Positions 1 to 64,000 of a stretch of 64,000 bases of DNA are shown in pieces. The stretch comes from an uncultured Gammaproteobacteria bacterium (GTDB lineage: Bacteria > Pseudomonadota > Gammaproteobacteria > JAKDMP01). The stretch's first letter is position 1; every line of letters starts with the position of its first letter. Where the stretch lies: positions 60,877 through 124,876 of the forward strand of contig CAWJLN010000008.1 of NCBI GenBank assembly GCA_963843735.1. Direction: 5' to 3'. Both the position numbers and the translations under genes were made by a program. The notes beneath the pieces were generated by a model that saw only the letters and a program-made list of their open reading frames with translations, did no database searches and had not been told where the DNA came from.

Positions 1-1
1 T

Positions 2-508
2 CCTTGGGCGAGCGCGCAGACTTCAGGCTTTCAGCTCACCCAGGCGCTCATTGCCACCGGTCACGGCGGACTGTTTGGCGTTGGCTTGGGCGAGAGCGTG
101 GAAAAACTTCTGTATCTGCCCGAGGCTCAGTCGGATTTCATCTTCTCGGTGCTGGCTGAGGAGCTCGGCCTGATGGGAGTTGCGGCGGTCATCCTGCTGT
201 TCCTCGCCTTTACCCTGCGCGCGTTCGCGATCGCAAGGCGTGCCGCTGCGGCCGGTCAGGGTTTCGCCGGCAATCTCGCGTTCGCGATTGGACTTTTTCT
301 GGGCGTGCAGGCCTTCGTGAACATCGGCGTCAATCTGGGCGTGCTCCCCACCAAGGGCCTGACGCTTCCGTTCATGAGCGCCGGCGGTTCCAGTCTGATC
401 GTTGACCTGGCCGCCTGCGGACTCTTGCTGCGCGCTGCGCGCGAAACGATGACGGCCACGGCACGCGGGGCGGCTGCTAAGACCGTCCGCCGGAGGACGA
501 AGCGATGA
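2..508 (+). CDS. ftsW: Cell division SEDS protein FtsW, 3' part (truncated by window start)
   Basis: KLLYLPEAQSDFIFSVLAEELG and GVLPTKGLTLPFMSAGGSS SEDS motifs; directly upstream of murG. Confidence 0.95.
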   Translation, partial: PWASAQTSGFQLTQALIATGHGGLFGVGLGESVEKLLYLPEAQSDFIFSVLAEELGLMGVAAVILLFLAFTLRAFAIARRAAAAGQGFAGNLAFAIGLFLGVQAFVNIGVNLGVLPTKGLTLPFMSAGGSSLIVDLAACGLLLRAARETMTATARGAAAKTVRRRTKR

Positions 509-1584
509 GTGCGCGTCCGGTTCTGATTCTCGCCGGCGGCACGGGTGGCCATGTGTTTCCGGCACTGGCGGTGGCTTCGGCGCTGCAGGCGCGTGCCGTG
601 CCGGTGCACTGGCTGGGCGGCACTTTGGGAATCGAGACACGGCTGGTGCCGGCGGCCGGAATTCCCTTTACGGCGCTTCCGGGTCGGGGACTACGCGGAA
701 CAGGTTTCATGCGCAAATTGCTGGGTCCGCCCCGGTTTGTGCTTGCCGTCACCCGGGCCTGGCGACTGATTCGGCGGCTGAAGCCGCGCGCGGCTCTCGG
801 CTTCGGCGGCTACGCCAGCGGTGCCGGCGGGGTGGCTGCGTGGGCGGCGCGCTGTCCACTCCTGATCCATGAGCAAAACGCGATTGCGGGCACCACCAAT
901 CGGGTGCTGGCGCGCCTTGCCGTGCGCGTGTTTGCCGGACTCCCCGGGGGTTTCGGCGGACGCGCCGAAATCACGGGCAACCCCGTGCGCGAAGCCTTCA
1001 CCGAGGTGAGTCCGCCGGCGACCCGTTATCGGGGCCGTGGTGGTGACTTGCGCCTGCTGGTGATCGGCGGCAGCCAGGGTGCGCGGGCATTGAACGAAAC
1101 GGTACCGCGGGCACTTGCCCGTTGCGCTACGCAATTCAGCGTGCGTCATCTTGCGGGACCGGCCCACGTGGAGACCACGCGTGCGGCCTATGAACAAGCC
1201 GGGATCACGGCCGAAGTGAGCGCCTTTGAAAACGAAATGTGGGCGGCGTATGCCTGGGCGGATTTCGCAATTGCGCGTGCCGGTGCATTGACGCTGGCCG
1301 AACTTGCCGCGGTCGGTCTGCCCGCCGTGCTGGTGCCGTTTCCGGCGGCGGTGGACGATCACCAGACGGCCAACGCGCGCGTGTTCGAGAGCGCGGGTGC
1401 GGCACGACTGGTTGCGCAGAGTGCGCTCGATGCCGACACACTGGCCGCATTGCTCGATCAATTGGCCGTGCTCGGGCGCGAGAGATTGGTCGAAATGGCC
1501 GAACGCGCCCGGCGATTGGCGCGCCCTGATGCCGCCGCGCGAGTCGCGCGGGCAGTGCTCGAAGCCGCGGAGGCTGCACCATGA
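505..1584 (+). CDS. murG: Lipid II GlcNAc transferase MurG
   Basis: AGGTGGHVFP, HEQN, GNPVR, GGSQGA motifs; dcw position. Confidence 0.97.
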   Translation: MSARPVLILAGGTGGHVFPALAVASALQARAVPVHWLGGTLGIETRLVPAAGIPFTALPGRGLRGTGFMRKLLGPPRFVLAVTRAWRLIRRLKPRAALGFGGYASGAGGVAAWAARCPLLIHEQNAIAGTTNRVLARLAVRVFAGLPGGFGGRAEITGNPVREAFTEVSPPATRYRGRGGDLRLLVIGGSQGARALNETVPRALARCATQFSVRHLAGPAHVETTRAAYEQAGITAEVSAFENEMWAAYAWADFAIARAGALTLAELAAVGLPAVLVPFPAAVDDHQTANARVFESAGAARLVAQSALDADTLAALLDQLAVLGRERLVEMAERARRLARPDAAARVARAVLEAAEAAP

Positions 1585-2981
1585 GCGAGCCGATGGGACG
1601 GGTGCGGCGCATACACATGGTCGGCATCGGCGGCAGCGGCATGAGCGGCATCGCCGAAGTGTTGCTGAATCTGGGCTATGCGGTCTCGGGCTCGGATCTC
1701 AAGGACGGACCAATTCTCGCGCGTCTGCGCGAGCGCGGAGCGACCGTGCATCTGGGACACCGCGCGGAGAATCTCGCTGCCGCCGACGTGTTGGTGACCT
1801 CGAGTGCGGTGGATAGACGCAATCCCGAAGTGCGGGCGGCGCTGGCAAAGCGTATCCCGGTCGTGCCGCGCGCCGAGATGCTTGCCGAATTGATGCGCTT
1901 CCGCTACGGCATCGCGGTCGCGGGCACGCACGGCAAGACCACCACCACCAGTCTGATCGCGAGCGTGCTGATCGAGGCGGGGCTGGACCCCACCTTCGTG
2001 ATTGGCGGTCGTCTGGAAAGCGCCGGGGCAAACGCGCGCCTGGGGCAGGGGCGTTATCTCGTCGTCGAGGCGGACGAGAGCGATGTCTCCTTCCTGCACT
2101 ACAAGCCGATGATTGCGGTGGCGACCAATATAGATCGCGATCATCTCGGCGCCTATGGCGGCGACTTCGCCCGCCTGGAAGAAAGCTTCATCGAGTTTCT
2201 AAAGCAACTGCCTTTCTACGGCAGGGCAATTTTGTGCGCGGACGATCCCGTGCTCGCGCGTCACGCGGCGACGCTCGCGCGACCGGTATCGACCTACGGT
2301 TTCGGTGCGGCGGACTTCCGTGCCGAAAGCGTGGTGGCGGAAGGCGCGCGGATGCGCTTTACGGCACTGCGTCCCGCCGCCGAGCCGCTTGAACTGACAC
2401 TCAATCTGCCCGGCCGCCACAACGTGGAGAACGCGCTCGCTGCGGTGGCCGTTGCGGCCGAACTGGGCGTGCCGGACGAGGCGATTGCGGCAGCCTTCGC
2501 CGGCTTCAACGGGGTCGCCCGGCGCATGGAGCGTTTGGGCGAAGTGGCCTTTGGCGCCGCGCGCGCGTTGCTGGTGAATGATTACGGTCATCATCCGCGC
2601 GAGATCGAGGCCACGCTTGCGGCCATGCGCGAGGCCTGGCCGGGACGCCGCCTGGTGGTGGTGTTTCAGCCGCATCGCTACAGCCGCACGAAGGACCTGC
2701 TCGACGACTTTGCCGCGGTGCTTGCGACCGCGGATGTGCTCGTGCTTGGCGAGGTGTATCCGGCGGGCGAAAAACCGATTCCAGGCGCCGATGCGCGTGC
2801 GCTGGCTCGTGCGATCCGCGGCCGCGGACAACTGGAACCGGTATTTCTGCCCGATCTCGAACGGCTCAGTGAAACGCTGGAGGCACTGGTTTGCGATGGC
2901 GATCTGCTGCTCGCACTCGGCGCCGGCGACGTGGATCGCTATGTCCGCGAACTTTCTTCCGAACGGAGGGTGGCGGCATGA
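1581..2981 (+). CDS. murC: UDP-N-acetylmuramate--L-alanine ligase
   Basis: GIGGSGMSGIA, GTHGKTTTT, EADESD, DYGHHPREI, FQPHRYSRT. Confidence 0.97.
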   Translation: MSEPMGRVRRIHMVGIGGSGMSGIAEVLLNLGYAVSGSDLKDGPILARLRERGATVHLGHRAENLAAADVLVTSSAVDRRNPEVRAALAKRIPVVPRAEMLAELMRFRYGIAVAGTHGKTTTTSLIASVLIEAGLDPTFVIGGRLESAGANARLGQGRYLVVEADESDVSFLHYKPMIAVATNIDRDHLGAYGGDFARLEESFIEFLKQLPFYGRAILCADDPVLARHAATLARPVSTYGFGAADFRAESVVAEGARMRFTALRPAAEPLELTLNLPGRHNVENALAAVAVAAELGVPDEAIAAAFAGFNGVARRMERLGEVAFGAARALLVNDYGHHPREIEATLAAMREAWPGRRLVVVFQPHRYSRTKDLLDDFAAVLATADVLVLGEVYPAGEKPIPGADARALARAIRGRGQLEPVFLPDLERLSETLEALVCDGDLLLALGAGDVDRYVRELSSERRVAA

Positions 2982-3916
2982 GCGGCATGAATCCGGAACG
3001 CTTCGGTCGCGTCGCCGTACTCCTCGGCGGACATTCGGCCGAGCGCGAAGTCTCGTTGATGAGCGGTGCCCGTGTGCTCGCTGCGCTGCGCGAAGCGGGC
3101 GTGGACGCGCAGCCGCTGGATCCGCGCGAGAACGGTCTTGCCGCGCTGTGGGAACGGCGCTTCGATCGCTGCTTCATCGTGCTCCATGGCCGCGGCGGCG
3201 AAGACGGAAAAATCCAGGGATTTCTCGACACCCTCGGAATTCCCTATACCGGCAGCAATGTGTTCGGTTCCGCCGTCGCCATGGACAAACTCGCGACCAA
3301 GCGCATCTGGCGTGCGCTCGCGTTGCCGACTCCGGACTGGATGCTCGCGCGAGCGGGTGAGGCGCCGCCGGCGGATGCCTTCGCGCGCCTGGGTTCGGTG
3401 CTTGCGGTGAAGCCCGTGCACGAAGGTTCCACGCTCGGTCTGAGTCGCGTGTCTTCACCGGACGCCTTGCCGCAAGCCCTTGCGCAGGCCTTCAAATTCG
3501 ACAACGAGGTCTTGATCGAGCCCTGGATCCGCGGGCAGGAACTGACGGGTTCGGTGCTCGGCGGCGAGGCGCTGCCGTTGGTCCGCATCGAACCGGCAGT
3601 GGATTTTTACGACTACGAGGCGAAGTATCTCTCTGACGCCACGCGCTATCACTGCCCGAGCGGACTCGATATGGAGGAAGAACTGCGCCTGCGTGCACTT
3701 TGCCGCGAGGCCTTCTTCGCCTTGGGTTGCAGCGGCTGGGGCCGGGTGGATCTGTTGCACGACGAGGCGGGTACGCCCTGGTTGCTGGAAGCGAACACCG
3801 TGCCCGGCATGACCGAGCACAGTCTGGTGCCGATGGCGGCCCGCGCCGAAGGCATGGACTTCACGGCACTCGTACTCGCCATTCTTGCCGGAACCTTGAA
3901 CCATGATGGGGGTTGA
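2978..3916 (+). CDS. ddl: D-alanine--D-alanine ligase
   Basis: GGHSAEREVSLMSG, LHGRGGEDG, FYDYEAKY, EANTVPGMT; ATG 2978 overlaps murC stop. Confidence 0.96.
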   Translation: MSGMNPERFGRVAVLLGGHSAEREVSLMSGARVLAALREAGVDAQPLDPRENGLAALWERRFDRCFIVLHGRGGEDGKIQGFLDTLGIPYTGSNVFGSAVAMDKLATKRIWRALALPTPDWMLARAGEAPPADAFARLGSVLAVKPVHEGSTLGLSRVSSPDALPQALAQAFKFDNEVLIEPWIRGQELTGSVLGGEALPLVRIEPAVDFYDYEAKYLSDATRYHCPSGLDMEEELRLRALCREAFFALGCSGWGRVDLLHDEAGTPWLLEANTVPGMTEHSLVPMAARAEGMDFTALVLAILAGTLNHDGG

Positions 3917-4643
3917 GGCCATGAGTCTGCCGTTCGGGCGCCGACTGCGCTTGCGCTGGCTGCTCCTGGCAGCCACTGTTGCGGCATTGGTCTTGATCGT
4001 GCTCGTGTTCTTTTCTATGCCGCAGGGCCCGGCGATTAACGGGCTTGCCGTCAGCGTGCCGCCCAATTCCGAAGTGACGGCGCAGGCGGTACGTGCGGCC
4101 GCGGCGCCCGCCGTGCGCGGCGGGCTGTTGACGGTAAATCTTGCCGCGGTGCGCGAACGGGTCGAGGCCTTGCCCTGGGTCAGGCAGGCGGAGGTGCGGC
4201 GCTTGTGGCCGCATGCACTCGCCATCACGGTTCGTCTGGAGCGTCCCGTGGTGCGTTGGGGCGCCGCTTCCTTGATGGACGATGCGGCTCGGATTTTCAC
4301 GCCGGCATCGGTGGACGGGTACAAGGATTTGCCCGCGATTTCGGGTCCGCCCGCGGATGCGGCGGAATTGCTGCGGGACTGGATGCAGGCGAGTGCGCTT
4401 CTTGCTCCGTCGGGTCTTCGCGTGAGTGCGCTTAACGAGAACGCGCGCGGAGAAGTTCGTATCGTACTTGCCGACGGCGTGCGGATCGAACTCGGTCGCG
4501 ACATGCCACGCGCGAAGCTCGCGCGTTTCGTCACCGTTGCCGCGCCGGCGCTCGGCACCGCGCTCGCCCGCGCGGCAACAGTGGACATGCGTTATCCGAA
4601 CGGCTTTGCCGTCGGCTGGAAAGAGGAAGGACAGCATGGCTAA
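3903..4643 (+). CDS. ftsQ: Cell division protein FtsQ
   Basis: Single TM segment, LPWVRQAEVRRLWP POTRA motif, DMRYPNGFAVGW C-terminus; start could be 3921. Confidence 0.93.
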   Translation: MMGVEAMSLPFGRRLRLRWLLLAATVAALVLIVLVFFSMPQGPAINGLAVSVPPNSEVTAQAVRAAAAPAVRGGLLTVNLAAVRERVEALPWVRQAEVRRLWPHALAITVRLERPVVRWGAASLMDDAARIFTPASVDGYKDLPAISGPPADAAELLRDWMQASALLAPSGLRVSALNENARGEVRIVLADGVRIELGRDMPRAKLARFVTVAAPALGTALARAATVDMRYPNGFAVGWKEEGQHG

Positions 4644-5880
4644 GAGAACGGATCGCCGGCTGATCGTCGGCCTCGACATCGGTACCTCGAAGATCGTCGC
4701 GATCGTGGGCGAGCTCGGTCCCGAGGGCAGGATCGAGGTTGTCGGCGTCGGCACGCATCCATCGCGCGGCCTCAAGAAGGGTGTGGTGGTCAACATTGAA
4801 TCCACGGTGCAGTCCATCCAGCGGGCGGTGGAGGAGGCCGAGCTCATGGCCGGTTGCGAGATTCATTCGGTTTACGCCGACATTGCGGGTAGTCATGTGC
4901 GCAGCCTGAACTCCCACGGCATCGTCGCCATCCGCGACAAGGAGGTCACGGCGAACGATGTGGAGCGTGTCATTGACGCCGCGCGCGCGGTCGCGATTCC
5001 GGCGGATCAGAAAATTCTTCACGTCATTCCGCAGGAATTCGTGATTGATCAGCAGGACGGCATCCGCGAGCCGGTCGGCATGTCCGGCGTGCGGTTGGAG
5101 GCGCGGGTGCACATTGTCACCGGCGCGGTTTCTTCTGCACAGAACATCGAAAAGTGCGTGCGCCGTTGTGATCTCAGCGTGGACGACATCGTGCTACAGC
5201 AGCTTGCATCGAGCTACGCGGTGCTGACCGACGACGAACGGGAACTTGGCGTGTGTCTGGTGGACATAGGCGCCGGTACCACGGACATCGCGATTTTTTC
5301 GGAAGGCGGCCTGCGTCATACCGCGGTGATTCCGATCGCCGGCGACCAGGTCACCAACGACATTGCCATCGCGCTCCGGACGCCGACCAAGAGCGCGGAG
5401 GAAATCAAGCTGAAGTACGCCTGCGCGCTGCCCCAGTACGCCTCGGGCGAAGAAACCATCGAGGTGCCCTGCGTGGGCGAGCGCCCGCCGCGCCGGCTCG
5501 CGCGCCTGACGTTGGCCGAAGTGGTCGAGCCGCGCTACGCGGAGCTGTTCGCGCTTATCCAGGCCGAGGTGCGCCGTAGCGGTTTTGAGGACATGACCGC
5601 CGCCGGCATCGTGCTCACCGGCGGCGCCTCGAAGATGGAAGGCGCGGTGGAATTGGCCGAGGAAATTTTTCACATGCCGGTGCGCCTCGGCGCACCGAGC
5701 GGAGTCGAGGGACTGGTCGAGGTGGTGCGCAATCCCATCCACGCGACCGGCGTCGGACTTCTGATCTACGCCCGCGAGCTGCTCGCGGGTGGAGGTGGGC
5801 CGAAGGGTTCGCGCTCCAGCACGGGAGGATTCAAGGACATGTTCGAACGAATGCGTCGCTGGTTTGAAGGGAATTTTTAG
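4636..5880 (+). CDS. ftsA: Cell division protein FtsA
   Basis: [23 protein letters not shown], amphipathic WFEGNF C-terminus; start set at ATG 4636 after a GAGGAAGGA purine run. Confidence 0.97.
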
Positions 5881-5909
5881 AGTTTTTATTTACTCACAGG
5901 AGGTGTGTC

Positions 5910-7076
5910 ATGGCTATGTTTGAACTGATGGATGGCGTGAACCAGGAAGCCGTTATCAAAGTTATCGGCGTGGGCGGCGGCGGCGGCAACGCCGTGCGGC
6001 ACATGGTGACCGCGGGCATAGATGGCGTGGATTTCATCTGCGCCAATACCGATGCCCAGGCGCTCAGAAGCACCAATGCGAAGACGGTGCTGCAACTCGG
6101 GGCGAACATTACCCGCGGTTTGGGCGCGGGTGCGGATCCCGAGGTCGGCTGTCAGGCCGCGATGGAGGATCGTGATCGCATCCGCGAGGTGATCGGCAGC
6201 TGCAACCTGCTCTTTATTACCGCCGGGATGGGCGGCGGCACGGGTACGGGCGCTGCGCCCGTGGTGGCCCAGATCGCCAAGGAGGCCGGTGCTCTGGTGG
6301 TCGCGGTGGTGACCAAGCCCTTCAACTGGGAGGGCAAGAAGCGTGCGGCCGTGGCCGCACACGGACTCGCCGAACTCGGTCGTCACGTGGATTCGCTGAT
6401 CACCATTCCGAACGACAAGCTGCTCAAGGTGCTCGAAGGCAAGACCACGCTGCTTGAGGCGTTCCGGGCCGCGAATGACGTGCTCTTCGGCGCCGTGCAG
6501 GGGATCGCCGAACTCATCACCCGGCCGGGACTCATCAACGTGGACTTTGCCGACGTGCGTACTGTCATGAGCGAGATGGGCATGGCGATGATGGGCTCGG
6601 GTGTGGCGAGCGGCGAGGATCGGGCACGGCGTGCGACCGAGGACGCGATCGCAAGCCCCTTGCTGGAAGACATCAATCTCTCGGGCGTCAAGGGCATACT
6701 CGCCAACATCACCGCGGGGATGGATCTGTCCATCGGCGAATTCGACGAGGTGGGCGGGAACATTCTCCGCGACATCGCCTCTGATGATGCGACGGTCGTG
6801 GTGCGGCACCGTGATTGATCCCGCAATGCCACCGACGGCGAATCGGGTAACCGTGGTCGCCACCGGACTGGGCCACACGCACGCGAGGTCGAGCGTCCGG
6901 ACATCAAACTGGTGGCGCAGGGCGGCGGCGGAATGCCGTGGCCGCGGGTTCTTTCACGAGAAATCGGCTCGACCGTGCTGCGTAAAAAAGGGCAGGGCGG
7001 CGATCTCGGCAAAATGGACCCGGAAGACCCCCGCTACCTCGACATTCCGGCCTTTCTGCGGCGTCAGGCCGACTGA
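5910..7076 (+). CDS. ftsZ: Cell division protein FtsZ (compensating indels near 6804 and ~6880; probably consensus error)
   Basis: GGGTGTG motif; [16 protein letters not shown] continues in a shifted frame after 6804; [13 protein letters not shown]-stop at 7076 is back in the start frame. Confidence 0.93.
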
Positions 7077-7143
7077 CGCCACCCGCCGGGGTTCGGAAGC
7101 AACGGCATGAAAGTGCTTATTTAAGGTGTATTTATGAATTTTG

Positions 7144-7152
7144 TGCTACACT
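7144..7152 (+). promoter_or_regulatory. Putative extended -10 promoter for lpxC
   Basis: TGcTACACT (TGn + TANNNT) after an AT-rich tract, ~55 nt upstream of the lpxC ATG. Confidence 0.45.
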
Positions 7153-7204
7153 TCGGCCGTTGCGCGCCTGAGGGCGTCGTCTCCGCATTGAGTGGACAGC
7201 GCCC

Positions 7205-8126
7205 ATGGTGAAACAACGCAGCCTGAAGAACAGCATCCGCGCCACCGGCGTGGGGCTACACACGGGTCAGAAGGTCTTTATGACGCTCAGGCCTGCGGCT
7301 CCCGATACCGGCATCGTGTTTCGCCGGGTGGACTGCAACCCGCCGGTCGAAATTCCCGCCCGGGCTCATCAGGTCGGCGACACCACCCTCGGCACCACCC
7401 TCGTTTCGGGCACGACCCGCATCGCCACGATCGAACACCTGCTCTCGGCGCTTGCCGGTCTCGGTATAGACAACGCCTACGTCGGATCTTTCGGCGCCCG
7501 AAGTCCCGATCATGGACGGCAGCGCCGGCCCCTTCGTCTTTCTGATCCAGTCGGCGGGTATCGAGGAACAGAACGCCCCCAAGCGTTTCATCCGCATCAA
7601 GAAGACCATCGAAGTGCGTCAGGAAGACAAGTGGGCGCGGCTGGAACCCTACGAAGGCTTCAGCGTGGGCGTGGAAATTGACTTTGATCATCCCATTTTC
7701 AAGCAGCACACCCGGCGTAGTCTGGTGGACTTTTCCAGCACCTCCTTCGTCAAGGAAGTAAGCCGCGCGCGCACCTTCGGGTTCCTGCGCGACATCGAGT
7801 ATTTGCGCCGTCACAATCTTACGCTCGGAGCCTCGCTGGATAATGCGATTGCCCTTGACGAATTCAGGATACTCAACGAAGACGGGCTGCGCTACGAAGA
7901 CGAGTTCGTTAAACACAAGATGCTCGATGCGGTCGGCGACCTGTACCTGCTGGGGCGCACCCTGATCGGGCGCTACATGGCGTACAAGCCGGGGCACGGG
8001 CTGAATAACGCCATCCTGCGCAAACTACTGGCCGACGCCAAGGCCTGGGAGGAGGTCACCTTCGAGCATTCGAAGTCCTTGCCTATTTCCTACGCGGGCC
8101 CGGCATGGAGCCCGGTAAGCGGCTGA
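7205..8126 (+). CDS. lpxC: UDP-3-O-acyl-GlcNAc deacetylase LpxC (+1 frameshift near 7484; probably consensus error)
   Basis: TIEHLLSAL in the first frame; [26 protein letters not shown] in the next frame. Confidence 0.93.
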
Positions 8127-8138
8127 TCCTTTCTCGCG

Positions 8139-8576
8139 CTACGTTCGGTGGCCCGCCAGGCGGCGCAAGGCCGCGGCGAGCGGCTGGTCCGCAATGGTGC
8201 GGGCGGAAGCATTCAGGGTCGCAATGGCGCGTTCCGACAGAGGCTGCCGTCGCGGCGCATCGGCGGAACGAAATTGCGGCGGCTGGGTTCGAAAGACGAG
8301 ACGGGGCGTGCGTTCGAACAGGGGTTGCAGCGCTGCTTCGAGTTGCGGCGACCGGTAGCGCAGACGTGTGCACCAGGCGGGTGAATCGGTGAAGATCATA
8401 AGTTCGCCTGCATTCGCACTGACGCCGACGAAATGCGGCGCTTCTTCTGCGGTCAATGTGGCTGCGAGCGCGTCGCGCAGTTTTGCAAGTTGTTTCGCGC
8501 GCGCACACAGAGCGCTCGGTAGTGCCTCCAGTGGCATGCGCCCGGGCTTGGCAGCGGCGGTACGGCCTGACGACAT
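8139..8576 (-). CDS. DciA / DUF721 family protein
   Basis: C-terminal part of ORF 8139-9539 with SPAWCTRLRY and LAAALRRLA; typical position between lpxC and M23/secA; start 8576 or 8537. Confidence 0.75.
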   Translation of the reverse strand: MSSGRTAAAKPGRMPLEALPSALCARAKQLAKLRDALAATLTAEEAPHFVGVSANAGELMIFTDSPAWCTRLRYRSPQLEAALQPLFERTPRLVFRTQPPQFRSADAPRRQPLSERAIATLNASARTIADQPLAAALRRLAGHRT

Positions 8577-8588
8577 GGGCGTGAGGGA

Positions 8589-9518
8589 GTGAAGATGCAA
8601 CTCATTGTAATGCGAACCTATGGCCGGTCTCTGCGGCTGGGCTTGCGGCGCGGGCATGTCGTGGTGGCCGTGGCCGCGCTTGTTGTTCTCGGCTTGGGCG
8701 CGGGTCTCGGCGGGTTCTTCCTCGGCGTGCATCATGCGGGTGCCGGACTCCAACTCAAGGCTGCGAATTTGCGCACCGACATCGATCGGCAAAACGCCTC
8801 GCTCGCGGATTTGCGCGTCGAGAGTCAGGCCAGCGTCAACGCCGTGGCGGCACGCATGGCTCAGCTCGACGCAAGACTGAACCAGCTTGATGCGATGGGC
8901 ACGCAGATCGTCGGCCTGGCCGGATTGAAGGCAAGCGGTTTCGATTTTGCTGCGCTGCCCGGCGAGGGCGGTCCGCAACCGGCGAGCGAAGTGCCCTGGA
9001 AGCTGGCCAGCCTCGATAGCGCGACCAATACGCTCGAAGCGCGCATCTGGCGTGAGGAAAGCGAACTCTCGGCTCTGGAGGCGGTGCTGGTACATCGCAA
9101 ATACAAGGCTCAAACCATACCGCGCGGCAAGCCGATCGGCGAGGGCTGGATTTCTTCCGGTTTCGGCTGGCGCACGGATCCGATTACCGGCGAGCGAGAG
9201 TTTCACGAGGGATTCGATTTCGCCGGCCATGAGGGCGATCCCGTGCGCGCAATCGCCGCGGGCGTGGTGACCTGGGCCGGGCCGCGCTATGGCTATGGCA
9301 GGCTCGTCATCGTCAATGACGGCGAGGGTTACAGCACCTATTACGCCCACGGCAAGAAGATTCTGGTGCAGGTAGGAAGCGTGATCAAACGCGGCGATAC
9401 GATCGCGCTGATGGGCGAAACCGGCCGCGCCACCGGTCCGCATGTGCATCTCGAAGTCCATCACGACGGACGCCCGGTGAATCCCGGACCCTTTGTGGCG
9501 GGCAAGCGCGGCGGTTGA
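8589..9518 (+). CDS. M23 family metallopeptidase with N-terminal TM and coiled coil
   Basis: ISSGFGWRTDP, HEGFDF, TGPHVHLEV; precedes secA. Confidence 0.92.
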   Translation: MKMQLIVMRTYGRSLRLGLRRGHVVVAVAALVVLGLGAGLGGFFLGVHHAGAGLQLKAANLRTDIDRQNASLADLRVESQASVNAVAARMAQLDARLNQLDAMGTQIVGLAGLKASGFDFAALPGEGGPQPASEVPWKLASLDSATNTLEARIWREESELSALEAVLVHRKYKAQTIPRGKPIGEGWISSGFGWRTDPITGEREFHEGFDFAGHEGDPVRAIAAGVVTWAGPRYGYGRLVIVNDGEGYSTYYAHGKKILVQVGSVIKRGDTIALMGETGRATGPHVHLEVHHDGRPVNPGPFVAGKRGG

Positions 9519-9633
9519 CCGCTTTCGCCGGCCCGCCAACGCAACTTCCGGTGCCTGTTAAAATCTAACACTAAGGTCGCGGTCGAAATGACAACCGCGA
9601 CGCCTTTTTTTCTGGCGAACTTACAACTCCTCC

Positions 9634-12363
9634 ATGCTCGGATACCTGGTAAAGCAAATCGCGGGAAGCCGCAACCAGCGCCTGTTGCGGCGCATCGGAC
9701 GCACCGTGGACGTCATCAATGCGCTGGAGCCCGATTTCCAGGCACTCTCCGACGAGGCTCTGGCGGCGAAGACCGGCGAGTTCCGCGCGCGTCTGGAGGC
9801 GGATGCGACGCTGGAAGACCTTCTGCCCGAAGCCTTTGCGGCCGTGCGCGAAGCGGCTCGGCGGCGGCTCGGACAGCGCCATTACGACGTCCAGCTGGTG
9901 GGTGGCGTGGTGCTCCACCGCGGAAAAATCGCCGAAATGGCGACCGGCGAAGGCAAAACCCTGGTCTCGACCCTGCCCGCGTATCTCAACGCGCTGCCGG
10001 GCAAGGGCGTGCATATCGTCACCGTCAACGAATACCTCGCCCAGCGTGACGCGGACTGGATGCGTCCGGTCTATGACGCCCTCGGACTCACGGTGGGCTT
10101 CAGCATTTCCGGGCAGACGCCGGAGGAGAAGCGCGCCGGCTACGCCTGCGACATCACCTATGGCACCAACAACGAATTCGGCTTTGATTACCTGCGCGAC
10201 AATCTTTCCTTTGCGCTCGAGGACCGGGTGCAGCGCGAACTCAGCTATGCGATCGTGGACGAGGTGGACTCGGTCCTGATAGACGAGGCGCGCACGCCGC
10301 TCATTATTTCCGGCGCCGCCGAGGAGGACGTTTCGCTCTACACGCGCGTGGATCGGCTGATCCCGCGGCTGAAGGCGCAGGAAGACAAGGACGCCGACGG
10401 CGATTTCCTGGTGGACGAGAAGCAGAAGCAGGTGCACCTGAGCGAAGAGGGTCACCAACACGTGGAGGAATTGCTGATCGGCGCCGGCATGCTCAAACAG
10501 GGCGACAGTCTTTACGCCGCGCACAACATGAATCTGATGCACCACATGAATGCGGCGCTGCGCGCGCATCATCTCTACAAGCGCGAAGTGGATTACATCG
10601 TGCGCGATGGCGAGGTGGTGATCGTGGACGAGTTCACCGGCCGCACCATGGAAGGACGGCGCTGGTCGGAAGGGCTGCACCAGGCGGTGGAGGCGAAGGA
10701 GGGTGCGCGCATCCAGGCCGAAAACCAGACCGTGGCCTCGATTACCTTCCAGAACTACTTCCGCATGTACGGCAAGCTCGCGGGCATGACCGGCACGGCG
10801 GATACCGAAGCCTACGAATTCCAGGACATCTACGGTCTCGAGGTCGTGGTCATCCCGACCAACAAGCCGATCGTGCGCGAGGACAACGCCGATCAGGTGT
10901 ATTTGAGTCAGGCCGAGAAATTCAATGCGATCATCGCCGATATCGAGGCCTGCCGCGAGCGCGGCCAGCCGGTGTTGGTGGGCACGACCTCGATTGACGT
11001 CTCCGAGTATCTCGCCGGTCTGCTGCGCAAGAAGAAAATCGTACACAACGTGCTCAACGCCAAGCAGCACGCGCGCGAAGCCGAGGTCATCGCCGAGGCG
11101 GGGCGTCCGGGTGCGGTGACGATCGCGACCAACATGGCCGGGCGCGGCACCGACATCGTGCTTGGCGGCAATCCCGACAAGGAACTCGAGGCGGCCGGAG
11201 ACGACGAGGCGAAACGTGCCGAAATCCGCGAACGCTGGCGCGAGCGCCACGAGCAGGTGATCGCGGCGGGCGGCCTGCACATCATCGGCACCGAGCGCCA
11301 CGAATCGCGGCGCGTGGACAATCAGCTCCGCGGCCGTTCCGGTCGTCAGGGCGACGCGGGTTCCAGCCGTTTTTATCTCTCGCTCGAAGACAACCTGATG
11401 CGCATCTTCGCCTCCGACAAGGTCAAGAGCATGATGGGGCGCCTCGGAATGAAAAAAGGCGAAGCGATTGAGCATCCCTGGGTCTCGAAGGCGATCGAGA
11501 ACGCGCAGCGCAAGGTCGAGGCGCACAACTACGACATCCGCAAACAGCTCCTCGACTACGACGACGTCGCCAACGATCAGCGCAAGATCGTCTATGCGGA
11601 ACGCGCCGATCTCATGTCCACCAAGGACGTTTCGCCGATGATCGCCCAGATGCGCAACGACGCGCTCGCCAACGTGCTCGACGAGTTCATTCCACCCGAC
11701 AGCGTGGAAGACATGTGGGACATCGGCGGCGCGGAAGACGCGCTCGAACGCGAGTTCGGCCTCAAGCTTCCCTTGCGCAAGTGGCTGGACGAAGAGAGCG
11801 ACCTGGACGAGGCGGGACTAAGAAGCCGCATAACGGGAGCCTTCGTCGAAGACTTTGCAAAAAAGGAGCAACAGGTCGGTGCCGAGGCGATGCGCCAGAT
11901 CGAAAAACAGGTGACGCTGGGCTTGCTCGACCAGACCTGGAAGGATCATCTCTCGGCTATGGATCATCTGCGCCAGGGCATACATCTGAGAAGCTACGCA
12001 CAGCAGGATCCCAAGCAGGCCTACAAGCGCGAAGCCTTCGCCATGTTTACCGAAATGCTGGAGCGTTACAAACTCGAAGTGACCAACTTCCTTGCCCGTG
12101 CGCAGGTGGAAACGCAGACCGACATGGACCGCATCGAGGCCGAGCGTCGGGCCGAGGCCGAACGCTACAGCTATCAGCATGCCGAAGCCGGCGCCGTGGC
12201 GGCGGGCGCCGGCGAGGCGGCGGAAGCCGCGGGCACGGCACCGCACGAGGCGCCCTTCGTACGCCAGGGACGCAAGGTGGGACGCAACGAACCCTGTCCC
12301 TGCGGCTCGGGACGGAAGTACAAGAATTGCCATGGAAGCCTCAATCAGCGCGCCGCCGGATGA
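9634..12363 (+). CDS. secA: Preprotein translocase ATPase SecA
   Basis: [35 protein letters not shown]-terminal [13 protein letters not shown]. Confidence 0.98.
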
Positions 12364-12373
12364 AACCTTTATT

Positions 12374-12410
12374 CCCTCTCTCTTGACGGGAGAGGGCCGG
12401 GGTGAGGGTG
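12374..12410. repeat. Single copy of palindromic repeat family B (CCCTCTCCC-loop-GGGAGAGGG-..GGGGTGAGGG)
   Basis: ccctctctcttgacgggagagggccggggtgagggtg just after the secA stop; matches copies at 28172, 32690, 35172 and 38918. Confidence 0.8.
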
Positions 12411-12547
12411 AAAAACATTAGCGCCATGCATGGTGCGCCTCAATCTTTAAACTCTATCTGACAGTCTATTCTTATGCTTTTTTGAAAATCGAGTGGCTTG
12501 GAGCGGTTCAGTTCGATTGAATTGCAATTTGAAACATTATGGCAAGT

Positions 12548-12840
12548 GCAAGCGCCTGAGAGCGCGGGGACTCGCCCCCGCACGGCGAGATACTTTCTTC
12601 GTGCGCACGAAGAAAGTATCCAAAGAAGGGCGCCCGAAGATGGCGCGCTTGCCTGAAACCGAATCGAAACCGATTCGGTTTCAGCCGCGTCCCCTCGCTG
12701 CTCGCCCGACTCGGAGCCGCGCACACGGGCCATCCATGGCCCGATGCGCGGGCTCGCCATCCCTGGCTCGCCCCACCCTGTGGGTGGGCTTTTTCCCGAG
12801 CCGGGCTGCGCGGCTCGGCGCCATCCAACGGGACAGGAAA
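12548..12840. repeat. ~290-nt multi-hairpin repeat, copy 1 (candidate structured ncRNA or MITE)
   Basis: Aligns end to end with the reverse complement of 61961-62250; several long stems. Confidence 0.85.
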
Positions 12841-12925
12841 GCCAAAGCGCTAACGCTCACTGACTCCCGGCTTCGCGGTTCGCCTACTCGAATTTCAATA
12901 GGGCGATTTTTGTGATTCTGCTTGC

Positions 12926-13873
12926 ATGTCATCGTTGAAGACGATTGAGGTTGCCGCCGGCGTGCTGCGGCGCGGCGATGGCAAAGTGCTCGTCGCCGAA
13001 CGTTCCGCGGAAAAAATCCTCTCGGGACAGCTCGAATTTCCCGGCGGCAAACTGCAAGCGGGCGAAACGCCCGAAGCGGCATTGACGCGGGAATTGCAGG
13101 AAGAGCTCGGCATCATCGAAGCACAGGCGATGCCACTGATCCGTTTCGAGCACGCCTATCCCGGCTTTCGCGCGCGCGTACATCTTTATTCCGTTGTCTC
13201 CTGGCGCGGCGAACCGCAGGGCCGGGAGGGGCAGCGTCTGCTGTGGGCGAGCACGCAGGAACTTCGCGATCTGCCTTTGCTGTCCGCGAATCGTCCGGCC
13301 CTTGCGGCGCTTGAATTGCCGGCAACGCTTGCGATTGTTTCCGAACCGCCGCAGGCCGATCCCGAAGGCTTTCGCCGCCGTTTCGAGCGGACATTGGCGA
13401 ACGATAGAGTCGGTGGCGCGATTCTGCGCCTGCGCAATTCGTCGCTTCCGGGTGCTCTCGCATCCGTACTTGCAAGCGCCGCTCTTGCGCACGGGAAAAT
13501 CCTGCTGCTGAATACCGGGATGGTGATGGAGCCGCCGCCGGGATTTTCTGGATTGCATATTCCTGCCGTCGTACTCGCCGGGCTCGACAGGCGTCCCGCC
13601 GTTGCCGGTTGGATAGGCGCTTCCGTACACAACATCGAAGAGGCGGCACGGGCGCGCAGACTCGGACTCGACTACGTGATTGCCGGCAGCGTGCGCGAGA
13701 CGCCCTCGCATCCGGGCATCGATCCGCTCGGCTGGAACGGCTTCGAAAAGATCGCTGCCGCCGCCGGCATTCCGACCTACGCAATCGGCGGCATGACGCC
13801 GGCGGATTTAGCGCAAGTGCAAGCGCACTGGGGTCAGGGCATCGCCGCCATCCGCGCCTTCCAGGCCGATTGA
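12926..13873 (+). CDS. mutT: MutT-type Nudix hydrolase fused to a thiamine-phosphate-synthase-like domain
   Basis: EFPGGKLQAGETPEAALTRELQEELGI Nudix box; C-terminal GASVH..EA, TPSHP, YAIGG. Confidence 0.88.
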   Translation: MSSLKTIEVAAGVLRRGDGKVLVAERSAEKILSGQLEFPGGKLQAGETPEAALTRELQEELGIIEAQAMPLIRFEHAYPGFRARVHLYSVVSWRGEPQGREGQRLLWASTQELRDLPLLSANRPALAALELPATLAIVSEPPQADPEGFRRRFERTLANDRVGGAILRLRNSSLPGALASVLASAALAHGKILLLNTGMVMEPPPGFSGLHIPAVVLAGLDRRPAVAGWIGASVHNIEEAARARRLGLDYVIAGSVRETPSHPGIDPLGWNGFEKIAAAAGIPTYAIGGMTPADLAQVQAHWGQGIAAIRAFQAD

Positions 13874-13918
13874 CTCGATAAGCCCGCGGATGTCACGCAA
13901 CGATGCGGCTTGCGTCTT

Positions 13919-14728
13919 TCAGAGCCGACAGACGGCAAGCGTGAAGGCAACGTCGCGGCGCATCGTTTCGGGCCGGGTTTCGACGTCGCTCCAGCGCTGA
14001 AACTGGATGGTCACGCGATGCTTGCCGGCGCTTACCTGCGGGAACAGTCGCTGCGCGACGGGCAGGATGATGCGCAGCAGCGCGGGCGGGTTCTCCGAAG
14101 GCGGCAAGTATTCGTAGATGCCGCCGACCGCGACTACCGGTTGCGGCTCGGCAGCTTCGCGGATATGGCGCAGCAACACCGCCAGCGCTTCCTCCACCGG
14201 CGCGAGTTCCTTCATCCAGCGTGCTATTTCGCCCTCGCGTTCCGCTGGCGGCCGCGCAAGCCAGCAGTGGAGTGCGGGCAGATCGAAGGCGCAGGTTCCG
14301 CCCGGGATGGTGCTGCGGCTGCGCACCGAGGCGAGAAACTCATTGCTCTTGAGGTTTTGTCCCAGCCGCTCGGGCAGGGTTTCGATGGTTTGCTGCACCT
14401 GTTCGAGCGTGTACAGCGCCTGGTTGAGCCGGGTCGAGTCCACGTCGGCGCTGTCCGCTATGTGCCCGAGAAAGACCCGCTGGCGATCGAGTTCCGTGAG
14501 TATTTCGCGCTTGAGTTCGCCGCGCTCGGTGAGAGCGGCGAGTTCGAGCAGGCTGGCGAGTGCTGCCCGGCCGCTCGCGGGCGATGTTTGTGTCATCCGC
14601 TCGCGGGTTTCGGCGAGCACCGCCTCCATGCGCAAAAAGCTCCGCATCCGCTCGGCAAGCGGATGTTCGAAAACGAGTTCCCCGGCCGGATCGGAATGTG
14701 GATGCGGGGCGGATTTGGAGAGTCCCAT
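13919..14728 (-). CDS. zapD: Cell division protein ZapD
   Basis: FEHPLAERMRSFLRME, IPGGTCAFDLP, PQVSAGKHR; downstream of coaE. Confidence 0.92.
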   Translation of the reverse strand: MGLSKSAPHPHSDPAGELVFEHPLAERMRSFLRMEAVLAETRERMTQTSPASGRAALASLLELAALTERGELKREILTELDRQRVFLGHIADSADVDSTRLNQALYTLEQVQQTIETLPERLGQNLKSNEFLASVRSRSTIPGGTCAFDLPALHCWLARPPAEREGEIARWMKELAPVEEALAVLLRHIREAAEPQPVVAVGGIYEYLPPSENPPALLRIILPVAQRLFPQVSAGKHRVTIQFQRWSDVETRPETMRRDVAFTLAVCRL

Positions 14729-14814
14729 GCCCGGATTCTAACGTAGGCGCGAACTTGCCCGTGATCGGCCCCGGGTTGAGGAGGCTCCGATTGATTCGCG
14801 TTTGCCCCGCGGTG

Positions 14815-14862
14815 CGTCATTCCGGGGCCGCCCGCAGGGCAGAACCCGGAATCTTTCCGCAA
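14815..14862 (+). repeat. Palindromic repeat family D, copy 1
   Basis: cgtcattccggggccgcccgcagggcagaacccggaatctttccgcaa; 43/48 identical to 19402-19449. Confidence 0.8.
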
Positions 14863-14903
14863 CGAAGACGCCGCATCGGTAACGTTGCGGCGGCATCGGG
14901 AGT

Positions 14904-15491
14904 TCAGTGCTTCAGATAGGCTTCGTGCAGCGCACGGACTTGCGTGTCGAGGCGATCGAGATCGGCATCGTTTTCGATTACGTCGTCGGCGGCGGCGAGC
15001 CGCGCACTGCGGTCCGCTTGTGCCGCAATCATGGCGCGGGCGCTTGCCTCCGTTTCGCCGTCGCGCGCTTTGAGACGCGCAATTTGCAATGTCTCGGGGC
15101 AATCCACAACCAGTACGCGATCCATCTCTCCTGCCATGTCCGTTTCGACGAGCAGCGGCACGACGACGATCACGTAGGGCGCGCGAAGTGTGGCCAGCCG
15201 TTCGGCGAGCAGCGCGCGTACACGCGGATGCACGATCGCTTCCAACGCCTTGCGTGCCTCCGGGTCTTCAAATACGCGGCGACGTAGCCGTGTGCGATCC
15301 AGCGCGCCGTTCGCATCGAGATAGCCGCGGCCGAAGACTTCGATTGCGAGGGTCAGGCCTTCGCTGCCTGGCGCAAGCGCCTCACGCGCGAGTTCGTCGC
15401 TGTCAATGACGGGGACGCCGAGCGCGGCGAACGCGCGGGCGACTTCGGATTTACCGCTTGCGACACCGCCCGTGAGCCCGACCGTGAGCAT
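14904..15491 (-). CDS. coaE: Dephospho-CoA kinase
   Basis: MLTVGLTGGVASGKS P-loop, LEAIVHP, VPLLVE; start set at 15491. Confidence 0.95.
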   Translation of the reverse strand: MLTVGLTGGVASGKSEVARAFAALGVPVIDSDELAREALAPGSEGLTLAIEVFGRGYLDANGALDRTRLRRRVFEDPEARKALEAIVHPRVRALLAERLATLRAPYVIVVVPLLVETDMAGEMDRVLVVDCPETLQIARLKARDGETEASARAMIAAQADRSARLAAADDVIENDADLDRLDTQVRALHEAYLKH

Positions 15492-15493
15492 GC

Positions 15494-16345
15494 TCAGGGG
15501 CCGGGATACAGCGAGGCGATCCAGATTTGCTCGATCGCCGGGCCGGCGAGCAGCGCAAGCAATCCGCCGGCGGCGAGGAAGGGTCCGAAGGGTACGGGAT
15601 GATTGCGGCCTCGCCGCGCAAGCAGCAGCCAGCTGCCGCCGATGAGGATGCCGACCAGGGCCGCGGCGAGTACGATCAGCGGCAGCATGCGCCAGCCCAT
15701 CCAGGCGCCGAGCGCGGCCAGCAGTTTGAAGTCGCCGTGGCCGAGTCCTTCCTTGCCGGTCGCGAGCCGGAAGGCCTGATACACGATCCACAGTACGAGA
15801 TAACCCGCCACCGCGCCGATCAGCGCCTGGGCGAGCGGAACGTAGGTCGCGAAAAGATTGAACAGCAAGCCCGTCCAGATCAGCGGCAGAGTGAGAGTGT
15901 CGGGCAGAAGGAAATGATCGAGATCAATGACCGCGGCGGCGATCAGGGTCCAGGCAAGCAGCAGCGCGCCGGCGCAGGCGGGCGTCGCACCAAAGCGCCA
16001 GGCGATGACGACGGAAACCGCCGCCGTAAGGAGTTCCACCAGCGGATAGCGTAGGCTGATTTTCGTCTTGCAGCCGGCACAGCGTCCGCCGAGCGCAAGC
16101 CAGGAGAGCACCGGGACGTTTTCCCAGGGCCGGATTTTGTGTCCGCAGTGTGGGCAGGTCGAGGCCGGAACGACAAGGTTATAGCGTTCGGCGACAGGTG
16201 CTTCGGTGCCGGCGAGCTCGGCACATTCGCTGCGCCAGCGCCGCTCCAGCATGCTCGGCAGCCGATAGATGACGACGTTCAGGAAGCTCCCGACCACCAG
16301 GCCGACGATTGCCGCGGCCGCGAGCAGAGTGGCGCCGGTTAACAC
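15494..16345 (-). CDS. pilD: Prepilin peptidase / N-methyltransferase
   Basis: GSFLNVVIYRLP, CPHC..CAGC zinc motif, GLGHGDFKL, PFGPFLA. Confidence 0.96.
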   Translation of the reverse strand: MLTGATLLAAAAIVGLVVGSFLNVVIYRLPSMLERRWRSECAELAGTEAPVAERYNLVVPASTCPHCGHKIRPWENVPVLSWLALGGRCAGCKTKISLRYPLVELLTAAVSVVIAWRFGATPACAGALLLAWTLIAAAVIDLDHFLLPDTLTLPLIWTGLLFNLFATYVPLAQALIGAVAGYLVLWIVYQAFRLATGKEGLGHGDFKLLAALGAWMGWRMLPLIVLAAALVGILIGGSWLLLARRGRNHPVPFGPFLAAGGLLALLAGPAIEQIWIASLYPGP

Positions 16346-16353
16346 CGAACGGA

Positions 16354-17559
16354 TCAGACGATGTTGCCGAGGTTGAAGATCGGCAGATACATGGCGATCA
16401 CGAGGCCGCCCACAATCACGCCGAGCACCACCATGATGATGGGTTCGAGCAACGAGCTCAATCCATCCACCAGGGTATCCACCTCTTCCTCGTAGAACTC
16501 CGCGACCTTCGAGGCCATGATCTCCACTTCGCCGGATTCCTCGCCGATGGCGATCATCTGTGTAACCGTGTTCGGGAAGATCGCGGTTTCCTCAAGGGCG
16601 CGATGAATGCGCTGACCGCCCGCTACCTGCACGTTGGCCCGCATCACCGCTTCCTCGTAAACGACGTTGCCGGTGGAGCGGGCGACCGTTTCCAGCGCAT
16701 CGGTGATCGGCACGCCGGCGGCGAAGGTGATGGCAAGCGTGCGCGCAAAACGGGCCACGGCCGATTTCTTCATAATCAGCCCGATGACCGGCAGTTTCAG
16801 CAGTATCCGGTCCGTGAACCGATGGAAGTTGCGCGAGCGCTTGCGCGCACGTGCGATCACAACGATGATTGCGATGAAGATCAGCAGATACAGCCAACCC
16901 AGATGCTGTACCGATTTGGAAAGGTCGATGACCCAGCGCGTAAACGCGGGAAGCGTCGCGCCGAAGCTGCCGTAGAAACTCTGGAACTTCGGAATCACAA
17001 ACACCAGCAGAATGCCGGTAACGAGAATGGCGGCGATCACCACGGCGGTCGGATAAAAGAGCGCTTTCTTGACCTTGCGCTTGAGGGCTTCGGTCTTTTC
17101 CTTGTAGGTGGCGACGCGATTGAGCAACTCTTCCAGTTGGCCGGACTGCTCGCCCGTCGCCACCATGCTGACGTAGAGTTCGTCGAAGTATTTCGGGTAC
17201 TTGGCGAGCGACTGCGAAAGCGAAACGCCTGCACCGATGTCGTCGCGCACGCCGAAGACGAGTCAACGCATGCGCTCGTTGTCATGGCCTTGGCCGATGA
17301 TGTCGAAGGCCTGCACTACCGGTACGCCGGCGGCGAGCATGGTCGCCAACTGGCGGCTGAAGTAGGCGATGTCGCCCGGCTTGATGCGTTTACCGCGGCC
17401 GCTTGCCTCGCGCCGCACGCGGGTTGGCGCGACGCCGCGTCGGCGCAGTTCCGCACGCGCAAGCGTCAGCGTTGCCGCCGCGACACGCCCGCTCTGGCGA
17501 TGACCGCGGCGGTCGCGGCCTTCCCACAGCCAATGGGTTTCTTTTGTCGTGCTTGCCAT
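16354..17559 (-). pseudogene. pilC: Type IV pilus platform protein PilC interrupted by one in-frame TGA at 17263-17265
   Basis: ORFs 17263-17559 and 16354-17250 share a frame: ..NERMR*LVFGVRDDIGAG..; GEQSG, GEESG, AMYLPIF motifs. Confidence 0.75.
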
Positions 17560-19292
17560 CAGTCGATCGTCACCCGATGGATTTCGTCCAGACTCGTGAT
17601 GCCGGCTTTTGCCTTGGCAAGCCCAGTGCGACGCATGTCCCAGACACCGGCGGCGCGCGCAATGCCGGCGATTTCGACGTCGTCCGCGCCGCGCATGAAG
17701 GCCTGTTCCATCTCCTCGGTGACCGGCATCACCTCGAAAATACCCGTACGTCCGCGGTAGCCGTTATTGCATTGGGAGCAGCCCTTGGGGCCGTAGATTT
17801 TGAATCCCGCGTCCAGTTCCTCCGCCGTGTAGCCTTCCTTTTCCAGCGCTTCGCGCGGGATGTCGAGCGGCTTGCGGCAATGCTGGCAAAGGGTGCGCAC
17901 CAGGCGCTGGGCGATGATCAGATGCACGCTGGAGGCGATGGAATAGAGCGGCAGGCCGATGTCGCGCAGGCGCGTGAGTGTCTTTGGTGCGTCGTTCGTG
18001 TGCAGGGTGGAGAGCACCAGATGGCCGGTCTGGGCCGCCTTCACGGCGATTTCCGCCGTTTCCAGATCGCGGATTTCGCCCACCAGGATCACGTCGGGAT
18101 CCTGGCGCAGGAAGGCGCGCAGGGCATCGGCGAAGTTGAGGCCGATGCGCGGGTTCACGTTGAGCTGGTTGATGCCGTAAAGTTGGATTTCGACCGGATC
18201 CTCAGCGGTGGAGATATTGCGTTCCGGCACGTTGAGCGTCTGCACTGCCGTATATAGCGTTATGGTCTTGCCGCTTCCGGTCGGGCCGGTGACCAGTATC
18301 ATGCCGTTCGGGCGGTCGAGTGCAGAGAGAAAAAGCTCTTTCTGGAACGGCTCGAAGCCGAGTGCCTCGACACCCAGCCCGGCGCTTGCGGGATCGAGCA
18401 GGCGCAGCACTACCTTCTCGCCCCAGGCGGTGGGGATCGTGCTCACGCGGAAATCCATCGTCCGACCGCCGGAAATCTTGAGCTTGGTACGCCCGTCCTG
18501 AGGCTTGCGCCGTTCCGCCACGTCGAGGCGCGAGAGAACCTTGAGGCGCGCGGAGAGCTTTTCCGAGAGCGCCGCCGGCGGGTTCGCCACCTGCTGCAGC
18601 ACGCCGTCCACCCGCATGCGCACCCGATAGGATTTTTCGAAGGGCTCGAAGTGGATGTCCGAGGCGCCGCGGTGCACGGCATCAAGCATGATCTTGCGGA
18701 TGAAGCGCACCACCGGCGCATCGTCGTTGTCCGGCGCCTGCGACACGGGCGCTGCGCCTGTCTCCTCGTCCTCGGCTTCCAGCGTGACGTCGGCGAGATC
18801 GTCGAGTTCGGAATCTTCATCCAGCGCGTTCATGCTGGTATCAATGGCCTGGGCGATCAAGTCCAGGTGACGAGCGAGTTTGTCCTCCTCGCAGATGATC
18901 GGCTCCACGTTGAAGCCGGTGTTGAACTTGATCTCGTCCAGGCCCTGGAAATCGGTGGGATCGGAAACGGCGACATAGAGACGTTTGCCGCGGCGGAAGA
19001 AGGGGATAGCGTGATGTGTGCGAATCGAGGCCTCGCCCGCCGCGCGGGCTGCATCCAGATCAATCTGCACCGCGTCCAGATCGAGCAGCGGCAGGCTGAA
19101 CTCCTCGGCGATGGCACGGGCGAGCGGGCCGGGCGCTACGATTTCCTCGCGCACCAGGTAACTCACGAAATGCTGCCTGGCCTTGCGGCTTGCGCTCAGG
19201 GCGGCGTTCGTTTGCTCCTCATCGAGCATGCCGCTCTTTACCAGGTGGCGGGCAAGCCCGGTGAGCCGCATCTGTTCGGCTGTGCTGGCCAT
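17559..19292 (-). CDS. pilB: Type IV pilus assembly ATPase PilB
   Basis: GPTGSGKT, TAEDPVE, LRQDPD, TGHLVLSTLHTND, CxxC pairs. Confidence 0.97.
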   Translation of the reverse strand: MASTAEQMRLTGLARHLVKSGMLDEEQTNAALSASRKARQHFVSYLVREEIVAPGPLARAIAEEFSLPLLDLDAVQIDLDAARAAGEASIRTHHAIPFFRRGKRLYVAVSDPTDFQGLDEIKFNTGFNVEPIICEEDKLARHLDLIAQAIDTSMNALDEDSELDDLADVTLEAEDEETGAAPVSQAPDNDDAPVVRFIRKIMLDAVHRGASDIHFEPFEKSYRVRMRVDGVLQQVANPPAALSEKLSARLKVLSRLDVAERRKPQDGRTKLKISGGRTMDFRVSTIPTAWGEKVVLRLLDPASAGLGVEALGFEPFQKELFLSALDRPNGMILVTGPTGSGKTITLYTAVQTLNVPERNISTAEDPVEIQLYGINQLNVNPRIGLNFADALRAFLRQDPDVILVGEIRDLETAEIAVKAAQTGHLVLSTLHTNDAPKTLTRLRDIGLPLYSIASSVHLIIAQRLVRTLCQHCRKPLDIPREALEKEGYTAEELDAGFKIYGPKGCSQCNNGYRGRTGIFEVMPVTEEMEQAFMRGADDVEIAGIARAAGVWDMRRTGLAKAKAGITSLDEIHRVTID

Positions 19293-19401
19293 GAATCGCC
19301 GAAGATCGTACCTCAGCCTACTTTAGACGAAAATAGCGGCGAGCGAAAGGGCAAAGCCCCGTATTTTCGGGCGCTTGCCTCCTGTTTCCGATATTTTTCC
19401 T

Positions 19402-19449
19402 CGTCGTTCCGGGGCCGCCTGCAGGGCGGAGCCCGGAATCTTCCCGCAA
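19402..19449 (+). repeat. Palindromic repeat family D, copy 2 (degenerate inverted partner at ~19490-19525)
   Basis: cgtcgttccggggccgcctgcagggcggagcccggaatcttcccgcaa. Confidence 0.78.
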
Positions 19450-19540
19450 AAGGCCCCCGGCGCCGAACGCTATCGCCTTCGCACGGTCAGATTCCGGATC
19501 GCCGCTGTGCGATGTCCGCAATAACTTGCCGCGCCGCATA

Positions 19541-19570
19541 TGATATAGTGTTTTGGTGCTAATTCACCAT
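19541..19570 (+). promoter_or_regulatory. Putative TA operon promoter and operator
   Basis: TGaTATAGT extended -10 followed by inverted repeat TGGTG-ctaatt-CACCA just before the antitoxin ATG. Confidence 0.45.
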
Positions 19571-19578
19571 TTTGAACC

Positions 19579-19815
19579 ATGAGTCGTTTGACAATTACGC
19601 TCTCCGAAACCCGTTATCGTGCACTCAAGGAAGCTTCTGCGCGCCGTTCCAAGACGATCGGGCAACTGATTGACGAAAGCCTGGAGTTTTATGGCATCAA
19701 AACTCGCGACGAAGCGCGCAATCTGGTGCGACGTGCACGAGCGCACAGCGGGCTGACCGAGGCGCAAGCGCAAAAGCTTGCCAATGAGCAGGTGCGCGCA
19801 GCCCGTCAGTCGTGA
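19579..19815 (+). CDS. CopG/ribbon-helix-helix antitoxin
   Basis: 78 aa, MSRLTITLSETRYRALK RHH pattern; overlaps the PIN gene start. Confidence 0.8.
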   Translation: MSRLTITLSETRYRALKEASARRSKTIGQLIDESLEFYGIKTRDEARNLVRRARAHSGLTEAQAQKLANEQVRAARQS

Positions 19816-20234
19816 TGTCGGCGGTTGTCGTTGACACCAATGTAATTGTCGCCGGTTTGTTGACCACACGCAACGATTCGCCGGTGGCCCGCATACTCGA
19901 CGGCATGCTGGCGGCGGCATTTCCGTTTGCCGTATCGGAAGCATTGCTGGCCGAATACCGTGACGTGCTGGCTCGTCCCGCGCTGCGCAAGGCGCATGCT
20001 TTGAGCAAGAATGAGATCGAAACGCTGGTAGCTTCGCTGGCCGAGCATGCCATCGTATTGGTTCCCGTACCTGCGGCTCCTGCGCCCGATCCCGGAGATC
20101 AGCACCTTTGGGATTTGCTCGTGTCCAGAGCGGATCTCCGGTTGGTCACCGGCGATAAGCGCCTGCTGGAACATAACCCGAATTCTCACCGCGTCATCAG
20201 CCCGCGGGCGTTTCAGGAGTCCTGTTCGTCCTGA
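19812..20234 (+). CDS. PIN-domain toxin (VapC-like)
   Basis: VVDTNVIV, EY..VL, DPGDQHL, LVTGDKRLL. Confidence 0.88.
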   Translation: MMSAVVVDTNVIVAGLLTTRNDSPVARILDGMLAAAFPFAVSEALLAEYRDVLARPALRKAHALSKNEIETLVASLAEHAIVLVPVPAAPAPDPGDQHLWDLLVSRADLRLVTGDKRLLEHNPNSHRVISPRAFQESCSS

Positions 20235-20455
20235 GCTTGCTCACCGTATGGGTGGAGTCCTTACATGGATTGGAAGTGGCGCTTACAATCAGCGCATGCC
20301 GGCAAGCCCGCTCTGCGGCCCGAAGAAACCCCAAATGTCCCAAACAGACTGATGCTTTTATCAATGTCGCGGGCGCCTAGCTTCATCGGCAGCAGCGATG
20401 GCTCCCGGTGTGATCTTCAGGCTGACGGGCAAATAATTTTCCGGTGGCTTGCTGG

Positions 20456-21757
20456 ATGAGTCTGCGCACGCTTCGCAATACCTTGCGCGCCGATTTTCGT
20501 GGCGGCACCGAGCGAGGCACGATAATGCGTTCGGCCGGCGTCACGGCCGGGCTCAAGATCGGCGCCACTTTGATCGCTTTCGGCGCGAGCCTGATTTATG
20601 CGCGTGCGCTGGAACCGCACGGCTATGGGCTCTACGCCTACGTCATGGCCTGGGCCGCGCTGCTCACCGTTCCGGCCGGTTTGGGCCTGCCCGCGTATCT
20701 CATCCGCGAAGGCGCAAAGGCGCCCGCGAGCCTGCGTTGGCTGTGCCGCTGGGCCGATCTGCGGGTGCTCGCAAGTGGTCTTGTGGCGGGCATCCTTCTC
20801 GCCTGCGCCGTATTTCTGCCCCAGGCGGCCGAGGCTCGCTGGCTCTTCGTTATCGCGGCGCCGCTTCCGCTTCTGAACAATCTCGGTTCCGTGCGCCGCT
20901 CCCTGCTCCAGGCGCAGGGCCGGGTCGCGCGCGCACAATGGCCGTTCCTGATTCTCGGCCCGCTGCTCATGCTCGCCGTGCTGGCCGGCCTGTGGCTGTG
21001 GCGCGGCAGGCTCTATCCGATCGAACTGGTGGCTGCCATAACCGGTGCGGCTCTGCTGCCGCTCGCGGTCAACCAATTCCAGCTTAGCCGGGCGACATCT
21101 CGTCCCGGCACTGAAAAACATCCCTCGGTGCGGGTGCGCGCCGCCCTGCCGTTCATGTGGTTGGGCATGCTCTATCTCGTCAACAACCGCGTTGATCTGA
21201 TCATGCTCGGCAGTATCAAGGGTGCCCACGACGCGGGTATTTACGCGGTTGCCGCCCGCGCCGGCGAACTCATCACCTTTTTCACACTGGCTGCGAGCAT
21301 GGTGCTCGCTCCCCGCATCGCCCGCCTTTATCACGACGGCGAGCACGCCCTCCTGCAGCGGCTTTTGAGCGCCTCCACGCGGCGCGTCTTTCTACTCTCG
21401 GCACCGCTTGCAATTCTATTTATCGTTGCCGCGCATCCGCTGCTGCATTTCCTTTACGGCTCGGCCTATGCGGAAGGAGCGATTGCCTTGCAGATTCTCG
21501 CCGGCGCCCAGCTTCTGGCCATATCGAGCGGACCGAAGGGAACGGTCCTCAACATGACCGGCCACGAGCGGCTTTCGGCGCTCGGCGTGGGATTGAGCCT
21601 GATTCTGAACATCGTCTTGAACGCTGCATTGATCCCCTTTTACGGCGTTGAAGGTGCCGCCATCGCCACCGGTACGAGTCTTGTATTATTGAACCTGTTG
21701 TTCTGGTACTGGCTCCGCCGCCGTCTCGGCCTGCGCCCGAGCGCGCTAGGCCTTTAA
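20456..21757 (+). CDS. Wzx-type oligosaccharide flippase
   Basis: Polytopic; YARALEPHGYGLY, DLIMLG, GIYAVAAR, LIPFYGVEGAAIAT; start uncertain. Confidence 0.88.
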   Translation: MSLRTLRNTLRADFRGGTERGTIMRSAGVTAGLKIGATLIAFGASLIYARALEPHGYGLYAYVMAWAALLTVPAGLGLPAYLIREGAKAPASLRWLCRWADLRVLASGLVAGILLACAVFLPQAAEARWLFVIAAPLPLLNNLGSVRRSLLQAQGRVARAQWPFLILGPLLMLAVLAGLWLWRGRLYPIELVAAITGAALLPLAVNQFQLSRATSRPGTEKHPSVRVRAALPFMWLGMLYLVNNRVDLIMLGSIKGAHDAGIYAVAARAGELITFFTLAASMVLAPRIARLYHDGEHALLQRLLSASTRRVFLLSAPLAILFIVAAHPLLHFLYGSAYAEGAIALQILAGAQLLAISSGPKGTVLNMTGHERLSALGVGLSLILNIVLNAALIPFYGVEGAAIATGTSLVLLNLLFWYWLRRRLGLRPSALGL

Positions 21758-21821
21758 TGCGTGGTCATTGATGAGAATGAACAGGAAATTTTCGGAGTCT
21801 GCCTTGTTGTCCCAAAAAACG

Positions 21822-22985
21822 ATGCGCGGCAAAGACGATTTAGCCGTTAACGGTGCGCCGCCAGCCTTCAATGAGCCACTACACGTCGGGCGCCCGAACA
21901 TCGGCAACCGTAAAGAATTTATGCGACGGGTCAACCAGATTCTCGACAATCGCTGGCTGACGAACAACGGTCCGATGGTGCAGGAATTCGAGCGCCGGAT
22001 CGCCGAACATTTGGGTGTCAAGCATTGCGTGGCGATGTGCAACGGCACCATCGCGCTGGAGATCGCCATCCGGGCACTGGGGCTGGATGGCGAAGTGATC
22101 GTGCCGTCATGGACCTTCATCGCCACCGCGCATGCACTGCATTGGCAGGGCATCACGCCGGTATTCGCGGACATTAATCCCGCCACGCACAACCTCAATC
22201 CTGACGTTGTGCGGGACATGATTACGCCACGAACAACCGGAATTATCGGCGTTCACCTCTGGGGACGTGCCGCACCGGTAGATGAGTTGCAGGCCATTGC
22301 CGACGAACACGGTCTGAAACTCATGTTCGACGCTGCACACGCTTTCGGGTGCAGTATGGGTGGACGTGCAATTGGCAATTTCGGAAGTTGCGAAGTCTTC
22401 AGTTTCCATGCCACCAAAATTTTCAATACCATGGAAGGCGGTGCCGTAACCACAGACGATGACGATCTGGCTGAAACCATGCGCTTGATGCGCAACTTCG
22501 GTTTTGCGGGTTATGACAACGTTGTTTATCCGGGGACCAACGGCAAACTACCAGAAATGAATGCCGCCATGGGGCTGGTCAACCTGAACTCACTGCCGGA
22601 TTTTGTTCTCGCCAACAAGGCGCGTCATGAGATTTACAGGCGTATGTTTTCAGGCGTTGACGGCATCCGCTTGCTCACTTACGACTCGGAAAACGACCCC
22701 AACTATCAGTACGTAGTAGTGGAGGTGGATGCGTCCATACGCGACAGGATTGTCGAAATCCTGCATGCTGAAAATATTCTCGCACGTAAGTATTTCTGGC
22801 CAGGATGCCATCGCATGAAGCCTTATGGGGAACTTTTCCCGAACGTCGGTTCGCTTTTGCCTAATACCGAATTGGTAGCAGACCGGGTGATTGTTCTTCC
22901 TACTGGGCCATCGGTGGATCGTGGCGGCGTGGAAGCGATAGCTTCCTTCCTTTTATTCCTCGTGGGGCATCATGATTCCATGTAA
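21822..22985 (+). CDS. DegT/DnrJ/EryC1/StrS sugar aminotransferase (4-amino-4,6-dideoxyhexose type)
   Basis: NGTIAL, DAAHAFG, SFHATKIFNTMEGG PLP-lysine motif; start may lie up to 54 nt upstream. Confidence 0.92.
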   Translation: MRGKDDLAVNGAPPAFNEPLHVGRPNIGNRKEFMRRVNQILDNRWLTNNGPMVQEFERRIAEHLGVKHCVAMCNGTIALEIAIRALGLDGEVIVPSWTFIATAHALHWQGITPVFADINPATHNLNPDVVRDMITPRTTGIIGVHLWGRAAPVDELQAIADEHGLKLMFDAAHAFGCSMGGRAIGNFGSCEVFSFHATKIFNTMEGGAVTTDDDDLAETMRLMRNFGFAGYDNVVYPGTNGKLPEMNAAMGLVNLNSLPDFVLANKARHEIYRRMFSGVDGIRLLTYDSENDPNYQYVVVEVDASIRDRIVEILHAENILARKYFWPGCHRMKPYGELFPNVGSLLPNTELVADRVIVLPTGPSVDRGGVEAIASFLLFLVGHHDSM

Positions 22986-23647
22986 TCCGCATTTCCGGGA
23001 AATTCCGGGTTTTCGAGTGCTCTATATTTTTGGCGCAGGAGGATACCGGGCGTGAGATAGCATGGCTTGCCGAGCAGTCATGGGGTGAGACTGTCGAGAG
23101 AATCTTTGTAGTGGACAAAGAGGAATACTTTGTAGAGTCGGTTAACGAAATTCAGATGATCCTTTTGGCCGATATTAATTCTGTGGCTGATGCCAGGTTT
23201 GTCGTTGCATTGGGCGATCCGTCCCATAGAAGACACGGTGTATCTAGTTGCCTCAGCGTGGGATTGTCGCCTGCCATGCTGGTGCATCCTCGCGCGGAAA
23301 TTTCACGCTGGGTGGATATAGGAAGCGGCAGTGTTATCTGTTCCGGTTCTATCATCACGACAAATGTCGTTGTCGGTCATCATGTACATATTAATCTTGA
23401 TTGTACCGTCAGTCATGACGTGCGTATAGGTGATTTTTCGACTTTGTCGCCCGGAGTGCATGTCACCGGCAACATCCATATCGGGAATAATGTCTCCATA
23501 GGCGCCGGCGCCAACATCGTCAACGGGAAGCCTGGGAAACCTCTGGTGATTGGTGACGGTGCTATCGTGGCTGCTGGAGCCTGCGTGACACAGCCGGTTG
23601 AGCCGGGTGCGATGGTTGCTGGCGTGCCCGCTGTCCGGAAACGCTGA
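22972..23647 (+). CDS. NeuD/PglD/VioB family sugar acetyltransferase (+1 frameshift near 23044)
   Basis: VLYIFGAGG in the 22972 frame joins TGREIAWLA in the 23030 frame; hexapeptide repeats, VSHD, VAGVPA. Confidence 0.85.
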
Positions 23648-24880
23648 ATGCCTAACCTGCTGGATAGTTTATCGGGCTTCAAACCGTCTCCAGGCCGCTT
23701 TCTGCATCTCATCCCCGATGACAAATTCATCGATGTGGCGTGTGGCATATTCGAAGAAGCTTCCCCTGGAGCTCATGATTACCTGATTATCGGACGTGCA
23801 GGCACCCTTCGCCATATCCGCACTTTCCATCCCCACCGGCTGGAAATCGATATGGCACTGAAGCCTGAATTCCTCTCGCTGTTTCCTTCTTATTCAGCCG
23901 TTTTCATCCATTATCTGGCGAATGCCGCCCGGCATATCGTTTTCGCTGCACCTGTTGAAACGCGCTTCATCTGGCTGGGTTGGGGAGCTGATTATTATCA
24001 CTTGATTTGCCCTCGTGATGAGCTGCTGCTGCCTAGAACGCGTGAATGGTTAGCTCGTTCCTTGCGTACAAGAAAGATTCGGAATGTGTTGGAACTGCTG
24101 GAAGAGGGCTTGCGCTCGGCGATGTCCCCGGCTAGAGCTCTGCGATTGCTTGCGCTGCGTGCCAGGCTTCGGGAGTTTGGCCCCGGCTCTCGTGGAGAAA
24201 TCGAACTCGTTAACAGATTCGACGCGATCGCCACCCCGATTGTCGAGGATTTTCGGGCCATGCTTGTCAGATATCCCGAGCTCAGGGTTTCCTTTCTCGA
24301 CTGGAACTACTGGACGGAAGGTTTCTGTGCGCACGACCTGCCGTCGGTGCCCAGCGGTAACAATATCTTGCTTGGCAATAGCGCCACACCGGAAAATAAC
24401 CATCTGGATGCTTTGGAGTTTTTGTCCGGGTTTCCGATAGGCGACCGCAAGGTCATATGTCCTTTGAGTTATGGAGACAGGCAATACGGTAACGCTGTCG
24501 AAAAATATGGGCGAAAGTTGCTGGGGGAACGGTTTGTCCCGCTTAGAAAATACATCGACAGCGGTGCCTATGCGAAGATTCTGGGCAGTTGTTCGATAGT
24601 GATAATGAATCACATCCGGCAACAGGCACTCGGGAACATAGTTCTAGCCCTTTGTTCCGGCGCACATGTTTTTCTAAACGCCAGAAATCCGGTGAATGCG
24701 GCCATGAGGCGTATGGGTGTGGAAGTGGAAGTCATGGAATCGTTGCCCGGTTTTATGAGGGGAGATGAGCCTGCGCTCTTGCCGCAGCGCCTCCATATGA
24801 ACCGGGAAAGGCTCGAAAACCAATATGGCCGATCTTCAATTCTGCGTAGGACACGTATGTTGCTGGATAATCCCGGTTGA
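23648..24880 (+). CDS. WecF-like TDP-Fuc4NAc transferase (GT56-like)
   Basis: DDKF, WGADYY, ILLGNSATPENNHLDAL, PLSYG, RQQALGNI. Confidence 0.8.
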   Translation: MPNLLDSLSGFKPSPGRFLHLIPDDKFIDVACGIFEEASPGAHDYLIIGRAGTLRHIRTFHPHRLEIDMALKPEFLSLFPSYSAVFIHYLANAARHIVFAAPVETRFIWLGWGADYYHLICPRDELLLPRTREWLARSLRTRKIRNVLELLEEGLRSAMSPARALRLLALRARLREFGPGSRGEIELVNRFDAIATPIVEDFRAMLVRYPELRVSFLDWNYWTEGFCAHDLPSVPSGNNILLGNSATPENNHLDALEFLSGFPIGDRKVICPLSYGDRQYGNAVEKYGRKLLGERFVPLRKYIDSGAYAKILGSCSIVIMNHIRQQALGNIVLALCSGAHVFLNARNPVNAAMRRMGVEVEVMESLPGFMRGDEPALLPQRLHMNRERLENQYGRSSILRRTRMLLDNPG

Positions 24881-25096
24881 CCATACGTGATCGCGGAGAA
24901 TATGGAATCGAATCGCCAATGACGCCATGTCTCGCCGGCTGAAGATCTGTAACTTATCTGTCCGAACGAACGCGGTCAGGCATGCGATATGATGAGATCG
25001 GACGGTCGTGATTTCCATTGCCGGTTCTTCTTCCGAGTGAACCATGCTTGAAAAGATGAATTCTGATGCCTCATAGAACGATCAAGCAGTAAATTT

Positions 25097-25999
25097 ATGA
25101 GCAACAAGATAAGCAACGATATGCCGTTCGTTAGCATCATTATTCCGGTTTACAAAGACGAAGCCGGTTTACGCGTTTGTTTGCAAGAAATTGCAAGGCA
25201 GACCTATCCTCGGGAACGTATCGAGGTGATCGCGGTGGACAACAATGAGGTCCCCACGTTAGTGCTTGGAAACGATGACTTCGTTACAGTATGTGTTGTG
25301 CCTTGTACTACGCCAGGCTCATATGCTGCCCGCAATGCTGGAGCTCGCAAGGCAAGGGGCGAGATATTCGCATTTACGGATGCCGACTGCAGGCCATGCG
25401 CCGATTGGCTGGAGCAGGGCGTGCGGGCTCTTCTTGAGGGTGCCGGACGGTGTGTTGTGGGTGGTGAGGTGGAGATGCTTGAGCCGGTGCGATTTACCGG
25501 CGTTTCTCTTTACCAGTACGCGACCGGATTCCACCAGCAGGCGAATATTGAGAACAAGGGTTTTTCCGTTACGGCGAACCTGTTTTGCATGACTGATCAA
25601 TTCGAGCGTATCGGCCCATTCGATGAGAGATTACTGTCCGGGGGCGACAGAGAATGGGCCTGGCGCGCGGCTGCAAAGGGCGTAGGTGTCATTTTCGAGC
25701 GACAAGCTGTGGTGCGTACACCACCTCGGACCACGCTGCGTTCGGCATTTCGTCAGGCGCGCCGGGTAGCTGCCGGTCGCTATTATCTTCGCCGCTATGG
25801 TCTGGATCATCTGGGGGCGAAAGCGATTGTTCCCCATCGCTCGATATGGCAATCATTATTCTGGGTTTTGACGCTGAAGCGGTTATCCCTTCCTGAGAAA
25901 CTGAAGGTGTTTAATGCGGCGGTTCTGATAAAAGGCGTCACAATGTACGAGACACTAAGGCTCAGGCTTGGTATCGGCGGTGAGCTGGAACGGCGGTAA
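25097..25999 (+). CDS. Glycosyltransferase family 2
   Basis: SIIIPVY, VDN, ARNAG, FTDADC, GGDREW. Confidence 0.9.
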   Translation: MSNKISNDMPFVSIIIPVYKDEAGLRVCLQEIARQTYPRERIEVIAVDNNEVPTLVLGNDDFVTVCVVPCTTPGSYAARNAGARKARGEIFAFTDADCRPCADWLEQGVRALLEGAGRCVVGGEVEMLEPVRFTGVSLYQYATGFHQQANIENKGFSVTANLFCMTDQFERIGPFDERLLSGGDREWAWRAAAKGVGVIFERQAVVRTPPRTTLRSAFRQARRVAAGRYYLRRYGLDHLGAKAIVPHRSIWQSLFWVLTLKRLSLPEKLKVFNAAVLIKGVTMYETLRLRLGIGGELERR

Positions 26000-27012
26000 T
26001 GAGCAACCGCACTACTCATCAGAGGGTTTGGTCTCCTGTTGTTACCGGCAGCGGTGTAATGGTGGTGCACAGAATGCTGGAGGCGCACCTGCCAAATTAC
26101 CACGTTGAGCCGCTGTCGCCTTATTGGGGATTGCTGCCGCCGATGCTTGCCGCGCGGCGACGGCACGCCGACGGGATCACGCATTCGCTGCCGGAGCTCG
26201 GGCCGTGGGCGACGCATCGAGATTCTGATCTTGTGCTTACTTTCCACAATTACTATCTCGACGCGGAATTGATGGCGGGTGCGTCGCGTGCCCAGCGGAT
26301 TTTCTACAAAACCGTGATGACGCCCGCCGTCCGCGCTTCGCTGCGGCGCGCCAGATGGGTGACGGCGGTCAGCCGTTACACTGCTGATCTGGTTCGGCGG
26401 CATCATGCGATGGGGGATCGCCTGGTCGTGATCCGCAACGGCGTGGATACCGAACTTTTCAGTCCCGCCGAAGGCGTGGGAGAAGACACGGTCAAGATTC
26501 TGTTCGCGGGCAATCCTACCCGGCGCAAGGGTGTGGAGCACCTGGCGGCGCTGGCACGGGCCCTGCCGGACGATGTGACACTGCAATATACGGTCGGTCT
26601 GCGCAGTGCGGCGACCGGGCGGCCCACGCAATCGGGCGATCTCGTTGCCGTGCCGCGTCGCGGCCACGCCGAGATGCCCGGGCTTTATCGCCAGGCCGAC
26701 ATCCTGTTTTTCCCTACCCGCCGCGAAGGCCTGAGCCTGGTCGTGCTGGAGGCTATGGCCTGCGGGTTGCCCGTCGTCGCAACCCGCTGCTCGTCCATGC
26801 CGGAGCTGGTGGATCACGGCAAGGGTGGCTTCCTGTTCGAGATGGACAATCGCGATGAAATGCTGCGCTGTCTGTCGCGACTTGCGCGCGATCCACTCAT
26901 GCGTGCGGAGATGGGTGCTTACAATCGGGAAAAGGTTCTCGCCGAGTTTCCGCTCGAAAAGATGCTTTCCGGCTACCGCGAGATTTTCGCCGCGAGCGGA
27001 GTGTCGGCTTAG
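25999..27012 (+). CDS. Glycosyltransferase family 4
   Basis: NGVD, RKG, EGLSLVVLEAMACGLPVV. Confidence 0.9.
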   Translation: MSNRTTHQRVWSPVVTGSGVMVVHRMLEAHLPNYHVEPLSPYWGLLPPMLAARRRHADGITHSLPELGPWATHRDSDLVLTFHNYYLDAELMAGASRAQRIFYKTVMTPAVRASLRRARWVTAVSRYTADLVRRHHAMGDRLVVIRNGVDTELFSPAEGVGEDTVKILFAGNPTRRKGVEHLAALARALPDDVTLQYTVGLRSAATGRPTQSGDLVAVPRRGHAEMPGLYRQADILFFPTRREGLSLVVLEAMACGLPVVATRCSSMPELVDHGKGGFLFEMDNRDEMLRCLSRLARDPLMRAEMGAYNREKVLAEFPLEKMLSGYREIFAASGVSA

Positions 27013-27020
27013 GGCGTACC

Positions 27021-28166
27021 TTACACGGCTGAGAGGATTTCCAGCAACTGTCGCTCAAACCGCGGCCAGGAGAAACGTTCGGCGAATGCCATGGCGGGGC
27101 GTTCCAGTTCCGCGCGTTGGTTTATCGCCTTGATTACGGCAGCCGCGAATCCGGGGTAATCGCCGGGCGGAACGAGATAGCCGGATTCCCCTTCGGCGAC
27201 GGCATCGGGAATGCCGCCGGCGGCGAAGGCGACGGTGGGAACGCCCCAGGCGGCGGCCTCCAGAGCGACCATGCCGAAGCCTTCCGGGTCGCGCGCATCG
27301 TCGCGTACGGGAAATATATGGACGTCGGCGGCGGGCCAGGCAAGCGCGAGTCCGGCATCGTCGAGCGGGCCGATCAAATGCACGCGATCGGCGATTCCCG
27401 CGGCGGCGGCGGCGCTGCGGATGGCTGCCGCTTCGTCTGCAATGTGTTTGGCGGCATGGCGGGGCACTTCGCCTGCGATGACCAGTTGTGCATCGGGAAT
27501 CTCTGCAAGAATCGCGGGCAGGGCTTGTGCGACAAAAGAGGCAAGACCCTTGCGCGGCGTGAGCCTTCCGGCCGTGAAGAGAATCGCTCCCGCGCTCGAC
27601 AAACCATAGCGCTCGCGGAAGCGCCTTGTCGCCGGTTCGCGCTCGGAAATGCTTTGGGGAACTTCGACGCCAGGATGCAGGATGCGGATACGCGCTTCCG
27701 GCACGCCGGCGGCGCGGGCGAGGCCTGCGGTGTGGCGGCTGTTAACGAGTACGAGGTCCGCGCGGCGGATGGCAGGAACGAACAGGCGTCGGTAGAGCGG
27801 ATGCCGTACGGCGATGTCGAGGCCGTGCAGATAGACTGCATAACGTGCACCGACCTTGCGTGCGGCAAGTCGGGCGATCGGTGCGGTGAGCCCGCTGCCG
27901 GCGAGTACGAGTTGTGGTCGGTAACGTTTGGCGGCCATGCGTGCATTCCGCGCTGCGGCCAGAAGAAACAGTGCTGGGGGCGAGAGCGGGCAGCCGAAGT
28001 ACGCAAGTGCTTGCGTTTCAAGTCGGGCGCCGCGCGGCCCGACGATGATGGTTTTGTAATGCGGACAAAGCGTTTCGGCAACGTGGCCGATCAACCGCTC
28101 CATGCCGCCGATCACGGGTGGCAGGTTGCGCGTGATCAGCAGAACGCGTTCGGTCGCGTCATTCAT
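27021..28166 (-). CDS. Glycosyltransferase family 4 (PimB-like)
   Basis: PPVIGGME, HGLD, PGV, GRLTPRKG, EGFGMVALEAAAWG; start set at MNDATERV because the longer ORF begins inside a repeat. Confidence 0.9.
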   Translation of the reverse strand: MNDATERVLLITRNLPPVIGGMERLIGHVAETLCPHYKTIIVGPRGARLETQALAYFGCPLSPPALFLLAAARNARMAAKRYRPQLVLAGSGLTAPIARLAARKVGARYAVYLHGLDIAVRHPLYRRLFVPAIRRADLVLVNSRHTAGLARAAGVPEARIRILHPGVEVPQSISEREPATRRFRERYGLSSAGAILFTAGRLTPRKGLASFVAQALPAILAEIPDAQLVIAGEVPRHAAKHIADEAAAIRSAAAAAGIADRVHLIGPLDDAGLALAWPAADVHIFPVRDDARDPEGFGMVALEAAAWGVPTVAFAAGGIPDAVAEGESGYLVPPGDYPGFAAAVIKAINQRAELERPAMAFAERFSWPRFERQLLEILSAV

Positions 28167-28171
28167 TTGTT

Positions 28172-28318
28172 CCCTCTCCCCTTGCGGGAGAGGGGTAGGG
28201 TGAGGGGTATCGCCGCTGCGCGGCGACAAGAAGTTTTCTCACCCTCACCCCAACCCTCTCCCGTCGAGGGAGAGGGGGTAAGAAGGATGGGCTCTCCCGT
28301 CGAGGGAGAGGGAGAAAG
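28172..28318. repeat. Family B inverted doublet plus a partial third hairpin
   Basis: ccctctccccttgcgggagaggggtagggtgagggg ... ccctcaccccaaccctctcccgtcgagggagaggg ... ctctcccgtcgagggagaggg. Confidence 0.88.
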
Positions 28319-28331
28319 AAGTTCGGCCGCG

Positions 28332-29206
28332 TCATTCACGGCCGGTGTTGGCGTAGAGGAGATTAGCGATCTGTTCGGCGATCAGGCCCATCAGGAACAC
28401 CAGACCGGCGACGATGAACAGGAGTGCGCTCATGTTGGTGAACTGGTGGCGGGTGGAATAGGTATAGATGTAATAGCCGAGGCCGAAGGCGAAGAAGACC
28501 GCGGCCGCTGGCGTGAACACCTTGAGCGGCGAATAGAGCGTTGCGACCTTGAGGATGATCAGCAGGAAGCGACCGCCGTCGCGCAGCGGCCGGATGTGGC
28601 TGGAGGCGCCGCCGCGGGCGCGTACGTCAACCGGCACGAAGCGCACGGGGAAGCCCGCGCGGAGGAAGGCCATGGTGCTCGTGGTCGGATAGGAGAATCC
28701 GTTCGGCAGCAGGAAGAGAATTTCCAGGAAACGTGTAGCGGCGCACGGCGCGGAAGCCGGAGGTGAGATCGCTGATGCGATGGCCCGTGACCAGGCTCGC
28801 GAGTTTGTTGTAGAGGCCGTTGGCGAAACGTCGCCCGCGATTGGCGTGCGCACTGGCCGAGCGTGCTCCGACGGCCATGACGTAGTTGTCGCCGAGCGCG
28901 GCGACCAGTTTGGCGACTTCCGCGGGGCGATGCTGGCCGTCGGCATCCATGAAGACCAGAATTTTCCGTGCGCGGCGCGGGCGCCGTCCTTGATCGCCGC
29001 GCCGTTGCCGATGGATACGGGTGCGTCACCACGCGGGTCGCGCCGGCTGCGCGCGCCCGTTCGGCGGTGTCGTCGCGGGAGCCGTCGTCCACCACCAGGA
29101 TTTCCGCCTGCGGATACAGTTCGCGCAGTTCGGTGACGACGCCGGGCAGACTCTCGGCCTCATCGCGCGCGGGCAGGATGATGGAAAGGTCCAGGGGTTG
29201 ACTCAT
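28332..29206 (-). CDS. GT2 polyprenol-phosphate sugar synthase-like protein (DPM1-like); about 3 frameshifts
   Basis: VVDDGSRD, GNGAAIK, MDADGQH, DLTSGFRA, LPNGFSYPTTST spread over three frames; two C-terminal TMs. Confidence 0.8.
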
Positions 29207-29245
29207 GATGGTGGATCCACAATTCAGTGCGTGATTTTCTCACAG

Positions 29246-29300
29246 AATCCCCCTCCCGCTCCCCCTTCCTCGCAGGCGCGAGCAAGGGGAAGGGAAGAAA
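29246..29300. repeat. Palindromic repeat family C
   Basis: aatccccctcccgctcccccttcc-hairpin-caagggg; related copies at ~32830, 34969, 35118, 40137, 40212. Confidence 0.78.
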
Positions 29301-29342
29301 GCTCTCCAGCCTGCATGTCTTCGCGAAAGAGGGGGTAAAGGA

Positions 29343-31382
29343 TTAAGGTGCGGCTTCGGCCTGCGCTAGCTGTCGCTGCATGCGCTCGACGACCATGCTC
29401 AGCTTGCCGAGCTTGTTGAGTTTTTCCACGCGGGCGAGCATTTCCTTCGCAAGGGCGAAATCGCGGTCGTCGAGCGCGACGTTGAACACGTTGACCTGAA
29501 ACTGCGCAACGCCGCGCACCGCGTTGGCTGCCTGCAGGAGCTTGGGCGCGCTCTTTGCACGTTGGGCCGGCGTGTCGTAGCCGATGAAGTTGGCCTCGGT
29601 GACGAGCACGTTGGCGTAGTTCATTCCGAGTTCGGTAATCCGCGGACTTTTGTCTATCGCGCGGAACAGGCGCTGAATTTCGCCCGGCTGGATGCGGCAT
29701 TGATGCCGCGTGTAGCAGCCGACGAGCGCCTCCAGCGCGTTGACGTCGGAGACCGTGAACGGGCGCTCGCCCACGGCCTTGACCATGCCGTCGAACCAGG
29801 CGTTCGGCACGGGTTGATCGGTTTGCGCGGCGAGGAGAATCATCGCGACCCAGGGATCGAGCCCCGCGTTTTTTACCTGCGTCGCCTTCTGGGCGTCGGC
29901 AAAGGCGGGCTGCATGTATTGGCGATCGCCGCCGAGCGCAAGGTTGGTCTCGATGCGCGCGAGCAGATACGTGCCGCGCGGCGATTGCGGATGGTGGCTC
30001 GCCTCCGCGTGTGCGAGCGCGAGGTTGCTGCGCCAGTTCCAGGCGCGCGCCGCCGTCGTCAGGCCGAGTGCAATCACGGCTAGCGTTGCGGCGACGGCGA
30101 GCAATGTACGCAGGCGCGGCGCGCGCGCATACAGCAGAACCAGCGCCGCAACCGCGAGGATGACGCCCCAGTCGGCGAGATAGACGCGATGCTCATAGAC
30201 CAGTTCCAGCGGAAAGACGGTGGATTCGAGCACCTGTGCGGCGAAGAACCAGACGATGCCGAGCGCGACCAGCGGCCGGCGCCGGCGCAGCCACCAGGCG
30301 AGCACGAGCAGCGCCGCGATCAGCAGGAAGGAAAGCAGCGTGGTCGGCGGCGAGAGCAGCCCCGTCGAGATCGCGATATCGTCGTGATGCAGGGCCATTG
30401 CCGACAGGCGTGGCACGAGAATCAGGCCGAGATAAAAGATGACCACGCGGCCCTCGGTCAGCACTCGCTCGGGCAAGTTGAATTCGCGGGTGACGAAGCC
30501 GTGGTCGTTCAATACGCCTGGAAGCGTTTGGTACAAACCGATGGCGGCGGGCAGAAAAAGCAGGACCGCGTACAGCCACCAGATTTTTCGTGCAGTGCGT
30601 TCGTCGCTATCCCTGAAGCGGAATACGAAGACTTCGAGCAGCAGGGTAAAAAGCGGCAGCAATACGCCCGTTTCCTTGCACAAGGCGCCGATCGCGGTAA
30701 ACACGGCCACCACCGCCGCGATCAGAATCAGCTTCGGCCAGGTAGTGGCCGTGAACCGCTCGCGCAGATGCACATAGAGCCACAGGCCGGCGAGCGTGAA
30801 CAGGGTGGCGAGAATGGTTTCGCGCTGTACCGCGTAGAGAATCGGCGTCAGGTTCATCGGATGCAGTGCCCAGGCGGCACCGATCGCGAGCGCTATCCAT
30901 TCCACGCGCAGGCGGCTCGTTTCAGGCGAGAGGCGGCGACGCCAGGCAAGCAGCAGGGCGCGCGTGAAGCCGGTCAGGAGCACCACGGCAATCAGATGCA
31001 GGACGAGGTTGATGGTCTTGAACGTGTGCGGATGCAGGCCGAAGAAATAGCGCTCAAGCGCGAAGCTCAAGAGCGAGAGCGGACGTCCGAGCGGGCCCGC
31101 ATTGAACGACCACATCGCGTGCCATAGATGCGCCCACGAAAACCCGTGCATGACGAGGTCGCCGTTGTTGACGATATTGCCGTAGTCGTCAAGCAGCCAG
31201 CCACCGGTGAGCCCGGACATGTACACCAGCCAGGTTGCGACCAGTACGAGGACGACAAGCGCCCAGCGGCCGTAAGGCCCCTCGGGCCAGCGCACGATGT
31301 CGAGTGGGCTGCCGCCGGTTTGCGGCGGTGGGGGCGGGGCGGCGGGCGTCTTGCGGCGTTTCGTGTTCTTGCGTCGGCTCAT
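29343..31382 (-). CDS. TMTC-like membrane glycosyltransferase, paralogue 3 (no repeat insertion)
   Basis: TM1 then WLLDDYGNIVNN, RPLS, HPMN..YAVQR, KE, ERVLTEGRV, EHRVYL, W+helical C-domain. Confidence 0.75.
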   Translation of the reverse strand: MSRRKNTKRRKTPAAPPPPPQTGGSPLDIVRWPEGPYGRWALVVLVLVATWLVYMSGLTGGWLLDDYGNIVNNGDLVMHGFSWAHLWHAMWSFNAGPLGRPLSLLSFALERYFFGLHPHTFKTINLVLHLIAVVLLTGFTRALLLAWRRRLSPETSRLRVEWIALAIGAAWALHPMNLTPILYAVQRETILATLFTLAGLWLYVHLRERFTATTWPKLILIAAVVAVFTAIGALCKETGVLLPLFTLLLEVFVFRFRDSDERTARKIWWLYAVLLFLPAAIGLYQTLPGVLNDHGFVTREFNLPERVLTEGRVVIFYLGLILVPRLSAMALHHDDIAISTGLLSPPTTLLSFLLIAALLVLAWWLRRRRPLVALGIVWFFAAQVLESTVFPLELVYEHRVYLADWGVILAVAALVLLYARAPRLRTLLAVAATLAVIALGLTTAARAWNWRSNLALAHAEASHHPQSPRGTYLLARIETNLALGGDRQYMQPAFADAQKATQVKNAGLDPWVAMILLAAQTDQPVPNAWFDGMVKAVGERPFTVSDVNALEALVGCYTRHQCRIQPGEIQRLFRAIDKSPRITELGMNYANVLVTEANFIGYDTPAQRAKSAPKLLQAANAVRGVAQFQVNVFNVALDDRDFALAKEMLARVEKLNKLGKLSMVVERMQRQLAQAEAAP

Positions 31383-33694
31383 GGTTTACTGCTGTCGGCG
31401 GGTGGGTAAAGGCGGTTGATGAGTTGATCCAGTTTGCGGATGTCGGGATTGCTCATTCCCAGACGGTTGAGTCGGCGCAGCGCCGCAAGTTCCCGGCGTG
31501 CGCCGGCAGCGTCTCCGCTGGCGGCGAGACAGACGCCGAGACTGAAATGATAACCGGGTGAGCCGGGATTGTGCTTCAGCAAGGCCCTGAAAATGCCCGC
31601 CGCCGCCTTGGGTTGGCCGAGCGCATTGAGCAGATAGTTGCCGTAAATCGCCATGACGTAATGGTTTGGCGCGGGGTGGCGCAGCGCCGCCGCGAATACC
31701 GTGATCATGGCACCGGACGGGAAAACGCAAGGGTTCTTTTCGCGGGTCGCGCAATGTCCCAGCGCGTTCAGCGCCGAAATATCCTGGGTATTCGGCGGTT
31801 GCGCATGCAGTCTGTCCGCCATCGCCCGGAACCAGTCGAGACGCATGGGTTCGCCTTGATCATGCGCGAGGAGAACCAGCCCGGAGAGGGCGATGATGCT
31901 TTGTCCCGGCACCCGGTTGGCCGTCTCCAGCGCCTTGCGCGCCGCGGGGGCGAACTTGGGATTGTTGCGGGCGATGATCAGGAGCGCGCGCCCGAAGGCA
32001 TAAGTTGCGCGCGGGGAATCCGGGTGCGTGCGCGCGTCAATCGCCGTGTGGATCAGGGGGTTCGACCAGTTCAGCGAGCGCAACGCAAGGCCCGCGCCGC
32101 AGAGCACGATGATGGCAATCACGGCGGTGATCCGTGCCGCACGCAGCCTTTCGCGGGGGCGGGCGAGAAGCAGAATTCCGAACACCGCAAAAAACAGTCC
32201 CAGCGAAGGCAGATATTCACGATGCTCGAATACCAGCTCCAGCGGGAAGATGCTTGCGGTGAGCGCCTGGCCGGTGAGAAACCACAGGATGCCGAAAGCG
32301 ATCAGCGGCCGGCGCCGCGCGCAGGCGAAGCCGGCGCCGGCAAGCGCGGTGATCCCCGCCCAGGCGGGAAGCGTCGTCCACGGCGAGAAGAGACCGCGCG
32401 AGATCGGGAAGGCGTCGTGGTAAAGCGTCATCGCGTGGATGTTCGGCACCAACGTCCAGTAGAGGTAATGCCAGATCACGCGCCCTTCGGTGAGCAGGCG
32501 TTCGCCGAACGTGAAGTCGCGCGCGGCCCAGGCCTGCGGTGAAAGCACGCCTGGCAGCAGCCAGGCGAGTCCAAGCACAAGCGGCAGCAGCAGAAACACC
32601 GCGAAGTACGCAATACTTGTCCACGCCACCGTTCCCCGGGTTTCTTTTATTCCGCTGGAGGGTGCAAATTTCATGTTCCCTCTCCCATCTTCTCCCTCTC
32701 CACGAAGTGGAGAGGGCCGGGGTGAGGCGCGGGAGAGGGTTAGGGTGAGGGGTAAAAGCCATTTGCGCTGCATCGGTTGTTCTTCACCCTCACCCCAACC
32801 CTCTCCCGTCAAGGGAGAGGGTGAAGATTCTCTCCCCCTTGCCGACGCAGGCGGGAAGGGGGAGCGGGAGGGGGATTCCTTCCCGGTTTCTTGCATTCCG
32901 TTGTGGAAACGGAAAAACACCCACTCGATTACGAGGGCGTAGAGCAGCGTGAGCGCGCCCGATTCCTTCGTCAAAACCGACAGCGGCGTCAACACCAGTG
33001 CCGCCAGAAGCAGCAGGACAACGGCTCCGAACCGGCGCCGATGCTCGAACAGCCATTTGCGCCCCACGATGAAGACAATCAGCGCGAGCAGCGTGAAAGT
33101 TGCGGCGAGCGAGGTCATGCGCTGCACCGTGTACAGCACCGCCGTCAGATTGATCGGCGCGAGCAACCAGGCCGCCGCCACCGCCAGCGCCGTCATATTT
33201 TCGGAAACCGTGATTGAAAGCGGGTAGGAGCGGCGGTCCCCGCCGCGATGGGAGGCATCCGCTTGCATGTGATCGCGACGGGGACCGTCGCTCCTACCTG
33301 TGAAACGGCGCCGCGGCAGCAATAAGGCACCGTCCTTGAGGCGTGCATATTCGCGGAGCAGCAGACGCAACAGCAGAAACACCAGCACGCCGTTCAGGAG
33401 ATGGATCGCGAGATTGACGATCTTCATCGGCCGCGCGTACATGCCGTTGAAGTAATCGTTCAGCGCAAAGCTGGCCATCGCGATCGGACGATCCAGCGTG
33501 CCGACCGAGGGCATGCTGAGCGCGGCGCGCATCATCGCGCCGGGCGTCAGCCGGTGGATTTTCAGCGCCGGGTTCTCGACGATGTTCGGGTAATCATCGA
33601 ACATGAATCCGCCGTGCGTACCCGGCCAATAGGCGAGCGCCGTCGCCGCGAGCACCACGGCCAAACCAAGCCAGGGCAAGCAACGGCGGCTCAT
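31379..33694 (-). CDS. TMTC-like membrane glycosyltransferase, paralogue 2 (two in-frame repeat insertions)
   Basis: FMFDDYPNIVENP, RPIA, YTVQRM, KESG, ERLLTEGRV, EHREYLPS; ATGA overlaps at both ends. Confidence 0.75.
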   Translation of the reverse strand: MSRRCLPWLGLAVVLAATALAYWPGTHGGFMFDDYPNIVENPALKIHRLTPGAMMRAALSMPSVGTLDRPIAMASFALNDYFNGMYARPMKIVNLAIHLLNGVLVFLLLRLLLREYARLKDGALLLPRRRFTGRSDGPRRDHMQADASHRGGDRRSYPLSITVSENMTALAVAAAWLLAPINLTAVLYTVQRMTSLAATFTLLALIVFIVGRKWLFEHRRRFGAVVLLLLAALVLTPLSVLTKESGALTLLYALVIEWVFFRFHNGMQETGKESPSRSPFPPASARGRESSPSPLTGEGWGEGEEQPMQRKWLLPLTLTLSRASPRPSPLRGEGEDGRGNMKFAPSSGIKETRGTVAWTSIAYFAVFLLLPLVLGLAWLLPGVLSPQAWAARDFTFGERLLTEGRVIWHYLYWTLVPNIHAMTLYHDAFPISRGLFSPWTTLPAWAGITALAGAGFACARRRPLIAFGILWFLTGQALTASIFPLELVFEHREYLPSLGLFFAVFGILLLARPRERLRAARITAVIAIIVLCGAGLALRSLNWSNPLIHTAIDARTHPDSPRATYAFGRALLIIARNNPKFAPAARKALETANRVPGQSIIALSGLVLLAHDQGEPMRLDWFRAMADRLHAQPPNTQDISALNALGHCATREKNPCVFPSGAMITVFAAALRHPAPNHYVMAIYGNYLLNALGQPKAAAGIFRALLKHNPGSPGYHFSLGVCLAASGDAAGARRELAALRRLNRLGMSNPDIRKLDQLINRLYPPADSSKP
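32678..32878. repeat. Family B/C repeat cluster inside paralogue 2
   Basis: Nested family B copies, an inverted family B copy and a family C copy; encodes ESPSRSPFP..SPSPLTGEGWGEG..PLTLTLSR..PSPLRGEG. Confidence 0.88.
33224..33297. repeat. GTAG-REP doublet (REPIN) inside paralogue 2
   Basis: gtaggagcggcggtccccgccgcgat-22 nt-atcgcgacggggaccgtcgctcctac; same REP as flanks the RAYT. Confidence 0.9.
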
Positions 33695-35943
33695 GGTTTG
33701 TGCGCCGCTTTGGATGCGCGCAATTGTTTTTCGAGAGCGGCACGTACGCGCTTGAAGGACTCGCTGTACCAACCGCTGCGCTCGAGCCACCAGCGATGCA
33801 GACGCGCCATGTTCCAGCCGTGCGCTTGCGGCTTCTCAAGCCTCCGGTATTCGTCGAGCAGCTTCAGGCCGAGCCGCGGCTTGTGCGCCACATACATGTC
33901 GGCGGCGGTGACAAGTGCCGTATCCGGTTTCGGCACGAGCGGCAGCGATTGCGCAAAGGCATCGAAGGCTTCTCCGGCTTTGCCCTGACGCAGCAGCAAA
34001 CGCCCGCGCAGTACCAGGAATTCCTGGCGCAGCGCCGGGTACGGATTGAAGTGCGGGTTGGCGAGCGCCGCCGTCGGAATCGCCTGCAATCCGGCGGTGG
34101 TAAGCGGTGGGCAGGGAGCGCTCTCGATGCGTTTGGCGAGCCGCGCGACGCCATTGTAGATAAGGCCCGAGCCTGCCCGGGAATGCGCCGCGGCATAGAC
34201 CGTCGCCACGAGATCGGCGGGTCTCGCCTGCCGCAGCTCGCAGGCGACGTTGAGCGCGCTGAGCGCGATGCTGATGTTGTCCGGTTGTGCGCGCGTCGCG
34301 AGGCGCAGTTTCTTGAGCGCGAGGTCCGGATGTCCGGCGGCCGTAAGTCCTTCGGATCCCCACACCTGTGCGCGCGTGGAATGGGGATTCAGCCGCATCC
34401 AGACGAGTGAAAGTTCCGCACCCTTGCCCCAGAGATCGGCGCGCAATGCGGTGAACGCGAGAAGCAGTACAAGTGCGAACGTTGCGATGCCAGCACGCAG
34501 CGCGCGGGTGCCGGGTCCGCGCAGTATCCACCATGCGAGCGGCCAGAAAAGAAGCGCCGCCGGGAGATAGTTGCGATGTTCGTAAAAGAGTTCCAGCGGA
34601 ATAGTGGTGGATTCCAGCAACTGCCCGGCGAGATAAAACAGGATTGCCGCGGCGAGCACGGGCAGGCGCCGGCGCACGGCGAATGCGAAGGCGATCAACG
34701 CGGCGACGATCAGGATGGCGGGCAGTGTCGTCCACGGATCGAACAGGCCGTGCGAAACCGCGACGCTCGTGAACAAACCCTGTGTTCCGGCATGCGGAAT
34801 CACGAGGAGGTACAGATAATCCACCAGCACCCGCCCTTCGGTGAGCAGGCGTTCGAGGATGGTGAAATTGCGGTAGGGCAGTGAAGTCAGTGCGTGACGA
34901 AGCGGGTAGAGGACGTAGGCGAACAGGGCTAACGAAGGCAGCCACAGAAAAATCGCCCGGAACGCAAGAAATCCCCCTCCAACTCCCCCTTCCCGCCTGC
35001 GGCGGCAAAGGGGAGGGCAGGATTTCTTTTCCCCTTCCCGCCTGCGGCGGCAAAGGGGAGGGCAGGATTTCTTTCCCCCTTCCCGCCTGCGGCGGCAAAG
35101 GGGAGGGCAGGATTTTCCTCCCCCTTGCCCGTCTTCGGGGAAGGGGGAGCGGGAGGGGGATTCTTCTTGCCCCCTCTCCCCTTGCGGGAGAGGGTTGGGG
35201 TGAGGGGTATTGCCGCGCGGCGCCGATTGTTTCTCACCCTCACCCCCGCCCTCTCCCGTCAAGGGAGAGGGGGAAGAAGACAACACCGTCCATTCCAGCA
35301 CGAGCGCGAGTAGCGGCAGCAGCGCCGCGTTTTCTTTCGACAAGGTGCCGAAAAAAGTGCCGCCGACGATGCCGACAATCATTAACGTGTAAGCGGAGCG
35401 CGTGTGCCCCGCATTCAGCCGCGCGCGTCCCCAGACGTAGAGGTTCAAGCCCGCGAACACGAACAGCGCGGCGAGGATCGTCATGCGCTGCACCACGTAA
35501 AGCGTGGTCGAGACGAAGAGCGGATGCGCCAGCCACAATCCGGCGCCGAGTATGCCGACCCACATCGCGCGCCGTGCGTCGAGTCCGCGCGCCAGCGAAA
35601 GTTGGCGCAGCAGCAGTGCGAGCAATGCGCCCGACAGAAGATGCAGCAGCAGATTGCTGAGCTTGAATGGCCAGGGGTTTGCCGGCCAGTTGTGCGCGTC
35701 CATTAGAAAGCTTGCAAGCGCGAGCGGGCGCCCGGTCGGCCCGGCGATGCCGCTGGTGAGATAGCTCGCGAGCGTCACCGGATTGTCCACCGGTCCATAG
35801 GCGCCGAGCGCCGGCAGATTCGCCCAGTCGTCGAGCAGGAACGGCCCGGAGAGGCCGGGGTAATAGGCGGCGGCTACGAGACCGAGCAGGCCGAGCAACG
35901 CCAGCCAGGGCAGGAACGGGCGCAGGCGGAGCGGAATACGCAT
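33691..35943 (-). CDS. TMTC-like membrane glycosyltransferase, paralogue 1 (~104-aa in-frame repeat insertion)
   Basis: FLLDDWANL, GRPLA, HPLF..YVVQRM, KENA, ERLLTEGRV, EHRNYLP. Confidence 0.75.
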   Translation of the reverse strand: MRIPLRLRPFLPWLALLGLLGLVAAAYYPGLSGPFLLDDWANLPALGAYGPVDNPVTLASYLTSGIAGPTGRPLALASFLMDAHNWPANPWPFKLSNLLLHLLSGALLALLLRQLSLARGLDARRAMWVGILGAGLWLAHPLFVSTTLYVVQRMTILAALFVFAGLNLYVWGRARLNAGHTRSAYTLMIVGIVGGTFFGTLSKENAALLPLLALVLEWTVLSSSPSPLTGEGGGEGEKQSAPRGNTPHPNPLPQGERGQEESPSRSPFPEDGQGGGKSCPPLCRRRREGGKKSCPPLCRRRREGEKKSCPPLCRRRREGGVGGGFLAFRAIFLWLPSLALFAYVLYPLRHALTSLPYRNFTILERLLTEGRVLVDYLYLLVIPHAGTQGLFTSVAVSHGLFDPWTTLPAILIVAALIAFAFAVRRRLPVLAAAILFYLAGQLLESTTIPLELFYEHRNYLPAALLFWPLAWWILRGPGTRALRAGIATFALVLLLAFTALRADLWGKGAELSLVWMRLNPHSTRAQVWGSEGLTAAGHPDLALKKLRLATRAQPDNISIALSALNVACELRQARPADLVATVYAAAHSRAGSGLIYNGVARLAKRIESAPCPPLTTAGLQAIPTAALANPHFNPYPALRQEFLVLRGRLLLRQGKAGEAFDAFAQSLPLVPKPDTALVTAADMYVAHKPRLGLKLLDEYRRLEKPQAHGWNMARLHRWWLERSGWYSESFKRVRAALEKQLRASKAAHKP
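34969..35280. repeat. Family C tandem array (3 x 45 bp) plus family C and family B copies inside paralogue 1
   Basis: ccccttcccgcctgcggcggcaaaggggagggcaggattt starts at 34986, 35031 and 35076; family B doublet at 35172-35275. Confidence 0.92.
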
Positions 35944-36002
35944 GGCGGCATTCTACGGGGTCGGGAAATCGCGGCGGGACCTGCGTGATTTATCGTGCCG
36001 AT

Positions 36003-36026
36003 AAAAAAGGCCCGCCGAAGCGGGCC
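36003..36026 (-). terminator. Intrinsic terminator of pilA
   Basis: Minus strand GGCCCGC-TTCG-GCGGGCC-TTTTTT. Confidence 0.85.
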
Positions 36027-36069
36027 CAGTACGCGTGTCCGCCGCATCGCGGCGGGAGGAGAACTCGGT

Positions 36070-36549
36070 TCAGCCGGTGTGGCGGCAGTTGGACGGTACC
36101 AAGCTGTAGACGCTGGCATTATCCACTTTGCAGATCCAGGTGATGGAACCGCCTGTGGCGACCGGCGAAAGAATCAGGTAATGGCCATCGAGCTTTTTGT
36201 TGGCCTCGCAAGTGACGCCTGGGCCAACGGTAGCTCCGTTGGTGCAGAAGGTGGCCTTAATCTGGCCGGTGGACATCACTTCGGTGGTCTTGACGTATTT
36301 GCCGATGATGCTTCCGGCCGGAGCGGCTCCCGCCGTGGCATTGCCATCCGGCAAGGTTCCATTGCTGTTGTAGTAGTCAACAATGGTGGGCTCGAGACTG
36401 CTGGCGAGCGAGAACGCGCCGGCTGTCTGCGCACGAGCGGTGTAGTTGAGATAAAGGGGAATCGCAATCGCCGCCAGGATGGCGATGATCGCGACCACGA
36501 TCATCAATTCGATCAGGGTAAAACCCTGTTGCTTGTGTCTGCTGTTCAT
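36070..36549 (-). CDS. pilA: Type IVa major pilin
   Basis: MNSRHKQQG|FTLIELMIVVAIIAILAAIAIPLY; four Cys including the C-terminal WIC..PSNC D-region. Confidence 0.95.
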   Translation of the reverse strand: MNSRHKQQGFTLIELMIVVAIIAILAAIAIPLYLNYTARAQTAGAFSLASSLEPTIVDYYNSNGTLPDGNATAGAAPAGSIIGKYVKTTEVMSTGQIKATFCTNGATVGPGVTCEANKKLDGHYLILSPVATGGSITWICKVDNASVYSLVPSNCRHTG

Positions 36550-36608
36550 AAAATATTCCTCACGCTTGCAAGTTGAAGGTGGGTCTCAAGGGCCCACACC
36601 CTGTACGC

Positions 36609-36624
36609 AGCAAGAATCGTGCCA
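36609..36624 (-). promoter_or_regulatory. Sigma54 (-24/-12) promoter of pilA
   Basis: Minus strand TGGCAC-gattc-TTGCT, 60 nt upstream of the pilA ATG. Confidence 0.88.
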
Positions 36625-36748
36625 ATTCTCGCGTCCCGCTCGTTTCCGGCGCATCCATCCGGGCCGAATTCCCCATGGAAAGGGCGTTTCAAGCCATTTC
36701 AAGGATATTTCAAAGCACGGTGGGCTCGGCGTGGAAATATCGCCGCGA

Positions 36749-36794
36749 CTGACAAACCCCGACATTTGTGTCACATCCCGCCAAAAATTGTCAC
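36749..36794. promoter_or_regulatory. Putative PilR-type enhancer sites
   Basis: Clustered TGACA/TGTCA half-sites (ctgacaaaccccgacatttgtgtcac..gccaaaaattgtcac) ~130-170 nt upstream of the sigma54 box. Confidence 0.55.
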
Positions 36795-36807
36795 CATCAT
36801 GTCCCTT

Positions 36808-36935
36808 GTAGGAGCGGTCGTCCCGGCCGCGATTGCGGCGGTGGAGTTTTGCAAGGGCTTATCGCGGCGGGGACCGCCGCTCCTACGGGAGGCGAAGTTG
36901 TGGCGTAGGAGCGGTCGTCCCGGCCGCGATGGCAG
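36808..36935. repeat. Three alternating GTAG-REPs (BIME-like) next to the RAYT
   Basis: REPs at 36808-36833 (+), 36861-36886 (-) and 36905-36930 (+). Confidence 0.92.
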
Positions 36936-36938
36936 CGT

Positions 36939-37424
36939 TTAAAGCCAGGCCGCATCCCAGAACGGGTAATCTCCAATACTTGGCACGAGTCCGGCCCGCA
37001 GTGGGTTTGCAATGACGTAACGCGCCATTTTGCGAAGGTCTTCATCGCGCCGCGCGGCATGATCGTGGAATCCGGCTTGCCAGACACGACGGCCCGGGCG
37101 TCCTGCACACAGGTTCAGGCGGCGGGCTGTATAGCCTTTGACGGACCTCATCAGTTCCGAAAGCGTATGTTTCGCGTCGAGCGTAACAAGCCAGTGGAGA
37201 TGGTCGGGCATTACAACCCATGCCAGCGATTGGGTCCGGCCGGTCCGGTGATGATGCGCAAGTGCGCGGGCTACAACGCAGCCGGCGTCGAAGTCGGCGA
37301 ACAACGGTTGGCGATCATGGGTGACGGCGGTGAGTAGATAGGCTTGTTCGGGACCCGAAAAGCGTCCGCGGCGAAGCGCGTGTCCGTGCCACGGTGGATT
37401 GCGCGCAGGCATGTAAGCCGCCAT
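36939..37424 (-). mobile_element. REP-associated tyrosine transposase (RAYT, HUH/Y1)
   Basis: LRRGRFS, MPDHLHWL (HUH), WQAGFHDH, YVIANPLRAGLV; REPs on both sides. Confidence 0.93.
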
Positions 37425-37447
37425 GGAGAAATGGTAACGCTATTGGA

Positions 37448-37522
37448 ATCGCGGCGGGGACCGCCGCTCCTGCGGGAGGCGAGGTTGTGGCGTAGGAGCG
37501 GTCGTCCCGATCGTGATGGCAG
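37448..37522. repeat. REP pair upstream of the RAYT
   Basis: 75-bp direct repeat of 36861-36935 with 5 mismatches. Confidence 0.9.
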
Positions 37523-37528
37523 TCGGAG

Positions 37529-38917
37529 TTACAGGATTTCGGTGGCGTGATCGGCGAGGCGCGAGCGCTCGACTCTTCGCAGCGTGACGTGTCCGGAATG
37601 CTGCCAGTCCTTGAAACGATCCACGACGTAGGTCAGCCCCGATGTGGTTTCGGTGAGGTAGGGCGTATCAATCTGCGCGATGTTGCCGAGGGCGATTATC
37701 TTGGTGCCGGGGCCGGCGCGGGTGATAAGCGCCTTGATCTGTTTGGCGGTGAGGTTCTGCGCCTCGTCAATGATGATGTAGCGGTTGAGGAAGGTGCGTC
37801 CGCGCATGAAGTTGAGCGAACGAATCTTGATGCGGCTCGCAAGCAGATCCTGCGTCGCGCCGCGACCCCAGACGCCGCCTTCGTCCGAGGTGGTGAGCAC
37901 TTCGAGATTGTCCATGAGTGCGCCCATCCACGGCGTCATCTTTTCTTCCTCGGTGCCGGGCAGAAAGCCGATGTCTTCGCCGAGCGGGACGGTGACGCGC
38001 GTCATCACGATCTCGCGATAGCGCTTGTCGTCGAGCGTCTGCGCGAGGCCCGCGGCGAGCGCGAGCAGCGTCTTGCCGGTACCCGCCTGACCGAGCAGGG
38101 TGACGAAGTCGAGGTCGGGATCCATGAGCAGATTGAGGGCGTAGCTTTGTTCGCGGTTGCGCGCGGCGATGCCCCACACGGCGTGACGCTCGCGCTGGTA
38201 GTCCTGCACGATTTCGGCGGTAATTGTCTCCGCTCCCGCCTCGCGCACGAGGAGTTCCAGCCCGTCCTCTTCGCTGTACAAAAACTGGTTGGGCCAGACG
38301 GCGAGCGGTGGGCGCGCAAAACGATAGAGCGTGCGCATGTTGTCGTGCCAGGATTGGAGATGTGCCGCCTCGCTTGCGAGAAAGCCTGCGGGCAGCGGCT
38401 CCGCGCCGCGATAAAGCAGATCGGTGTCGTCAAGCACGCGGTCGTTGTAGTAGTCCTCGACCTTCAGGCCGAGCACTGCGGCCTTGATGCGCAGGTTAAT
38501 GTCCTTGGAGACCAGCGTGACCCGTCCGGGATGCAGCTCTTCAAGCGCGAGGGTTGCGGCAAGCAAGGCGTTGTCGGCGGTGTCGGCGGCGAGCGTGCCG
38601 TCGTGCTGCGGCTTGAGCACTTCGGTTTGCAGGAAAAGGCGTCCGCTCGCCTGTGCGCCGTTTTCGATGGCGAGTTCGCCGAGTGCAACGCCGGCCTCGA
38701 TCTCGGCGCGGCCGCGTTCGTGCACGAGTGCATCGAGAAGCCGGCTCGCCTGGCGGACGTTGCGCGCCGCTTCCGTCAGCCCTTTCTTGTTGGCGTCCAG
38801 CTCTTCGAGCACGATCATGGGGATGAAGACGTCGTGCTCGGCGAAGCCGAACAGGGCCGCCGGGTCGTGCATCAGCACGTTGGTGTCGAGCACGAGCAGG
38901 CGCGTCCTTTCCTTCAC
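37529..38917 (-). CDS. PhoH family protein (PIN + PhoH ATPase)
   Basis: VLDTNVLMHDP PIN domain, GQAGTGKT, IGFLPG, RGRT, DEAQN; start set at GTG 38917. Confidence 0.92.
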   Translation of the reverse strand: MKERTRLLVLDTNVLMHDPAALFGFAEHDVFIPMIVLEELDANKKGLTEAARNVRQASRLLDALVHERGRAEIEAGVALGELAIENGAQASGRLFLQTEVLKPQHDGTLAADTADNALLAATLALEELHPGRVTLVSKDINLRIKAAVLGLKVEDYYNDRVLDDTDLLYRGAEPLPAGFLASEAAHLQSWHDNMRTLYRFARPPLAVWPNQFLYSEEDGLELLVREAGAETITAEIVQDYQRERHAVWGIAARNREQSYALNLLMDPDLDFVTLLGQAGTGKTLLALAAGLAQTLDDKRYREIVMTRVTVPLGEDIGFLPGTEEEKMTPWMGALMDNLEVLTTSDEGGVWGRGATQDLLASRIKIRSLNFMRGRTFLNRYIIIDEAQNLTAKQIKALITRAGPGTKIIALGNIAQIDTPYLTETTSGLTYVVDRFKDWQHSGHVTLRRVERSRLADHATEIL

Positions 38918-39027
38918 CCTCTCCCCTTGCGGGAGAGGGTTGGGGTGAGGGGTCTTGTCGCCGCGCGGCGGTGCGTGGGCGCCTTTCACCCTCACCCCCG
39001 CCCTCTCCCGTCAAGGGAGAGGGGGTA
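38915..39027. repeat. Family B inverted doublet
   Basis: ccctctccccttgcgggagagggttggggtgagggg ... ccctcacccccgccctctcccgtcaagggagaggg. Confidence 0.9.
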
Positions 39028-39059
39028 AGAATGCTGCTCTTTCCGGAAGGCGTTTGGTT

Positions 39060-39527
39060 TCAATCGAGTTTGCGCGCCGCTTCCAGCACTTCGGCGGCGT
39101 GACCCTCGGGTTTGACCTTGCGCCATTCGCGTTGCAACACCGCGTTCGAATCGAAGAGAAAGGTGCTGCGTTCGATGCCGCGCACCTTCTTGCCGTACAT
39201 GTTCTTGTCGCGCATCACGCCGAACATCGCGCACAGCGTTTCGTCGGGATCGGAGATAAGTTCGAACGGGAACCCGTATTTTCCCTTGAAACGTTCGTGC
39301 GAGTGCAGCGTATCGCGCGATACGCCGTAAACGACGATGCCGGCGCGCTTGAAGCGCGCGTGCAGTTCGCCGAACTCGCGTCCCTCGACAGTGCAGCCGG
39401 GCGTGTCGTCCCTGGGGTAGAAATAGATCACGGTTTTCTTTCCGGCAAGATCCGCGTCGCTCAAATCGCCCGCCGTGGTTTCCAGCGAGAACTTTGGAAT
39501 CTTCTTGCCGATTTCAGCCTTGGCCAT
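39060..39527 (-). CDS. bcp: Peroxiredoxin Bcp
   Basis: YFYPRDDTPGCT, GIERSTF; downstream of gcvR. Confidence 0.93.
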   Translation of the reverse strand: MAKAEIGKKIPKFSLETTAGDLSDADLAGKKTVIYFYPRDDTPGCTVEGREFGELHARFKRAGIVVYGVSRDTLHSHERFKGKYGFPFELISDPDETLCAMFGVMRDKNMYGKKVRGIERSTFLFDSNAVLQREWRKVKPEGHAAEVLEAARKLD

Positions 39528-39543
39528 GATATGAGTCTCCGTT

Positions 39544-40086
39544 TCAGCCTTTGATGGGTTCAAGAATGGCATCGAGATTCATGCCGTCGCAAAAGTCCAT
39601 GAACTCTTCGCGAATGCCGGCGATGTGCATGTCGTGCGGCAAGCCGACGTTGAGCTGCACCATGAACATGAGTGCGCCGGTGTGCGTCGCGGGATAGCTG
39701 CGCGCCGTGAGCTCCATGATGACGATGTCGCGGGTGGTGAAGAACTCGATCAGTGCCGAGAGTATGCCCGGCTTGTCGGCGCTGGTGAGATCCACCGCGT
39801 AGGGGATGCGGTCGCCGGCCGCCTCGGCGGGCTGCACGCGCACAGCGAGTATTTCGGCGCGCAGCTTGCTGGCAAGACGCGGGACGGCGCGCTCCAGGCG
39901 CACGATCGCGTCCCAACTGCCATCGGCGAGCAGCACGATCGCGGTGCGGTCGCCGACCGGAATTTCGCGCGCCTCGACCAGGTTGCAGCCGGCATTGCTG
40001 GCATGCTCGGCGAGGCGCCGGAGCACCTGCTCGCCGCCCTGCGCGAGCGCCGTGATCGCCAGCTGCTGGTTCATTGTCGTGGCCAA
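39544..40086 (-). CDS. gcvR: Glycine cleavage repressor GcvR-like ACT protein
   Basis: Two ACT domains (DKPGI, REEFMDFCDGMNLDAILEP); gcvR-bcp synteny. Confidence 0.85.
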   Translation of the reverse strand: MATTMNQQLAITALAQGGEQVLRRLAEHASNAGCNLVEAREIPVGDRTAIVLLADGSWDAIVRLERAVPRLASKLRAEILAVRVQPAEAAGDRIPYAVDLTSADKPGILSALIEFFTTRDIVIMELTARSYPATHTGALMFMVQLNVGLPHDMHIAGIREEFMDFCDGMNLDAILEPIKG

Positions 40087-40136
40087 AATCCTCTCCTTCT
40101 AATGCTTTCGCGCGTTCGATTCATCTTACACCGCCG

Positions 40137-40263
40137 ATCCCCCTCCAACTCCCCCTTCCCGCCTTGCGGCGGCAAAGGGGAGAGAGGAAAGAGGAAGCCC
40201 GAGACAAAGCGTCTCTCCCCTTTGCGTGCGTCAGCGCGGAAGGGGGAGCAGGAGGGGGATTCT
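40137..40263. repeat. Family C inverted doublet
   Basis: atccccctccaactcccccttcccgccttgcggcggcaaagggg ... cccctttgcg..ggaagggggagcaggagggggatt. Confidence 0.85.
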
Positions 40264-40290
40264 TCCTCCGAGTGCCGTCATTCACTGATG

Positions 40291-41958
40291 TCAGACGGTG
40301 AGCGGACGATACTTGATGCGGTGCGGCTGGTCGGCGGCTTCGCCCAGGCGCCGGTGCCGGTCGGCTTCGTAGTCGGTGTAGTTGCCCTCGAACCATTCGA
40401 CGCGGCTCTCGCTCTCGAAGGCGAGGATGTGGGTCGCGATGCGATCGAGGAACCAGCGGTCGTGCGAGGTGACGAGCACGCAACCGGGAAAGGCGAGCAG
40501 CGCCTCTTCCAGCGCGCGCAGGGTTTCGATGTCGAGATCGTTCGAGGGCTCGTCGAGGAGCAGCAGGTTGCCGCCGCTCTTCAGGAGCCGGGCGAGATGC
40601 AGGCGCCCGCGCTCGCCGCCGGAGAGGTCGCCCGCGCGCTGCTGCTGGTCCGCGCCCTTGAAGTTGAAGCGCCCGACGTAGGCGCGCGAGGGCGTTTCGT
40701 AATTGCCGATCTTCAGAATGTCCTGCCCCCCGGAGATGATCTGCCACACGGTCTTGTCCGCGGGGAGCGCATCGCGGAGCTGATCCACATAGGCAAGCTG
40801 GACCGTCTCGCCGAGGCGCAGCGTGCCGCGGTCGGCCTTTTCCTGCCCGGAAATCAGGCGGAAGAGCGTAGTCTTGCCCGCGCCGTTCGGACCGATGACG
40901 CCGACGATCGCTCCGGGCGGCACCTGGAAGGAGAGATCGTCGAACAGGAGCTGGTCGCCGTAGGCCTTGGCGAGCCCTTTGGCCTCGACGACCAGATCTC
41001 CCAGACGCGGCCCCGGCGGGATGTAGATTTCCTGCGTTTCGTTGCGCTGCTGGAATTCCTTGGAGGCGAGTTGTTCGTACTGCTTGATGCGGGCGCGGCT
41101 CTTGGCGTGGCGCCCGGCCTGGTTCTGGCGCACCCATTCGAGCTCGGATTGCACCGCTTTCTTGTGCGCAGCCTCGGTCTTGGCTTCCGCGGCGAGCCGC
41201 TGCTCCTTCTGGCTCAGCCACGAGGAATAGTTGCCTTCCCAGGGAATGCCGCGGCCGCGGTCGAGTTCGAGGATCCAGCCGGCGACGTTGTCGAGGAAGT
41301 AGCGGTCATGGGTGACGGCGACGACCGTGCCCTTGAACTCGCCGAGATAGCGCTCGAGCCAGGCGACGGATTCGGCGTCCAGATGGTTGGTGGGTTCGTC
41401 CAGCAGCAGCATGTCCGGGGCGGAAAGCAGCAATTGACAGAGCGCCACCCGGCGGCGCTCGCCGCCCGAGAGCTTGCCGACGTCCGCCTCCCAGGGCGGC
41501 AGGCGCAGCGCCTCGGCGGCGACTTCCAGCTTGTGTTCCAGGTTGTGCGCATCGCTCGCCTGGATCAGGTTTTCGAGCTTGGCCTGCTCGGTTGCGAGCG
41601 CGTCGAAGTCGGCATCGGGTTCGGCGTAGGCGGCATAGACTTCCTCCAGGCGCGCCTGTGTCGCGGCGATTTCGCCAAGCCCCGCCTCGACATTGCCGCG
41701 CACGTCCTTCGCGGGATCGAGTTGCGGCTCCTGCGGCAGGTAGCCGATCCTGATGCCGGGCTGCGGACGCGCCTCGCCCTCGATCTCGGTGTCCACGCCC
41801 GCCATGATGCGCAGCAGGGTGGATTTCCCCGCGCCGTTGAGGCCCAGCACGCCGATCTTGGCGCCCGGGAAGAAGGAGAGCGAAATGTCCTTGAGAATGT
41901 GCCTGCCGGGCGGAACGACCTTGCCGACCCGGTTCATGGTGTAAACGTATTGCGCCAT
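40291..41958 (-). CDS. ettA: ABC-F translational throttle EttA
   Basis: MAQYVYTM, FFPGAKIGVLGLNGAGKS, two ABC domains, QPHRIKY end; 555 aa. Confidence 0.96.
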   Translation of the reverse strand: MAQYVYTMNRVGKVVPPGRHILKDISLSFFPGAKIGVLGLNGAGKSTLLRIMAGVDTEIEGEARPQPGIRIGYLPQEPQLDPAKDVRGNVEAGLGEIAATQARLEEVYAAYAEPDADFDALATEQAKLENLIQASDAHNLEHKLEVAAEALRLPPWEADVGKLSGGERRRVALCQLLLSAPDMLLLDEPTNHLDAESVAWLERYLGEFKGTVVAVTHDRYFLDNVAGWILELDRGRGIPWEGNYSSWLSQKEQRLAAEAKTEAAHKKAVQSELEWVRQNQAGRHAKSRARIKQYEQLASKEFQQRNETQEIYIPPGPRLGDLVVEAKGLAKAYGDQLLFDDLSFQVPPGAIVGVIGPNGAGKTTLFRLISGQEKADRGTLRLGETVQLAYVDQLRDALPADKTVWQIISGGQDILKIGNYETPSRAYVGRFNFKGADQQQRAGDLSGGERGRLHLARLLKSGGNLLLLDEPSNDLDIETLRALEEALLAFPGCVLVTSHDRWFLDRIATHILAFESESRVEWFEGNYTDYEADRHRRLGEAADQPHRIKYRPLTV

Positions 41959-42052
41959 TGCGTGGGGTTGTGCGAAACCTAATCCGTCATTATAAGGAGC
42001 AGCGCAAGCGCGGGCAGGCTACAATTTGCACAGAGCAAGAGGAGTTTTGCCC

Positions 42053-43315
42053 GTGTTTGCAGCCGATATGACGATTGAGGGTTTCGACGACGAGTTGGCC
42101 CGGGCGATTGCCGCCGAGCGCCGGCGCCAGGAAGATCACTTGGAGCTGATTGCCTCGGAGAACTACGTGAGTCCGCGGGTGCTCGCCGCCCAGGGCTCGG
42201 TGCTCACCAACAAGTACGCCGAGGGCTATCCCGGCAAGCGCTACTACGGCGGCTGCGAATTCGTGGATGTGGCCGAGAGGCTCGCCATCGAACGCCTGAA
42301 GCAATTGTTCGATTGCGATTACGCCAACGTGCAGTTGCATTCGGGCTCGCAGGCCAATCAGGCGGTGTACTTCGCGCTGCTCAAACCCGGCGACACCATT
42401 CTCGGCATGAGTCTTGCGCACGGCGGCCATCTGACCCACGGGGCGAAACCCAACTTTTCCGGAAAAATATTCAACGCCGTGCAGTACGGCGTCAACGACG
42501 ACGGCCTGATTGACTACGACGAAGTCGAACGTCTGGCGCTGGAACACAAGCCGAAGATGGTCGTGGCCGGGTTCAGCGCCTACTCGCAGGTGGTTGACTG
42601 GGCACGCTTCCGCGCCATCGCCGACAAGGTCGGCGCGTATCTGTTCGTGGACATGGCGCACGTGGCGGGTCTTATCGCGGCCGGCGTCTATCCGAGCCCC
42701 TTGCCGCACGCGCATGTGGTGACTTCCACCACGCACAAGACGCTGCGCGGTCCGCGCGGTGGCCTGATCGTCGCGCAAGGTGCGGGCGAGGAGATCGAAA
42801 AGAAACTGCAATCCATCACCTTCCCCGGCATTCAGGGCGGGCCGCTGATGCATGTGATCGCGGCCAAGGCGGTGGCCTTCAAGGAGGCGCTGGAACCGGA
42901 CTTCACCGCTTATCAGAAGCAGGTGGTGAAGAACGCCAAGGCACTGGCGCAGACCCTCATCGAACGCGGCTACAAGGTCGTCTCCGGCGGCACCGAAAAC
43001 CATCTGCTCCTGGTGGACATGATCGAACGCGACATCACCGGCAAGGATGCGGAGGCGGCGCTCGGCGCGGCCAACATCACGCTCAACAAGAATGCGGTGC
43101 CGAACGATCCGCGCTCGCCCTTCGTCACCAGCGGTCTTCGCATCGGTACGCCGGCGGCGACCACGCGCGGGCTGGGCGAGGTCGAAATCCGCCAAATCGG
43201 CGGATGGATTTCCGACATCCTCGACGATCTCGATAACGAGCAACGCATCAAGGCCGTGCAGGCCGAGGTACTTGCCATGATGCGGCGGTTCCCGGTGTAC
43301 GGAACACCGGTTTAA
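42053..43315 (+). CDS. glyA: Serine hydroxymethyltransferase
   Basis: [33 protein letters not shown]; GTG start after GAGGAG. Confidence 0.97.
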
Positions 43316-43322
43316 GGGCAAG

Positions 43323-43850
43323 ATGCACTGCCCGTTCTGCGGCCACGAAGACACGCGCGTCGCCGACTCGCGGCTCGCCGCGGGCGGGCGTCAGATCCGC
43401 CGCCGCCGCGTGTGTCTTTCCTGCGAGGCGCGGTTCACCACCCAGGAGGTGCCCGAATTCGCGCTGCCGCGGGTGGTCAAGCGCGACGGCAGCCGCGTGC
43501 CCTTCGACGAAGAGAAACTGCACTTCGGCATCCTCAAGGCCTTGGAGAAACGCCCGGTTTCCACCGAAACCGTGGACGCCATGGTCGGCCGCCTGGTCGA
43601 GCAGTTGCGCTTGTCCGAAGCGCGCGAGGTGGCCTCGGCCGCCATCGGCGAAATGGTGATGGCGGCGCTTTTCGATCTCGATCAGGTTGCCTACGTGCGT
43701 TTCGCCTCGGTGTACCGGAGCTTCCAGGACGTGGAAGCCTTCCGCCGCGAGATCGATCAACTGGAACACAAACGCAAACGCCCGGGTCGGCACAAGAGCG
43801 CGGACGACGGCCAGTTGCCGTTGCTCGGCGACAGGCCGCGTTCCAGGTGA
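43323..43850 (+). CDS. nrdR: Transcriptional repressor NrdR
   Basis: MHCPFC, RRRRVC..C, ATP cone, [10 protein letters not shown]. Confidence 0.96.
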
Positions 43851-44944
43851 GTGAGGACGAAGATCGGCGCATGATGCGCCGCGCACTGCGTCTTGCCGTG
43901 CGCGGGCTGCGTACCTCGGCGCCGAATCCAGCCGTCGGCTGCGTGATCGCAAAGGATGGGCGCATCGTCGGCGAGGGCTTTCACGCGCGCGCCGGCGAGG
44001 CGCATGCCGAAGTCGCCGCGCTTGCGGCAGCGGGTGAGGCGGCACGCGGCGCGACGGTCTATGTCACGCTTGAACCCTGCGCGCATCATGGGCGCACGCC
44101 GCCCTGCGCACCGGCGCTGATCGCCGCCGGCGTAAGCCGCGTCGTTGTCGCAACGCAAGATCCGAATCCACGTGTCGCGGGCGCAGGTTTGGACACCTTG
44201 CGCGAGGCCGGCATCGAAGTCGAAGTCGGCGTATGCGAAGAATCCGCGCGGCGGATCAACCGCGGCTTTTTCAGCCGTTTCGAACGCAATCGCCCCTGGC
44301 TCACACTCAAGCTCGCGACGAGTCTCGACGGCAAGAGTGCGCTTGCCGACGGCACCAGCCAATGGATCACCGGCTCGGTTGCGCGCGCCGCCGTGCATCG
44401 CAGCCGCGCGCGCGCCGGCGCGATCCTTACCGGTGTCGGCACCGTGCTTGCCGACGATCCCGCGCTCAACGTGCGCCTGCCCGGCGTAAAGCGTCAACCC
44501 TTGCGCGCGGTACTCGATTCGCGGTTGCGCACGCCGCCCGGCGCGAATCTTTTCGCAAGCGGCGACGCGGTGCATCTCTTCTGCGTGGACGCCGATCCCG
44601 AACGCCGACGTGCACTGGAAGCCGCGGGTGCGACGATTCATTGCACAGGCGCCGATGCGGATGGACGCCTGGAGCCGGGCGCCGTGTTGCGTACGTTGGC
44701 CGAACTCGAAGTGAACGAGATCTATGCCGAATGCGGCCCGCGGCTCGCCGGAACGCTTATCGCGGGCGGTTGGGTGGACGAACTGGAACTCTTTCTCGGC
44801 CCGCATTTTCTGGGTGCCGGCGCAAAGCCGTTCGCCATGCTCGACGATCTTGCCGTCATTCCCGATCCGCCCGAGTGGCGCACGGTCTGGGCGCGCCGCG
44901 TGGGTCGCGACACGCGCATCCGCCTGCGGCCGGTTTCGTCTTAG
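43847..44944 (+). CDS. ribD: Riboflavin biosynthesis deaminase/reductase RibD
   Basis: [27 protein letters not shown]; GTG start overlaps nrdR stop. Confidence 0.96.
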
Positions 44945-45073
44945 GGAAGCTCTGATCAATTCGCCGTTCGCCCTGAGCCTGTCGAAGGGCGAACTACAAC
45001 GCCTTGATGGAGCAGAGAAAATTCCGTTCATACTTCGACATGCTCAGCACGAACGAAATTTTTCAGAGTTTCC
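44945..45073. mobile_element. 129-bp MITE with TTAG target duplication (IS5-family-like ends) carrying an internal palindromic doublet
   Basis: TTAG|GGAAGCTCTGA...TCAGAGTTTCC|TTAG (TIR 10/11); internal ccgttcgccctgagcctgtcgaaggg / cttcgacatgctcagcacgaacg. Confidence 0.8.
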
Positions 45074-45463
45074 TTAGAAGTCGCTCCAGGCGAGGCCGTC
45101 CACTTCGTCGAAGTGTTTGTCGCGGGACAGCAATTCGGCGCCGCTTTCCATGGCGTGGGCCGCAATCCAGACATCGTTGGTCGGAATAGGGCGACCCTTT
45201 TTCCGCAATCCGCTCATGATTCGCGCAAAGCGATCCGCGGTTACCAGGCTTACCGGCACAAACTCGACGAACGGTTGCGCCAGGAACTCATCGAACTGCC
45301 GCCGGTTGGCGTCATGGCGTGTGCCCGAACGAAAGCCGTGCAACAGCTCGCCGGCGACAATGGCGGACAACAGGATTTTCTCCGCTCGACGGACGCGATC
45401 CGCCAATGCGGATTCGCCGCGAGCCAGAGCGGAATAGGCGTTGGTATCCAGCAACAGATTCAT
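45074..45463 (-). CDS. vapC: VapC PIN toxin
   Basis: LLDTNAYS, GEL, IPTNDVWIAAHA, SRDKHF. Confidence 0.9.
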   Translation of the reverse strand: MNLLLDTNAYSALARGESALADRVRRAEKILLSAIVAGELLHGFRSGTRHDANRRQFDEFLAQPFVEFVPVSLVTADRFARIMSGLRKKGRPIPTNDVWIAAHAMESGAELLSRDKHFDEVDGLAWSDF

Positions 45464-45723
45464 TGCCATTGCTCGGCGTCAATGGTCTCGAATACGGAAA
45501 TTTCACGCTCGAACTCATCCGTCTGCGCCTTGTCCCAGGAACCGATAAAGCCGTCGAGGCGGTCGCCGATCGCATTGATCCGGGAAGCGTCTTCATGCAG
45601 GCCGGCGCCGCGACGCATAAGTTTGAGCGCCGCCTTGTTGAGCGAGATGTTCTCACGGTGGGCGAGTTGACGGATTCGATGCGCCAGGTGTTTGTCGAAG
45701 CCGCGTACAGTTAGCTGGGTCAT
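45460..45723 (-). CDS. Antitoxin (FitA/RHH-like)
   Basis: MTQLTVRGFD..ISLN; acidic C-terminus; ATGA overlap with vapC. Confidence 0.8.
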   Translation of the reverse strand: MTQLTVRGFDKHLAHRIRQLAHRENISLNKAALKLMRRGAGLHEDASRINAIGDRLDGFIGSWDKAQTDEFEREISVFETIDAEQWQ

Positions 45724-45837
45724 GTGAGTCACAAACAAAGTCATTTCGGGTCATTATACGACTCTTCGATGGCGGTGTGGCCGGATGCCCGCATCCTTAC
45801 AATGGGCGGCGGCGAAAGGACGGGGAAGGAATCGCAG

Positions 45838-46449
45838 ATGTTTACCGGGATCGTGCAGGGCGTCGGCCGGCTCGCCGGACGCGAAGAAGGAAACGGCGAC
45901 GCCCGTTTGAAGATCGAGGCCGCCGTGCTCCCGGCCACCGCGCTCGCGCCGGGCGCGAGCGTTGCCGTCAACGGCTGCTGCCTGACCGTGGCGCAGCCGT
46001 GGGAGAAGGGCTTCTACGCGGACGCTTCGGCGGAAACGCTCGCGAAGACTACGCTCGGCGAACTCGCCGTCGGCGCACAAGTCAATCTCGAACCCGCGCT
46101 CGTGCTCGGCGGCGCGCTAGGCGGACACCTGATGAGCGGACACGTGGACGGCGTCGGTGAAGTGATCGCGTGCCGCGAGGACGGCCGTGCACGGCGTCTG
46201 CGGTTTCGCGCGCCCGATGTGCTCGCACGCTACATTGCGCCCAAGGGTTCGATTGCGGTGGACGGCGTGAGCCTCACTGTCAATGCAGTCGACGGCGCCG
46301 AGTTTGAAGTGGCGATTATTCCGGCCACGATGGAACGCACCGTCATGAGCGACTACGACGTCGGCACGCGCGTCAATCTCGAAGCGGACATGATCGCCCG
46401 CTACCTCGATCGTCTGCTCGCGGCGCGCAACAATCCCATTTCTTCCTGA
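45838..46449 (+). CDS. ribE: Riboflavin synthase alpha chain
   Basis: MFTGIV, NGCCLTV, GGHLMSGHVDG, VNLEAD (called ribC in E. coli nomenclature). Confidence 0.96.
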   Translation: MFTGIVQGVGRLAGREEGNGDARLKIEAAVLPATALAPGASVAVNGCCLTVAQPWEKGFYADASAETLAKTTLGELAVGAQVNLEPALVLGGALGGHLMSGHVDGVGEVIACREDGRARRLRFRAPDVLARYIAPKGSIAVDGVSLTVNAVDGAEFEVAIIPATMERTVMSDYDVGTRVNLEADMIARYLDRLLAARNNPISS

Positions 46450-46459
46450 GGCAGGCAAC

Positions 46460-47137
46460 ATGACCCAGGCATTGCTCATCATCGGCAACCGCAACTACTC
46501 TTCGTGGTCGCTACGCGGCTGGCTCGCACTCGCGAAGAGCGGCGCCGAATTCGAAGTTCGGCGGCTTGCGCTCGGGACGCCGGCGTTCCGCAGCGAGATC
46601 GGGCGCTATTCGCCGAGCGGACGGGTTCCCGTGCTGCATCATGCCGGGCGCATTATCTGGGATTCGCTTGCCATCGGAGAGTACGCGAATGAAACTTTCG
46701 CCGACGGCGGACTGTGGCCGGCCGATGCCGCGGCCCGCGCCCATGCGCGCTCGGCAGGCGCCGAGATGCATTCGGGTTTCGCCGCGCTGCGCGCCGAACT
46801 CCCGATGAATTGCCGCGCACGTGATCGCGCCGTCGTTGCCAGTCCGGCGCTTGAGCGCGATGTTGATCGCATCCGGGCGCTGTGGCGCGAATGCCGCGAC
46901 CGCTTCGGCGCAGGCGGACCCTGGCTCTACGGGCGCTGGTCCATCGCCGATGCGATGTACGCACCGGTCGCGAGCCGCTTTCTTACCTACGGCATCGCGC
47001 TCGATGGCCTCGAAGCCGGCTATGCCGCAACGGTGCTCGCCGACGCCGATCTCGCGGCCTGGATGTCGGCCGCAGCCGCGGAGCCGGAGGTTCTCGATGA
47101 AGAGGAGCGTGGGCGTCCACCCGAAGTGCACGGCTAG
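46460..47137 (+). CDS. Glutathione S-transferase family protein
   Basis: IGNRNYSSWSLRGWL, GRVPVL, DSLAI, EMHSGF, ADAMYAP. Confidence 0.92.
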   Translation: MTQALLIIGNRNYSSWSLRGWLALAKSGAEFEVRRLALGTPAFRSEIGRYSPSGRVPVLHHAGRIIWDSLAIGEYANETFADGGLWPADAAARAHARSAGAEMHSGFAALRAELPMNCRARDRAVVASPALERDVDRIRALWRECRDRFGAGGPWLYGRWSIADAMYAPVASRFLTYGIALDGLEAGYAATVLADADLAAWMSAAAAEPEVLDEEERGRPPEVHG

Positions 47138-47247
47138 ACGAGTCGAATCCCGGCCGAGGCCGCCGAATCCCGTACCGTCAATCAGAGCTTTATCCGGTGC
47201 AAGACTACAGGCTAAGATAGCGCGCAGTCTTTCGAACTCACCCAAAA

Positions 47248-50200
47248 ATGATGATCGCCTTCCCGCGCCGGTTGCAGACGACGGCATTGATTCGCCGCGG
47301 CATTCATGTCCCTCTCGCCCTGCGCCGCGGCGAACGGTTATCCGACAAGTTCGCTTCAGGCGCTTCAATGGAGGTTGGTGGGACCGTTTCGCGGCGGCCG
47401 CTCGGATGCCGTCGCAGGTGTTCCCGATCAACCGCAGACCTTTTACTTACGGCGGCGCCGATGGCGGCATCTGGAAGAGCACGGACGCCGGGCATAGCTG
47501 GCGCAACGTGTCCGATTGCTGCCTCGCCGTCGGCAGCATCGGCGCGCTCGCGATCGCGCCCTCCGATCCCGACGTTGTTTATGCGGGCACGGGCGAACCG
47601 TTCCCGCGCGGCGACATGGCGACCGGCGACGGCCTGTGGAAGTCCATCGACGCGGGCAAACATTGGCAGCACGTCGGACTGGATCGCAAACACGGGTGAT
47701 CAGCCGCATTCTGATGGATCCGCACGACGCGGCACACGTTTACGTCGCCGCGCTCGGGCACGTGTTCGGCCCCAACCCGCAGCGCGGCGTTTACGAAACG
47801 ACCGACGGCGGCGCGCACTGGAAACGCATCCTGTACGTGAACGCGCACACCGGCGCCAACGATCTCGCCATGGATCCGGCCGATCCGAAAATTCTCTATG
47901 CTTCGATGTGGCGCGTCAGTCGCCGTCCGTGGAATTTTTCCAGCGGCGGTGCGGGCAGCGGCCTGTACAAAAGCACCGACGGCGGCGCGCACTGGACCGA
48001 TATCGGACGCAATCCCGGCTTCGCGCCGGGAACGCTCGGAAAAATCGGGATCGCCGTCGCGCCTTCGGACCCGAATCGCGTCTATGCAATCGTCGAGGCG
48101 CACGCAGGCGGCCTCTATCGCTCAGACGACGGCGGCGCCACCTGGCGCAGGCTTTCTCATGACCCGAATCTCACCACGCGCGCTTTTTACTTCGGGCGTA
48201 TCTACGTCGACTCCGGCAAATGCCGATCATCTGTTTTCGCCTCACGCCAGGGGACTGCTCGTCTCCACCGACGGTGGCGCCAATTTCAAGAATCTCTACG
48301 CCCAGGGCGGCGACAACCACGTGCTGTGGATCAACCCCGGTCATTCCGAGGACATGATCGTCGGCAACGACGGCGGTGCGACCGTGACGCTCGACGGAGG
48401 CAAATCCTGGTCCAGCGAAGACAATCAGCCCACAGGACAGTTCTATCATGTTGCAGTGGACGATCGCTTTCCGTTTCATATCTACGGTTCGCAGCAGGAC
48501 TTCGCGACCCTGGAAACCGCCAGCCGCGACACTTCCGGTTACGACATCGGGCGCGAGGACTGGCAGGTGATCGCGCAGTGGGAAAGCAGTTATGTCGCGC
48601 CCGTACCCGCAAGTCCATGGATCACTTACAGCGGCGGCGGATTGGCAGGGCTTCTCGAAAGTTACGACGAGAAGGAGCCGCCAGCATCTTTTTCTCGGCC
48701 CCTGGCCCGAAGACACGACGGGGCACGCGGCGAGGCGATCTCAAGTACCGCTTCCAGTGGACGTTTCCCGTGCTGGTCTCCACGCACGATTCCGACACCC
48801 TTTACGTCGGCTCCCAGTACGTGATGAAAAGTCGGCGACGGCGGCAACAGCTGGCAGGTCGATAAGTCCCGATCTCACCCGCAACGAGAAGAGCAAACAG
48901 ATGCCTTCCGGCGGTCCGATCACGCCGGATAATCACCTCCGTCGAGTACTACGACACCGTATTCGCACTCGCCGAATCGCCGCTCAAAGCCGGGTTGCTA
49001 TGGGCGGGCACCGACGACGGCAAGGTCTGGATTACACTCGACGACGGCAAGCACTGGAGCGACGTGACGCCGGCGGGTCTTCCCGCGTGGGCCACGATCA
49101 GCATCATCGAGCCTTCGCATTTCAAGCCGGGAGTCGCGTACCTTGCCGCTCGCCGCTACCGCCAGGACGACTACGCGCCCTATCGTTTACAAGCCACCAC
49201 TCGATTACGGGGCGCATTGGCGAAGATCACGCACGGTTTGCCGCGCGACGAATCGAGCTTCGTCGTGCGCCAGGACACGCAGGATTCCGATCTGCTCTTT
49301 GTCGGCACCCTGCGCGGCGTGTATGTCTCTTTCAACAATGGCGGCGATTGGCAGCCGTTACAGCTCAACCTGCCGCACAGCGCGGTGCGCGATCTCGCGG
49401 TTCAGTCTGGCCAAAGTGCACTCGTCGCGGCGACCCACGGACGCGGTTTCTGGGTGCTCGACAATCTCCAGCCGCTGCGCGAACTGTCGCGAAAGGCGCT
49501 GGACGCGCCCGCGTTCCTGTTCACACCACAGACTGCGTGGTTGACCGGTGGCGAACGCGATCCGGGCGCAGCCGCTTACGACGCCGGCGAGAATCCGCCG
49601 AACGGCGTTGCGGTGTTCTACGAACTCAAGAGCGCACCGGTCGGCAATGAACCAGTCACGCTTACGTTTAGAGACGGCAAAGGTTCGGCTCTTGCTTCCT
49701 TCTCCAGCCGTAGTGCGCAAAATTCCGTGCCGACCCGCGCCGGCATGAACGAATTCGTATGGGATTTGCGTTATGTTGCCGCGCCGCCTCCTGGCGTGGC
49801 GCAATCCAGCGACCTGCTGTCCGGTCCGCGCGTCGTTCCCGGAACCTACCGGGTCACGCTTGCGACCGGAAATACAAAACTGTCGCGCGACTTCACTGTC
49901 GTGAAGGATCCCGCCATCGCGGCCACGCAAGAAGATCTCGAAGCACGTTATACGCTGCTTGGTCGAATTCAGGCCAAGCTGATGGAGATTGCCGCAACCG
50001 TGACGCGCATTCAAACCTTGCACAAGTCGCTCGAGCAGGCGCTGGCACAGGCTGCTGCGAATTCCGCTCGGGCGAACACGATCAAGCAAAATATGGCGGC
50101 GCTCGATGCAATCAAAAACACGCTCGTCCAGCCGCAATCCAATGTGTATCTCGCCTCGCTCCAGCAGCCCGCTGAATTGGCAGACAAGTTCGGCATGCTC

Positions 50201-50341
50201 TTTTTCGTCGTGGACGGATCGTTCGCGCGTCCGACGCAGAGCGACTACGAACTCTGGCAAGCTCTCGTCGCGCAGGCCGACGCGAAAATCGCGGCGGCAA
50301 ACCAGTTGGCCGGCAAGTTGCCGCCGTACGCAAAGTACTGA
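47248..50341 (+). pseudogene. Secreted BNR/VPS10-repeat beta-propeller (glycosyl hydrolase-like), ~1030 aa, broken by about 8 frameshifts
   Basis: WRLVGPFRGGR, many S/TxDGGxxW Asp-boxes, YRFQWTFP, ATHGRGFW, GENPP across alternating frames. Confidence 0.75.
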
Positions 50342-50395
50342 TCACGCGGGCCGGTGCCGCGGCTATTTGCGTACGCCGTTTCCGGTTGCGCTTCC

Positions 50396-51805
50396 TCAGG
50401 CGAGTTCGATGGGCTGGTGCGGTTCGGGGCGTTGAGTGTCCCAGCCTTTTTCGTTGAGGGATTTTTCCAGGGCGGTCATGCCCTGGTCGGGTTCGCCGTG
50501 AACGAGGAAAGTCTTGCGCGGCTTGCCGCAGGCATCGAGCCAGTTCAGGAGTTCGGTGTGATCGGCGTGTGCGGAGAAGCCGTTGATCGTCCATTTCTTG
50601 GCGGCGACCTTGATTTCTTCACCGAACAGTCTCACATGTTTGGCGCCGTCGATGATGATGCGGGCGAGGGTGCCGTTGGCGGCGTAGCCGACGAAGGCGA
50701 TGCCGCATTCCTTGCGCCACAGGTTGTACTTGAGGTGATGACGCACGCGTCCGCCCGTGCACATGCCGGAGCCGGCGAGGATCACGGCGCCGCTGTCAAC
50801 GTGGTTGACGGCCTGCGATTCGGCGACGGTGCGCGACATCTTCAGTCCTGCGAAGGCGAAGGGCTCGTGTCCTTCCAGCTCGCCGATGAATTTTTTGTTC
50901 AGACATTCGGGGTGGCGGCGGAAAATATCGGTCGCGGTGATGGCCATCGGGGAATCGAGATATACCGACAGGTGCTGCGGCAGCTTTTTCTGCTCGATGC
51001 CGACCCGCAGGTAGTAGAGGATTTCCTGTGCGCGTTCCAGCGCGAAGGTGGGGATGACCAGGTTGCCACCGCCGTTGATGGTTTCGTTGACGGCCGTGTA
51101 GAGTTCTTCGACGGATTCTTGCAGCGGACGGTGGTCGCGGTCGCCGTAGGTGCATTCGGTGACGATGTAGTCGCAGCCCTGCGGCGGCGCGGGGTCGTTG
51201 AGCAACGGCCGGCCGCCGTTGCCGAGGTCGCCCGAGAACAGGATGCGGCGTTCGCCGCCGTCGCCCGGGCAGCGAATCTCGACGCTGGCCGAACCCAGGA
51301 TGTGTCCCGCATCGTGGAAGGTGGCCTTGATGCCGGGCAGAACCTCCATCGGCTTGCCGTAGTCGGCCGTGCGGGTGAATGCGCCGATGGCGTCCATGGC
51401 TTCGGCCACGGTGTACAGCGGCTCGGATTCCCGGTGTCCGCCGCGACGCGCGCGGCGGTTGCTCCGCTCCGCTTCCTCCTCGGCGATGTGGGCCGAATCC
51501 AGCATCACCAGACGGGCAAGGTCCCGGGTGCCGGCGGTGCACACAATCTCTCCCCGGTAGCCTTGCTTCACGAGCAGCGGCAGGCGGCCGCAGTGATCGA
51601 GATGGGCGTGGGTGAGCAGCACGATGTCGATCTGCGCGGGATCGAAGCCGAAGTCCGCGTGGTTTTCCTCCTCGTTCTCGCGCCGACCCTGGAACATGCC
51701 GCAGTCGACGAGTATCTTGCGTCCCGCCGCTTCGAGCAGATGGCAGGAGCCGGTAACCTGTTCGGCGGCGCCGTGCGAGGTGAGCCGCAGTGCAGAAGCA
51801 GTCAT
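50396..51805 (-). CDS. MBL-fold beta-CASP nuclease (YSH1-like)
   Basis: [38 protein letters not shown]. Confidence 0.92.
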
Positions 51806-54174
51806 CGCGTTTCTCCCTTGCCCGGATCGCTCCAGGTCCAGTCCGTGATCTCGGGCATGTCTTCGAGGTGTTCCCGAATGTAGATTTTATGCGCATCGAG
51901 CCGTTCTTCGCAGAACTCGCGCAATCGTTCGCCCGCGTCGCCTGCATCCGGAAGATAGTCGAGCGCTCCGGTCACCAGATGGAACCGGCTCAGGCGGTTC
52001 AACACCACCATATCGAAAGGCGTCGTGGTAGTGCCCTCCTCGATGTAGCCGCGCACATGGAAACGCGCCGGATTGGGGCGGCCGTGGATCAGGTCGTGGA
52101 TGATGCGCGGATAGCCGTGGTAAGCGAACATGACCGGCACGTCGGTTGTGAAAAGTTCCTCGAAGGTACCCGGATCGAGTCCGTGCGGATGGTAGGCAGG
52201 TGGCGAGAGCGACATCAGATCTACCACGTTCACCAGCCGGACTTTGGCTTGGGGCATATGTTTGCGCATGAACCACGTCGCAGCGACTGCCTCTAACGTC
52301 GGCACGTCGCCGGCGCAGGCGAAGATGATGTCAGGCTTTGCACCGTCGTCGTTGCCGGCCCATTTCCAGACGGATGCTCCGCGGGTGCAATGCTCGCGCG
52401 CGGCTTCCATGTCCAGCCACTGCAACTCCGGCTGCTTGCCCGCGACGACGACGTTGATGTAGTCGCGGCTGCGCAGGCAATGGTCCATGACTGCAAGCAG
52501 GCAGTTGGCATCCGGTGGCAGGTAGATGCGCGTGACCTGGCTCTTCTTGTTGATGACCGCGTCGATGAAGCCGGGCCCCTGATGACTGTAGCCGTTGTGG
52601 TCCTGGCGCCAGGCGTGTGAAGTGAGGAGATAATTCAAGGATGAAATCTTGCGGCGCCACGGAATCTCGAGCGCCGTCTTCAGCCATTTGGCGTGCTGGT
52701 TCATCATCGAGTCCACGATGGTGACGAAGGCCTCGTAGCAGGGAAAGAGGCCGTGCCGGCCGGTGAGGAGATAGCCCTCCAGCCAGCCTTCGCACAGATG
52801 CTCGGACAGCACTTCCATCACGCGTCCGTCGGGCGCGATCGCTACGTCGTTCTCGATCGTCGGCAGCATGGAGCAACGGTTGGTCGCTTCAAAAACCGCG
52901 CCGAGGCGGTTGGAGTTGGTTTCGTCCGGACAGAACAGGCGGAAGTTGGCGGAGCGCTCGTTTTTGCGGAATACGTCGCGCAGGAAATCGCCGAGCCGAC
53001 GCGTCGCTTCCGACCGAATAATGCCCGGTGAGGGCACCTCGAGTGCGTAGTCGGTATAGGCGGGCAGGTCGAGTTCGACGAGACGGCTGCCGCCGTTGGC
53101 GTTCGGGTTCGCGCCCATGCGCCGCTCGCCCTCGGGGATCAATGCATCGAAGGCGGGATCGGGCCGGCCGTCCTTGTCGAAAAGATTCTGCGGCGCGTAG
53201 CTCCTCAGCCAGTCTTCGAGTTGGCCGCGCTGCACGTCGTCCGTCTTCGCCTTGGGCAGCGGTACCTGATGCGCGCGGAAGGTTCCTTCCATCGGCTTGC
53301 CGTCCACCACTTTGGGTCCCGTCCAACCCTTGGGCGTCTTGAGTACGATCAGCGGCCAGCGCGGCAACGTGAGATCGTTCTCCTCGCGCGCTCGGCGCTG
53401 AATCTCGCGGATGCGTGCATAGGCGCTATCAAAGGCTTCGATCATCTGCCTGTGAACGTCGAGCGGTTCGTCGCCTTCCACCCAGAGTACGTCGTATTCG
53501 TGCGAGCCGAAAAAGCGGCGGGAGTCGTCTTCGGACGTGCGTCCGAACACCGTCGGGCCGGAGATTTTGTAGCCGTTCAGATGCAGGATCGGCAGCACGG
53601 CGCCGTCGCGTGCCGGGTTGAGGAAGGCCACCGATTTCCAGCTTCCTTCCAGCGGACCGGTTTCGGCTTCGCCGTCACCTACAACGCAGGCGACGATCAG
53701 ATCCGGGTTGTCGAAGGCGGCCCCGAATGCATGCACCAACGAATAGCCGAGTTCACCGCCTTCGTGAATCGAGCCGGGGCAGTGCGGACTCACGTGGCTC
53801 GGAATGCCGCCGGGTGTGGAGAATTGTCTGAAGAATTGCAGCATGCCTTCGCGATCACGGGTTATATGGGAGAAATACTCGGAATAGGTTTTCTCCAACC
53901 AGCAGTTGGCAAGGATCGCCGGCGCGCCATGTCCGGGACCGATTACGTAGATGATGTTCGCGTCGGTGTCGCGAATCAGGCGGTTGAGATGCACGTAGAC
54001 GAGGTTCAGCCCCGGCGAGGTGCCCCAGTGGCCGAGCAGCCGCGGCTTGATGTCGGCGGCCTCGATGGAGCGTTCGACCAGCGGATTGTCGCAGAGAAAT
54101 ATCTGGCCGGCGGCGAGATAGTTGGCCGCCTGCCAGTAGCGGTTGATGAGTTCCAGTCGTTTATTTTCGTTCAT
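51802..54174 (-). CDS. xfp: Phosphoketolase (XFP)
   Basis: [33 protein letters not shown]; ATG 54174 overlaps ackA stop. Confidence 0.95.
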
Positions 54175-55352
54175 GATGTCTTCTCCGTTCGTGCGATCAA
54201 CGCGGCGGCATGCCGGGCGATGACCGCGTCTTCGTCGGTGGGAATGACGCAAATGCGTGCGCGCGAATTTCGACTTCCGATTTCCGGCTTGCCCGCCGTA
54301 TTCGCCCGGGTGTCGAGCACAAGACCGAGATCGTCCAGTCCTTCGAGGATGCGTTCGCGTATGGGGGGCGCGTGCTCGCCGATACCACCGGTGAACACCA
54401 GGGTGTCGATGCCGCCGAGTGCGGCAATCATGGCGCCCAGATGCTTGCGGGCGATGTAGCAGAAAAGCGCGACCGCTTCCTCTGCGGGATTGCCGGGCGA
54501 CGCCTGTTCGAGCAGCTTCTCCATCGAGGATTCGCCGCCCGATATACCGGTCAAGCCGGACTCAAGGTTTACCAGACGTTCCAGTTCGTCCACGCCGGTT
54601 TTTTCCCGACGCATCCACGCGATCAACGCACCGGGATCGAGATCGCCCGAACGGGTGCCCATCATGAGTCCACCGGCCGGCGTATAACCCATCGTCGTAT
54701 CCACGGGACGGCCGTCGCGGAGCGCGGCCATGCTCGCCCCGTTGCCGAGATGGGCGATGACTGTGCGTCCCTTTGCGTCGCCGAGCCGGCTCACGATGTA
54801 TTCGTAAGACAGTCCGTGATAACCGATGCGCTCGATGCCCATCTCGTCCAGCGCGCGTGGAAGGGGCAGACGGCGCGCCAGCGCCGGCAGCGTCGAAAAG
54901 AAATGATTGTCGAAGCAGGCGATCTGCTCCGCCGATGGAAAATGTTTTCTTGCCGCTTCGATGGCGTCGAGTTCGGGTGGAATGTGCAAGGGCGCCGACG
55001 TCCGGTAGGGCTCCAGCATTCGCATCAGTTCAGGGGTGAGCCGGGCGGGCGCGCTACGTCCACGCGGGCCGCGGACGATGCGGTGCCCGAGTGCGTCCGG
55101 ATTCGGGAGTTTCTGTTCATGCAGGAGATCGAGTACCGCGGCAAGCGCATCGTGATGGTTGTCGAATGACCCCGCCCGGTCATGCCGCCGTTCCCCGATC
55201 TGCCAGGCAAGGCGGGCGTCGTCTTCGCCGATCCCGCTCGCCTCGATTCCGGCCAGGCGCTTCGGTTCTTCCGGCGGGCTCACGGCAAACAGCGCGGTCT
55301 TGAGCGATGAAGAACCGGCATTGATGCACAGGATGCAATACGGGATTTGCAT
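54171..55352 (-). CDS. ackA: Acetate/propionate kinase
   Basis: [45 protein letters not shown]. Confidence 0.93.
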
Positions 55353-55367
55353 ATCTCTCTTAATGTA

Positions 55368-57857
55368 TCAGGCCTTTCCGTGCAGCGTCTGCTGCGCGAT
55401 CTGCAGGAAGCGCTGGTAACCGGGCAGCGTGAAGTCCATATGTCGATAGACGGCCATCTTGGCCCAGTCCTCGATCGGCACCCAGGCCAGTGCATAGGCC
55501 CAGACGATGCCCACATCGAACCAGGAAAGCGGAGCGATCAGTCCGAACGGGTGCACGACGAAGAGCGTCGCGAGAATTTCGCCGCTGAACAGCGCGCCGA
55601 TCAGCCATGGCGACGGCCACGGGCGGCGGAAGAAGTGCCTGCGCGAGCGCACGACGAACAAAGTCATGTGGCCGGCCACCACGAGCTTGAGGAAAATCAG
55701 GCTCTGAATCTGGGGAATGCCGAGATGCAAGCCCTCGCGCGCAATCACGAGCAGGCCAAAGGTCTCGACTACGCCGACCAGCCCGAGCACCGTCGCTACC
55801 GTGAGTACGCGACGCATGTCCCAGCGCACCGGTTTCGGGTCAAGCCAGGTCTTGTCGATCGAGATCGCCATGATCGGCACGTCGTTGAAGAACGCCAAAA
55901 GAATGATCATGATTGCGGTGATGGGGTAGAAATCGAACGCAATCATCGCCGCCACCACGAAGAACATGATCCGGATCGTCTCCACGATCCGGTAGATAGC
56001 GTAGGAGTTCATCCGTTCGAAGATCATGCGCGCGTGCTCAACCGCGTTCACGATGACCGAGAGTCCCGGCGCCATGAGTACGAGGCTCGCGGCCGCCCGC
56101 GCGGCGTCGGTGGCGTCCGAGACGGCTATCCCCGCGTCGGCCTGCTTGAGTGCCGGCGCGTCGTTCACGCCGTCGCCCGTCATGCCGACCAGATGGCCGC
56201 GCGATTGCAGCGCCTTCACGATCCGATACTTGTGTTCCGGGAAGACCTGGGCGAAACCGTCTGCGCGCTCGACGCGGTCGGCGAATTCCTCGGTCGCGGT
56301 ATCCTGGCCGAAGTGCTCGTCGGCAACGACCAGATTGGCGCCGAGTCCGAGCTGGCCGGCGATCTCCTTGCCGATCGCAAGATTGTCGCCGGTTACCATC
56401 TTCACCTGGATGCCGTGGGCCACGGCGTCTGCGATGGTCTCCCTGGCGTCTTCACGCGGCGGGTCGAAAAGCGGCAGCAGGCCGATAAACTTCCACGCGC
56501 CGTTCTCGTCTTCGCCCTCGCGGCGCGCGATGCCCAGGGTGCGGAAGCCGTGTCTCGCAAACTCGTTGACCTTCTTTTCCGCCTCTTCGCGTGCACTTCC
56601 GTCGAGTTTGGCGCGATCCATCACGATCTGCGGGGCCCCCTTGGTGACGGCGAAGCGCTTTCCATCGGAATCTTCGATACTCGCATCGGCGCACTTGCGT
56701 ACGGGGTCGAAGGGTTTGAAGTGCAGTTGCTTGTAGGACTCCAGGGCGCTCTTGTCGGAAAGCCCTTCGATGACCGCATGATCTATCGCATCGCCGGCGT
56801 CGGGATCGCAGGTAAGCGCCGCCATCAGTACGACCATTCCGGCTTCCGTATCCGCCGCCGGTGCCGGATCGCCCAGCTTGAGTTTATTCTGCGTGAGTGT
56901 GCCCGTCTTGTCTGAGCACAGCACGTCAATGCCCGCCAGTTCCTCGATCGAGGCGAGGCGAGAGACGATCGCCTTCATCTTCGCCAGCGCCAGCGCTCCG
57001 ACGGCCATCGTGACCGAAAGCACAGCGGGCATCGCGACCGGAATCGAGGCGATGGTGAGGATCAGCGCAAACTGGATCAGTTCCAGCGGGGGGTTGCCGC
57101 GGAAGAGTTCCACGATGATCAGAATCGCGACCAGACCAAGGCTTGTAAAGATGAGGTAGTCGCCGATGTGCAGCACCGCTTTCTGGAAATGCGAAACGCC
57201 GCCCGCCTTGGAAACGAGCGCGGCGGTTTTGCCGAAGGTGGTATGTGCCCCGGTGGCGGTCACCAAGCCGACCATATCGCCCTGTTTGGCGATGGAACCC
57301 GAATAGGCGACATCTCCGCTCTGCTTGTCGATAGGGAGCGATTCGCCGGTGAGCGCCGATTGGTCCACCGATAGATAATCGCCCTCGGTCAGCTTGATGT
57401 CGGCGGGGATCACATCGCCGATGCGAACCCGAACGACGTCGCCAGGCACCAACTCGCGGGCCGGGATTTTCTGCCACTTGCCATCGCGGCGCACGCGAGC
57501 CATGAGCGCAAGCACGTTCTTGAGGGCTTCGAGCGCGTTCTGAGCCTTGCGCTCTTGCCAGAATCCGATGACGGCGTTGAACAGCAGCAGTGCGCAGATA
57601 ACAATGAGATCGGTCCAGTGGCGCACCACGGCGGAGAGTACCGCCGCGACTTCGATCATCCACGGGATGGGTCCCCAGAAGTAGCGTATGAAGCGTATCC
57701 ACAGCGGGATGCGATGCTCGGACAGCGCGTTTGGACCTTCCACCGTCAGGCGGCGGGCGGCCTCCTGTGCGGAGAGGCCGTCAGGGTCGGCGTTCAGGCG
57801 TCGGCTCAGTTCCTCGACCGGGGTTTTGCGCGCCGTCTCGTCGTTGATCGCGAGCAT
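55368..57857 (-). CDS. Plasma-membrane proton-efflux P-type ATPase (type IIIA)
   Basis: FWGPIPWMIE, TGES, IPVAMPAVLSVTMAVGA, DKTGTLT, KGAP, GDGVNDAPALK. Confidence 0.93.
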   Translation of the reverse strand: MLAINDETARKTPVEELSRRLNADPDGLSAQEAARRLTVEGPNALSEHRIPLWIRFIRYFWGPIPWMIEVAAVLSAVVRHWTDLIVICALLLFNAVIGFWQERKAQNALEALKNVLALMARVRRDGKWQKIPARELVPGDVVRVRIGDVIPADIKLTEGDYLSVDQSALTGESLPIDKQSGDVAYSGSIAKQGDMVGLVTATGAHTTFGKTAALVSKAGGVSHFQKAVLHIGDYLIFTSLGLVAILIIVELFRGNPPLELIQFALILTIASIPVAMPAVLSVTMAVGALALAKMKAIVSRLASIEELAGIDVLCSDKTGTLTQNKLKLGDPAPAADTEAGMVVLMAALTCDPDAGDAIDHAVIEGLSDKSALESYKQLHFKPFDPVRKCADASIEDSDGKRFAVTKGAPQIVMDRAKLDGSAREEAEKKVNEFARHGFRTLGIARREGEDENGAWKFIGLLPLFDPPREDARETIADAVAHGIQVKMVTGDNLAIGKEIAGQLGLGANLVVADEHFGQDTATEEFADRVERADGFAQVFPEHKYRIVKALQSRGHLVGMTGDGVNDAPALKQADAGIAVSDATDAARAAASLVLMAPGLSVIVNAVEHARMIFERMNSYAIYRIVETIRIMFFVVAAMIAFDFYPITAIMIILLAFFNDVPIMAISIDKTWLDPKPVRWDMRRVLTVATVLGLVGVVETFGLLVIAREGLHLGIPQIQSLIFLKLVVAGHMTLFVVRSRRHFFRRPWPSPWLIGALFSGEILATLFVVHPFGLIAPLSWFDVGIVWAYALAWVPIEDWAKMAVYRHMDFTLPGYQRFLQIAQQTLHGKA

Positions 57858-57886
57858 CGTGTAGTTCTCCGAAACTTAACTCTTTA

Positions 57887-57928
57887 ATGATACCCGTCAT
57901 GGCCCTTCCAGAGCATGATTCACGTCAA
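57887..57928 (-). promoter_or_regulatory. Class II FNR/CRP-family promoter
   Basis: TTGAC-gtga-ATCAT (57928-57915) and -10 TATCAT (57892-57887); box centre at -41.5 if +1 is 57880. Confidence 0.65.
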
Positions 57929-58106
57929 GGAAGGGGTGCCATCTGAACACGTTGGCGACACGGAACGATGAGCACATCGTGTATTGTGCGGCGTCGCACC
58001 GATGTCCCTCCGCGTAGTCGAGCGGGAGTATCATTCCGGGCATACGAACGGGCGCGGTGAAGTAATTGAACCGAATCAGGGTAAGCGCACATGCGACGGG
58101 GTGGCG

Positions 58107-58328
58107 GTGAACTTCAGCGGCTGGGGGCTTTTGGCCGGAGTCGTCTTCGGCATGATCGGCGTCGGCTACGTCATGTACGGACGGCGCGAGATGCGGGTTG
58201 CGCATCTCGTCTGCGGCATGGTGCTCACGGTTTTCCCGTGGTTCGTCTCCAACCTCGCCGCTCTCGTCGCCATCGGCCTCGTGTTCGTCCTCGCGCCCTT
58301 CGTCGCCGCATGGTGGTTTGGGGTCTGA
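58107..58328 (+). CDS. Small membrane protein (~73 aa, about 3 TM)
   Basis: GVVFGMIGVGYVMYGRR..LTVFPWFV hydrophobic pattern, host-like codon usage. Confidence 0.65.
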   Translation: MNFSGWGLLAGVVFGMIGVGYVMYGRREMRVAHLVCGMVLTVFPWFVSNLAALVAIGLVFVLAPFVAAWWFGV

Positions 58329-58398
58329 AAGCCGCGGCATGGCGGTTTTCGGACAAGGCGTGAGACAATAACGCCATTGATTGACGAGGAATGACTGC

Positions 58399-59531
58399 GT
58401 GGCCGAAGCCCTGGAACTGCCGCTCGCGCTCGATCCGGTGCCGGAACTGATCGCGGAGATCCGCGCCAGACGCATGGTCGTCATCATGGACGACGAGGGG
58501 CGCGAGAATGAGGGCGATCTGGTGATGGCCGGCAGCAACGCGACGGCCGAGCAGGTGGCGTTTTCGTGCGCCACACGAGCGGCATCGTGTGCATGCCGAT
58601 GACGCGCGCTCGCCTCGACACCCTGCAACTGCCGCAGATGGTGGCGGAGAACAGCGAGGCGCACCGCACCGCATTCACCGTGTCGGTGGACTATCGCCAC
58701 GGGACCACGACCGGCATCTCCGCACACGATCGTGCGCACACGATTCGCGCGCTTGCCGATCCCGCCGCCGGCGCCGGAGATTTCACCCGCCCCGGCCACA
58801 TTTTTCCGTTGCGCTATGCGGAAGGCGGCGTGCTCTGCCGCGCCGGGCACACGGAGGCGTCGGTGGATCTCGCGCGCCTTGCCGGCGTTGAACCGGCGGC
58901 GGCAATCTGCGAAATCGTGAATGACGACGGCAGCATGAAGCGCGGCGCCGAGCTGATCCGTTTCGCGCGGCGCAACGGCTTGAAGGTCGGCACCATCGCC
59001 GATCTCATCCGTTACCGTTTGCAGACGGAAAAGAGCATCGAACGACTTGTGGAACGCGAGGTGCCGACCGAGCACGGCAACTTCAAGCTCATTGCCTACG
59101 AAGATCACGTGCACGGCGCGGTGCATCTTGCCCTCGTGCGCGGGGAGATCGAGTCCGGGCGCGAAACGCTGGTGCGGGTGCAGATTCAAAGTACGCTCGG
59201 CGACGTGCTCGGAATCGGCTGGCCGGCGCTCGGGCGTCCACTCGCAAGCGGGCTTGCGCGCATTGCGCGCGAGGGCGGGGTGCTGGTGCTGCTGCGCCGC
59301 AGGGAAGACCCGGCAGCGCTCTTGCGCCAGATCGAACACGAGGGTGCCGGTTCCGCCTCGCGGGCGGCGGCCGGCGAAGAAGAGGCGACGGTGCTGCGTA
59401 CCTACGGCATCGGCGCGCAGATTCTTTCCGATCTTGGCGTGCGCCGGATGCGCGTGCTGTCGGCCCCGCGGCGTATGCGCGCGATCTCGGGATTCGGCCT
59501 CGAAATTTCCGGCTATGAGGAAGGCGATTGA
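58399..59531 (+). CDS. ribB: DHBP synthase fused to a degenerate GTP cyclohydrolase II domain (RibBX-type); frameshift near 58565
   Basis: DDEGRENEGDL, then RHTSGIVC, TAFTVSVD, TTTGISA, RAGHTEA after a missing T in a T run; LRTYGIGAQIL. Confidence 0.88.
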
Positions 59532-59557
59532 TACCGATGCGTGCACGCAGCAGTGTT

Positions 59558-60025
59558 ATGAATGCCGACAACCGCCGTTCCGATTCCGCAGCGGCGAAAT
59601 TCGCCATCGTCACGTCGCGCTTCAATGCGCTGGTGACCGAACGGCTGGCCACGGCTGCGCGCGAGACATTGATTGCGCAAGGCGTGGACGCCGGCGCGAT
59701 TCACGATTACTTCGTCGCCGGCGCCTGGGAACTGCCGCCCGCGGTCGCCGTTGCGCTCGATTCGGGGCGCTTCCGCGCCGTGATTGCCTGCGGCGCCGTC
59801 ATTCGCGGCGAGACGGCACATTTCGAACATATCTCGCGCGCCGTCACCGACGGGCTTGCGCGTCTGCAACTCGAAAGCCGCACGCCCATCGGTTTTGCCG
59901 TGCTGACCACCGACACTCTCGAGCAGGCGCTCGAGCGCACGGGTGGCAAGGACGGCAACAAGGGAGAGGAAGCCGCAATCGCCGCATTCGAGACGGCCGA
60001 TGTCCTCGATAGCATCAAACGCTAG
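59558..60025 (+). CDS. ribH: Lumazine synthase
   Basis: SRFN, AGAWELP, GAVIRGETAHFEHI, GNKGEEAA. Confidence 0.95.
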   Translation: MNADNRRSDSAAAKFAIVTSRFNALVTERLATAARETLIAQGVDAGAIHDYFVAGAWELPPAVAVALDSGRFRAVIACGAVIRGETAHFEHISRAVTDGLARLQLESRTPIGFAVLTTDTLEQALERTGGKDGNKGEEAAIAAFETADVLDSIKR

Positions 60026-60467
60026 AGCGACACGCGGACGACGCGGCGCGCGCCGGCTTGCCGTGCAGGCGCTTTACCAGTGGCTGCTTGCGGGCGGACG
60101 CGAAGCGCCGCTGATCGCGGATTTCCTTGCCGAAAACGGTGCCGCGGTTGTTGATCACGATTACTTTCGGGAATTGACTACAGTCTGCATCACCGAGCGC
60201 GAAACGCTCGATGACTTGCTGGCCTCCTGTCTCGATCGTCCGCCGGCGGAACTCGATCCGGTCGAACATGCGATTCTCCTGGTCGGGACGGCGGAGCTTC
60301 GCGACCGCAAAGAACTCGCGGTCTCTATTGTCACCAACGAGGCGGTGGAACTGGCGAAGACTTTCGGTGCCGAAGGCGGGCATCGTTACGTGAACGGCGT
60401 GCTCGATCGGCTGGCGGCGGATCTGCGTTCGCGGGAGCGGACCGGTTCCGCGGATTCCGGTGGATGA
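60000..60467 (+). CDS. nusB: Transcription antitermination factor NusB
   Basis: RRGARRLAVQALYQW, NEAVELAKTFG, YVNGVLD. Confidence 0.95.
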   Translation: MSSIASNARATRGRRGARRLAVQALYQWLLAGGREAPLIADFLAENGAAVVDHDYFRELTTVCITERETLDDLLASCLDRPPAELDPVEHAILLVGTAELRDRKELAVSIVTNEAVELAKTFGAEGGHRYVNGVLDRLAADLRSRERTGSADSGG

Positions 60468-61389
60468 GTTCGCGCTGATCCGTCGCTGGTTCACGGACCG
60501 CGGCGCCCGGCGCCGGGACGTGCGCATCGGCGTCGGCGATGACGCGGCCGTACTCAGGCCGCCGCCGGATCACGAACTGCTGCTCACGACCGACACCTTG
60601 GTTGCCGGTCGGCATTTCCCGGCCGGGAATTTCCCACCGGCGGCGCTCGGCCATCGCGCGCTCGCGGTCAGTTTGAGCGACATCGCCGCGATGGGCGGCA
60701 CGCCCGCCTGGGCGCTGCTTGCGCTCAATCTGCCGGAAGCCCGCGAGGAATGGATTGCGGCGTTTGCGGACGGCTTTTCGGCGCTTGCCGAACGCTGCAA
60801 CGTCGCGCTGGCGGGTGGCAACATCGCGCGCGGCCCACTTGCGGTGACGGTCACCGTGGCGGGATTTGTCGCCACCGGCGAAGCACTCCTGCGCAGCGGC
60901 GCGTGCGCCGGCGATGCGCTGTTTGTGACCGGCGTCCTGGGCGGCGGCGCGGCCGGCTTGCGTGCGCTAGCCGCCGGCGCCTCGGCGGATGCGCCGGAAG
61001 TCAGGGCCTATGCCCGACCGGAACCGCGCCTGCGCGCCGGGCAGGCGCTTGCGACGCTGGCGCATGCGGCCATGGATATTTCCGATGGTCTCGCCGGCGA
61101 TCTCGCGAAACTCCTCGCCGCCTCGGGAGAACTCGGTGCGGAACTCGATGCGCATACCTTGCCGCTCGCGCCGGGCGCGACACTCAACGATGCGCTGGGT
61201 CCGAGCGACGATTACGAACTGCTTCTTGCCGTTCCCGAATCCGCCGCCGGCGCAGTCGCGAACCTGTCCGCCGCGGACGTGGACTGCACGCTTACCCGCA
61301 TCGGCCGCATCGCGGCGGAACCGGGCGTTCGGCTCGACGGCCGGCCCGTCTCGGCACTGGCGCTCGACGGCTACCGACACTTCGCATGA
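60460..61389 (+). CDS. thiL: Thiamine-phosphate kinase
   Basis: EFALIRRWF, GVGDDAA, SLSDIAAMG, DISDGL, DDYELL. Confidence 0.95.
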   Translation: MDEFALIRRWFTDRGARRRDVRIGVGDDAAVLRPPPDHELLLTTDTLVAGRHFPAGNFPPAALGHRALAVSLSDIAAMGGTPAWALLALNLPEAREEWIAAFADGFSALAERCNVALAGGNIARGPLAVTVTVAGFVATGEALLRSGACAGDALFVTGVLGGGAAGLRALAAGASADAPEVRAYARPEPRLRAGQALATLAHAAMDISDGLAGDLAKLLAASGELGAELDAHTLPLAPGATLNDALGPSDDYELLLAVPESAAGAVANLSAADVDCTLTRIGRIAAEPGVRLDGRPVSALALDGYRHFA

Positions 61390-61895
61390 AGCGCCGGCTG
61401 CGACCCTCGCATACAACCCGCGCCGGTGCACTCGGGCGCGATCCCGCCATGTGGTTCGCCTTCGGCCTCGGCACCGGGCTTTCGCCCTACGGGCCGGGGA
61501 CGCTGGGCGCGCTCATTGCGCTTCCGCTCGCCTGGGGACTCAAGCTTGCGGGGCCGATTCCCTATGCCGCGGTGACGATCGCAATTACGCTCGCCGGCAT
61601 TTGGATCGCGGGCCATGCCGCCCGTCGGCTCGGCGTACACGATCATCCAGGCATCAACATTGACGAGGTGGCGGGGCAGTTGATTGCCCTTGCCGCGCTG
61701 CCGCTCGACTGGCGCTGGTTCGCGTTTGCGTTCCTGCTCTTCCGTTTGCTCGATATCGCAAAGCCCGGTCCGATCCGCTGGCTGGATCGCAGGCTCGGCG
61801 GCGGGATCGGCATCATGGGCGACGACGTGCTCGCCGGGATCGTCGCCGGTGCGATTCTGTGGGCGCTTGCCACGTTTGCTCTCCCGGGTTGGTGA
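61386..61895 (+). CDS. pgpA: Phosphatidylglycerophosphatase A
   Basis: GPGTLG, HDHPGINIDEVAG, FRLLDIAKPGPI, DDVLAG. Confidence 0.93.
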   Translation: MKRRLRPSHTTRAGALGRDPAMWFAFGLGTGLSPYGPGTLGALIALPLAWGLKLAGPIPYAAVTIAITLAGIWIAGHAARRLGVHDHPGINIDEVAGQLIALAALPLDWRWFAFAFLLFRLLDIAKPGPIRWLDRRLGGGIGIMGDDVLAGIVAGAILWALATFALPGW

Positions 61896-61960
61896 AAAGA
61901 ATGTTTCGGCTGAAAATCGAGCGGATCGCCTGGATAAGGTTGTGTATGGTGTGCCGATCT

Positions 61961-62250
61961 TCCGTTCCCGTGGATGGCGCCGCGCCGCGCAGCCCGACTC
62001 GGACAAAAGCCCGCCCGCAGGGCGGGGCGAGCCAGGGATGGCGAGCCCGCGCAGCGGGCCATGGATGGCCCGTCTGCGCGGCTCCGAGGCGGGCGGGCAG
62101 TGAGGGAACGCGACTGAAATGGAATCGTCTTCGATTCGATTTCAGTCAAGCGCGCCATCCTCGGGCGACTTCCTTTGGTTACTTTCCTTGTTCGCACAAG
62201 GAAAGTAACTCGCCGTGCGGGGGCGAGGCCCCGCGCACTCAGGTGTTTGC
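61961..62250. repeat. ~290-nt multi-hairpin repeat, copy 2 (inverted relative to copy 1)
   Basis: Reverse complement aligns to 12548-12840 with compensatory changes in stems. Confidence 0.85.
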
Positions 62251-62267
62251 CGGAAGAGTCGAAAAAA

Positions 62268-63620
62268 ATGAATGCGGCTGAAGGTGAACACGTTTCAGGC
62301 CCGCAACGGATCGGGCATTACGTCATCACCCGCGAACTCGGGCGCGGGAGTACCAGCCGCGTTTACCTCGCCCATGATTCCGAGCGCGGTGCCGACGTTG
62401 CGCTCAAGCTCTATCACGGCGACGATGTGCGTCCGGAGCGCGCGCATACCCGGCGCAAACTCTTCGCCAACGAGGCGCGCCTTGCCGGCGAACTCCACCA
62501 TCCCAATATCGTGCAGGTATTCGATTCCGGCGAGACGGACGACAAGGCCTACATAGTCACCGAATACCTGCGCGGCGCCGAAGCGTTGGGCGCGCATGCC
62601 CGGCTCGGCAGCCTGCTGCCCAAGCGCCGCGTGGTGGAGATACTCTTTGCCTGCGCCAAGGCGCTCGATTACGCGCATGGCCGTGGCGTGGTGCATCGTG
62701 ACATCAAACCGTCCAATATCCTTCTCATGCCCGACGGCACACCGAAGATCATAGATTTCGGCATTGCCGTGATGTCGCTTACCGGCACGCAGACCGTTAC
62801 CGGTCTCGTCGGTTCGCCGAGTTACATGGCGCCCGAGCAGGTGCGCGACGGTGCTGCAAGCGTGCATTCCGACATCTACTCGCTTGGCGTGGTGGGCTAC
62901 GAATTACTGAGTGGGAAGCGCCCGTTCTATGGTGAGAATCTCTCGCATCTCATGCATCAGATTATTTACGCGACGCCGCGACCGTTGGCGCGCCTGCGCG
63001 CGAGTGTGTCCCCGGAGCTGGAGGCCATTATCGCCCGCGCGATGGAGAAGGAACCGGCGCGGCGTTTCCCGAATGCGCTTGCAATGGCGGCGCAACTGGC
63101 GCGCGTGGCGGCGAAGTTCGAACACGAAGCCGGACGGCTGGAGCCGCGCGATCGCTTCGACATTGCGCGGCATCTGCCGTTTTTCCGCGACTTCGGCTAT
63201 GCCGAGGTCTGGGAGGCCGTGAGTTGTGCCGATTGGCGCGACTACGCCGAAGGCGAGGAAATAGTCGCTGTCGGCAGCCTTGAGCGCGTCTTTTATATTG
63301 TGATTACGGGCGAGGTTGCGCTGGAGTGTGACGGTCGGTGCATGCGGCAGCTGTATCGCGGCGGGACTTTCGGGGAACTCACGCTGCTTGCCGGGCGTGC
63401 GCGTGTGACCACGGCGCGCGCATTGACGCCCGCACTCGTGATGCGCGTGGATGCGGCGCAACTCGAAACGACGTCTGCGGCCTGCCGGCTTGCCTTCTAC
63501 AAGGTTTTCAATCGAGCGTTGCTGCGTCGCCTCGCCGATACCTACCGCAATCCCGAAATTCAGGAGCAGGAATACGTGGCTGGAAACGATCGTCCCGATC
63601 GCGATTCGGCGGCGGAGTAG
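62268..63620 (+). CDS. Hanks-type Ser/Thr kinase with C-terminal cNMP-binding domain
   Basis: VALK, HRDIKPSN, DFG, YMAPEQ; C-terminal YIVITGEV..FGELTLL..RVTTARA. Confidence 0.9.
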   Translation: MNAAEGEHVSGPQRIGHYVITRELGRGSTSRVYLAHDSERGADVALKLYHGDDVRPERAHTRRKLFANEARLAGELHHPNIVQVFDSGETDDKAYIVTEYLRGAEALGAHARLGSLLPKRRVVEILFACAKALDYAHGRGVVHRDIKPSNILLMPDGTPKIIDFGIAVMSLTGTQTVTGLVGSPSYMAPEQVRDGAASVHSDIYSLGVVGYELLSGKRPFYGENLSHLMHQIIYATPRPLARLRASVSPELEAIIARAMEKEPARRFPNALAMAAQLARVAAKFEHEAGRLEPRDRFDIARHLPFFRDFGYAEVWEAVSCADWRDYAEGEEIVAVGSLERVFYIVITGEVALECDGRCMRQLYRGGTFGELTLLAGRARVTTARALTPALVMRVDAAQLETTSAACRLAFYKVFNRALLRRLADTYRNPEIQEQEYVAGNDRPDRDSAAE

Positions 63621-63636
63621 CGCAAGGGGGGGGATT

Positions 63637-63662
63637 ATCTCGGCGGGGACCGCCGCTCCTGC
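63637..63662 (-). repeat. Solitary degenerate GTAG-family REP
   Basis: atctcggcggggaccgccgctcctgc between convergent genes. Confidence 0.8.
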
Positions 63663-63664
63663 GC

Positions 63665-64000
63665 TCAGGCGCAGACGCCGCTGATGGTCGCCCAGGCCGA
63701 ATGGTTGTGTATGGATTCGAAGTTTTCCGCTTCGACATGGAAGCGTCCGTAACGGCCGTCGCGTTTGAGCGCAATGGCGACATCGCGCACGGCGTCCTCG
63801 ACGAACTTGGGATTTTCGTAGGCGAGTTCGGTGAGATATTTTTCGTCTTCGCGCTTGAGTATGCCGTAGAGCGGTGCCGAAGCCTCGGCCTCGACGAGCG
63901 CAATGAGTTCGGCAATGGAAAAATCCGTGCCGTCTTCGCTGCGCACGCGAACGTGCGCGCGCTGGTTGTGTGCGCCGTAGAGTGAAATTTGTTTGGAGCA
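63665..64000 (-). CDS. folE2: GTP cyclohydrolase I type 2 FolE2, 3' part
   Basis: [32 protein letters not shown]; truncated by window end. Confidence 0.92.

Follow-up and report, generated by a model that had tools for sequence, protein, structure and literature searches.

Two inverted copies of a sequence of about 290 nt, each placed between protein-coding genes, raise the question of what has been copied here, an RNA gene or a piece of structured DNA, and to which family it belongs. The reading that we prefer, with a probability of roughly 0.6, is that the copies are dispersed small-RNA genes of an extended TwoAYGGAY family, which would carry a site for a CsrA dimer, end in a putative triple-helix pseudoknot and spread in the manner of a mobile element.

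The two copies and their surroundings

The window (the whole analysed stretch of 64,000 nt) corresponds to C8:60877-124876 in an assembly of 2.08 Mb and 13 contigs, with a completeness of 75.7%. A repeat search of the window returned a single long inverted pair, 12548-12834 and 61964-62250, of 287 nt and 87% complementarity, in agreement with the original prediction of two inverted copies about 85–90% alike. Their limits are given below together with the scores of R1, a covariance model made solely from the copies of the window genome and one relative.

12548..12840, minus strand: copy 1; R1 core 12560-12835, 305.5 bits, model positions 1-276
~12540 and ~12845, minus strand: ends of the copy 1 extensions (a conserved 3' extension to ~12540 and a short 5' extension to ~12845)
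61957..62250, plus strand: copy 2; R1 core 61963-62238, 316.1 bits, with a 3' extension to 62250

Copy 1 is flanked by secA and a NUDIX-ThiE fusion gene. Copy 2 has a PgpA-domain gene on one side and, on the other, a gene for a Ser/Thr kinase with a cNMP-binding domain. These surroundings agree with what had been read from the letters. The end of copy 2 (62250) stands 18 nt before the kinase ATG at 62268, exactly as counted before.

The compensatory changes that had first suggested a conserved fold were all recovered in A1, a 7-sequence alignment used to check them. In the 14-bp stem three pairs differ on both sides between copy 1 and copy 2: U-A to A-U at columns 220/249, C-G to U-A at 228/241, and U-A to C-G at 230/239. 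The arm CCCaCCC/GGGtGGG becomes CCCgCCC/GGGcGGG through an A-U to G-C change of pair 51/62, and the CUGAAA stem shows one swap (161/180) and one new G•G mismatch (162/179). RNAalifold draws both long-range pairings, GATGGCGC/GCGCCATC and GCCCGxCTCGG/CCGAGxCGGGC, as helices in its consensus, and both covary in 48 relatives.

Relation to the TwoAYGGAY family

At the gathering thresholds of Rfam, nothing matched in the window. At relaxed thresholds RF01731, the TwoAYGGAY RNA motif (Weinberg et al. 2010, PMC2864571), aligned to the minus strand at 12713-12777 with 34.7 bits (E 8e-4, cut-off 43). The alignment spans model positions 45-113 of 168, i.e. the two hairpins with CAUGGAUG loops. Five of the six close copies in the genome score 31.8–34.7 bits (34.7 for copy 1, 31.8 for copy 2) and the sixth, in which the second hairpin is degraded, is not matched by RF01731, so that none of the six reaches the 43-bit gathering cut-off.

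The relation becomes firmer when viewed from the opposite direction. In a sample of 151 genomes of the class, the window genome included, RF01731 matches above the cut-off are present in five. At 16 of 26 loci fetched for RF01731 matches, R1 aligns over its full length (positions 1-276) and on the same strand as Rfam; all 16 belong to G128 and G059, the two genomes richest in above-cut-off matches, and at the 10 RF01731 loci from G108, G110, G076, G136 and G114 R1 gives no match. The full-length, same-strand alignment at the G128 and G059 loci therefore indicates homology between the element and bona fide TwoAYGGAY RNAs of one architectural subtype. The original prediction had assigned no named family; one does exist, the extended TwoAYGGAY family (RF01731), with R1 linking the copies to its above-cut-off members. 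A match to a described Rfam family had also been named as the finding that would speak against novelty, and such kinship holds in substance, by homology through R1, while the Rfam score itself stays below 43 bits. On these alignments the element is a lineage-specific member of the extended TwoAYGGAY family and no new class. TwoAYGGAY is an old 'orphan' bacterial RNA motif, widespread and multi-copy; the copies extend it to a lineage of soil Gammaproteobacteria, as yet uncultured, that goes unnoticed when the Rfam model is applied at its cut-off, and a model made from the copies of one genome is found to reach bona fide members.

The loops of the window copies read AUGGAU and AGGGAU. The latter is not an AYGGAY sequence and occupies one loop in five of the six copies, while the C4 copy has AUGGAU in both loops and the G003/L025 copy ACGGAU in both. 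In the first hairpin (GCGAGCC...GGCGAGC) a G•A and an A•G pair are placed between Watson-Crick pairs, which corresponds to the tandem G•A of TwoAYGGAY, noted for one stem of that motif in PMC4333381. The same hairpin is fully paired in one relative (GCGCGCC/GGCGCGC).

Overall fold and covariation

Both strands fold far below their shuffles (z-scores of -7.48 and -7.83, with 0 of 200 shuffles as good). The structural parts assigned to the two copies are the following, listed for copy 1 from the outer helix inwards and on to the 3' end, and then for copy 2.

12819..12826, minus strand: 5' strand of the basal stem, GGAUGGCG; partner 12638-12645; the outer helix, in which 8 of 8 pairs have changed on both sides
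12638..12645, minus strand: 3' strand of the basal stem, CGCCAUCU
12795..12806, minus strand: 5' strand of the junction-closing stem; partner 12704-12715
12704..12715, minus strand: 3' strand of the junction-closing stem; partner 12795-12806
12772..12788, minus strand: G+C hairpin, preceded by a run of A; read on the plus strand, it resembles a terminator, with TTTTT after the hairpin
12752..12771, minus strand: first GGA-loop hairpin, GCGAGCC-AGGGAU-GGCGAGC, with the tandem G•A in its stem
12717..12751, minus strand: second GGA-loop hairpin, loop AUGGAU
12646..12689, minus strand: CUGAAA hairpin inside the extended basal stem, missing from several relatives
12630..12633, minus strand: 5' strand of the predicted pseudoknot stem, GCGC, pairing with the GCGC loop of the 12590-12619 hairpin
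12622..12628, minus strand: putative pyrimidine third strand, CUUCUUU, parallel to the purine strand GAAGAAA (12594-12600)
12590..12619, minus strand: the 13-14-bp hairpin of the original prediction, stem 2 of the pseudoknot
12562..12589, minus strand: 3'-terminal hairpin region, CUCGCC/GGCGAG overlapping GCGGGG/CCCCGC; possibly a second, lineage-specific pseudoknot
62027..62081, plus strand: the two GGA-loop hairpins of copy 2, AGGGAU and AUGGAU; RF01731 31.8 bits
62165..62208, plus strand: pseudoknot and triple-helix module of copy 2, predicted from covariation
62165-62168, plus strand: 5' strand of the pseudoknot stem of copy 2, GCGA, pairing with UCGC
62170-62176, plus strand: putative third strand of copy 2, UUCCUUU over AAGGAAA (62198-62204)

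When genome contigs were scanned with a 20-letter pattern from the first GGA hairpin, 33 loci were recovered. Full-length R1 matches, 14 in total, are present at 11 of them, and the MAGs concerned are all gammaproteobacterial or unclassified proteobacterial; at the remaining 22 loci R1 matched short parts or nothing. Since this pattern recruited part of the set, the conservation of the first GGA hairpin is partly by construction. In the set of 21 sequences (20 distinct) 94.5% of the cells are paired, against ~40% in slid controls, and 85 of the 99 pairs have changed on both sides; with the G128 and G059 loci included (48 sequences) the values are 92.4% against 38.5–41.8% and 98 of 99, with 0 of 500 shuffles as good in either set, all counts being taken over related, non-independent sequences whose alignments (A2 and A3) were fitted to the structure of the model and are biased towards it. 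One row (L012) of A1, A2 and A3 comes from an unpublished genome, G003; the public record L025 scores the same as this row, and A2 has 20 distinct rows of 21.

Covariation is as good in the helices with strands 90–180 nt apart as in the hairpins, which excludes intra-palindrome conversion as the cause of the changes. The earlier proposal that selection acts on the fold rather than on a protein is thus strongly supported, and covariation indicates that the fold is maintained across distant gammaproteobacterial lineages. One helix of the RNAalifold consensus, GGGCG/CUCGCC around the 3' hairpin, was dropped as the weakest in the fold (77.1% paired); it would also be sterically incompatible with the pseudoknot and the third strand.

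Strand, and RNA versus DNA

The strand on which copy 1 had been read originally is not the informative one, which is its opposite (minus for copy 1, plus for copy 2). In the TwoAYGGAY orientation the G•U/U•G cells outnumber A•C/C•A cells by 193 to 58 in the 48 sequences, by 165 to 53 outside the close subfamily and by 67 to 20 in the smaller set. The minimum free energy, a comparison independent of the covariance model, is lower in this orientation for 44 of the 48 sequences (18 of 21 in the smaller set). Against this RNA strand stand the degraded C7 copy and the G003 copy, with A•C mismatches that are G•U on the other strand. The choice between RNA and single-stranded DNA, which the original prediction left undecided, leans to RNA because of the G•U excess, the asymmetry in folding, the tandem G•A pairs and the parallel third strand described below.

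The 3' domain

Downstream of the basal stem, the covariation describes an H-type pseudoknot whose loop 1, a pyrimidine strand, runs parallel to the purine strand of stem 2 and matches it. The RNA of copy 2 reads GG[GCGA]C[UUCCUUU]GG-UUACUUUCCUUGU-[UCGC]-ACAAGGAAAGUAA, and the counterparts in copy 1 are [GCGC], [CUUCUUU], the loop [GCGC] and the purine strand ACGAAGAAAGUAU. Between the two window copies, U to G in the loop goes with A to C in the upstream pseudoknot strand, and the stem changes at 230/239 and 228/241 are matched in the third strand by U to C and C to U, respectively, both in parallel register with the purine strand. Two stem changes and one loop change, each with its match, make for clean tertiary evidence within a single genome.

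Among the 41 distinct 3' domains, 36 were parsed (the unparsed hairpins of L032, L070:1190, L023, L072:1705 and L082:1349 were dropped), and these were collapsed to 19 distinct types for the third-strand test and 28 for the pseudoknot test. The parallel U-on-A / C-on-G run has a mean length of 6.53 when each of the 19 purine strands is combined with its own partner and 5.31 ± 0.17 when partners are permuted (0 of 10,000 permutations as high). The Watson-Crick run of the upstream segment with the loop is 3.61 for the 28 segment/loop types as they occur and 2.50 ± 0.15 after permutation (again 0 of 10,000). Asymmetric variants have a longer run in parallel than in antiparallel register, e.g. 7 versus 5, 8 versus 6 and 10 versus 7. 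The loop-to-upstream pairing is seen with 13 different sequence pairs, among them GCGA/UCGC, GCGC/GCGC, UGCC/GGCA, GCUUGACC/GGUCAAGC, GCGCCC/GGGCGC, GUCGCC/GGCGAC and GUA/UAC.

As judged from covariation, the topology would be that of a major-groove triple helix with seven U•A-U / C+•G-C layers. A purine-motif triplex on the opposite strand would, by symmetry, give an identical three-way covariation; the pyrimidine motif is preferred because it is the one of the two known from natural RNAs and because the strand evidence (G•U excess, folding asymmetry) points the same way. Our literature search found no paper that names TwoAYGGAY together with a triple helix. The main text of a recent preprint on the family (10.64898/2026.09.22.753630) contains neither 'triplex' nor 'Hoogsteen', and its three occurrences of 'triple' are all 'triplet(s)'.

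Copies, insertion sites and deletion derivatives

A BLAST search of the genome gives six full-length copies, 87–90% identical to copy 1, to which R1 adds three divergent full-length members (C6:86252-86493, C6:52874-53114 and C13:8583-8820). No two of these nine lie within 2 kb of each other and no doublets are formed. Shorter forms are also present: a derivative at C11:20619-20713 deleted between two GGGGCGAG repeats, a mini-copy of ~55 nt at C1:136461-136499 in which the 5' end is joined to the 3' end, and a solo 3'-end fragment. The deletion derivatives retain both termini. In the same bacterial family R1 matches occur in 7 of 9 genomes, the window genome included, with 3–11 in each of the six relatives; two of the copy counts come from unpublished genomes (G003 and G005).

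The secA-NUDIX spacer is without the element in 4 of the 4 relatives in which both flanks are readable (G003, G004, G006 and G008), one of these empty sites being that of the unpublished G003. The C13 member is syntenic only in G003, and its site is empty in G001, G004, G005, G006, G007 and G008; the site of the C6:86252 member is empty in at least G001, G003, G004 and G006, the results at these two sites including those of the unpublished G005. The family is multi-copy and insertion-polymorphic. Alignment with empty sites was tried as a means to define the exact ends of the element and was abandoned, as the secA-NUDIX spacers of the four relatives are too divergent and each contains other repeats.

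The genes next to the copies are housekeeping genes without relation to one another (secA, NUDIX-ThiE, PgpA, kinase, poly(A) polymerase-family, GH3, ispF, rpsF and POR). Two of the six copies are oriented like these neighbours and three against them, and the remaining copy has divergent genes on its two sides.

Proposed function and alternative explanations

No conservation is seen in the flanks 5' of the copies, and a promoter scan gave no sigma-70-like site at either window copy. A U-tract terminator is absent in the TwoAYGGAY orientation, the sole terminator-like hairpin being the one on the opposite strand. Five sequencing runs contain parts of the stretch; all are from soil and one is a metatranscriptome, in which a single 151-nt contig covers 12809-12959, with a strand that is not assignable, and carries no weight for transcription, strand or ends. 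The contigs from DNA reads are interrupted within the repeat.

The genome has a csrA gene, which encodes a typical CsrA of 73 aa. CsrA prefers GGA in hairpin loops, and its dimer binds two sites. In the element the loops read CA(N)GGAUG and the two GGA loops are ~28 nt apart; GGA is present in both apical loops in 30 of the 48 members (35 in the first hairpin and 38 in the second). In the reading that we prefer, an RNA of about 280–330 nt would be made from the minus strand at copy 1 and from the plus strand at copy 2. In its 5' domain a long basal stem closes a junction that bears the G+C hairpin and the two neighbouring hairpins with CA(N)GGAUG loops. The two GGA loops would bind a CsrA/RsmA dimer, and the RNA would titrate or recruit this regulator. 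The triple-helix end may keep the molecule compact and long-lived. The copies would multiply in the way of a mobile element, by a process for which both ends are required. Should the triple helix and the binding of CsrA both be true, a mobile repeat would be linked to global post-transcriptional control. More tentatively, and with clearly lower odds than the reading as a whole, the element may be a selfish mobile small-RNA gene in which the triplex shields the 3' end or serves copying, and the many copies jointly tune CsrA. The CsrA proposal for TwoAYGGAY itself has been published already (PMC4333381; preprint 10.64898/2026.09.22.753630).

In 18 of the 48 relatives GGA is missing from one or both apical loops although the fold is still kept, and CsrA binding therefore cannot be the whole story for the family. 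This opens the way to a structured RNA with a role other than CsrA titration, e.g. as a scaffold for another protein, as a pseudoknot that binds a ligand, or as template or primer when the element itself is copied through RNA. The 3' pseudoknot with its third strand, the most widely kept sequence feature of the family, and the existence of solo 3'-end fragments fit such a role, as do the H-type pseudoknots with major-groove triples of telomerase RNA and the SAM-II, SAM-V and preQ1-II riboswitches. However, no conserved neighbour gene hints at a ligand or partner, and no reverse transcriptase was found above the Pfam cut-off in this incomplete assembly (one RVT_1 match, 25.2 versus 29.6 bits). 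We regard a role of this kind as unlikely, slightly more so than the selfish variant above.

Somewhat less probable again is a mobile element acting at the level of DNA, MITE- or REP-like, whose fold would be a single-stranded or cruciform substrate for a transposase or recombinase and whose RNA would be incidental. The multi-copy, intergenic and insertion-polymorphic occurrence, the mixed orientation to neighbours and the deletion derivatives with both termini would all be expected of it, and the genome does contain Y1 transposases, including a RAYT-like gene. The details of the ends do not follow: the longest terminal inverted matches (5–8 nt) and direct matches in the flanks (5–6 nt) do not exceed those of shuffles in five of the six copies, and the sixth (C11), which adjoins an inverted 5'-end fragment of another copy, owes its above-shuffle match to this neighbouring fragment, although the adjoining fragment can itself be counted in favour of DNA mobility. 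Four identical IS200-like copies show no relation to the element at their ends, the repeat that flanks the RAYT-like gene is another one, and TnpB was not found in the 75.7%-complete assembly. The G•U excess and the better folding of one strand also speak against it, together with the GGA loops conserved across lineages and with the tandem G•A pairs and pyrimidine-motif third strand, both typical of RNA.

A cis-acting leader or terminator of the adjacent genes, for which one could cite the Cis-reg type given to RF01731 in Rfam, the position of copy 2 just before the kinase start in the same direction, and the resemblance of the opposite-strand G+C hairpin and T run to an intrinsic terminator (facing secA in copy 1), is very improbable given unrelated neighbouring genes, mixed orientation and the same sites without the element in relatives.

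Comparison with known systems

With MITEs and REP/REPIN sequences the element shares its short, non-coding, intergenic, multi-copy and structured nature, and the presence of deletion derivatives. It differs in having no terminal inverted repeats, target duplication or matching transposase ends, and it is far larger and more intricate than REP.

The CsrB/CsrC and RsmX/Y/Z sponges likewise present GGA in hairpin loops, and csrA is present in this genome. These sponges have many GGA sites, whereas there are two to four per RNA in the element, which is also dispersed in many copies, insertion-polymorphic and equipped with a long closing stem and a pseudoknot, and is known here from its sequence.

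Major-groove triple helices occur in telomerase RNA, in the SAM-II/SAM-V and preQ1-II riboswitches and in the ENE/MALAT1 elements. Common to these and to the predicted 3' domain are the pyrimidine strand parallel to a purine strand and the U•A-U and C+•G-C layers, and with H-type pseudoknots the domain shares the placement of loop 1 in the groove of stem 2. Here the module, suggested by covariation, would belong to a repeat family of bacteria for which neither a ligand nor a poly(A) partner is known.

RF01731 itself has in common with the element two adjacent hairpins on one stem, CA(Y)GGAUG loops, tandem G•A pairs and occurrence in Gammaproteobacteria. Apart from its sub-threshold scores and the AGGGAU loop, the element differs from it in the outer closure, which is a much longer multi-helix structure followed by the 3' pseudoknot domain. 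A possible counterpart is the repeat family R200 of strain SBW25, given as 320 bp and 47 copies in PMC2718517.

The preprint 10.64898/2026.09.22.753630 (September 2026) describes in its text a Pseudomonadota subtype whose basal stem is elongated and which carries three additional hairpins and, on the 3' side, a pseudoknot; in some variants the basal stem is without its internal hairpin. The copy number in Pseudomonas groups has medians of 11–23, and 48 matches are given for Pseudomonas fluorescens SBW25. Doublets in divergent arrangement and GMTBT(T) repeats upstream are likewise described, and Csr/Rsm sponging and mobile-element-like spread are discussed. Compared by this description, the element also has an elongated basal stem, extra hairpins (12772-12788, 12646-12689 and 12590-12619) and a 3' pseudoknot; its hairpins probably correspond to those in the figure of the preprint, and its pseudoknot may do so. 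The GMTBT(T) 5-mers are not enriched upstream of the copies in the window genome (1.5 per 200 nt for six copies versus 1.41 in 5000 random windows, P 0.47), unlike in the preprint's text, and the divergent doublets, which the window genome does not have, are found in relatives (L040, L024 and the G128 and G059 loci). The host also differs, being an uncultured soil gammaproteobacterium and not Pseudomonas. Multi-copy occurrence, mobile-element-like spread and the variants without the basal-stem hairpin are common to both.

Repeats and transposase-like genes in the window and source genome

A 161-aa open reading frame with a weak match to Y1_Tnp (37 bits) is bracketed in the window by two direct 75-nt repeats, which are 93% alike.
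36861-36935: direct repeat, 75 nt
36939-37424, minus strand: Y1_Tnp-like open reading frame
37448-37522: direct repeat, 75 nt
The whole segment (36861-37522) looks like a RAYT with its own REP-type repeats. A repeat similar to these 75-nt sequences is found in the spacer between secA and the NUDIX gene of the relative G003.

An abundant REP-like palindrome of ~45 nt, CCCTCTCCC...GGGAGAGGG...GGGGTGAGGG, is present in dozens of copies in the source genome and its relatives, and one copy is located 143 nt past the 3' end of copy 1 of the TwoAYGGAY-type element. Its sites in the window include, among others:
12369-12417
28164-28288
32765-32881
35160-35277
38909-39029

The region 30178-34872 contains three direct repeats (107 nt and 63 nt; families D1 and D5), 67-78% alike and spaced by ~2.0-2.4 kb, which suggest three tandem paralogous genes with REP clusters between them.

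Also present in the source genome is an IS200-like element (~580 nt) that contains a Y1 transposase and has subterminal hairpins; its four copies are identical:
contig C5, 145729-146091
contig C5, 180503-180865
contig C9, 144027-144389
contig C9, 432301-432663

Further members of the family

A divergent member of the family lies beyond the window, on contig C13 of the source genome (8583-8820). Its core matches the entire TwoAYGGAY model (RF01731, positions 1-168; 34 bits), with the loops ACAGGACG and AUGGAU. This member is syntenic in G003, where the C13 subtype is multi-copy.

Other Gammaproteobacteria carry this element in divergent pairs (doublets), arranged head-to-head with 60-80 nt between the two:
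locus L040, 252-765
locus L024, 65-574
loci of genomes G128 and G059, e.g. L053, 1171-1719
Two G128 members (L082, 1349-1632; L072, 1705-1940) have a further structured insert, which lies in or follows the loop of the hairpin of the predicted triple helix (stem 2 of the 3' pseudoknot). Divergent doublets are reported for Pseudomonas in a preprint (10.64898/2026.09.22.753630), and those at L040, L024 and the G128 and G059 loci resemble the doublets described there.

Follow-up and report, generated by a model that had tools for sequence, protein, structure and literature searches.

Three divergent membrane glycosyltransferases, called A, B and C, are encoded directly downstream of pilA, a pilin gene, and are followed by a fourth enzyme, GT2, of the polyprenyl-phosphate type. 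Together they probably O-glycosylate PilA in the periplasm, with a sugar drawn from a lipid phosphate: this would be a module of the TfpW type, fed by a different sugar supply line. It is most likely a variant of a known route by which pili are coated with sugar, one that is widespread yet unstudied. A sequence-only reading of the same DNA had proposed a candidate pilin glycosylation system, which remains the best reading.

All positions refer to the window, the whole stretch of 64,000 nucleotides that was analysed. On the minus strand, the genes follow each other in the order pilA, A, B, C, GT2, GT4, with these features:

36939-37424: REP-associated Y1 transposase gene adjoining pilA.
36070-36549, minus: pilA, type IVa major pilin, 159 aa (Pfam Pilin 4e-13, N_methyl 1e-11); in translation, prepilin leader MNSRHKQQG/FTLIE and C-terminus SNCRHTG.
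36008-36027, minus: hairpin resembling an intrinsic terminator, between pilA and gene A (consensus scan).
33691-35943, minus: paralogue A, GT-C membrane domain and periplasmic helical tail, 'A-type' clade, 750 aa.
34954-35292, minus: in-frame insert in A, a dispersed palindromic repeat (blastn, tblastn).
31379-33694, minus: paralogue B, GT-C and TPR, 'B-type' clade, 771 aa from its ATG.
33191-33361, minus: first in-frame insert of repeat origin in B (BLASTP gap relative to C; blastn).
32615-32911, minus: second repeat-derived in-frame insert in B (blastn).
29343-31382, minus: paralogue C, GT-C and TPR, without inserts, 679 aa (AlphaFold model).
28332-29206, minus: GT2, with two C-terminal TM helices, polyprenyl-phosphate glycosyltransferase type (Pfam and NCBIfam on pieces).
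28324-28344, minus: terminator-like hairpin at the GT2 stop codon (consensus scan only).
27021-28229, minus: GT4 glycosyltransferase (Pfam Glyco_trans_1_4 2e-29, Glycos_transf_1 3e-27).

The six genes from pilA to GT4 lie on the minus strand where the earlier reading had put them, and the couplings that it described between the three paralogues are genuine ATGA overlaps: both the A-B and the B-C junctions read CCATGAGCC on the minus strand, the ATG of B overlapping the stop of A, and the ATG of C the stop of B. The gap between pilA and A is 126 nt; its hairpin has 8 pairs, 7 of them G-C, followed by TTTTTT; folding of the intergenic RNA also yields it, at an overall z-score of only -0.49. The hairpin at the GT2 stop codon is a possible operon end. 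GT4 comes after GT2 in the order and is a candidate member of the system; at one locus of another genome (L036), GT2 and a methyltransferase gene are also followed by a GT4. Next to the cassette is a low-GC sugar island of 7 kb, which encodes a Wzx-type flippase and another four glycosyltransferases. Together, 11 Ser and 16 Thr make up 18% of the 150 residues of mature PilA, a protein that the earlier reading had called Thr/Ser-rich.

The three enzymes had been described as divergent paralogues, and pairwise BLASTP bears this out: B and C share 35% identity (E 1e-54), A and B 32% (E 2e-43), and A and C 36-41% in two blocks (E 2e-22 and 2e-21). On these alignments, their paralogy is far above chance. 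The motif series noted earlier (DD, RP, Y.VQR, KE, ER.LTEGRV and EHR.YL) is seen in all three translations, and in an alignment of 42 family members it coincides with the invariant or near-invariant columns D65, D66, R100, P101, Q186, R187, K236, E237, R306, E310, R312, E397, H398, R399 and Y401. The DD pair, present in A, B and C, is invariant in 42/42 sequences. A has no Pfam or NCBIfam match, B matches Pfam TPR_19 at residues 691-743 (2.3e-6), and 24 of the 42 family members have a Pfam TPR. In A, Pfam detects no TPR in the tail, which also fails to align to the tail of C. Some family members carry the JGI label 'protein O-mannosyl-transferase'.

In the family tree, A, B and C form separate clades, each with 6 orthologues from six genomes and an SH-aLRT of 100, and A-type and B-type genes are also paired at loci of Lysobacterales, Halothiobacillus and Burkholderiales. 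The three are thus ancient, separately conserved paralogues, and therefore not redundant.

The GT-C fold predicted for them is supported by a model of C. Its AlphaFold (AF2) model has a pLDDT of 89.9 and a pTM of 0.89; it is all-helical, with an 11-helix GT-C membrane domain whose N-terminus is inside, D65/D66 in the first outside loop, and a helical TPR tail from about residue 450. A search with VIA-align matched GT-C enzymes over residues ~31-465 and TPR proteins over ~450-679. The best GT-C match is yeast Pmt1/Pmt2 (6p2r_B, Z 17.5, rmsd 4.9, 347 aligned), followed by AglB (3waj_A, 16.5), ALG12 (15.7), Pmt4 (9e61_A, 15.3), ArnT (5f15_A, 14.4), STT3 (14.4) and PglB (14.2); AftA, AftB and AftD are also among the matches. 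The helical periplasmic tail of the earlier reading is thereby a TPR domain, by Pfam in B and by the model and fold matches in C.

That reading had set TfpW apart from the family, a separation that is not supported. TfpW acts on pilin as the D-arabinofuranosyltransferase/oligosaccharyltransferase in Pseudomonas aeruginosa Pa5196 and P. paraeruginosa PA7; its preprint describes the same build, a protein of 646 aa with 11 TM helices, whose periplasmic loop 1 carries a DDX motif and whose C-terminus forms a periplasmic TPR domain, encoded right behind pilA (bioRxiv 10.1101/2020.04.19.049825). As the presumed TfpW we took the sequence P0299, chosen by its length, organism label and two motifs rather than by accession. 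Its NCBI name is 'hypothetical protein [Pseudomonas aeruginosa group]', and its 646 aa, its YVWDDS and its YLLQSFLPFQSINVSHP (the YX6PFX7P motif) all match the description. P0299 is a detectable homologue of the family: hhalign aligns it to the family profile with a probability of 98.8%, E 7.7e-17 and 26% identity over 396 columns, spanning the whole membrane domain (16-448 of A1 versus 18-449), with the DD, RPL, HP, KE, Y..P and HER positions in register, and in hmmsearch the family HMM scores it at 80 bits (E 7e-27 at Z=1). By pairwise BLASTP, A matches P0299 only weakly (E 5e-5, 145 residues). Of the TfpW proline-rich motif YX6PFX7P in periplasmic loop 4, only YX6P is kept: Y317 and P324, invariant in the family, are aligned to the Y and the first P in P0299, and nothing corresponds to the PF...P part (C reads YLGLILVPRLSAMALHH). 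In the tree, all 51 family rows are set off from the TfpW-type rows, whose branch has a length of 1.07. Judged by these comparisons, TfpW is the closest known relative of the A/B/C family, whose members are its distant relatives, in a separate deep clade.

The linkage to pilA extends beyond this genome, as a neighbourhood survey showed. Among the named-genome loci with enough upstream DNA, 50/60 have an ORF with a prepilin motif ending at most 700 nt upstream on the same strand; the background is 10 such ORFs among the 11,964 of the source genome, or about 1 per 200 kb. A pilin gene lies directly upstream in 9/17 assessable loci of the sampled relatives. Cultured carriers of the cassette include isolates of Rhodanobacter, Dyella, Lysobacter and Halothiobacillus. 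Distant members of the family are also linked to a pilin (G009 in L048, G349 in L134), and the order pilS-pilR-pilA-GT-C is found at loci L031, L036 and L039. As for GT2, an orthologue lies directly downstream in 11/17 assessable loci of the relatives, and a GT2 lies within 1.5 kb in 26/65 named-genome loci.

Linkage to a pilin is not obligatory, however, since two orthologous A-B-C triplets lie away from pilA: one has a GH8 gene upstream (G002), and the other an M13 peptidase gene upstream, with no GT2 following (G004). The enzymes might then act on a target that is not the major pilin (for instance LPS, a periplasmic glycan, or other proteins of the periplasm or the surface), with the spot beside pilA serving as a hot spot for variable surface-glycan genes. 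Beyond the two triplets, this alternative draws on the 8/17 loci of relatives without a pilin within 2.5 kb upstream, on the adjoining sugar island with its flippase, and on the ability of TPR tails to bind many substrates. We think it decidedly unlikely, given the contrast between 50/60 loci and one motif per 200 kb, the conserved pilS-pilR-pilA-GT-C order, and the fact that TfpW, the only characterised homologue, modifies pilin.

If PilA is the target, the presence of three enzymes calls for an account of what each one does. Most likely, A, B and C serve different sites or different linkages. They could also act in sequence on the pilin, one attaching the first sugar and the others extending or polymerising the chain, as TfpW does with D-Araf. 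According to its preprint, TfpW alone both polymerises D-Araf and transfers it to pilin (bioRxiv 10.1101/2020.04.19.049825); the GT-C families Emb and Aft are chain extenders, and the latter is represented among the fold matches by AftA, AftB and AftD; finally, the operon has one GT2, and therefore probably one donor. On the other side, a lone B-type gene makes up the set in 21 whole loci, and 16 loci pair one family gene with one pilin, so that one enzyme is enough for a working system. Moreover, where a locus has two enzymes, it frequently has two pilin genes as well (19/60), which is a better fit to substrate specialisation. On balance, a sequential chain seems to us somewhat unlikely, and specialised enzymes remain the preferred reading.

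The fourth enzyme had been read as a polyprenol-phosphate-sugar synthase, and its intact orthologues, of 286-331 aa, do look like polyprenyl-phosphate glycosyltransferases: their best NCBIfam models are AglJ, dolichyl-phosphate hexose transferase, PpgS, ArnC and PgfS, with scores all far under the curated cut-offs (for example, 112-122 bits versus 325 for AglJ). In the present assembly, Pfam Glycos_transf_2 matches the N-terminal piece, and the pieces match AglJ and PpgS in NCBIfam. We speak of pieces because GT2 is not one open frame here, a point missed in the earlier reading: it is read in three frames, with changes near 29004-29020, 28956-28967 and 28724-28736.

Also missed were the repeat inserts in A and B. 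The 339-nt insert of A holds three tandem KSCPPLCRRRREGG units and has 147 blastn matches in the genome, on 11/13 contigs; the residues 218-268 of A have tblastn matches across the genome. The 171-nt insert of B lies in the TM2-TM3 loop by alignment to C and has 18 blastn matches on 7 contigs, and the 297-nt insert of B, in the same loop as the insert of A, has 94 on 11/13 contigs.

Three frame changes within the 875 bp of GT2, repeats inside two of its neighbours, and a REP-associated transposase gene beside pilA might together suggest a cassette in decay, with GT2 a pseudogene and A and B disrupted by insertions. Independent data speak otherwise for GT2. Short-read contigs from two soil-metagenome runs match the GT2 stretch with 0 other letters besides indels: contigs X2 and X3 have one base fewer at 28736, and X3 one extra base behind 28962, and these differences correspond exactly to two of the three frame changes. 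Because the contigs are free of these two, they are probably assembly errors; in the same window the reading frame is likewise broken in essential genes, with two shifts in ftsZ and one in lpxC, which points the same way. As for the inserts, all keep the frame, are free of stops and fall in loops predicted to be cytoplasmic, and relatives of C of 780-815 aa also have extra sequence ahead of the same point. Decay is thus a very unlikely explanation, and we return to the reading of the cassette as a probable glycosylation module.

The proposed mechanism runs as follows. At the cytoplasmic face of the membrane, GT2 would load a monosaccharide, presumably a hexose or HexNAc, from a nucleotide sugar onto undecaprenyl phosphate; a putative flippase would bring the product to the periplasm, where A, B and C would use it through the DD motif of their first periplasmic loop. 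At the stage when PilA resides in the inner membrane, they would glycosylate its Ser/Thr residues, and their divergent C-terminal TPR tails may hold the protein substrate. What the analysis itself establishes is the fold, the motif series, the homology to the TfpW-type protein and the linkage of the genes; donor, acceptor, division of labour and any role in evading phages or predators are inferred. Phage shielding has a precedent described for TfpW (bioRxiv 10.1101/150227). A bolder reading, which we offer tentatively and would not favour, is that the GT2-coupled clade, and not the arabinose-using TfpW clade, provides the chief pathway by which environmental Gamma- and Betaproteobacteria glycosylate pilin, a bacterial counterpart of eukaryotic PMT/TMTC O-mannosylation acting on folded protein; the deeply conserved A-type and B-type enzymes would be specific to a site or to a pilin, with divergent TPR tails reading different pilin surfaces. 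If this were true, the surface chemistry of the pilus would be set by the combination of paralogues in a strain.

Compared with known systems, the module is most like TfpW: a gene directly after pilA, about 650 aa, 11 TM helices with the N-terminus inside, periplasmic loop 1 with a DD(X) motif, a periplasmic TPR domain at the C-terminus, and homology across the membrane domain. It differs in having one to three tandem paralogues where TfpW is a single gene, in the absence of TfpX, and in a donor supplied by a GT2 of polyprenyl-phosphate hexose type, whereas TfpW uses the D-Araf pathway with DprE1/DprE2 and DPPR synthase; no match to PF04030, the DprE1-type ALO domain, was found in the source genome (G000, 75.7% complete).

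PglL, TfpO and TfpM, which have a Wzy_C domain, transfer a whole Und-PP-oligosaccharide, with a fold and mechanism unrelated to the present GT-C family. They share with it a genomic place behind pilA, and in both cases the presumed product is glycosylated pilin. No Wzy_C domain was found in A, B or C, and the sole match in the genome is sub-threshold (19.5 bits) and on another contig (C1).

The PMT family (GT39; yeast Pmt1/Pmt2 and Pmt4, actinobacterial Pmt with Ppm1) O-glycosylates Ser/Thr of proteins, using as donor a polyprenyl-phosphate sugar that a GT2 synthesises. It provides the best structural match of the C model (6p2r_B, and 9e61_A), a similarity of fold only: neither A, B, C nor the 42 family members match PMT or PMT_2 of Pfam, and the MIR beta-trefoil domain of PMT is absent from the all-helical model, which has a TPR tail instead.

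In the Pgf system of Streptococcus mutans, the gene of a GT2 lipid-phosphate sugar synthase (PgfS) lies beside that of a GT-C enzyme acting outside the cytoplasm. Three-component periplasmic systems (GtrA/GtrB/Gtr-type GT-C; ArnC/ArnT) are likewise described as having a lipid-phosphate-sugar GT2 gene beside its GT-C user (PMC11127046). The cassette resembles them by its GtrB-like GT2, with C-terminal TM helices, beside GT-C enzymes, and by the ArnT fold match; the acceptor is presumably a protein, unlike O-antigen or lipid A. A search at E<=0.001 detected no GtrA-family flippase (PF04138), either in the cassette or in the genome, which is 75.7% complete; other flippases could serve.

The sequence-only reading had called the family TMTC-like. 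TMTC1-4 (GT105) are described as animal ER O-mannosyltransferases that combine GT-C and TPR and act on cadherin domains (PMC7801869). Membership is not supported: the TMTC signature DUF1736 (PF08409, TM7-TM8 loop) was detected neither in A, B and C at E<=0.01, nor in any of the 42 family members at E<=1, nor in the whole genome at E<=10. TMTC appears to be a look-alike in architecture only, compared here by its published description. The likeness, as far as the TMTC paper describes it, covers 11 TM helices, a DD pair that is strictly conserved in the loop joining TM1 and TM2, a C-terminal TPR array (lumenal in TMTC, periplasmic here), and, ahead of the last helices, a conserved motif that contains Arg and reads AERV in TMTC and EHR.Y here (PMC7801869). 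A lipid-phosphate monosaccharide donor is expected here as well, and the difference lies in the substrate: cadherin domains there, presumably pilin here.

The cassette lies on the minus strand of the window, whose G+C is about 63%, in a genome of 2.08 Mb in 13 contigs, 75.7% complete. Its features are the following.

Features of the pilA-linked cassette (window coordinates, strand, description)
36070-36549, minus strand: pilA, 159 aa, matching Pfam Pilin and N_methyl
36027-36008, minus strand: terminator-like hairpin in the pilA-A spacer, a consensus match
33691-35943, minus strand: A, large gene
31379-33694, minus strand: B, large gene
29343-31382, minus strand: C, large gene
28332-29206, minus strand: GT2 glycosyltransferase gene, after C
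27021-28229, minus strand: GT4 glycosyltransferase gene, after GT2
34954-35292: in-frame palindromic-repeat inserts in A
33191-33361 and 32615-32911: in-frame palindromic-repeat inserts in B

The junction sequence is CCATGAGCC at both A/B and B/C, which confirms the ATGA overlaps; the gene layout and motif series of an earlier, sequence-only reading likewise reappear in the junctions and translations. The genes pilB, pilC and pilD lie further along from the cassette, at 15.5-19.3 kb. RNA folding of the pilA-A spacer as a whole is no better than that of shuffles (z -0.49), and it is the local hairpin alone that counts.

The three proteins are 32-41% identical to one another (BLASTP E 2e-22 to 1e-54), and the source genome, at 75.7% completeness, yields no further member of their family. 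The motifs DD, RP, Y.VQR, KE, ER.LTEGRV and EHR.YL are found in A, B and C alike, and fall on invariant or near-invariant columns of A1, an alignment of 42 sequences. No membrane-domain model in Pfam or NCBIfam matched A, B, C or the 42 family members, the sole matches being to TPR families, in B and in 24 of the 42. The AlphaFold2 model of C computed from A1 (pLDDT 89.9, pTM 0.89) has 11 transmembrane segments, counted by helices, with the basic N-terminus inside, the DD in the first outside loop, and a tail that is all-helical from about residue 450.

With the whole model, Foldseek found no PDB match at E<=0.001; beyond that cut-off it listed just TPR proteins and, weakly, STT3, PglB and AglB. 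PDB chains searched by sequence gave TPR matches only, whether the query was C by itself (best E 1.3) or the family profile. VIA-align, run against 48,161 chains, fills its top ranks over residues ~31-465 with GT-C enzymes: Pmt1/Pmt2 (6p2r_B; Z 17.5, rmsd 4.9, 347 residues aligned), AglB (Z 16.5), ALG12 (15.7), Pmt4 (15.3), ArnT (14.4), STT3 (14.4) and PglB (14.2), scores to be read knowing that helical models can reach Z ~14 from arrangement alone; the tail is matched by TPR proteins. Since a related enzyme class occupies the top ranks and the whole domain is covered, we assign the modelled membrane domain of C to the GT-C fold. The fold proposed from sequence is thus upheld by the VIA-align list, Foldseek being null at E<=0.001. 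A complex prediction pairing A residues 1-505 with C residues 1-455 scored 0.00 in both runs, which, run as they were without controls, speak neither for nor against a Pmt1/Pmt2-like hetero-oligomer.

The tail of A has no Pfam TPR match and no alignment to the tails of B or C. In A3, an alignment of A-type proteins, 28 of 28 sequences share two tail cysteines, residues 568 and 611 of A, a pattern suggestive of a periplasmic disulfide.

Two known systems share this build. Passages of a paper on the eukaryotic TMTC proteins (PMC7801869) describe 11 transmembrane helices, a conserved DD after TM1, lumenal TPRs, a DUF1736 loop between TM7 and TM8, and a conserved Arg motif before TM10; in architecture, A, B and C match this. 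A few family members carry the automatic JGI label 'protein O-mannosyl-transferase', a lead only. DUF1736 (PF08409) was not found in A, B or C, in any of the 42 members at E<=1, or in the genome at E<=10. The TMTC label given by the sequence-only reading is not retained: the resemblance to TMTC is one of architecture, and does not establish membership.

The other system is TfpW, the Pseudomonas pilin D-Araf transferase. As portions of its preprint describe it (bioRxiv 10.1101/2020.04.19.049825), TfpW has 646 aa, is encoded directly downstream of pilA, and has 11 predicted transmembrane helices with a cytoplasmic N-terminus, motifs DDX in periplasmic loop 1 and YX6PFX7P in loop 4, and a periplasmic C-terminal TPR domain: the same build as that of A, B and C. 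A route to TfpW through DprE1 led nowhere, PF04030 being matched in 24 of 400 genomes, and the DprE1-like gene having neither a family gene nor a pilin next to it in the six loci fetched (L125-L130). The A2 search, seeded with four distant family members, one of which (from genome G009) itself adjoins a pilin, yielded two TfpW-type cluster representatives: P0299, 646 aa, a 'hypothetical protein [Pseudomonas aeruginosa group]', and P0286, 619 aa, from Pseudomonas indica. P0299 carries YVWDDS and YLLQSFLPFQSINVSHP, an exact YX6PFX7P motif; P0286 carries YLRMIVWPFSDINPMHP. They are 32% identical, inside the range of 29.9-47.1% that the available preprint text gives for TfpW homologues, P. indica included.

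Aligned by hhalign with P0299, taken as a putative TfpW, the family profile reaches a probability of 98.8% (E 7.7e-17) over 396 columns, the whole membrane domain, with DD, RPL, HP, KE, Y......P and HER in register; hmmsearch gives 80 bits, and BLASTP of A a weak E of 5e-5. A tree of 54 proteins separates the three TfpW-type rows from the 51 family rows by a branch of length 1.07; on these sequence comparisons, A, B and C therefore appear to be remote TfpW homologues forming a distinct clade. TfpW had earlier been set aside as different, a view that yields to the common build described in the preprint and to the hhalign result with P0299.

Downstream of C, the GT2 gene has intact orthologues of 286-331 aa with two C-terminal hydrophobic helices. 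Their best NCBIfam matches, all well under the curated cut-offs, are AglJ, dolichyl-phosphate hexose transferase, PpgS, ArnC and PgfS, which fixes the predicted class, polyprenyl-phosphate glycosyltransferase, and does not fix the sugar. In the window, GT2 is split over three frames, with changes near 29004-29020, 28956-28967 and 28724-28736. Short-read contigs from two soil-metagenome runs span 28598-28978 and 28662-28846, without reaching the first of these changes, and are otherwise identical to the window: contigs X2 and X3 have one base fewer at 28736, and X3 has one extra base behind 28962, so that two of the three shifts vanish. The depth of these contigs is low (2-4) and they may share the assembly's own sample; none of the sequencing runs found contains more than 0.19 of the sampled words, and we draw no habitat from them. 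Essential genes are similarly broken: at 5900-8130, ftsZ changes frame twice and lpxC once, and pilC (16354-17559) has an in-frame TGA at 17263-17265, which points to indel and base errors of the assembly rather than gene decay. With these defects, and contigs that lack two of the shifts, we read the GT2 shifts as assembly errors too.

The inserts in A and B belong to a dispersed palindromic repeat of ~100-120 nt found on up to 11 of the 13 contigs, a spread attained by the A inserts and the second B insert; copies also lie at 28230-28330 and elsewhere in the window. Their translations resemble SPSPLTGEGWGEGE or TPHPNPLPQGERG, and they leave both reading frames open. By alignment to the C model, they fall within the loops that follow TM2 and TM6, on the predicted cytoplasmic side; C relatives of 780-815 aa have extra sequence in the same loop too. 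Directly upstream of pilA, at 36939-37424 (minus strand), where relatives have pilS-pilR, is an IS200-like Y1 transposase gene (Pfam Y1_Tnp, 4e-9), which may be a REP-associated transposase of this repeat family.

We now turn to the distribution of the family. It is matched by 23,464 cluster representatives at E<=0.001, some surely through TPRs alone, and by 4,637 at E<=1e-30; in a sample of 400 genomes of the class, 150 match at E<=1e-5, three of them unpublished (G047, G149, G303), and about 124 at E<=1e-13. Three tandem genes occur in 7 of 8 genomes from the source organism's own taxonomic family, the eighth, G007, having them split over two short contigs; leaving aside the unpublished G003 and G005, the count is 5 of 6 plus G007. 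Among 20 loci fetched from relatives, 17 could be assessed for upstream content: a gene with a prepilin motif lies directly upstream in nine (L031, L035, L036, L038, L039, L040, L042, L045, L048) and not in the other eight (L032, L033, L037, L041, L043, L044, L046, L047), and an orthologous GT2 lies directly downstream in 11. In L031, L036 and L039, pilS-pilR-pilA stand before the family genes.

A further 75 loci, from the best 80 of 644 confirmed hits of a B/C-type pattern, come from named genomes (Rhodanobacter, Dyella, Lysobacter, Luteibacter, Halothiobacillus, Acidiferrobacterales, Burkholderiales and others); in 73 of them a family ORF reaches 400 aa or more. A pilin-motif ORF ends at most 700 nt upstream, on the same strand, in 50 of the 60 with at least 700 nt of upstream DNA, and a GT2 follows within 1.5 kb in 26 of 65, fractions that, for kin chosen by similarity, are descriptive and no statistical test. 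Since the motif matches 10 of the 11,964 ORFs of the source genome, chance adjacency would be well under 1%. The linkage to pilA, proposed from a single locus, is thus recovered in both surveys. There are counter-examples: in genomes G002 and G004 the orthologous triplet does not adjoin pilA, and in G004 no GT2 follows it. More distant members also stand in tandem, three of 607-621 aa in G343:C1:875447-881855 (L133, L136, L137) and two of ~845 aa in G020:C1:20056-23954 (L041); the DNA fetched around either set showed no pilin, so the contexts or uses of the family extend beyond pilA.

Why three paralogues? A, B and C form separate clades, each of six orthologues from six genomes (SH-aLRT 100), and the triplication thus predates these genera. 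Pseudoxanthomonas, Rhodanobacter, Halothiobacillus and a Burkholderiales MAG have two-gene loci, in which one gene groups with the A-type (support 98) and the other with the B-type (support 99). Classed with clade HMMs, the whole clusters in the 75 loci comprise 25 AB, 9 BA, 21 B alone, 5 BB, 4 BC and 2 C alone; loci seeded with a B/C-type pattern cannot show whether an A-type gene ever stands alone. A single B-type enzyme evidently suffices in many genomes, judging by gene content. Two enzymes accompany two pilins in 19 loci, and one pilin in 16. Since two-enzyme loci often have two pilin genes, and lone B-type loci exist, specialisation by substrate or site would fit better than an obligatory chain of steps, without the gene counts deciding. 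Gene order also varies: Lysobacterales-type loci have A then B, after the pilin genes, whereas Halothiobacillus and Burkholderiales-type loci (L109, L077, L056, L071, L088, L092, L106, L110) have B then A, usually with GT2 directly downstream.

On the side of sequence and model, then, stand a GT-C fold with DD, a TPR tail, homology to TfpW, and linkage to pilA and GT2. Reasoning from the enzyme families, GT2 would make an undecaprenyl-phosphate-sugar inside the cell, a flippase would expose it in the periplasm, and A, B and C would there transfer the sugar to Ser/Thr of PilA. A GtrA flippase was not found in the source genome (75.7% complete); a Wzx-type flippase gene lies at 20444-21757. With the hairpin after pilA, only a fraction of the transcripts would extend into the enzyme genes, and sections of the TfpY paper (PMC11841053) present such an arrangement downstream of major pilin genes as a broadly conserved means of setting the levels of accessory genes. 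Shielding from phage would be a reasonable consequence, by analogy with TfpW as treated in parts of two sources (bioRxiv 10.1101/150227; PMC11841053).

The Wzx-type gene opens a sugar island on the plus strand (20444-27012), between pilB and the cassette, with a G+C of 0.53 at 22-26 kb; it also encodes a DegT aminotransferase, a hexapeptide acyltransferase, a GT56-like enzyme, a GT2 and a GT4. No initiating phosphoglycosyltransferase or Wzy_C ligase was seen in it, and Wzy_C proteins number zero in the window, with one sub-threshold match elsewhere in the genome. Between pilB and the Wzx-type gene, 19300-20440 holds short ORFs only (118-140 aa), two of which gave zero matches in a Pfam scan.

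A limited literature search found no publications describing the A/B/C clade besides the TfpW papers, and a family this large has a membrane domain without a Pfam or NCBIfam model. If these enzymes do glycosylate pilins, pilin glycosylation from lipid-phosphate monosaccharides would be common in soil and water bacteria, and not a Pseudomonas oddity; this would have a bearing on how phage receptors are masked, on attachment to surfaces and on how diverse pili are as antigens, and GT-C/TPR protein O-glycosyltransferases such as TMTC would gain a tractable model in bacteria. The sequence-only reading had the right kind of system, GT-C enzymes that glycosylate pilin and are supplied by a lipid-phosphate sugar synthase, and was wrong in its TMTC label and its dismissal of TfpW. 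By its sequences, the cassette is best described as a very widespread, GT2-coupled and uncharacterised sister clade of TfpW in which several paralogues are conserved; since TfpW already sets the precedent, the kind of system is not new.
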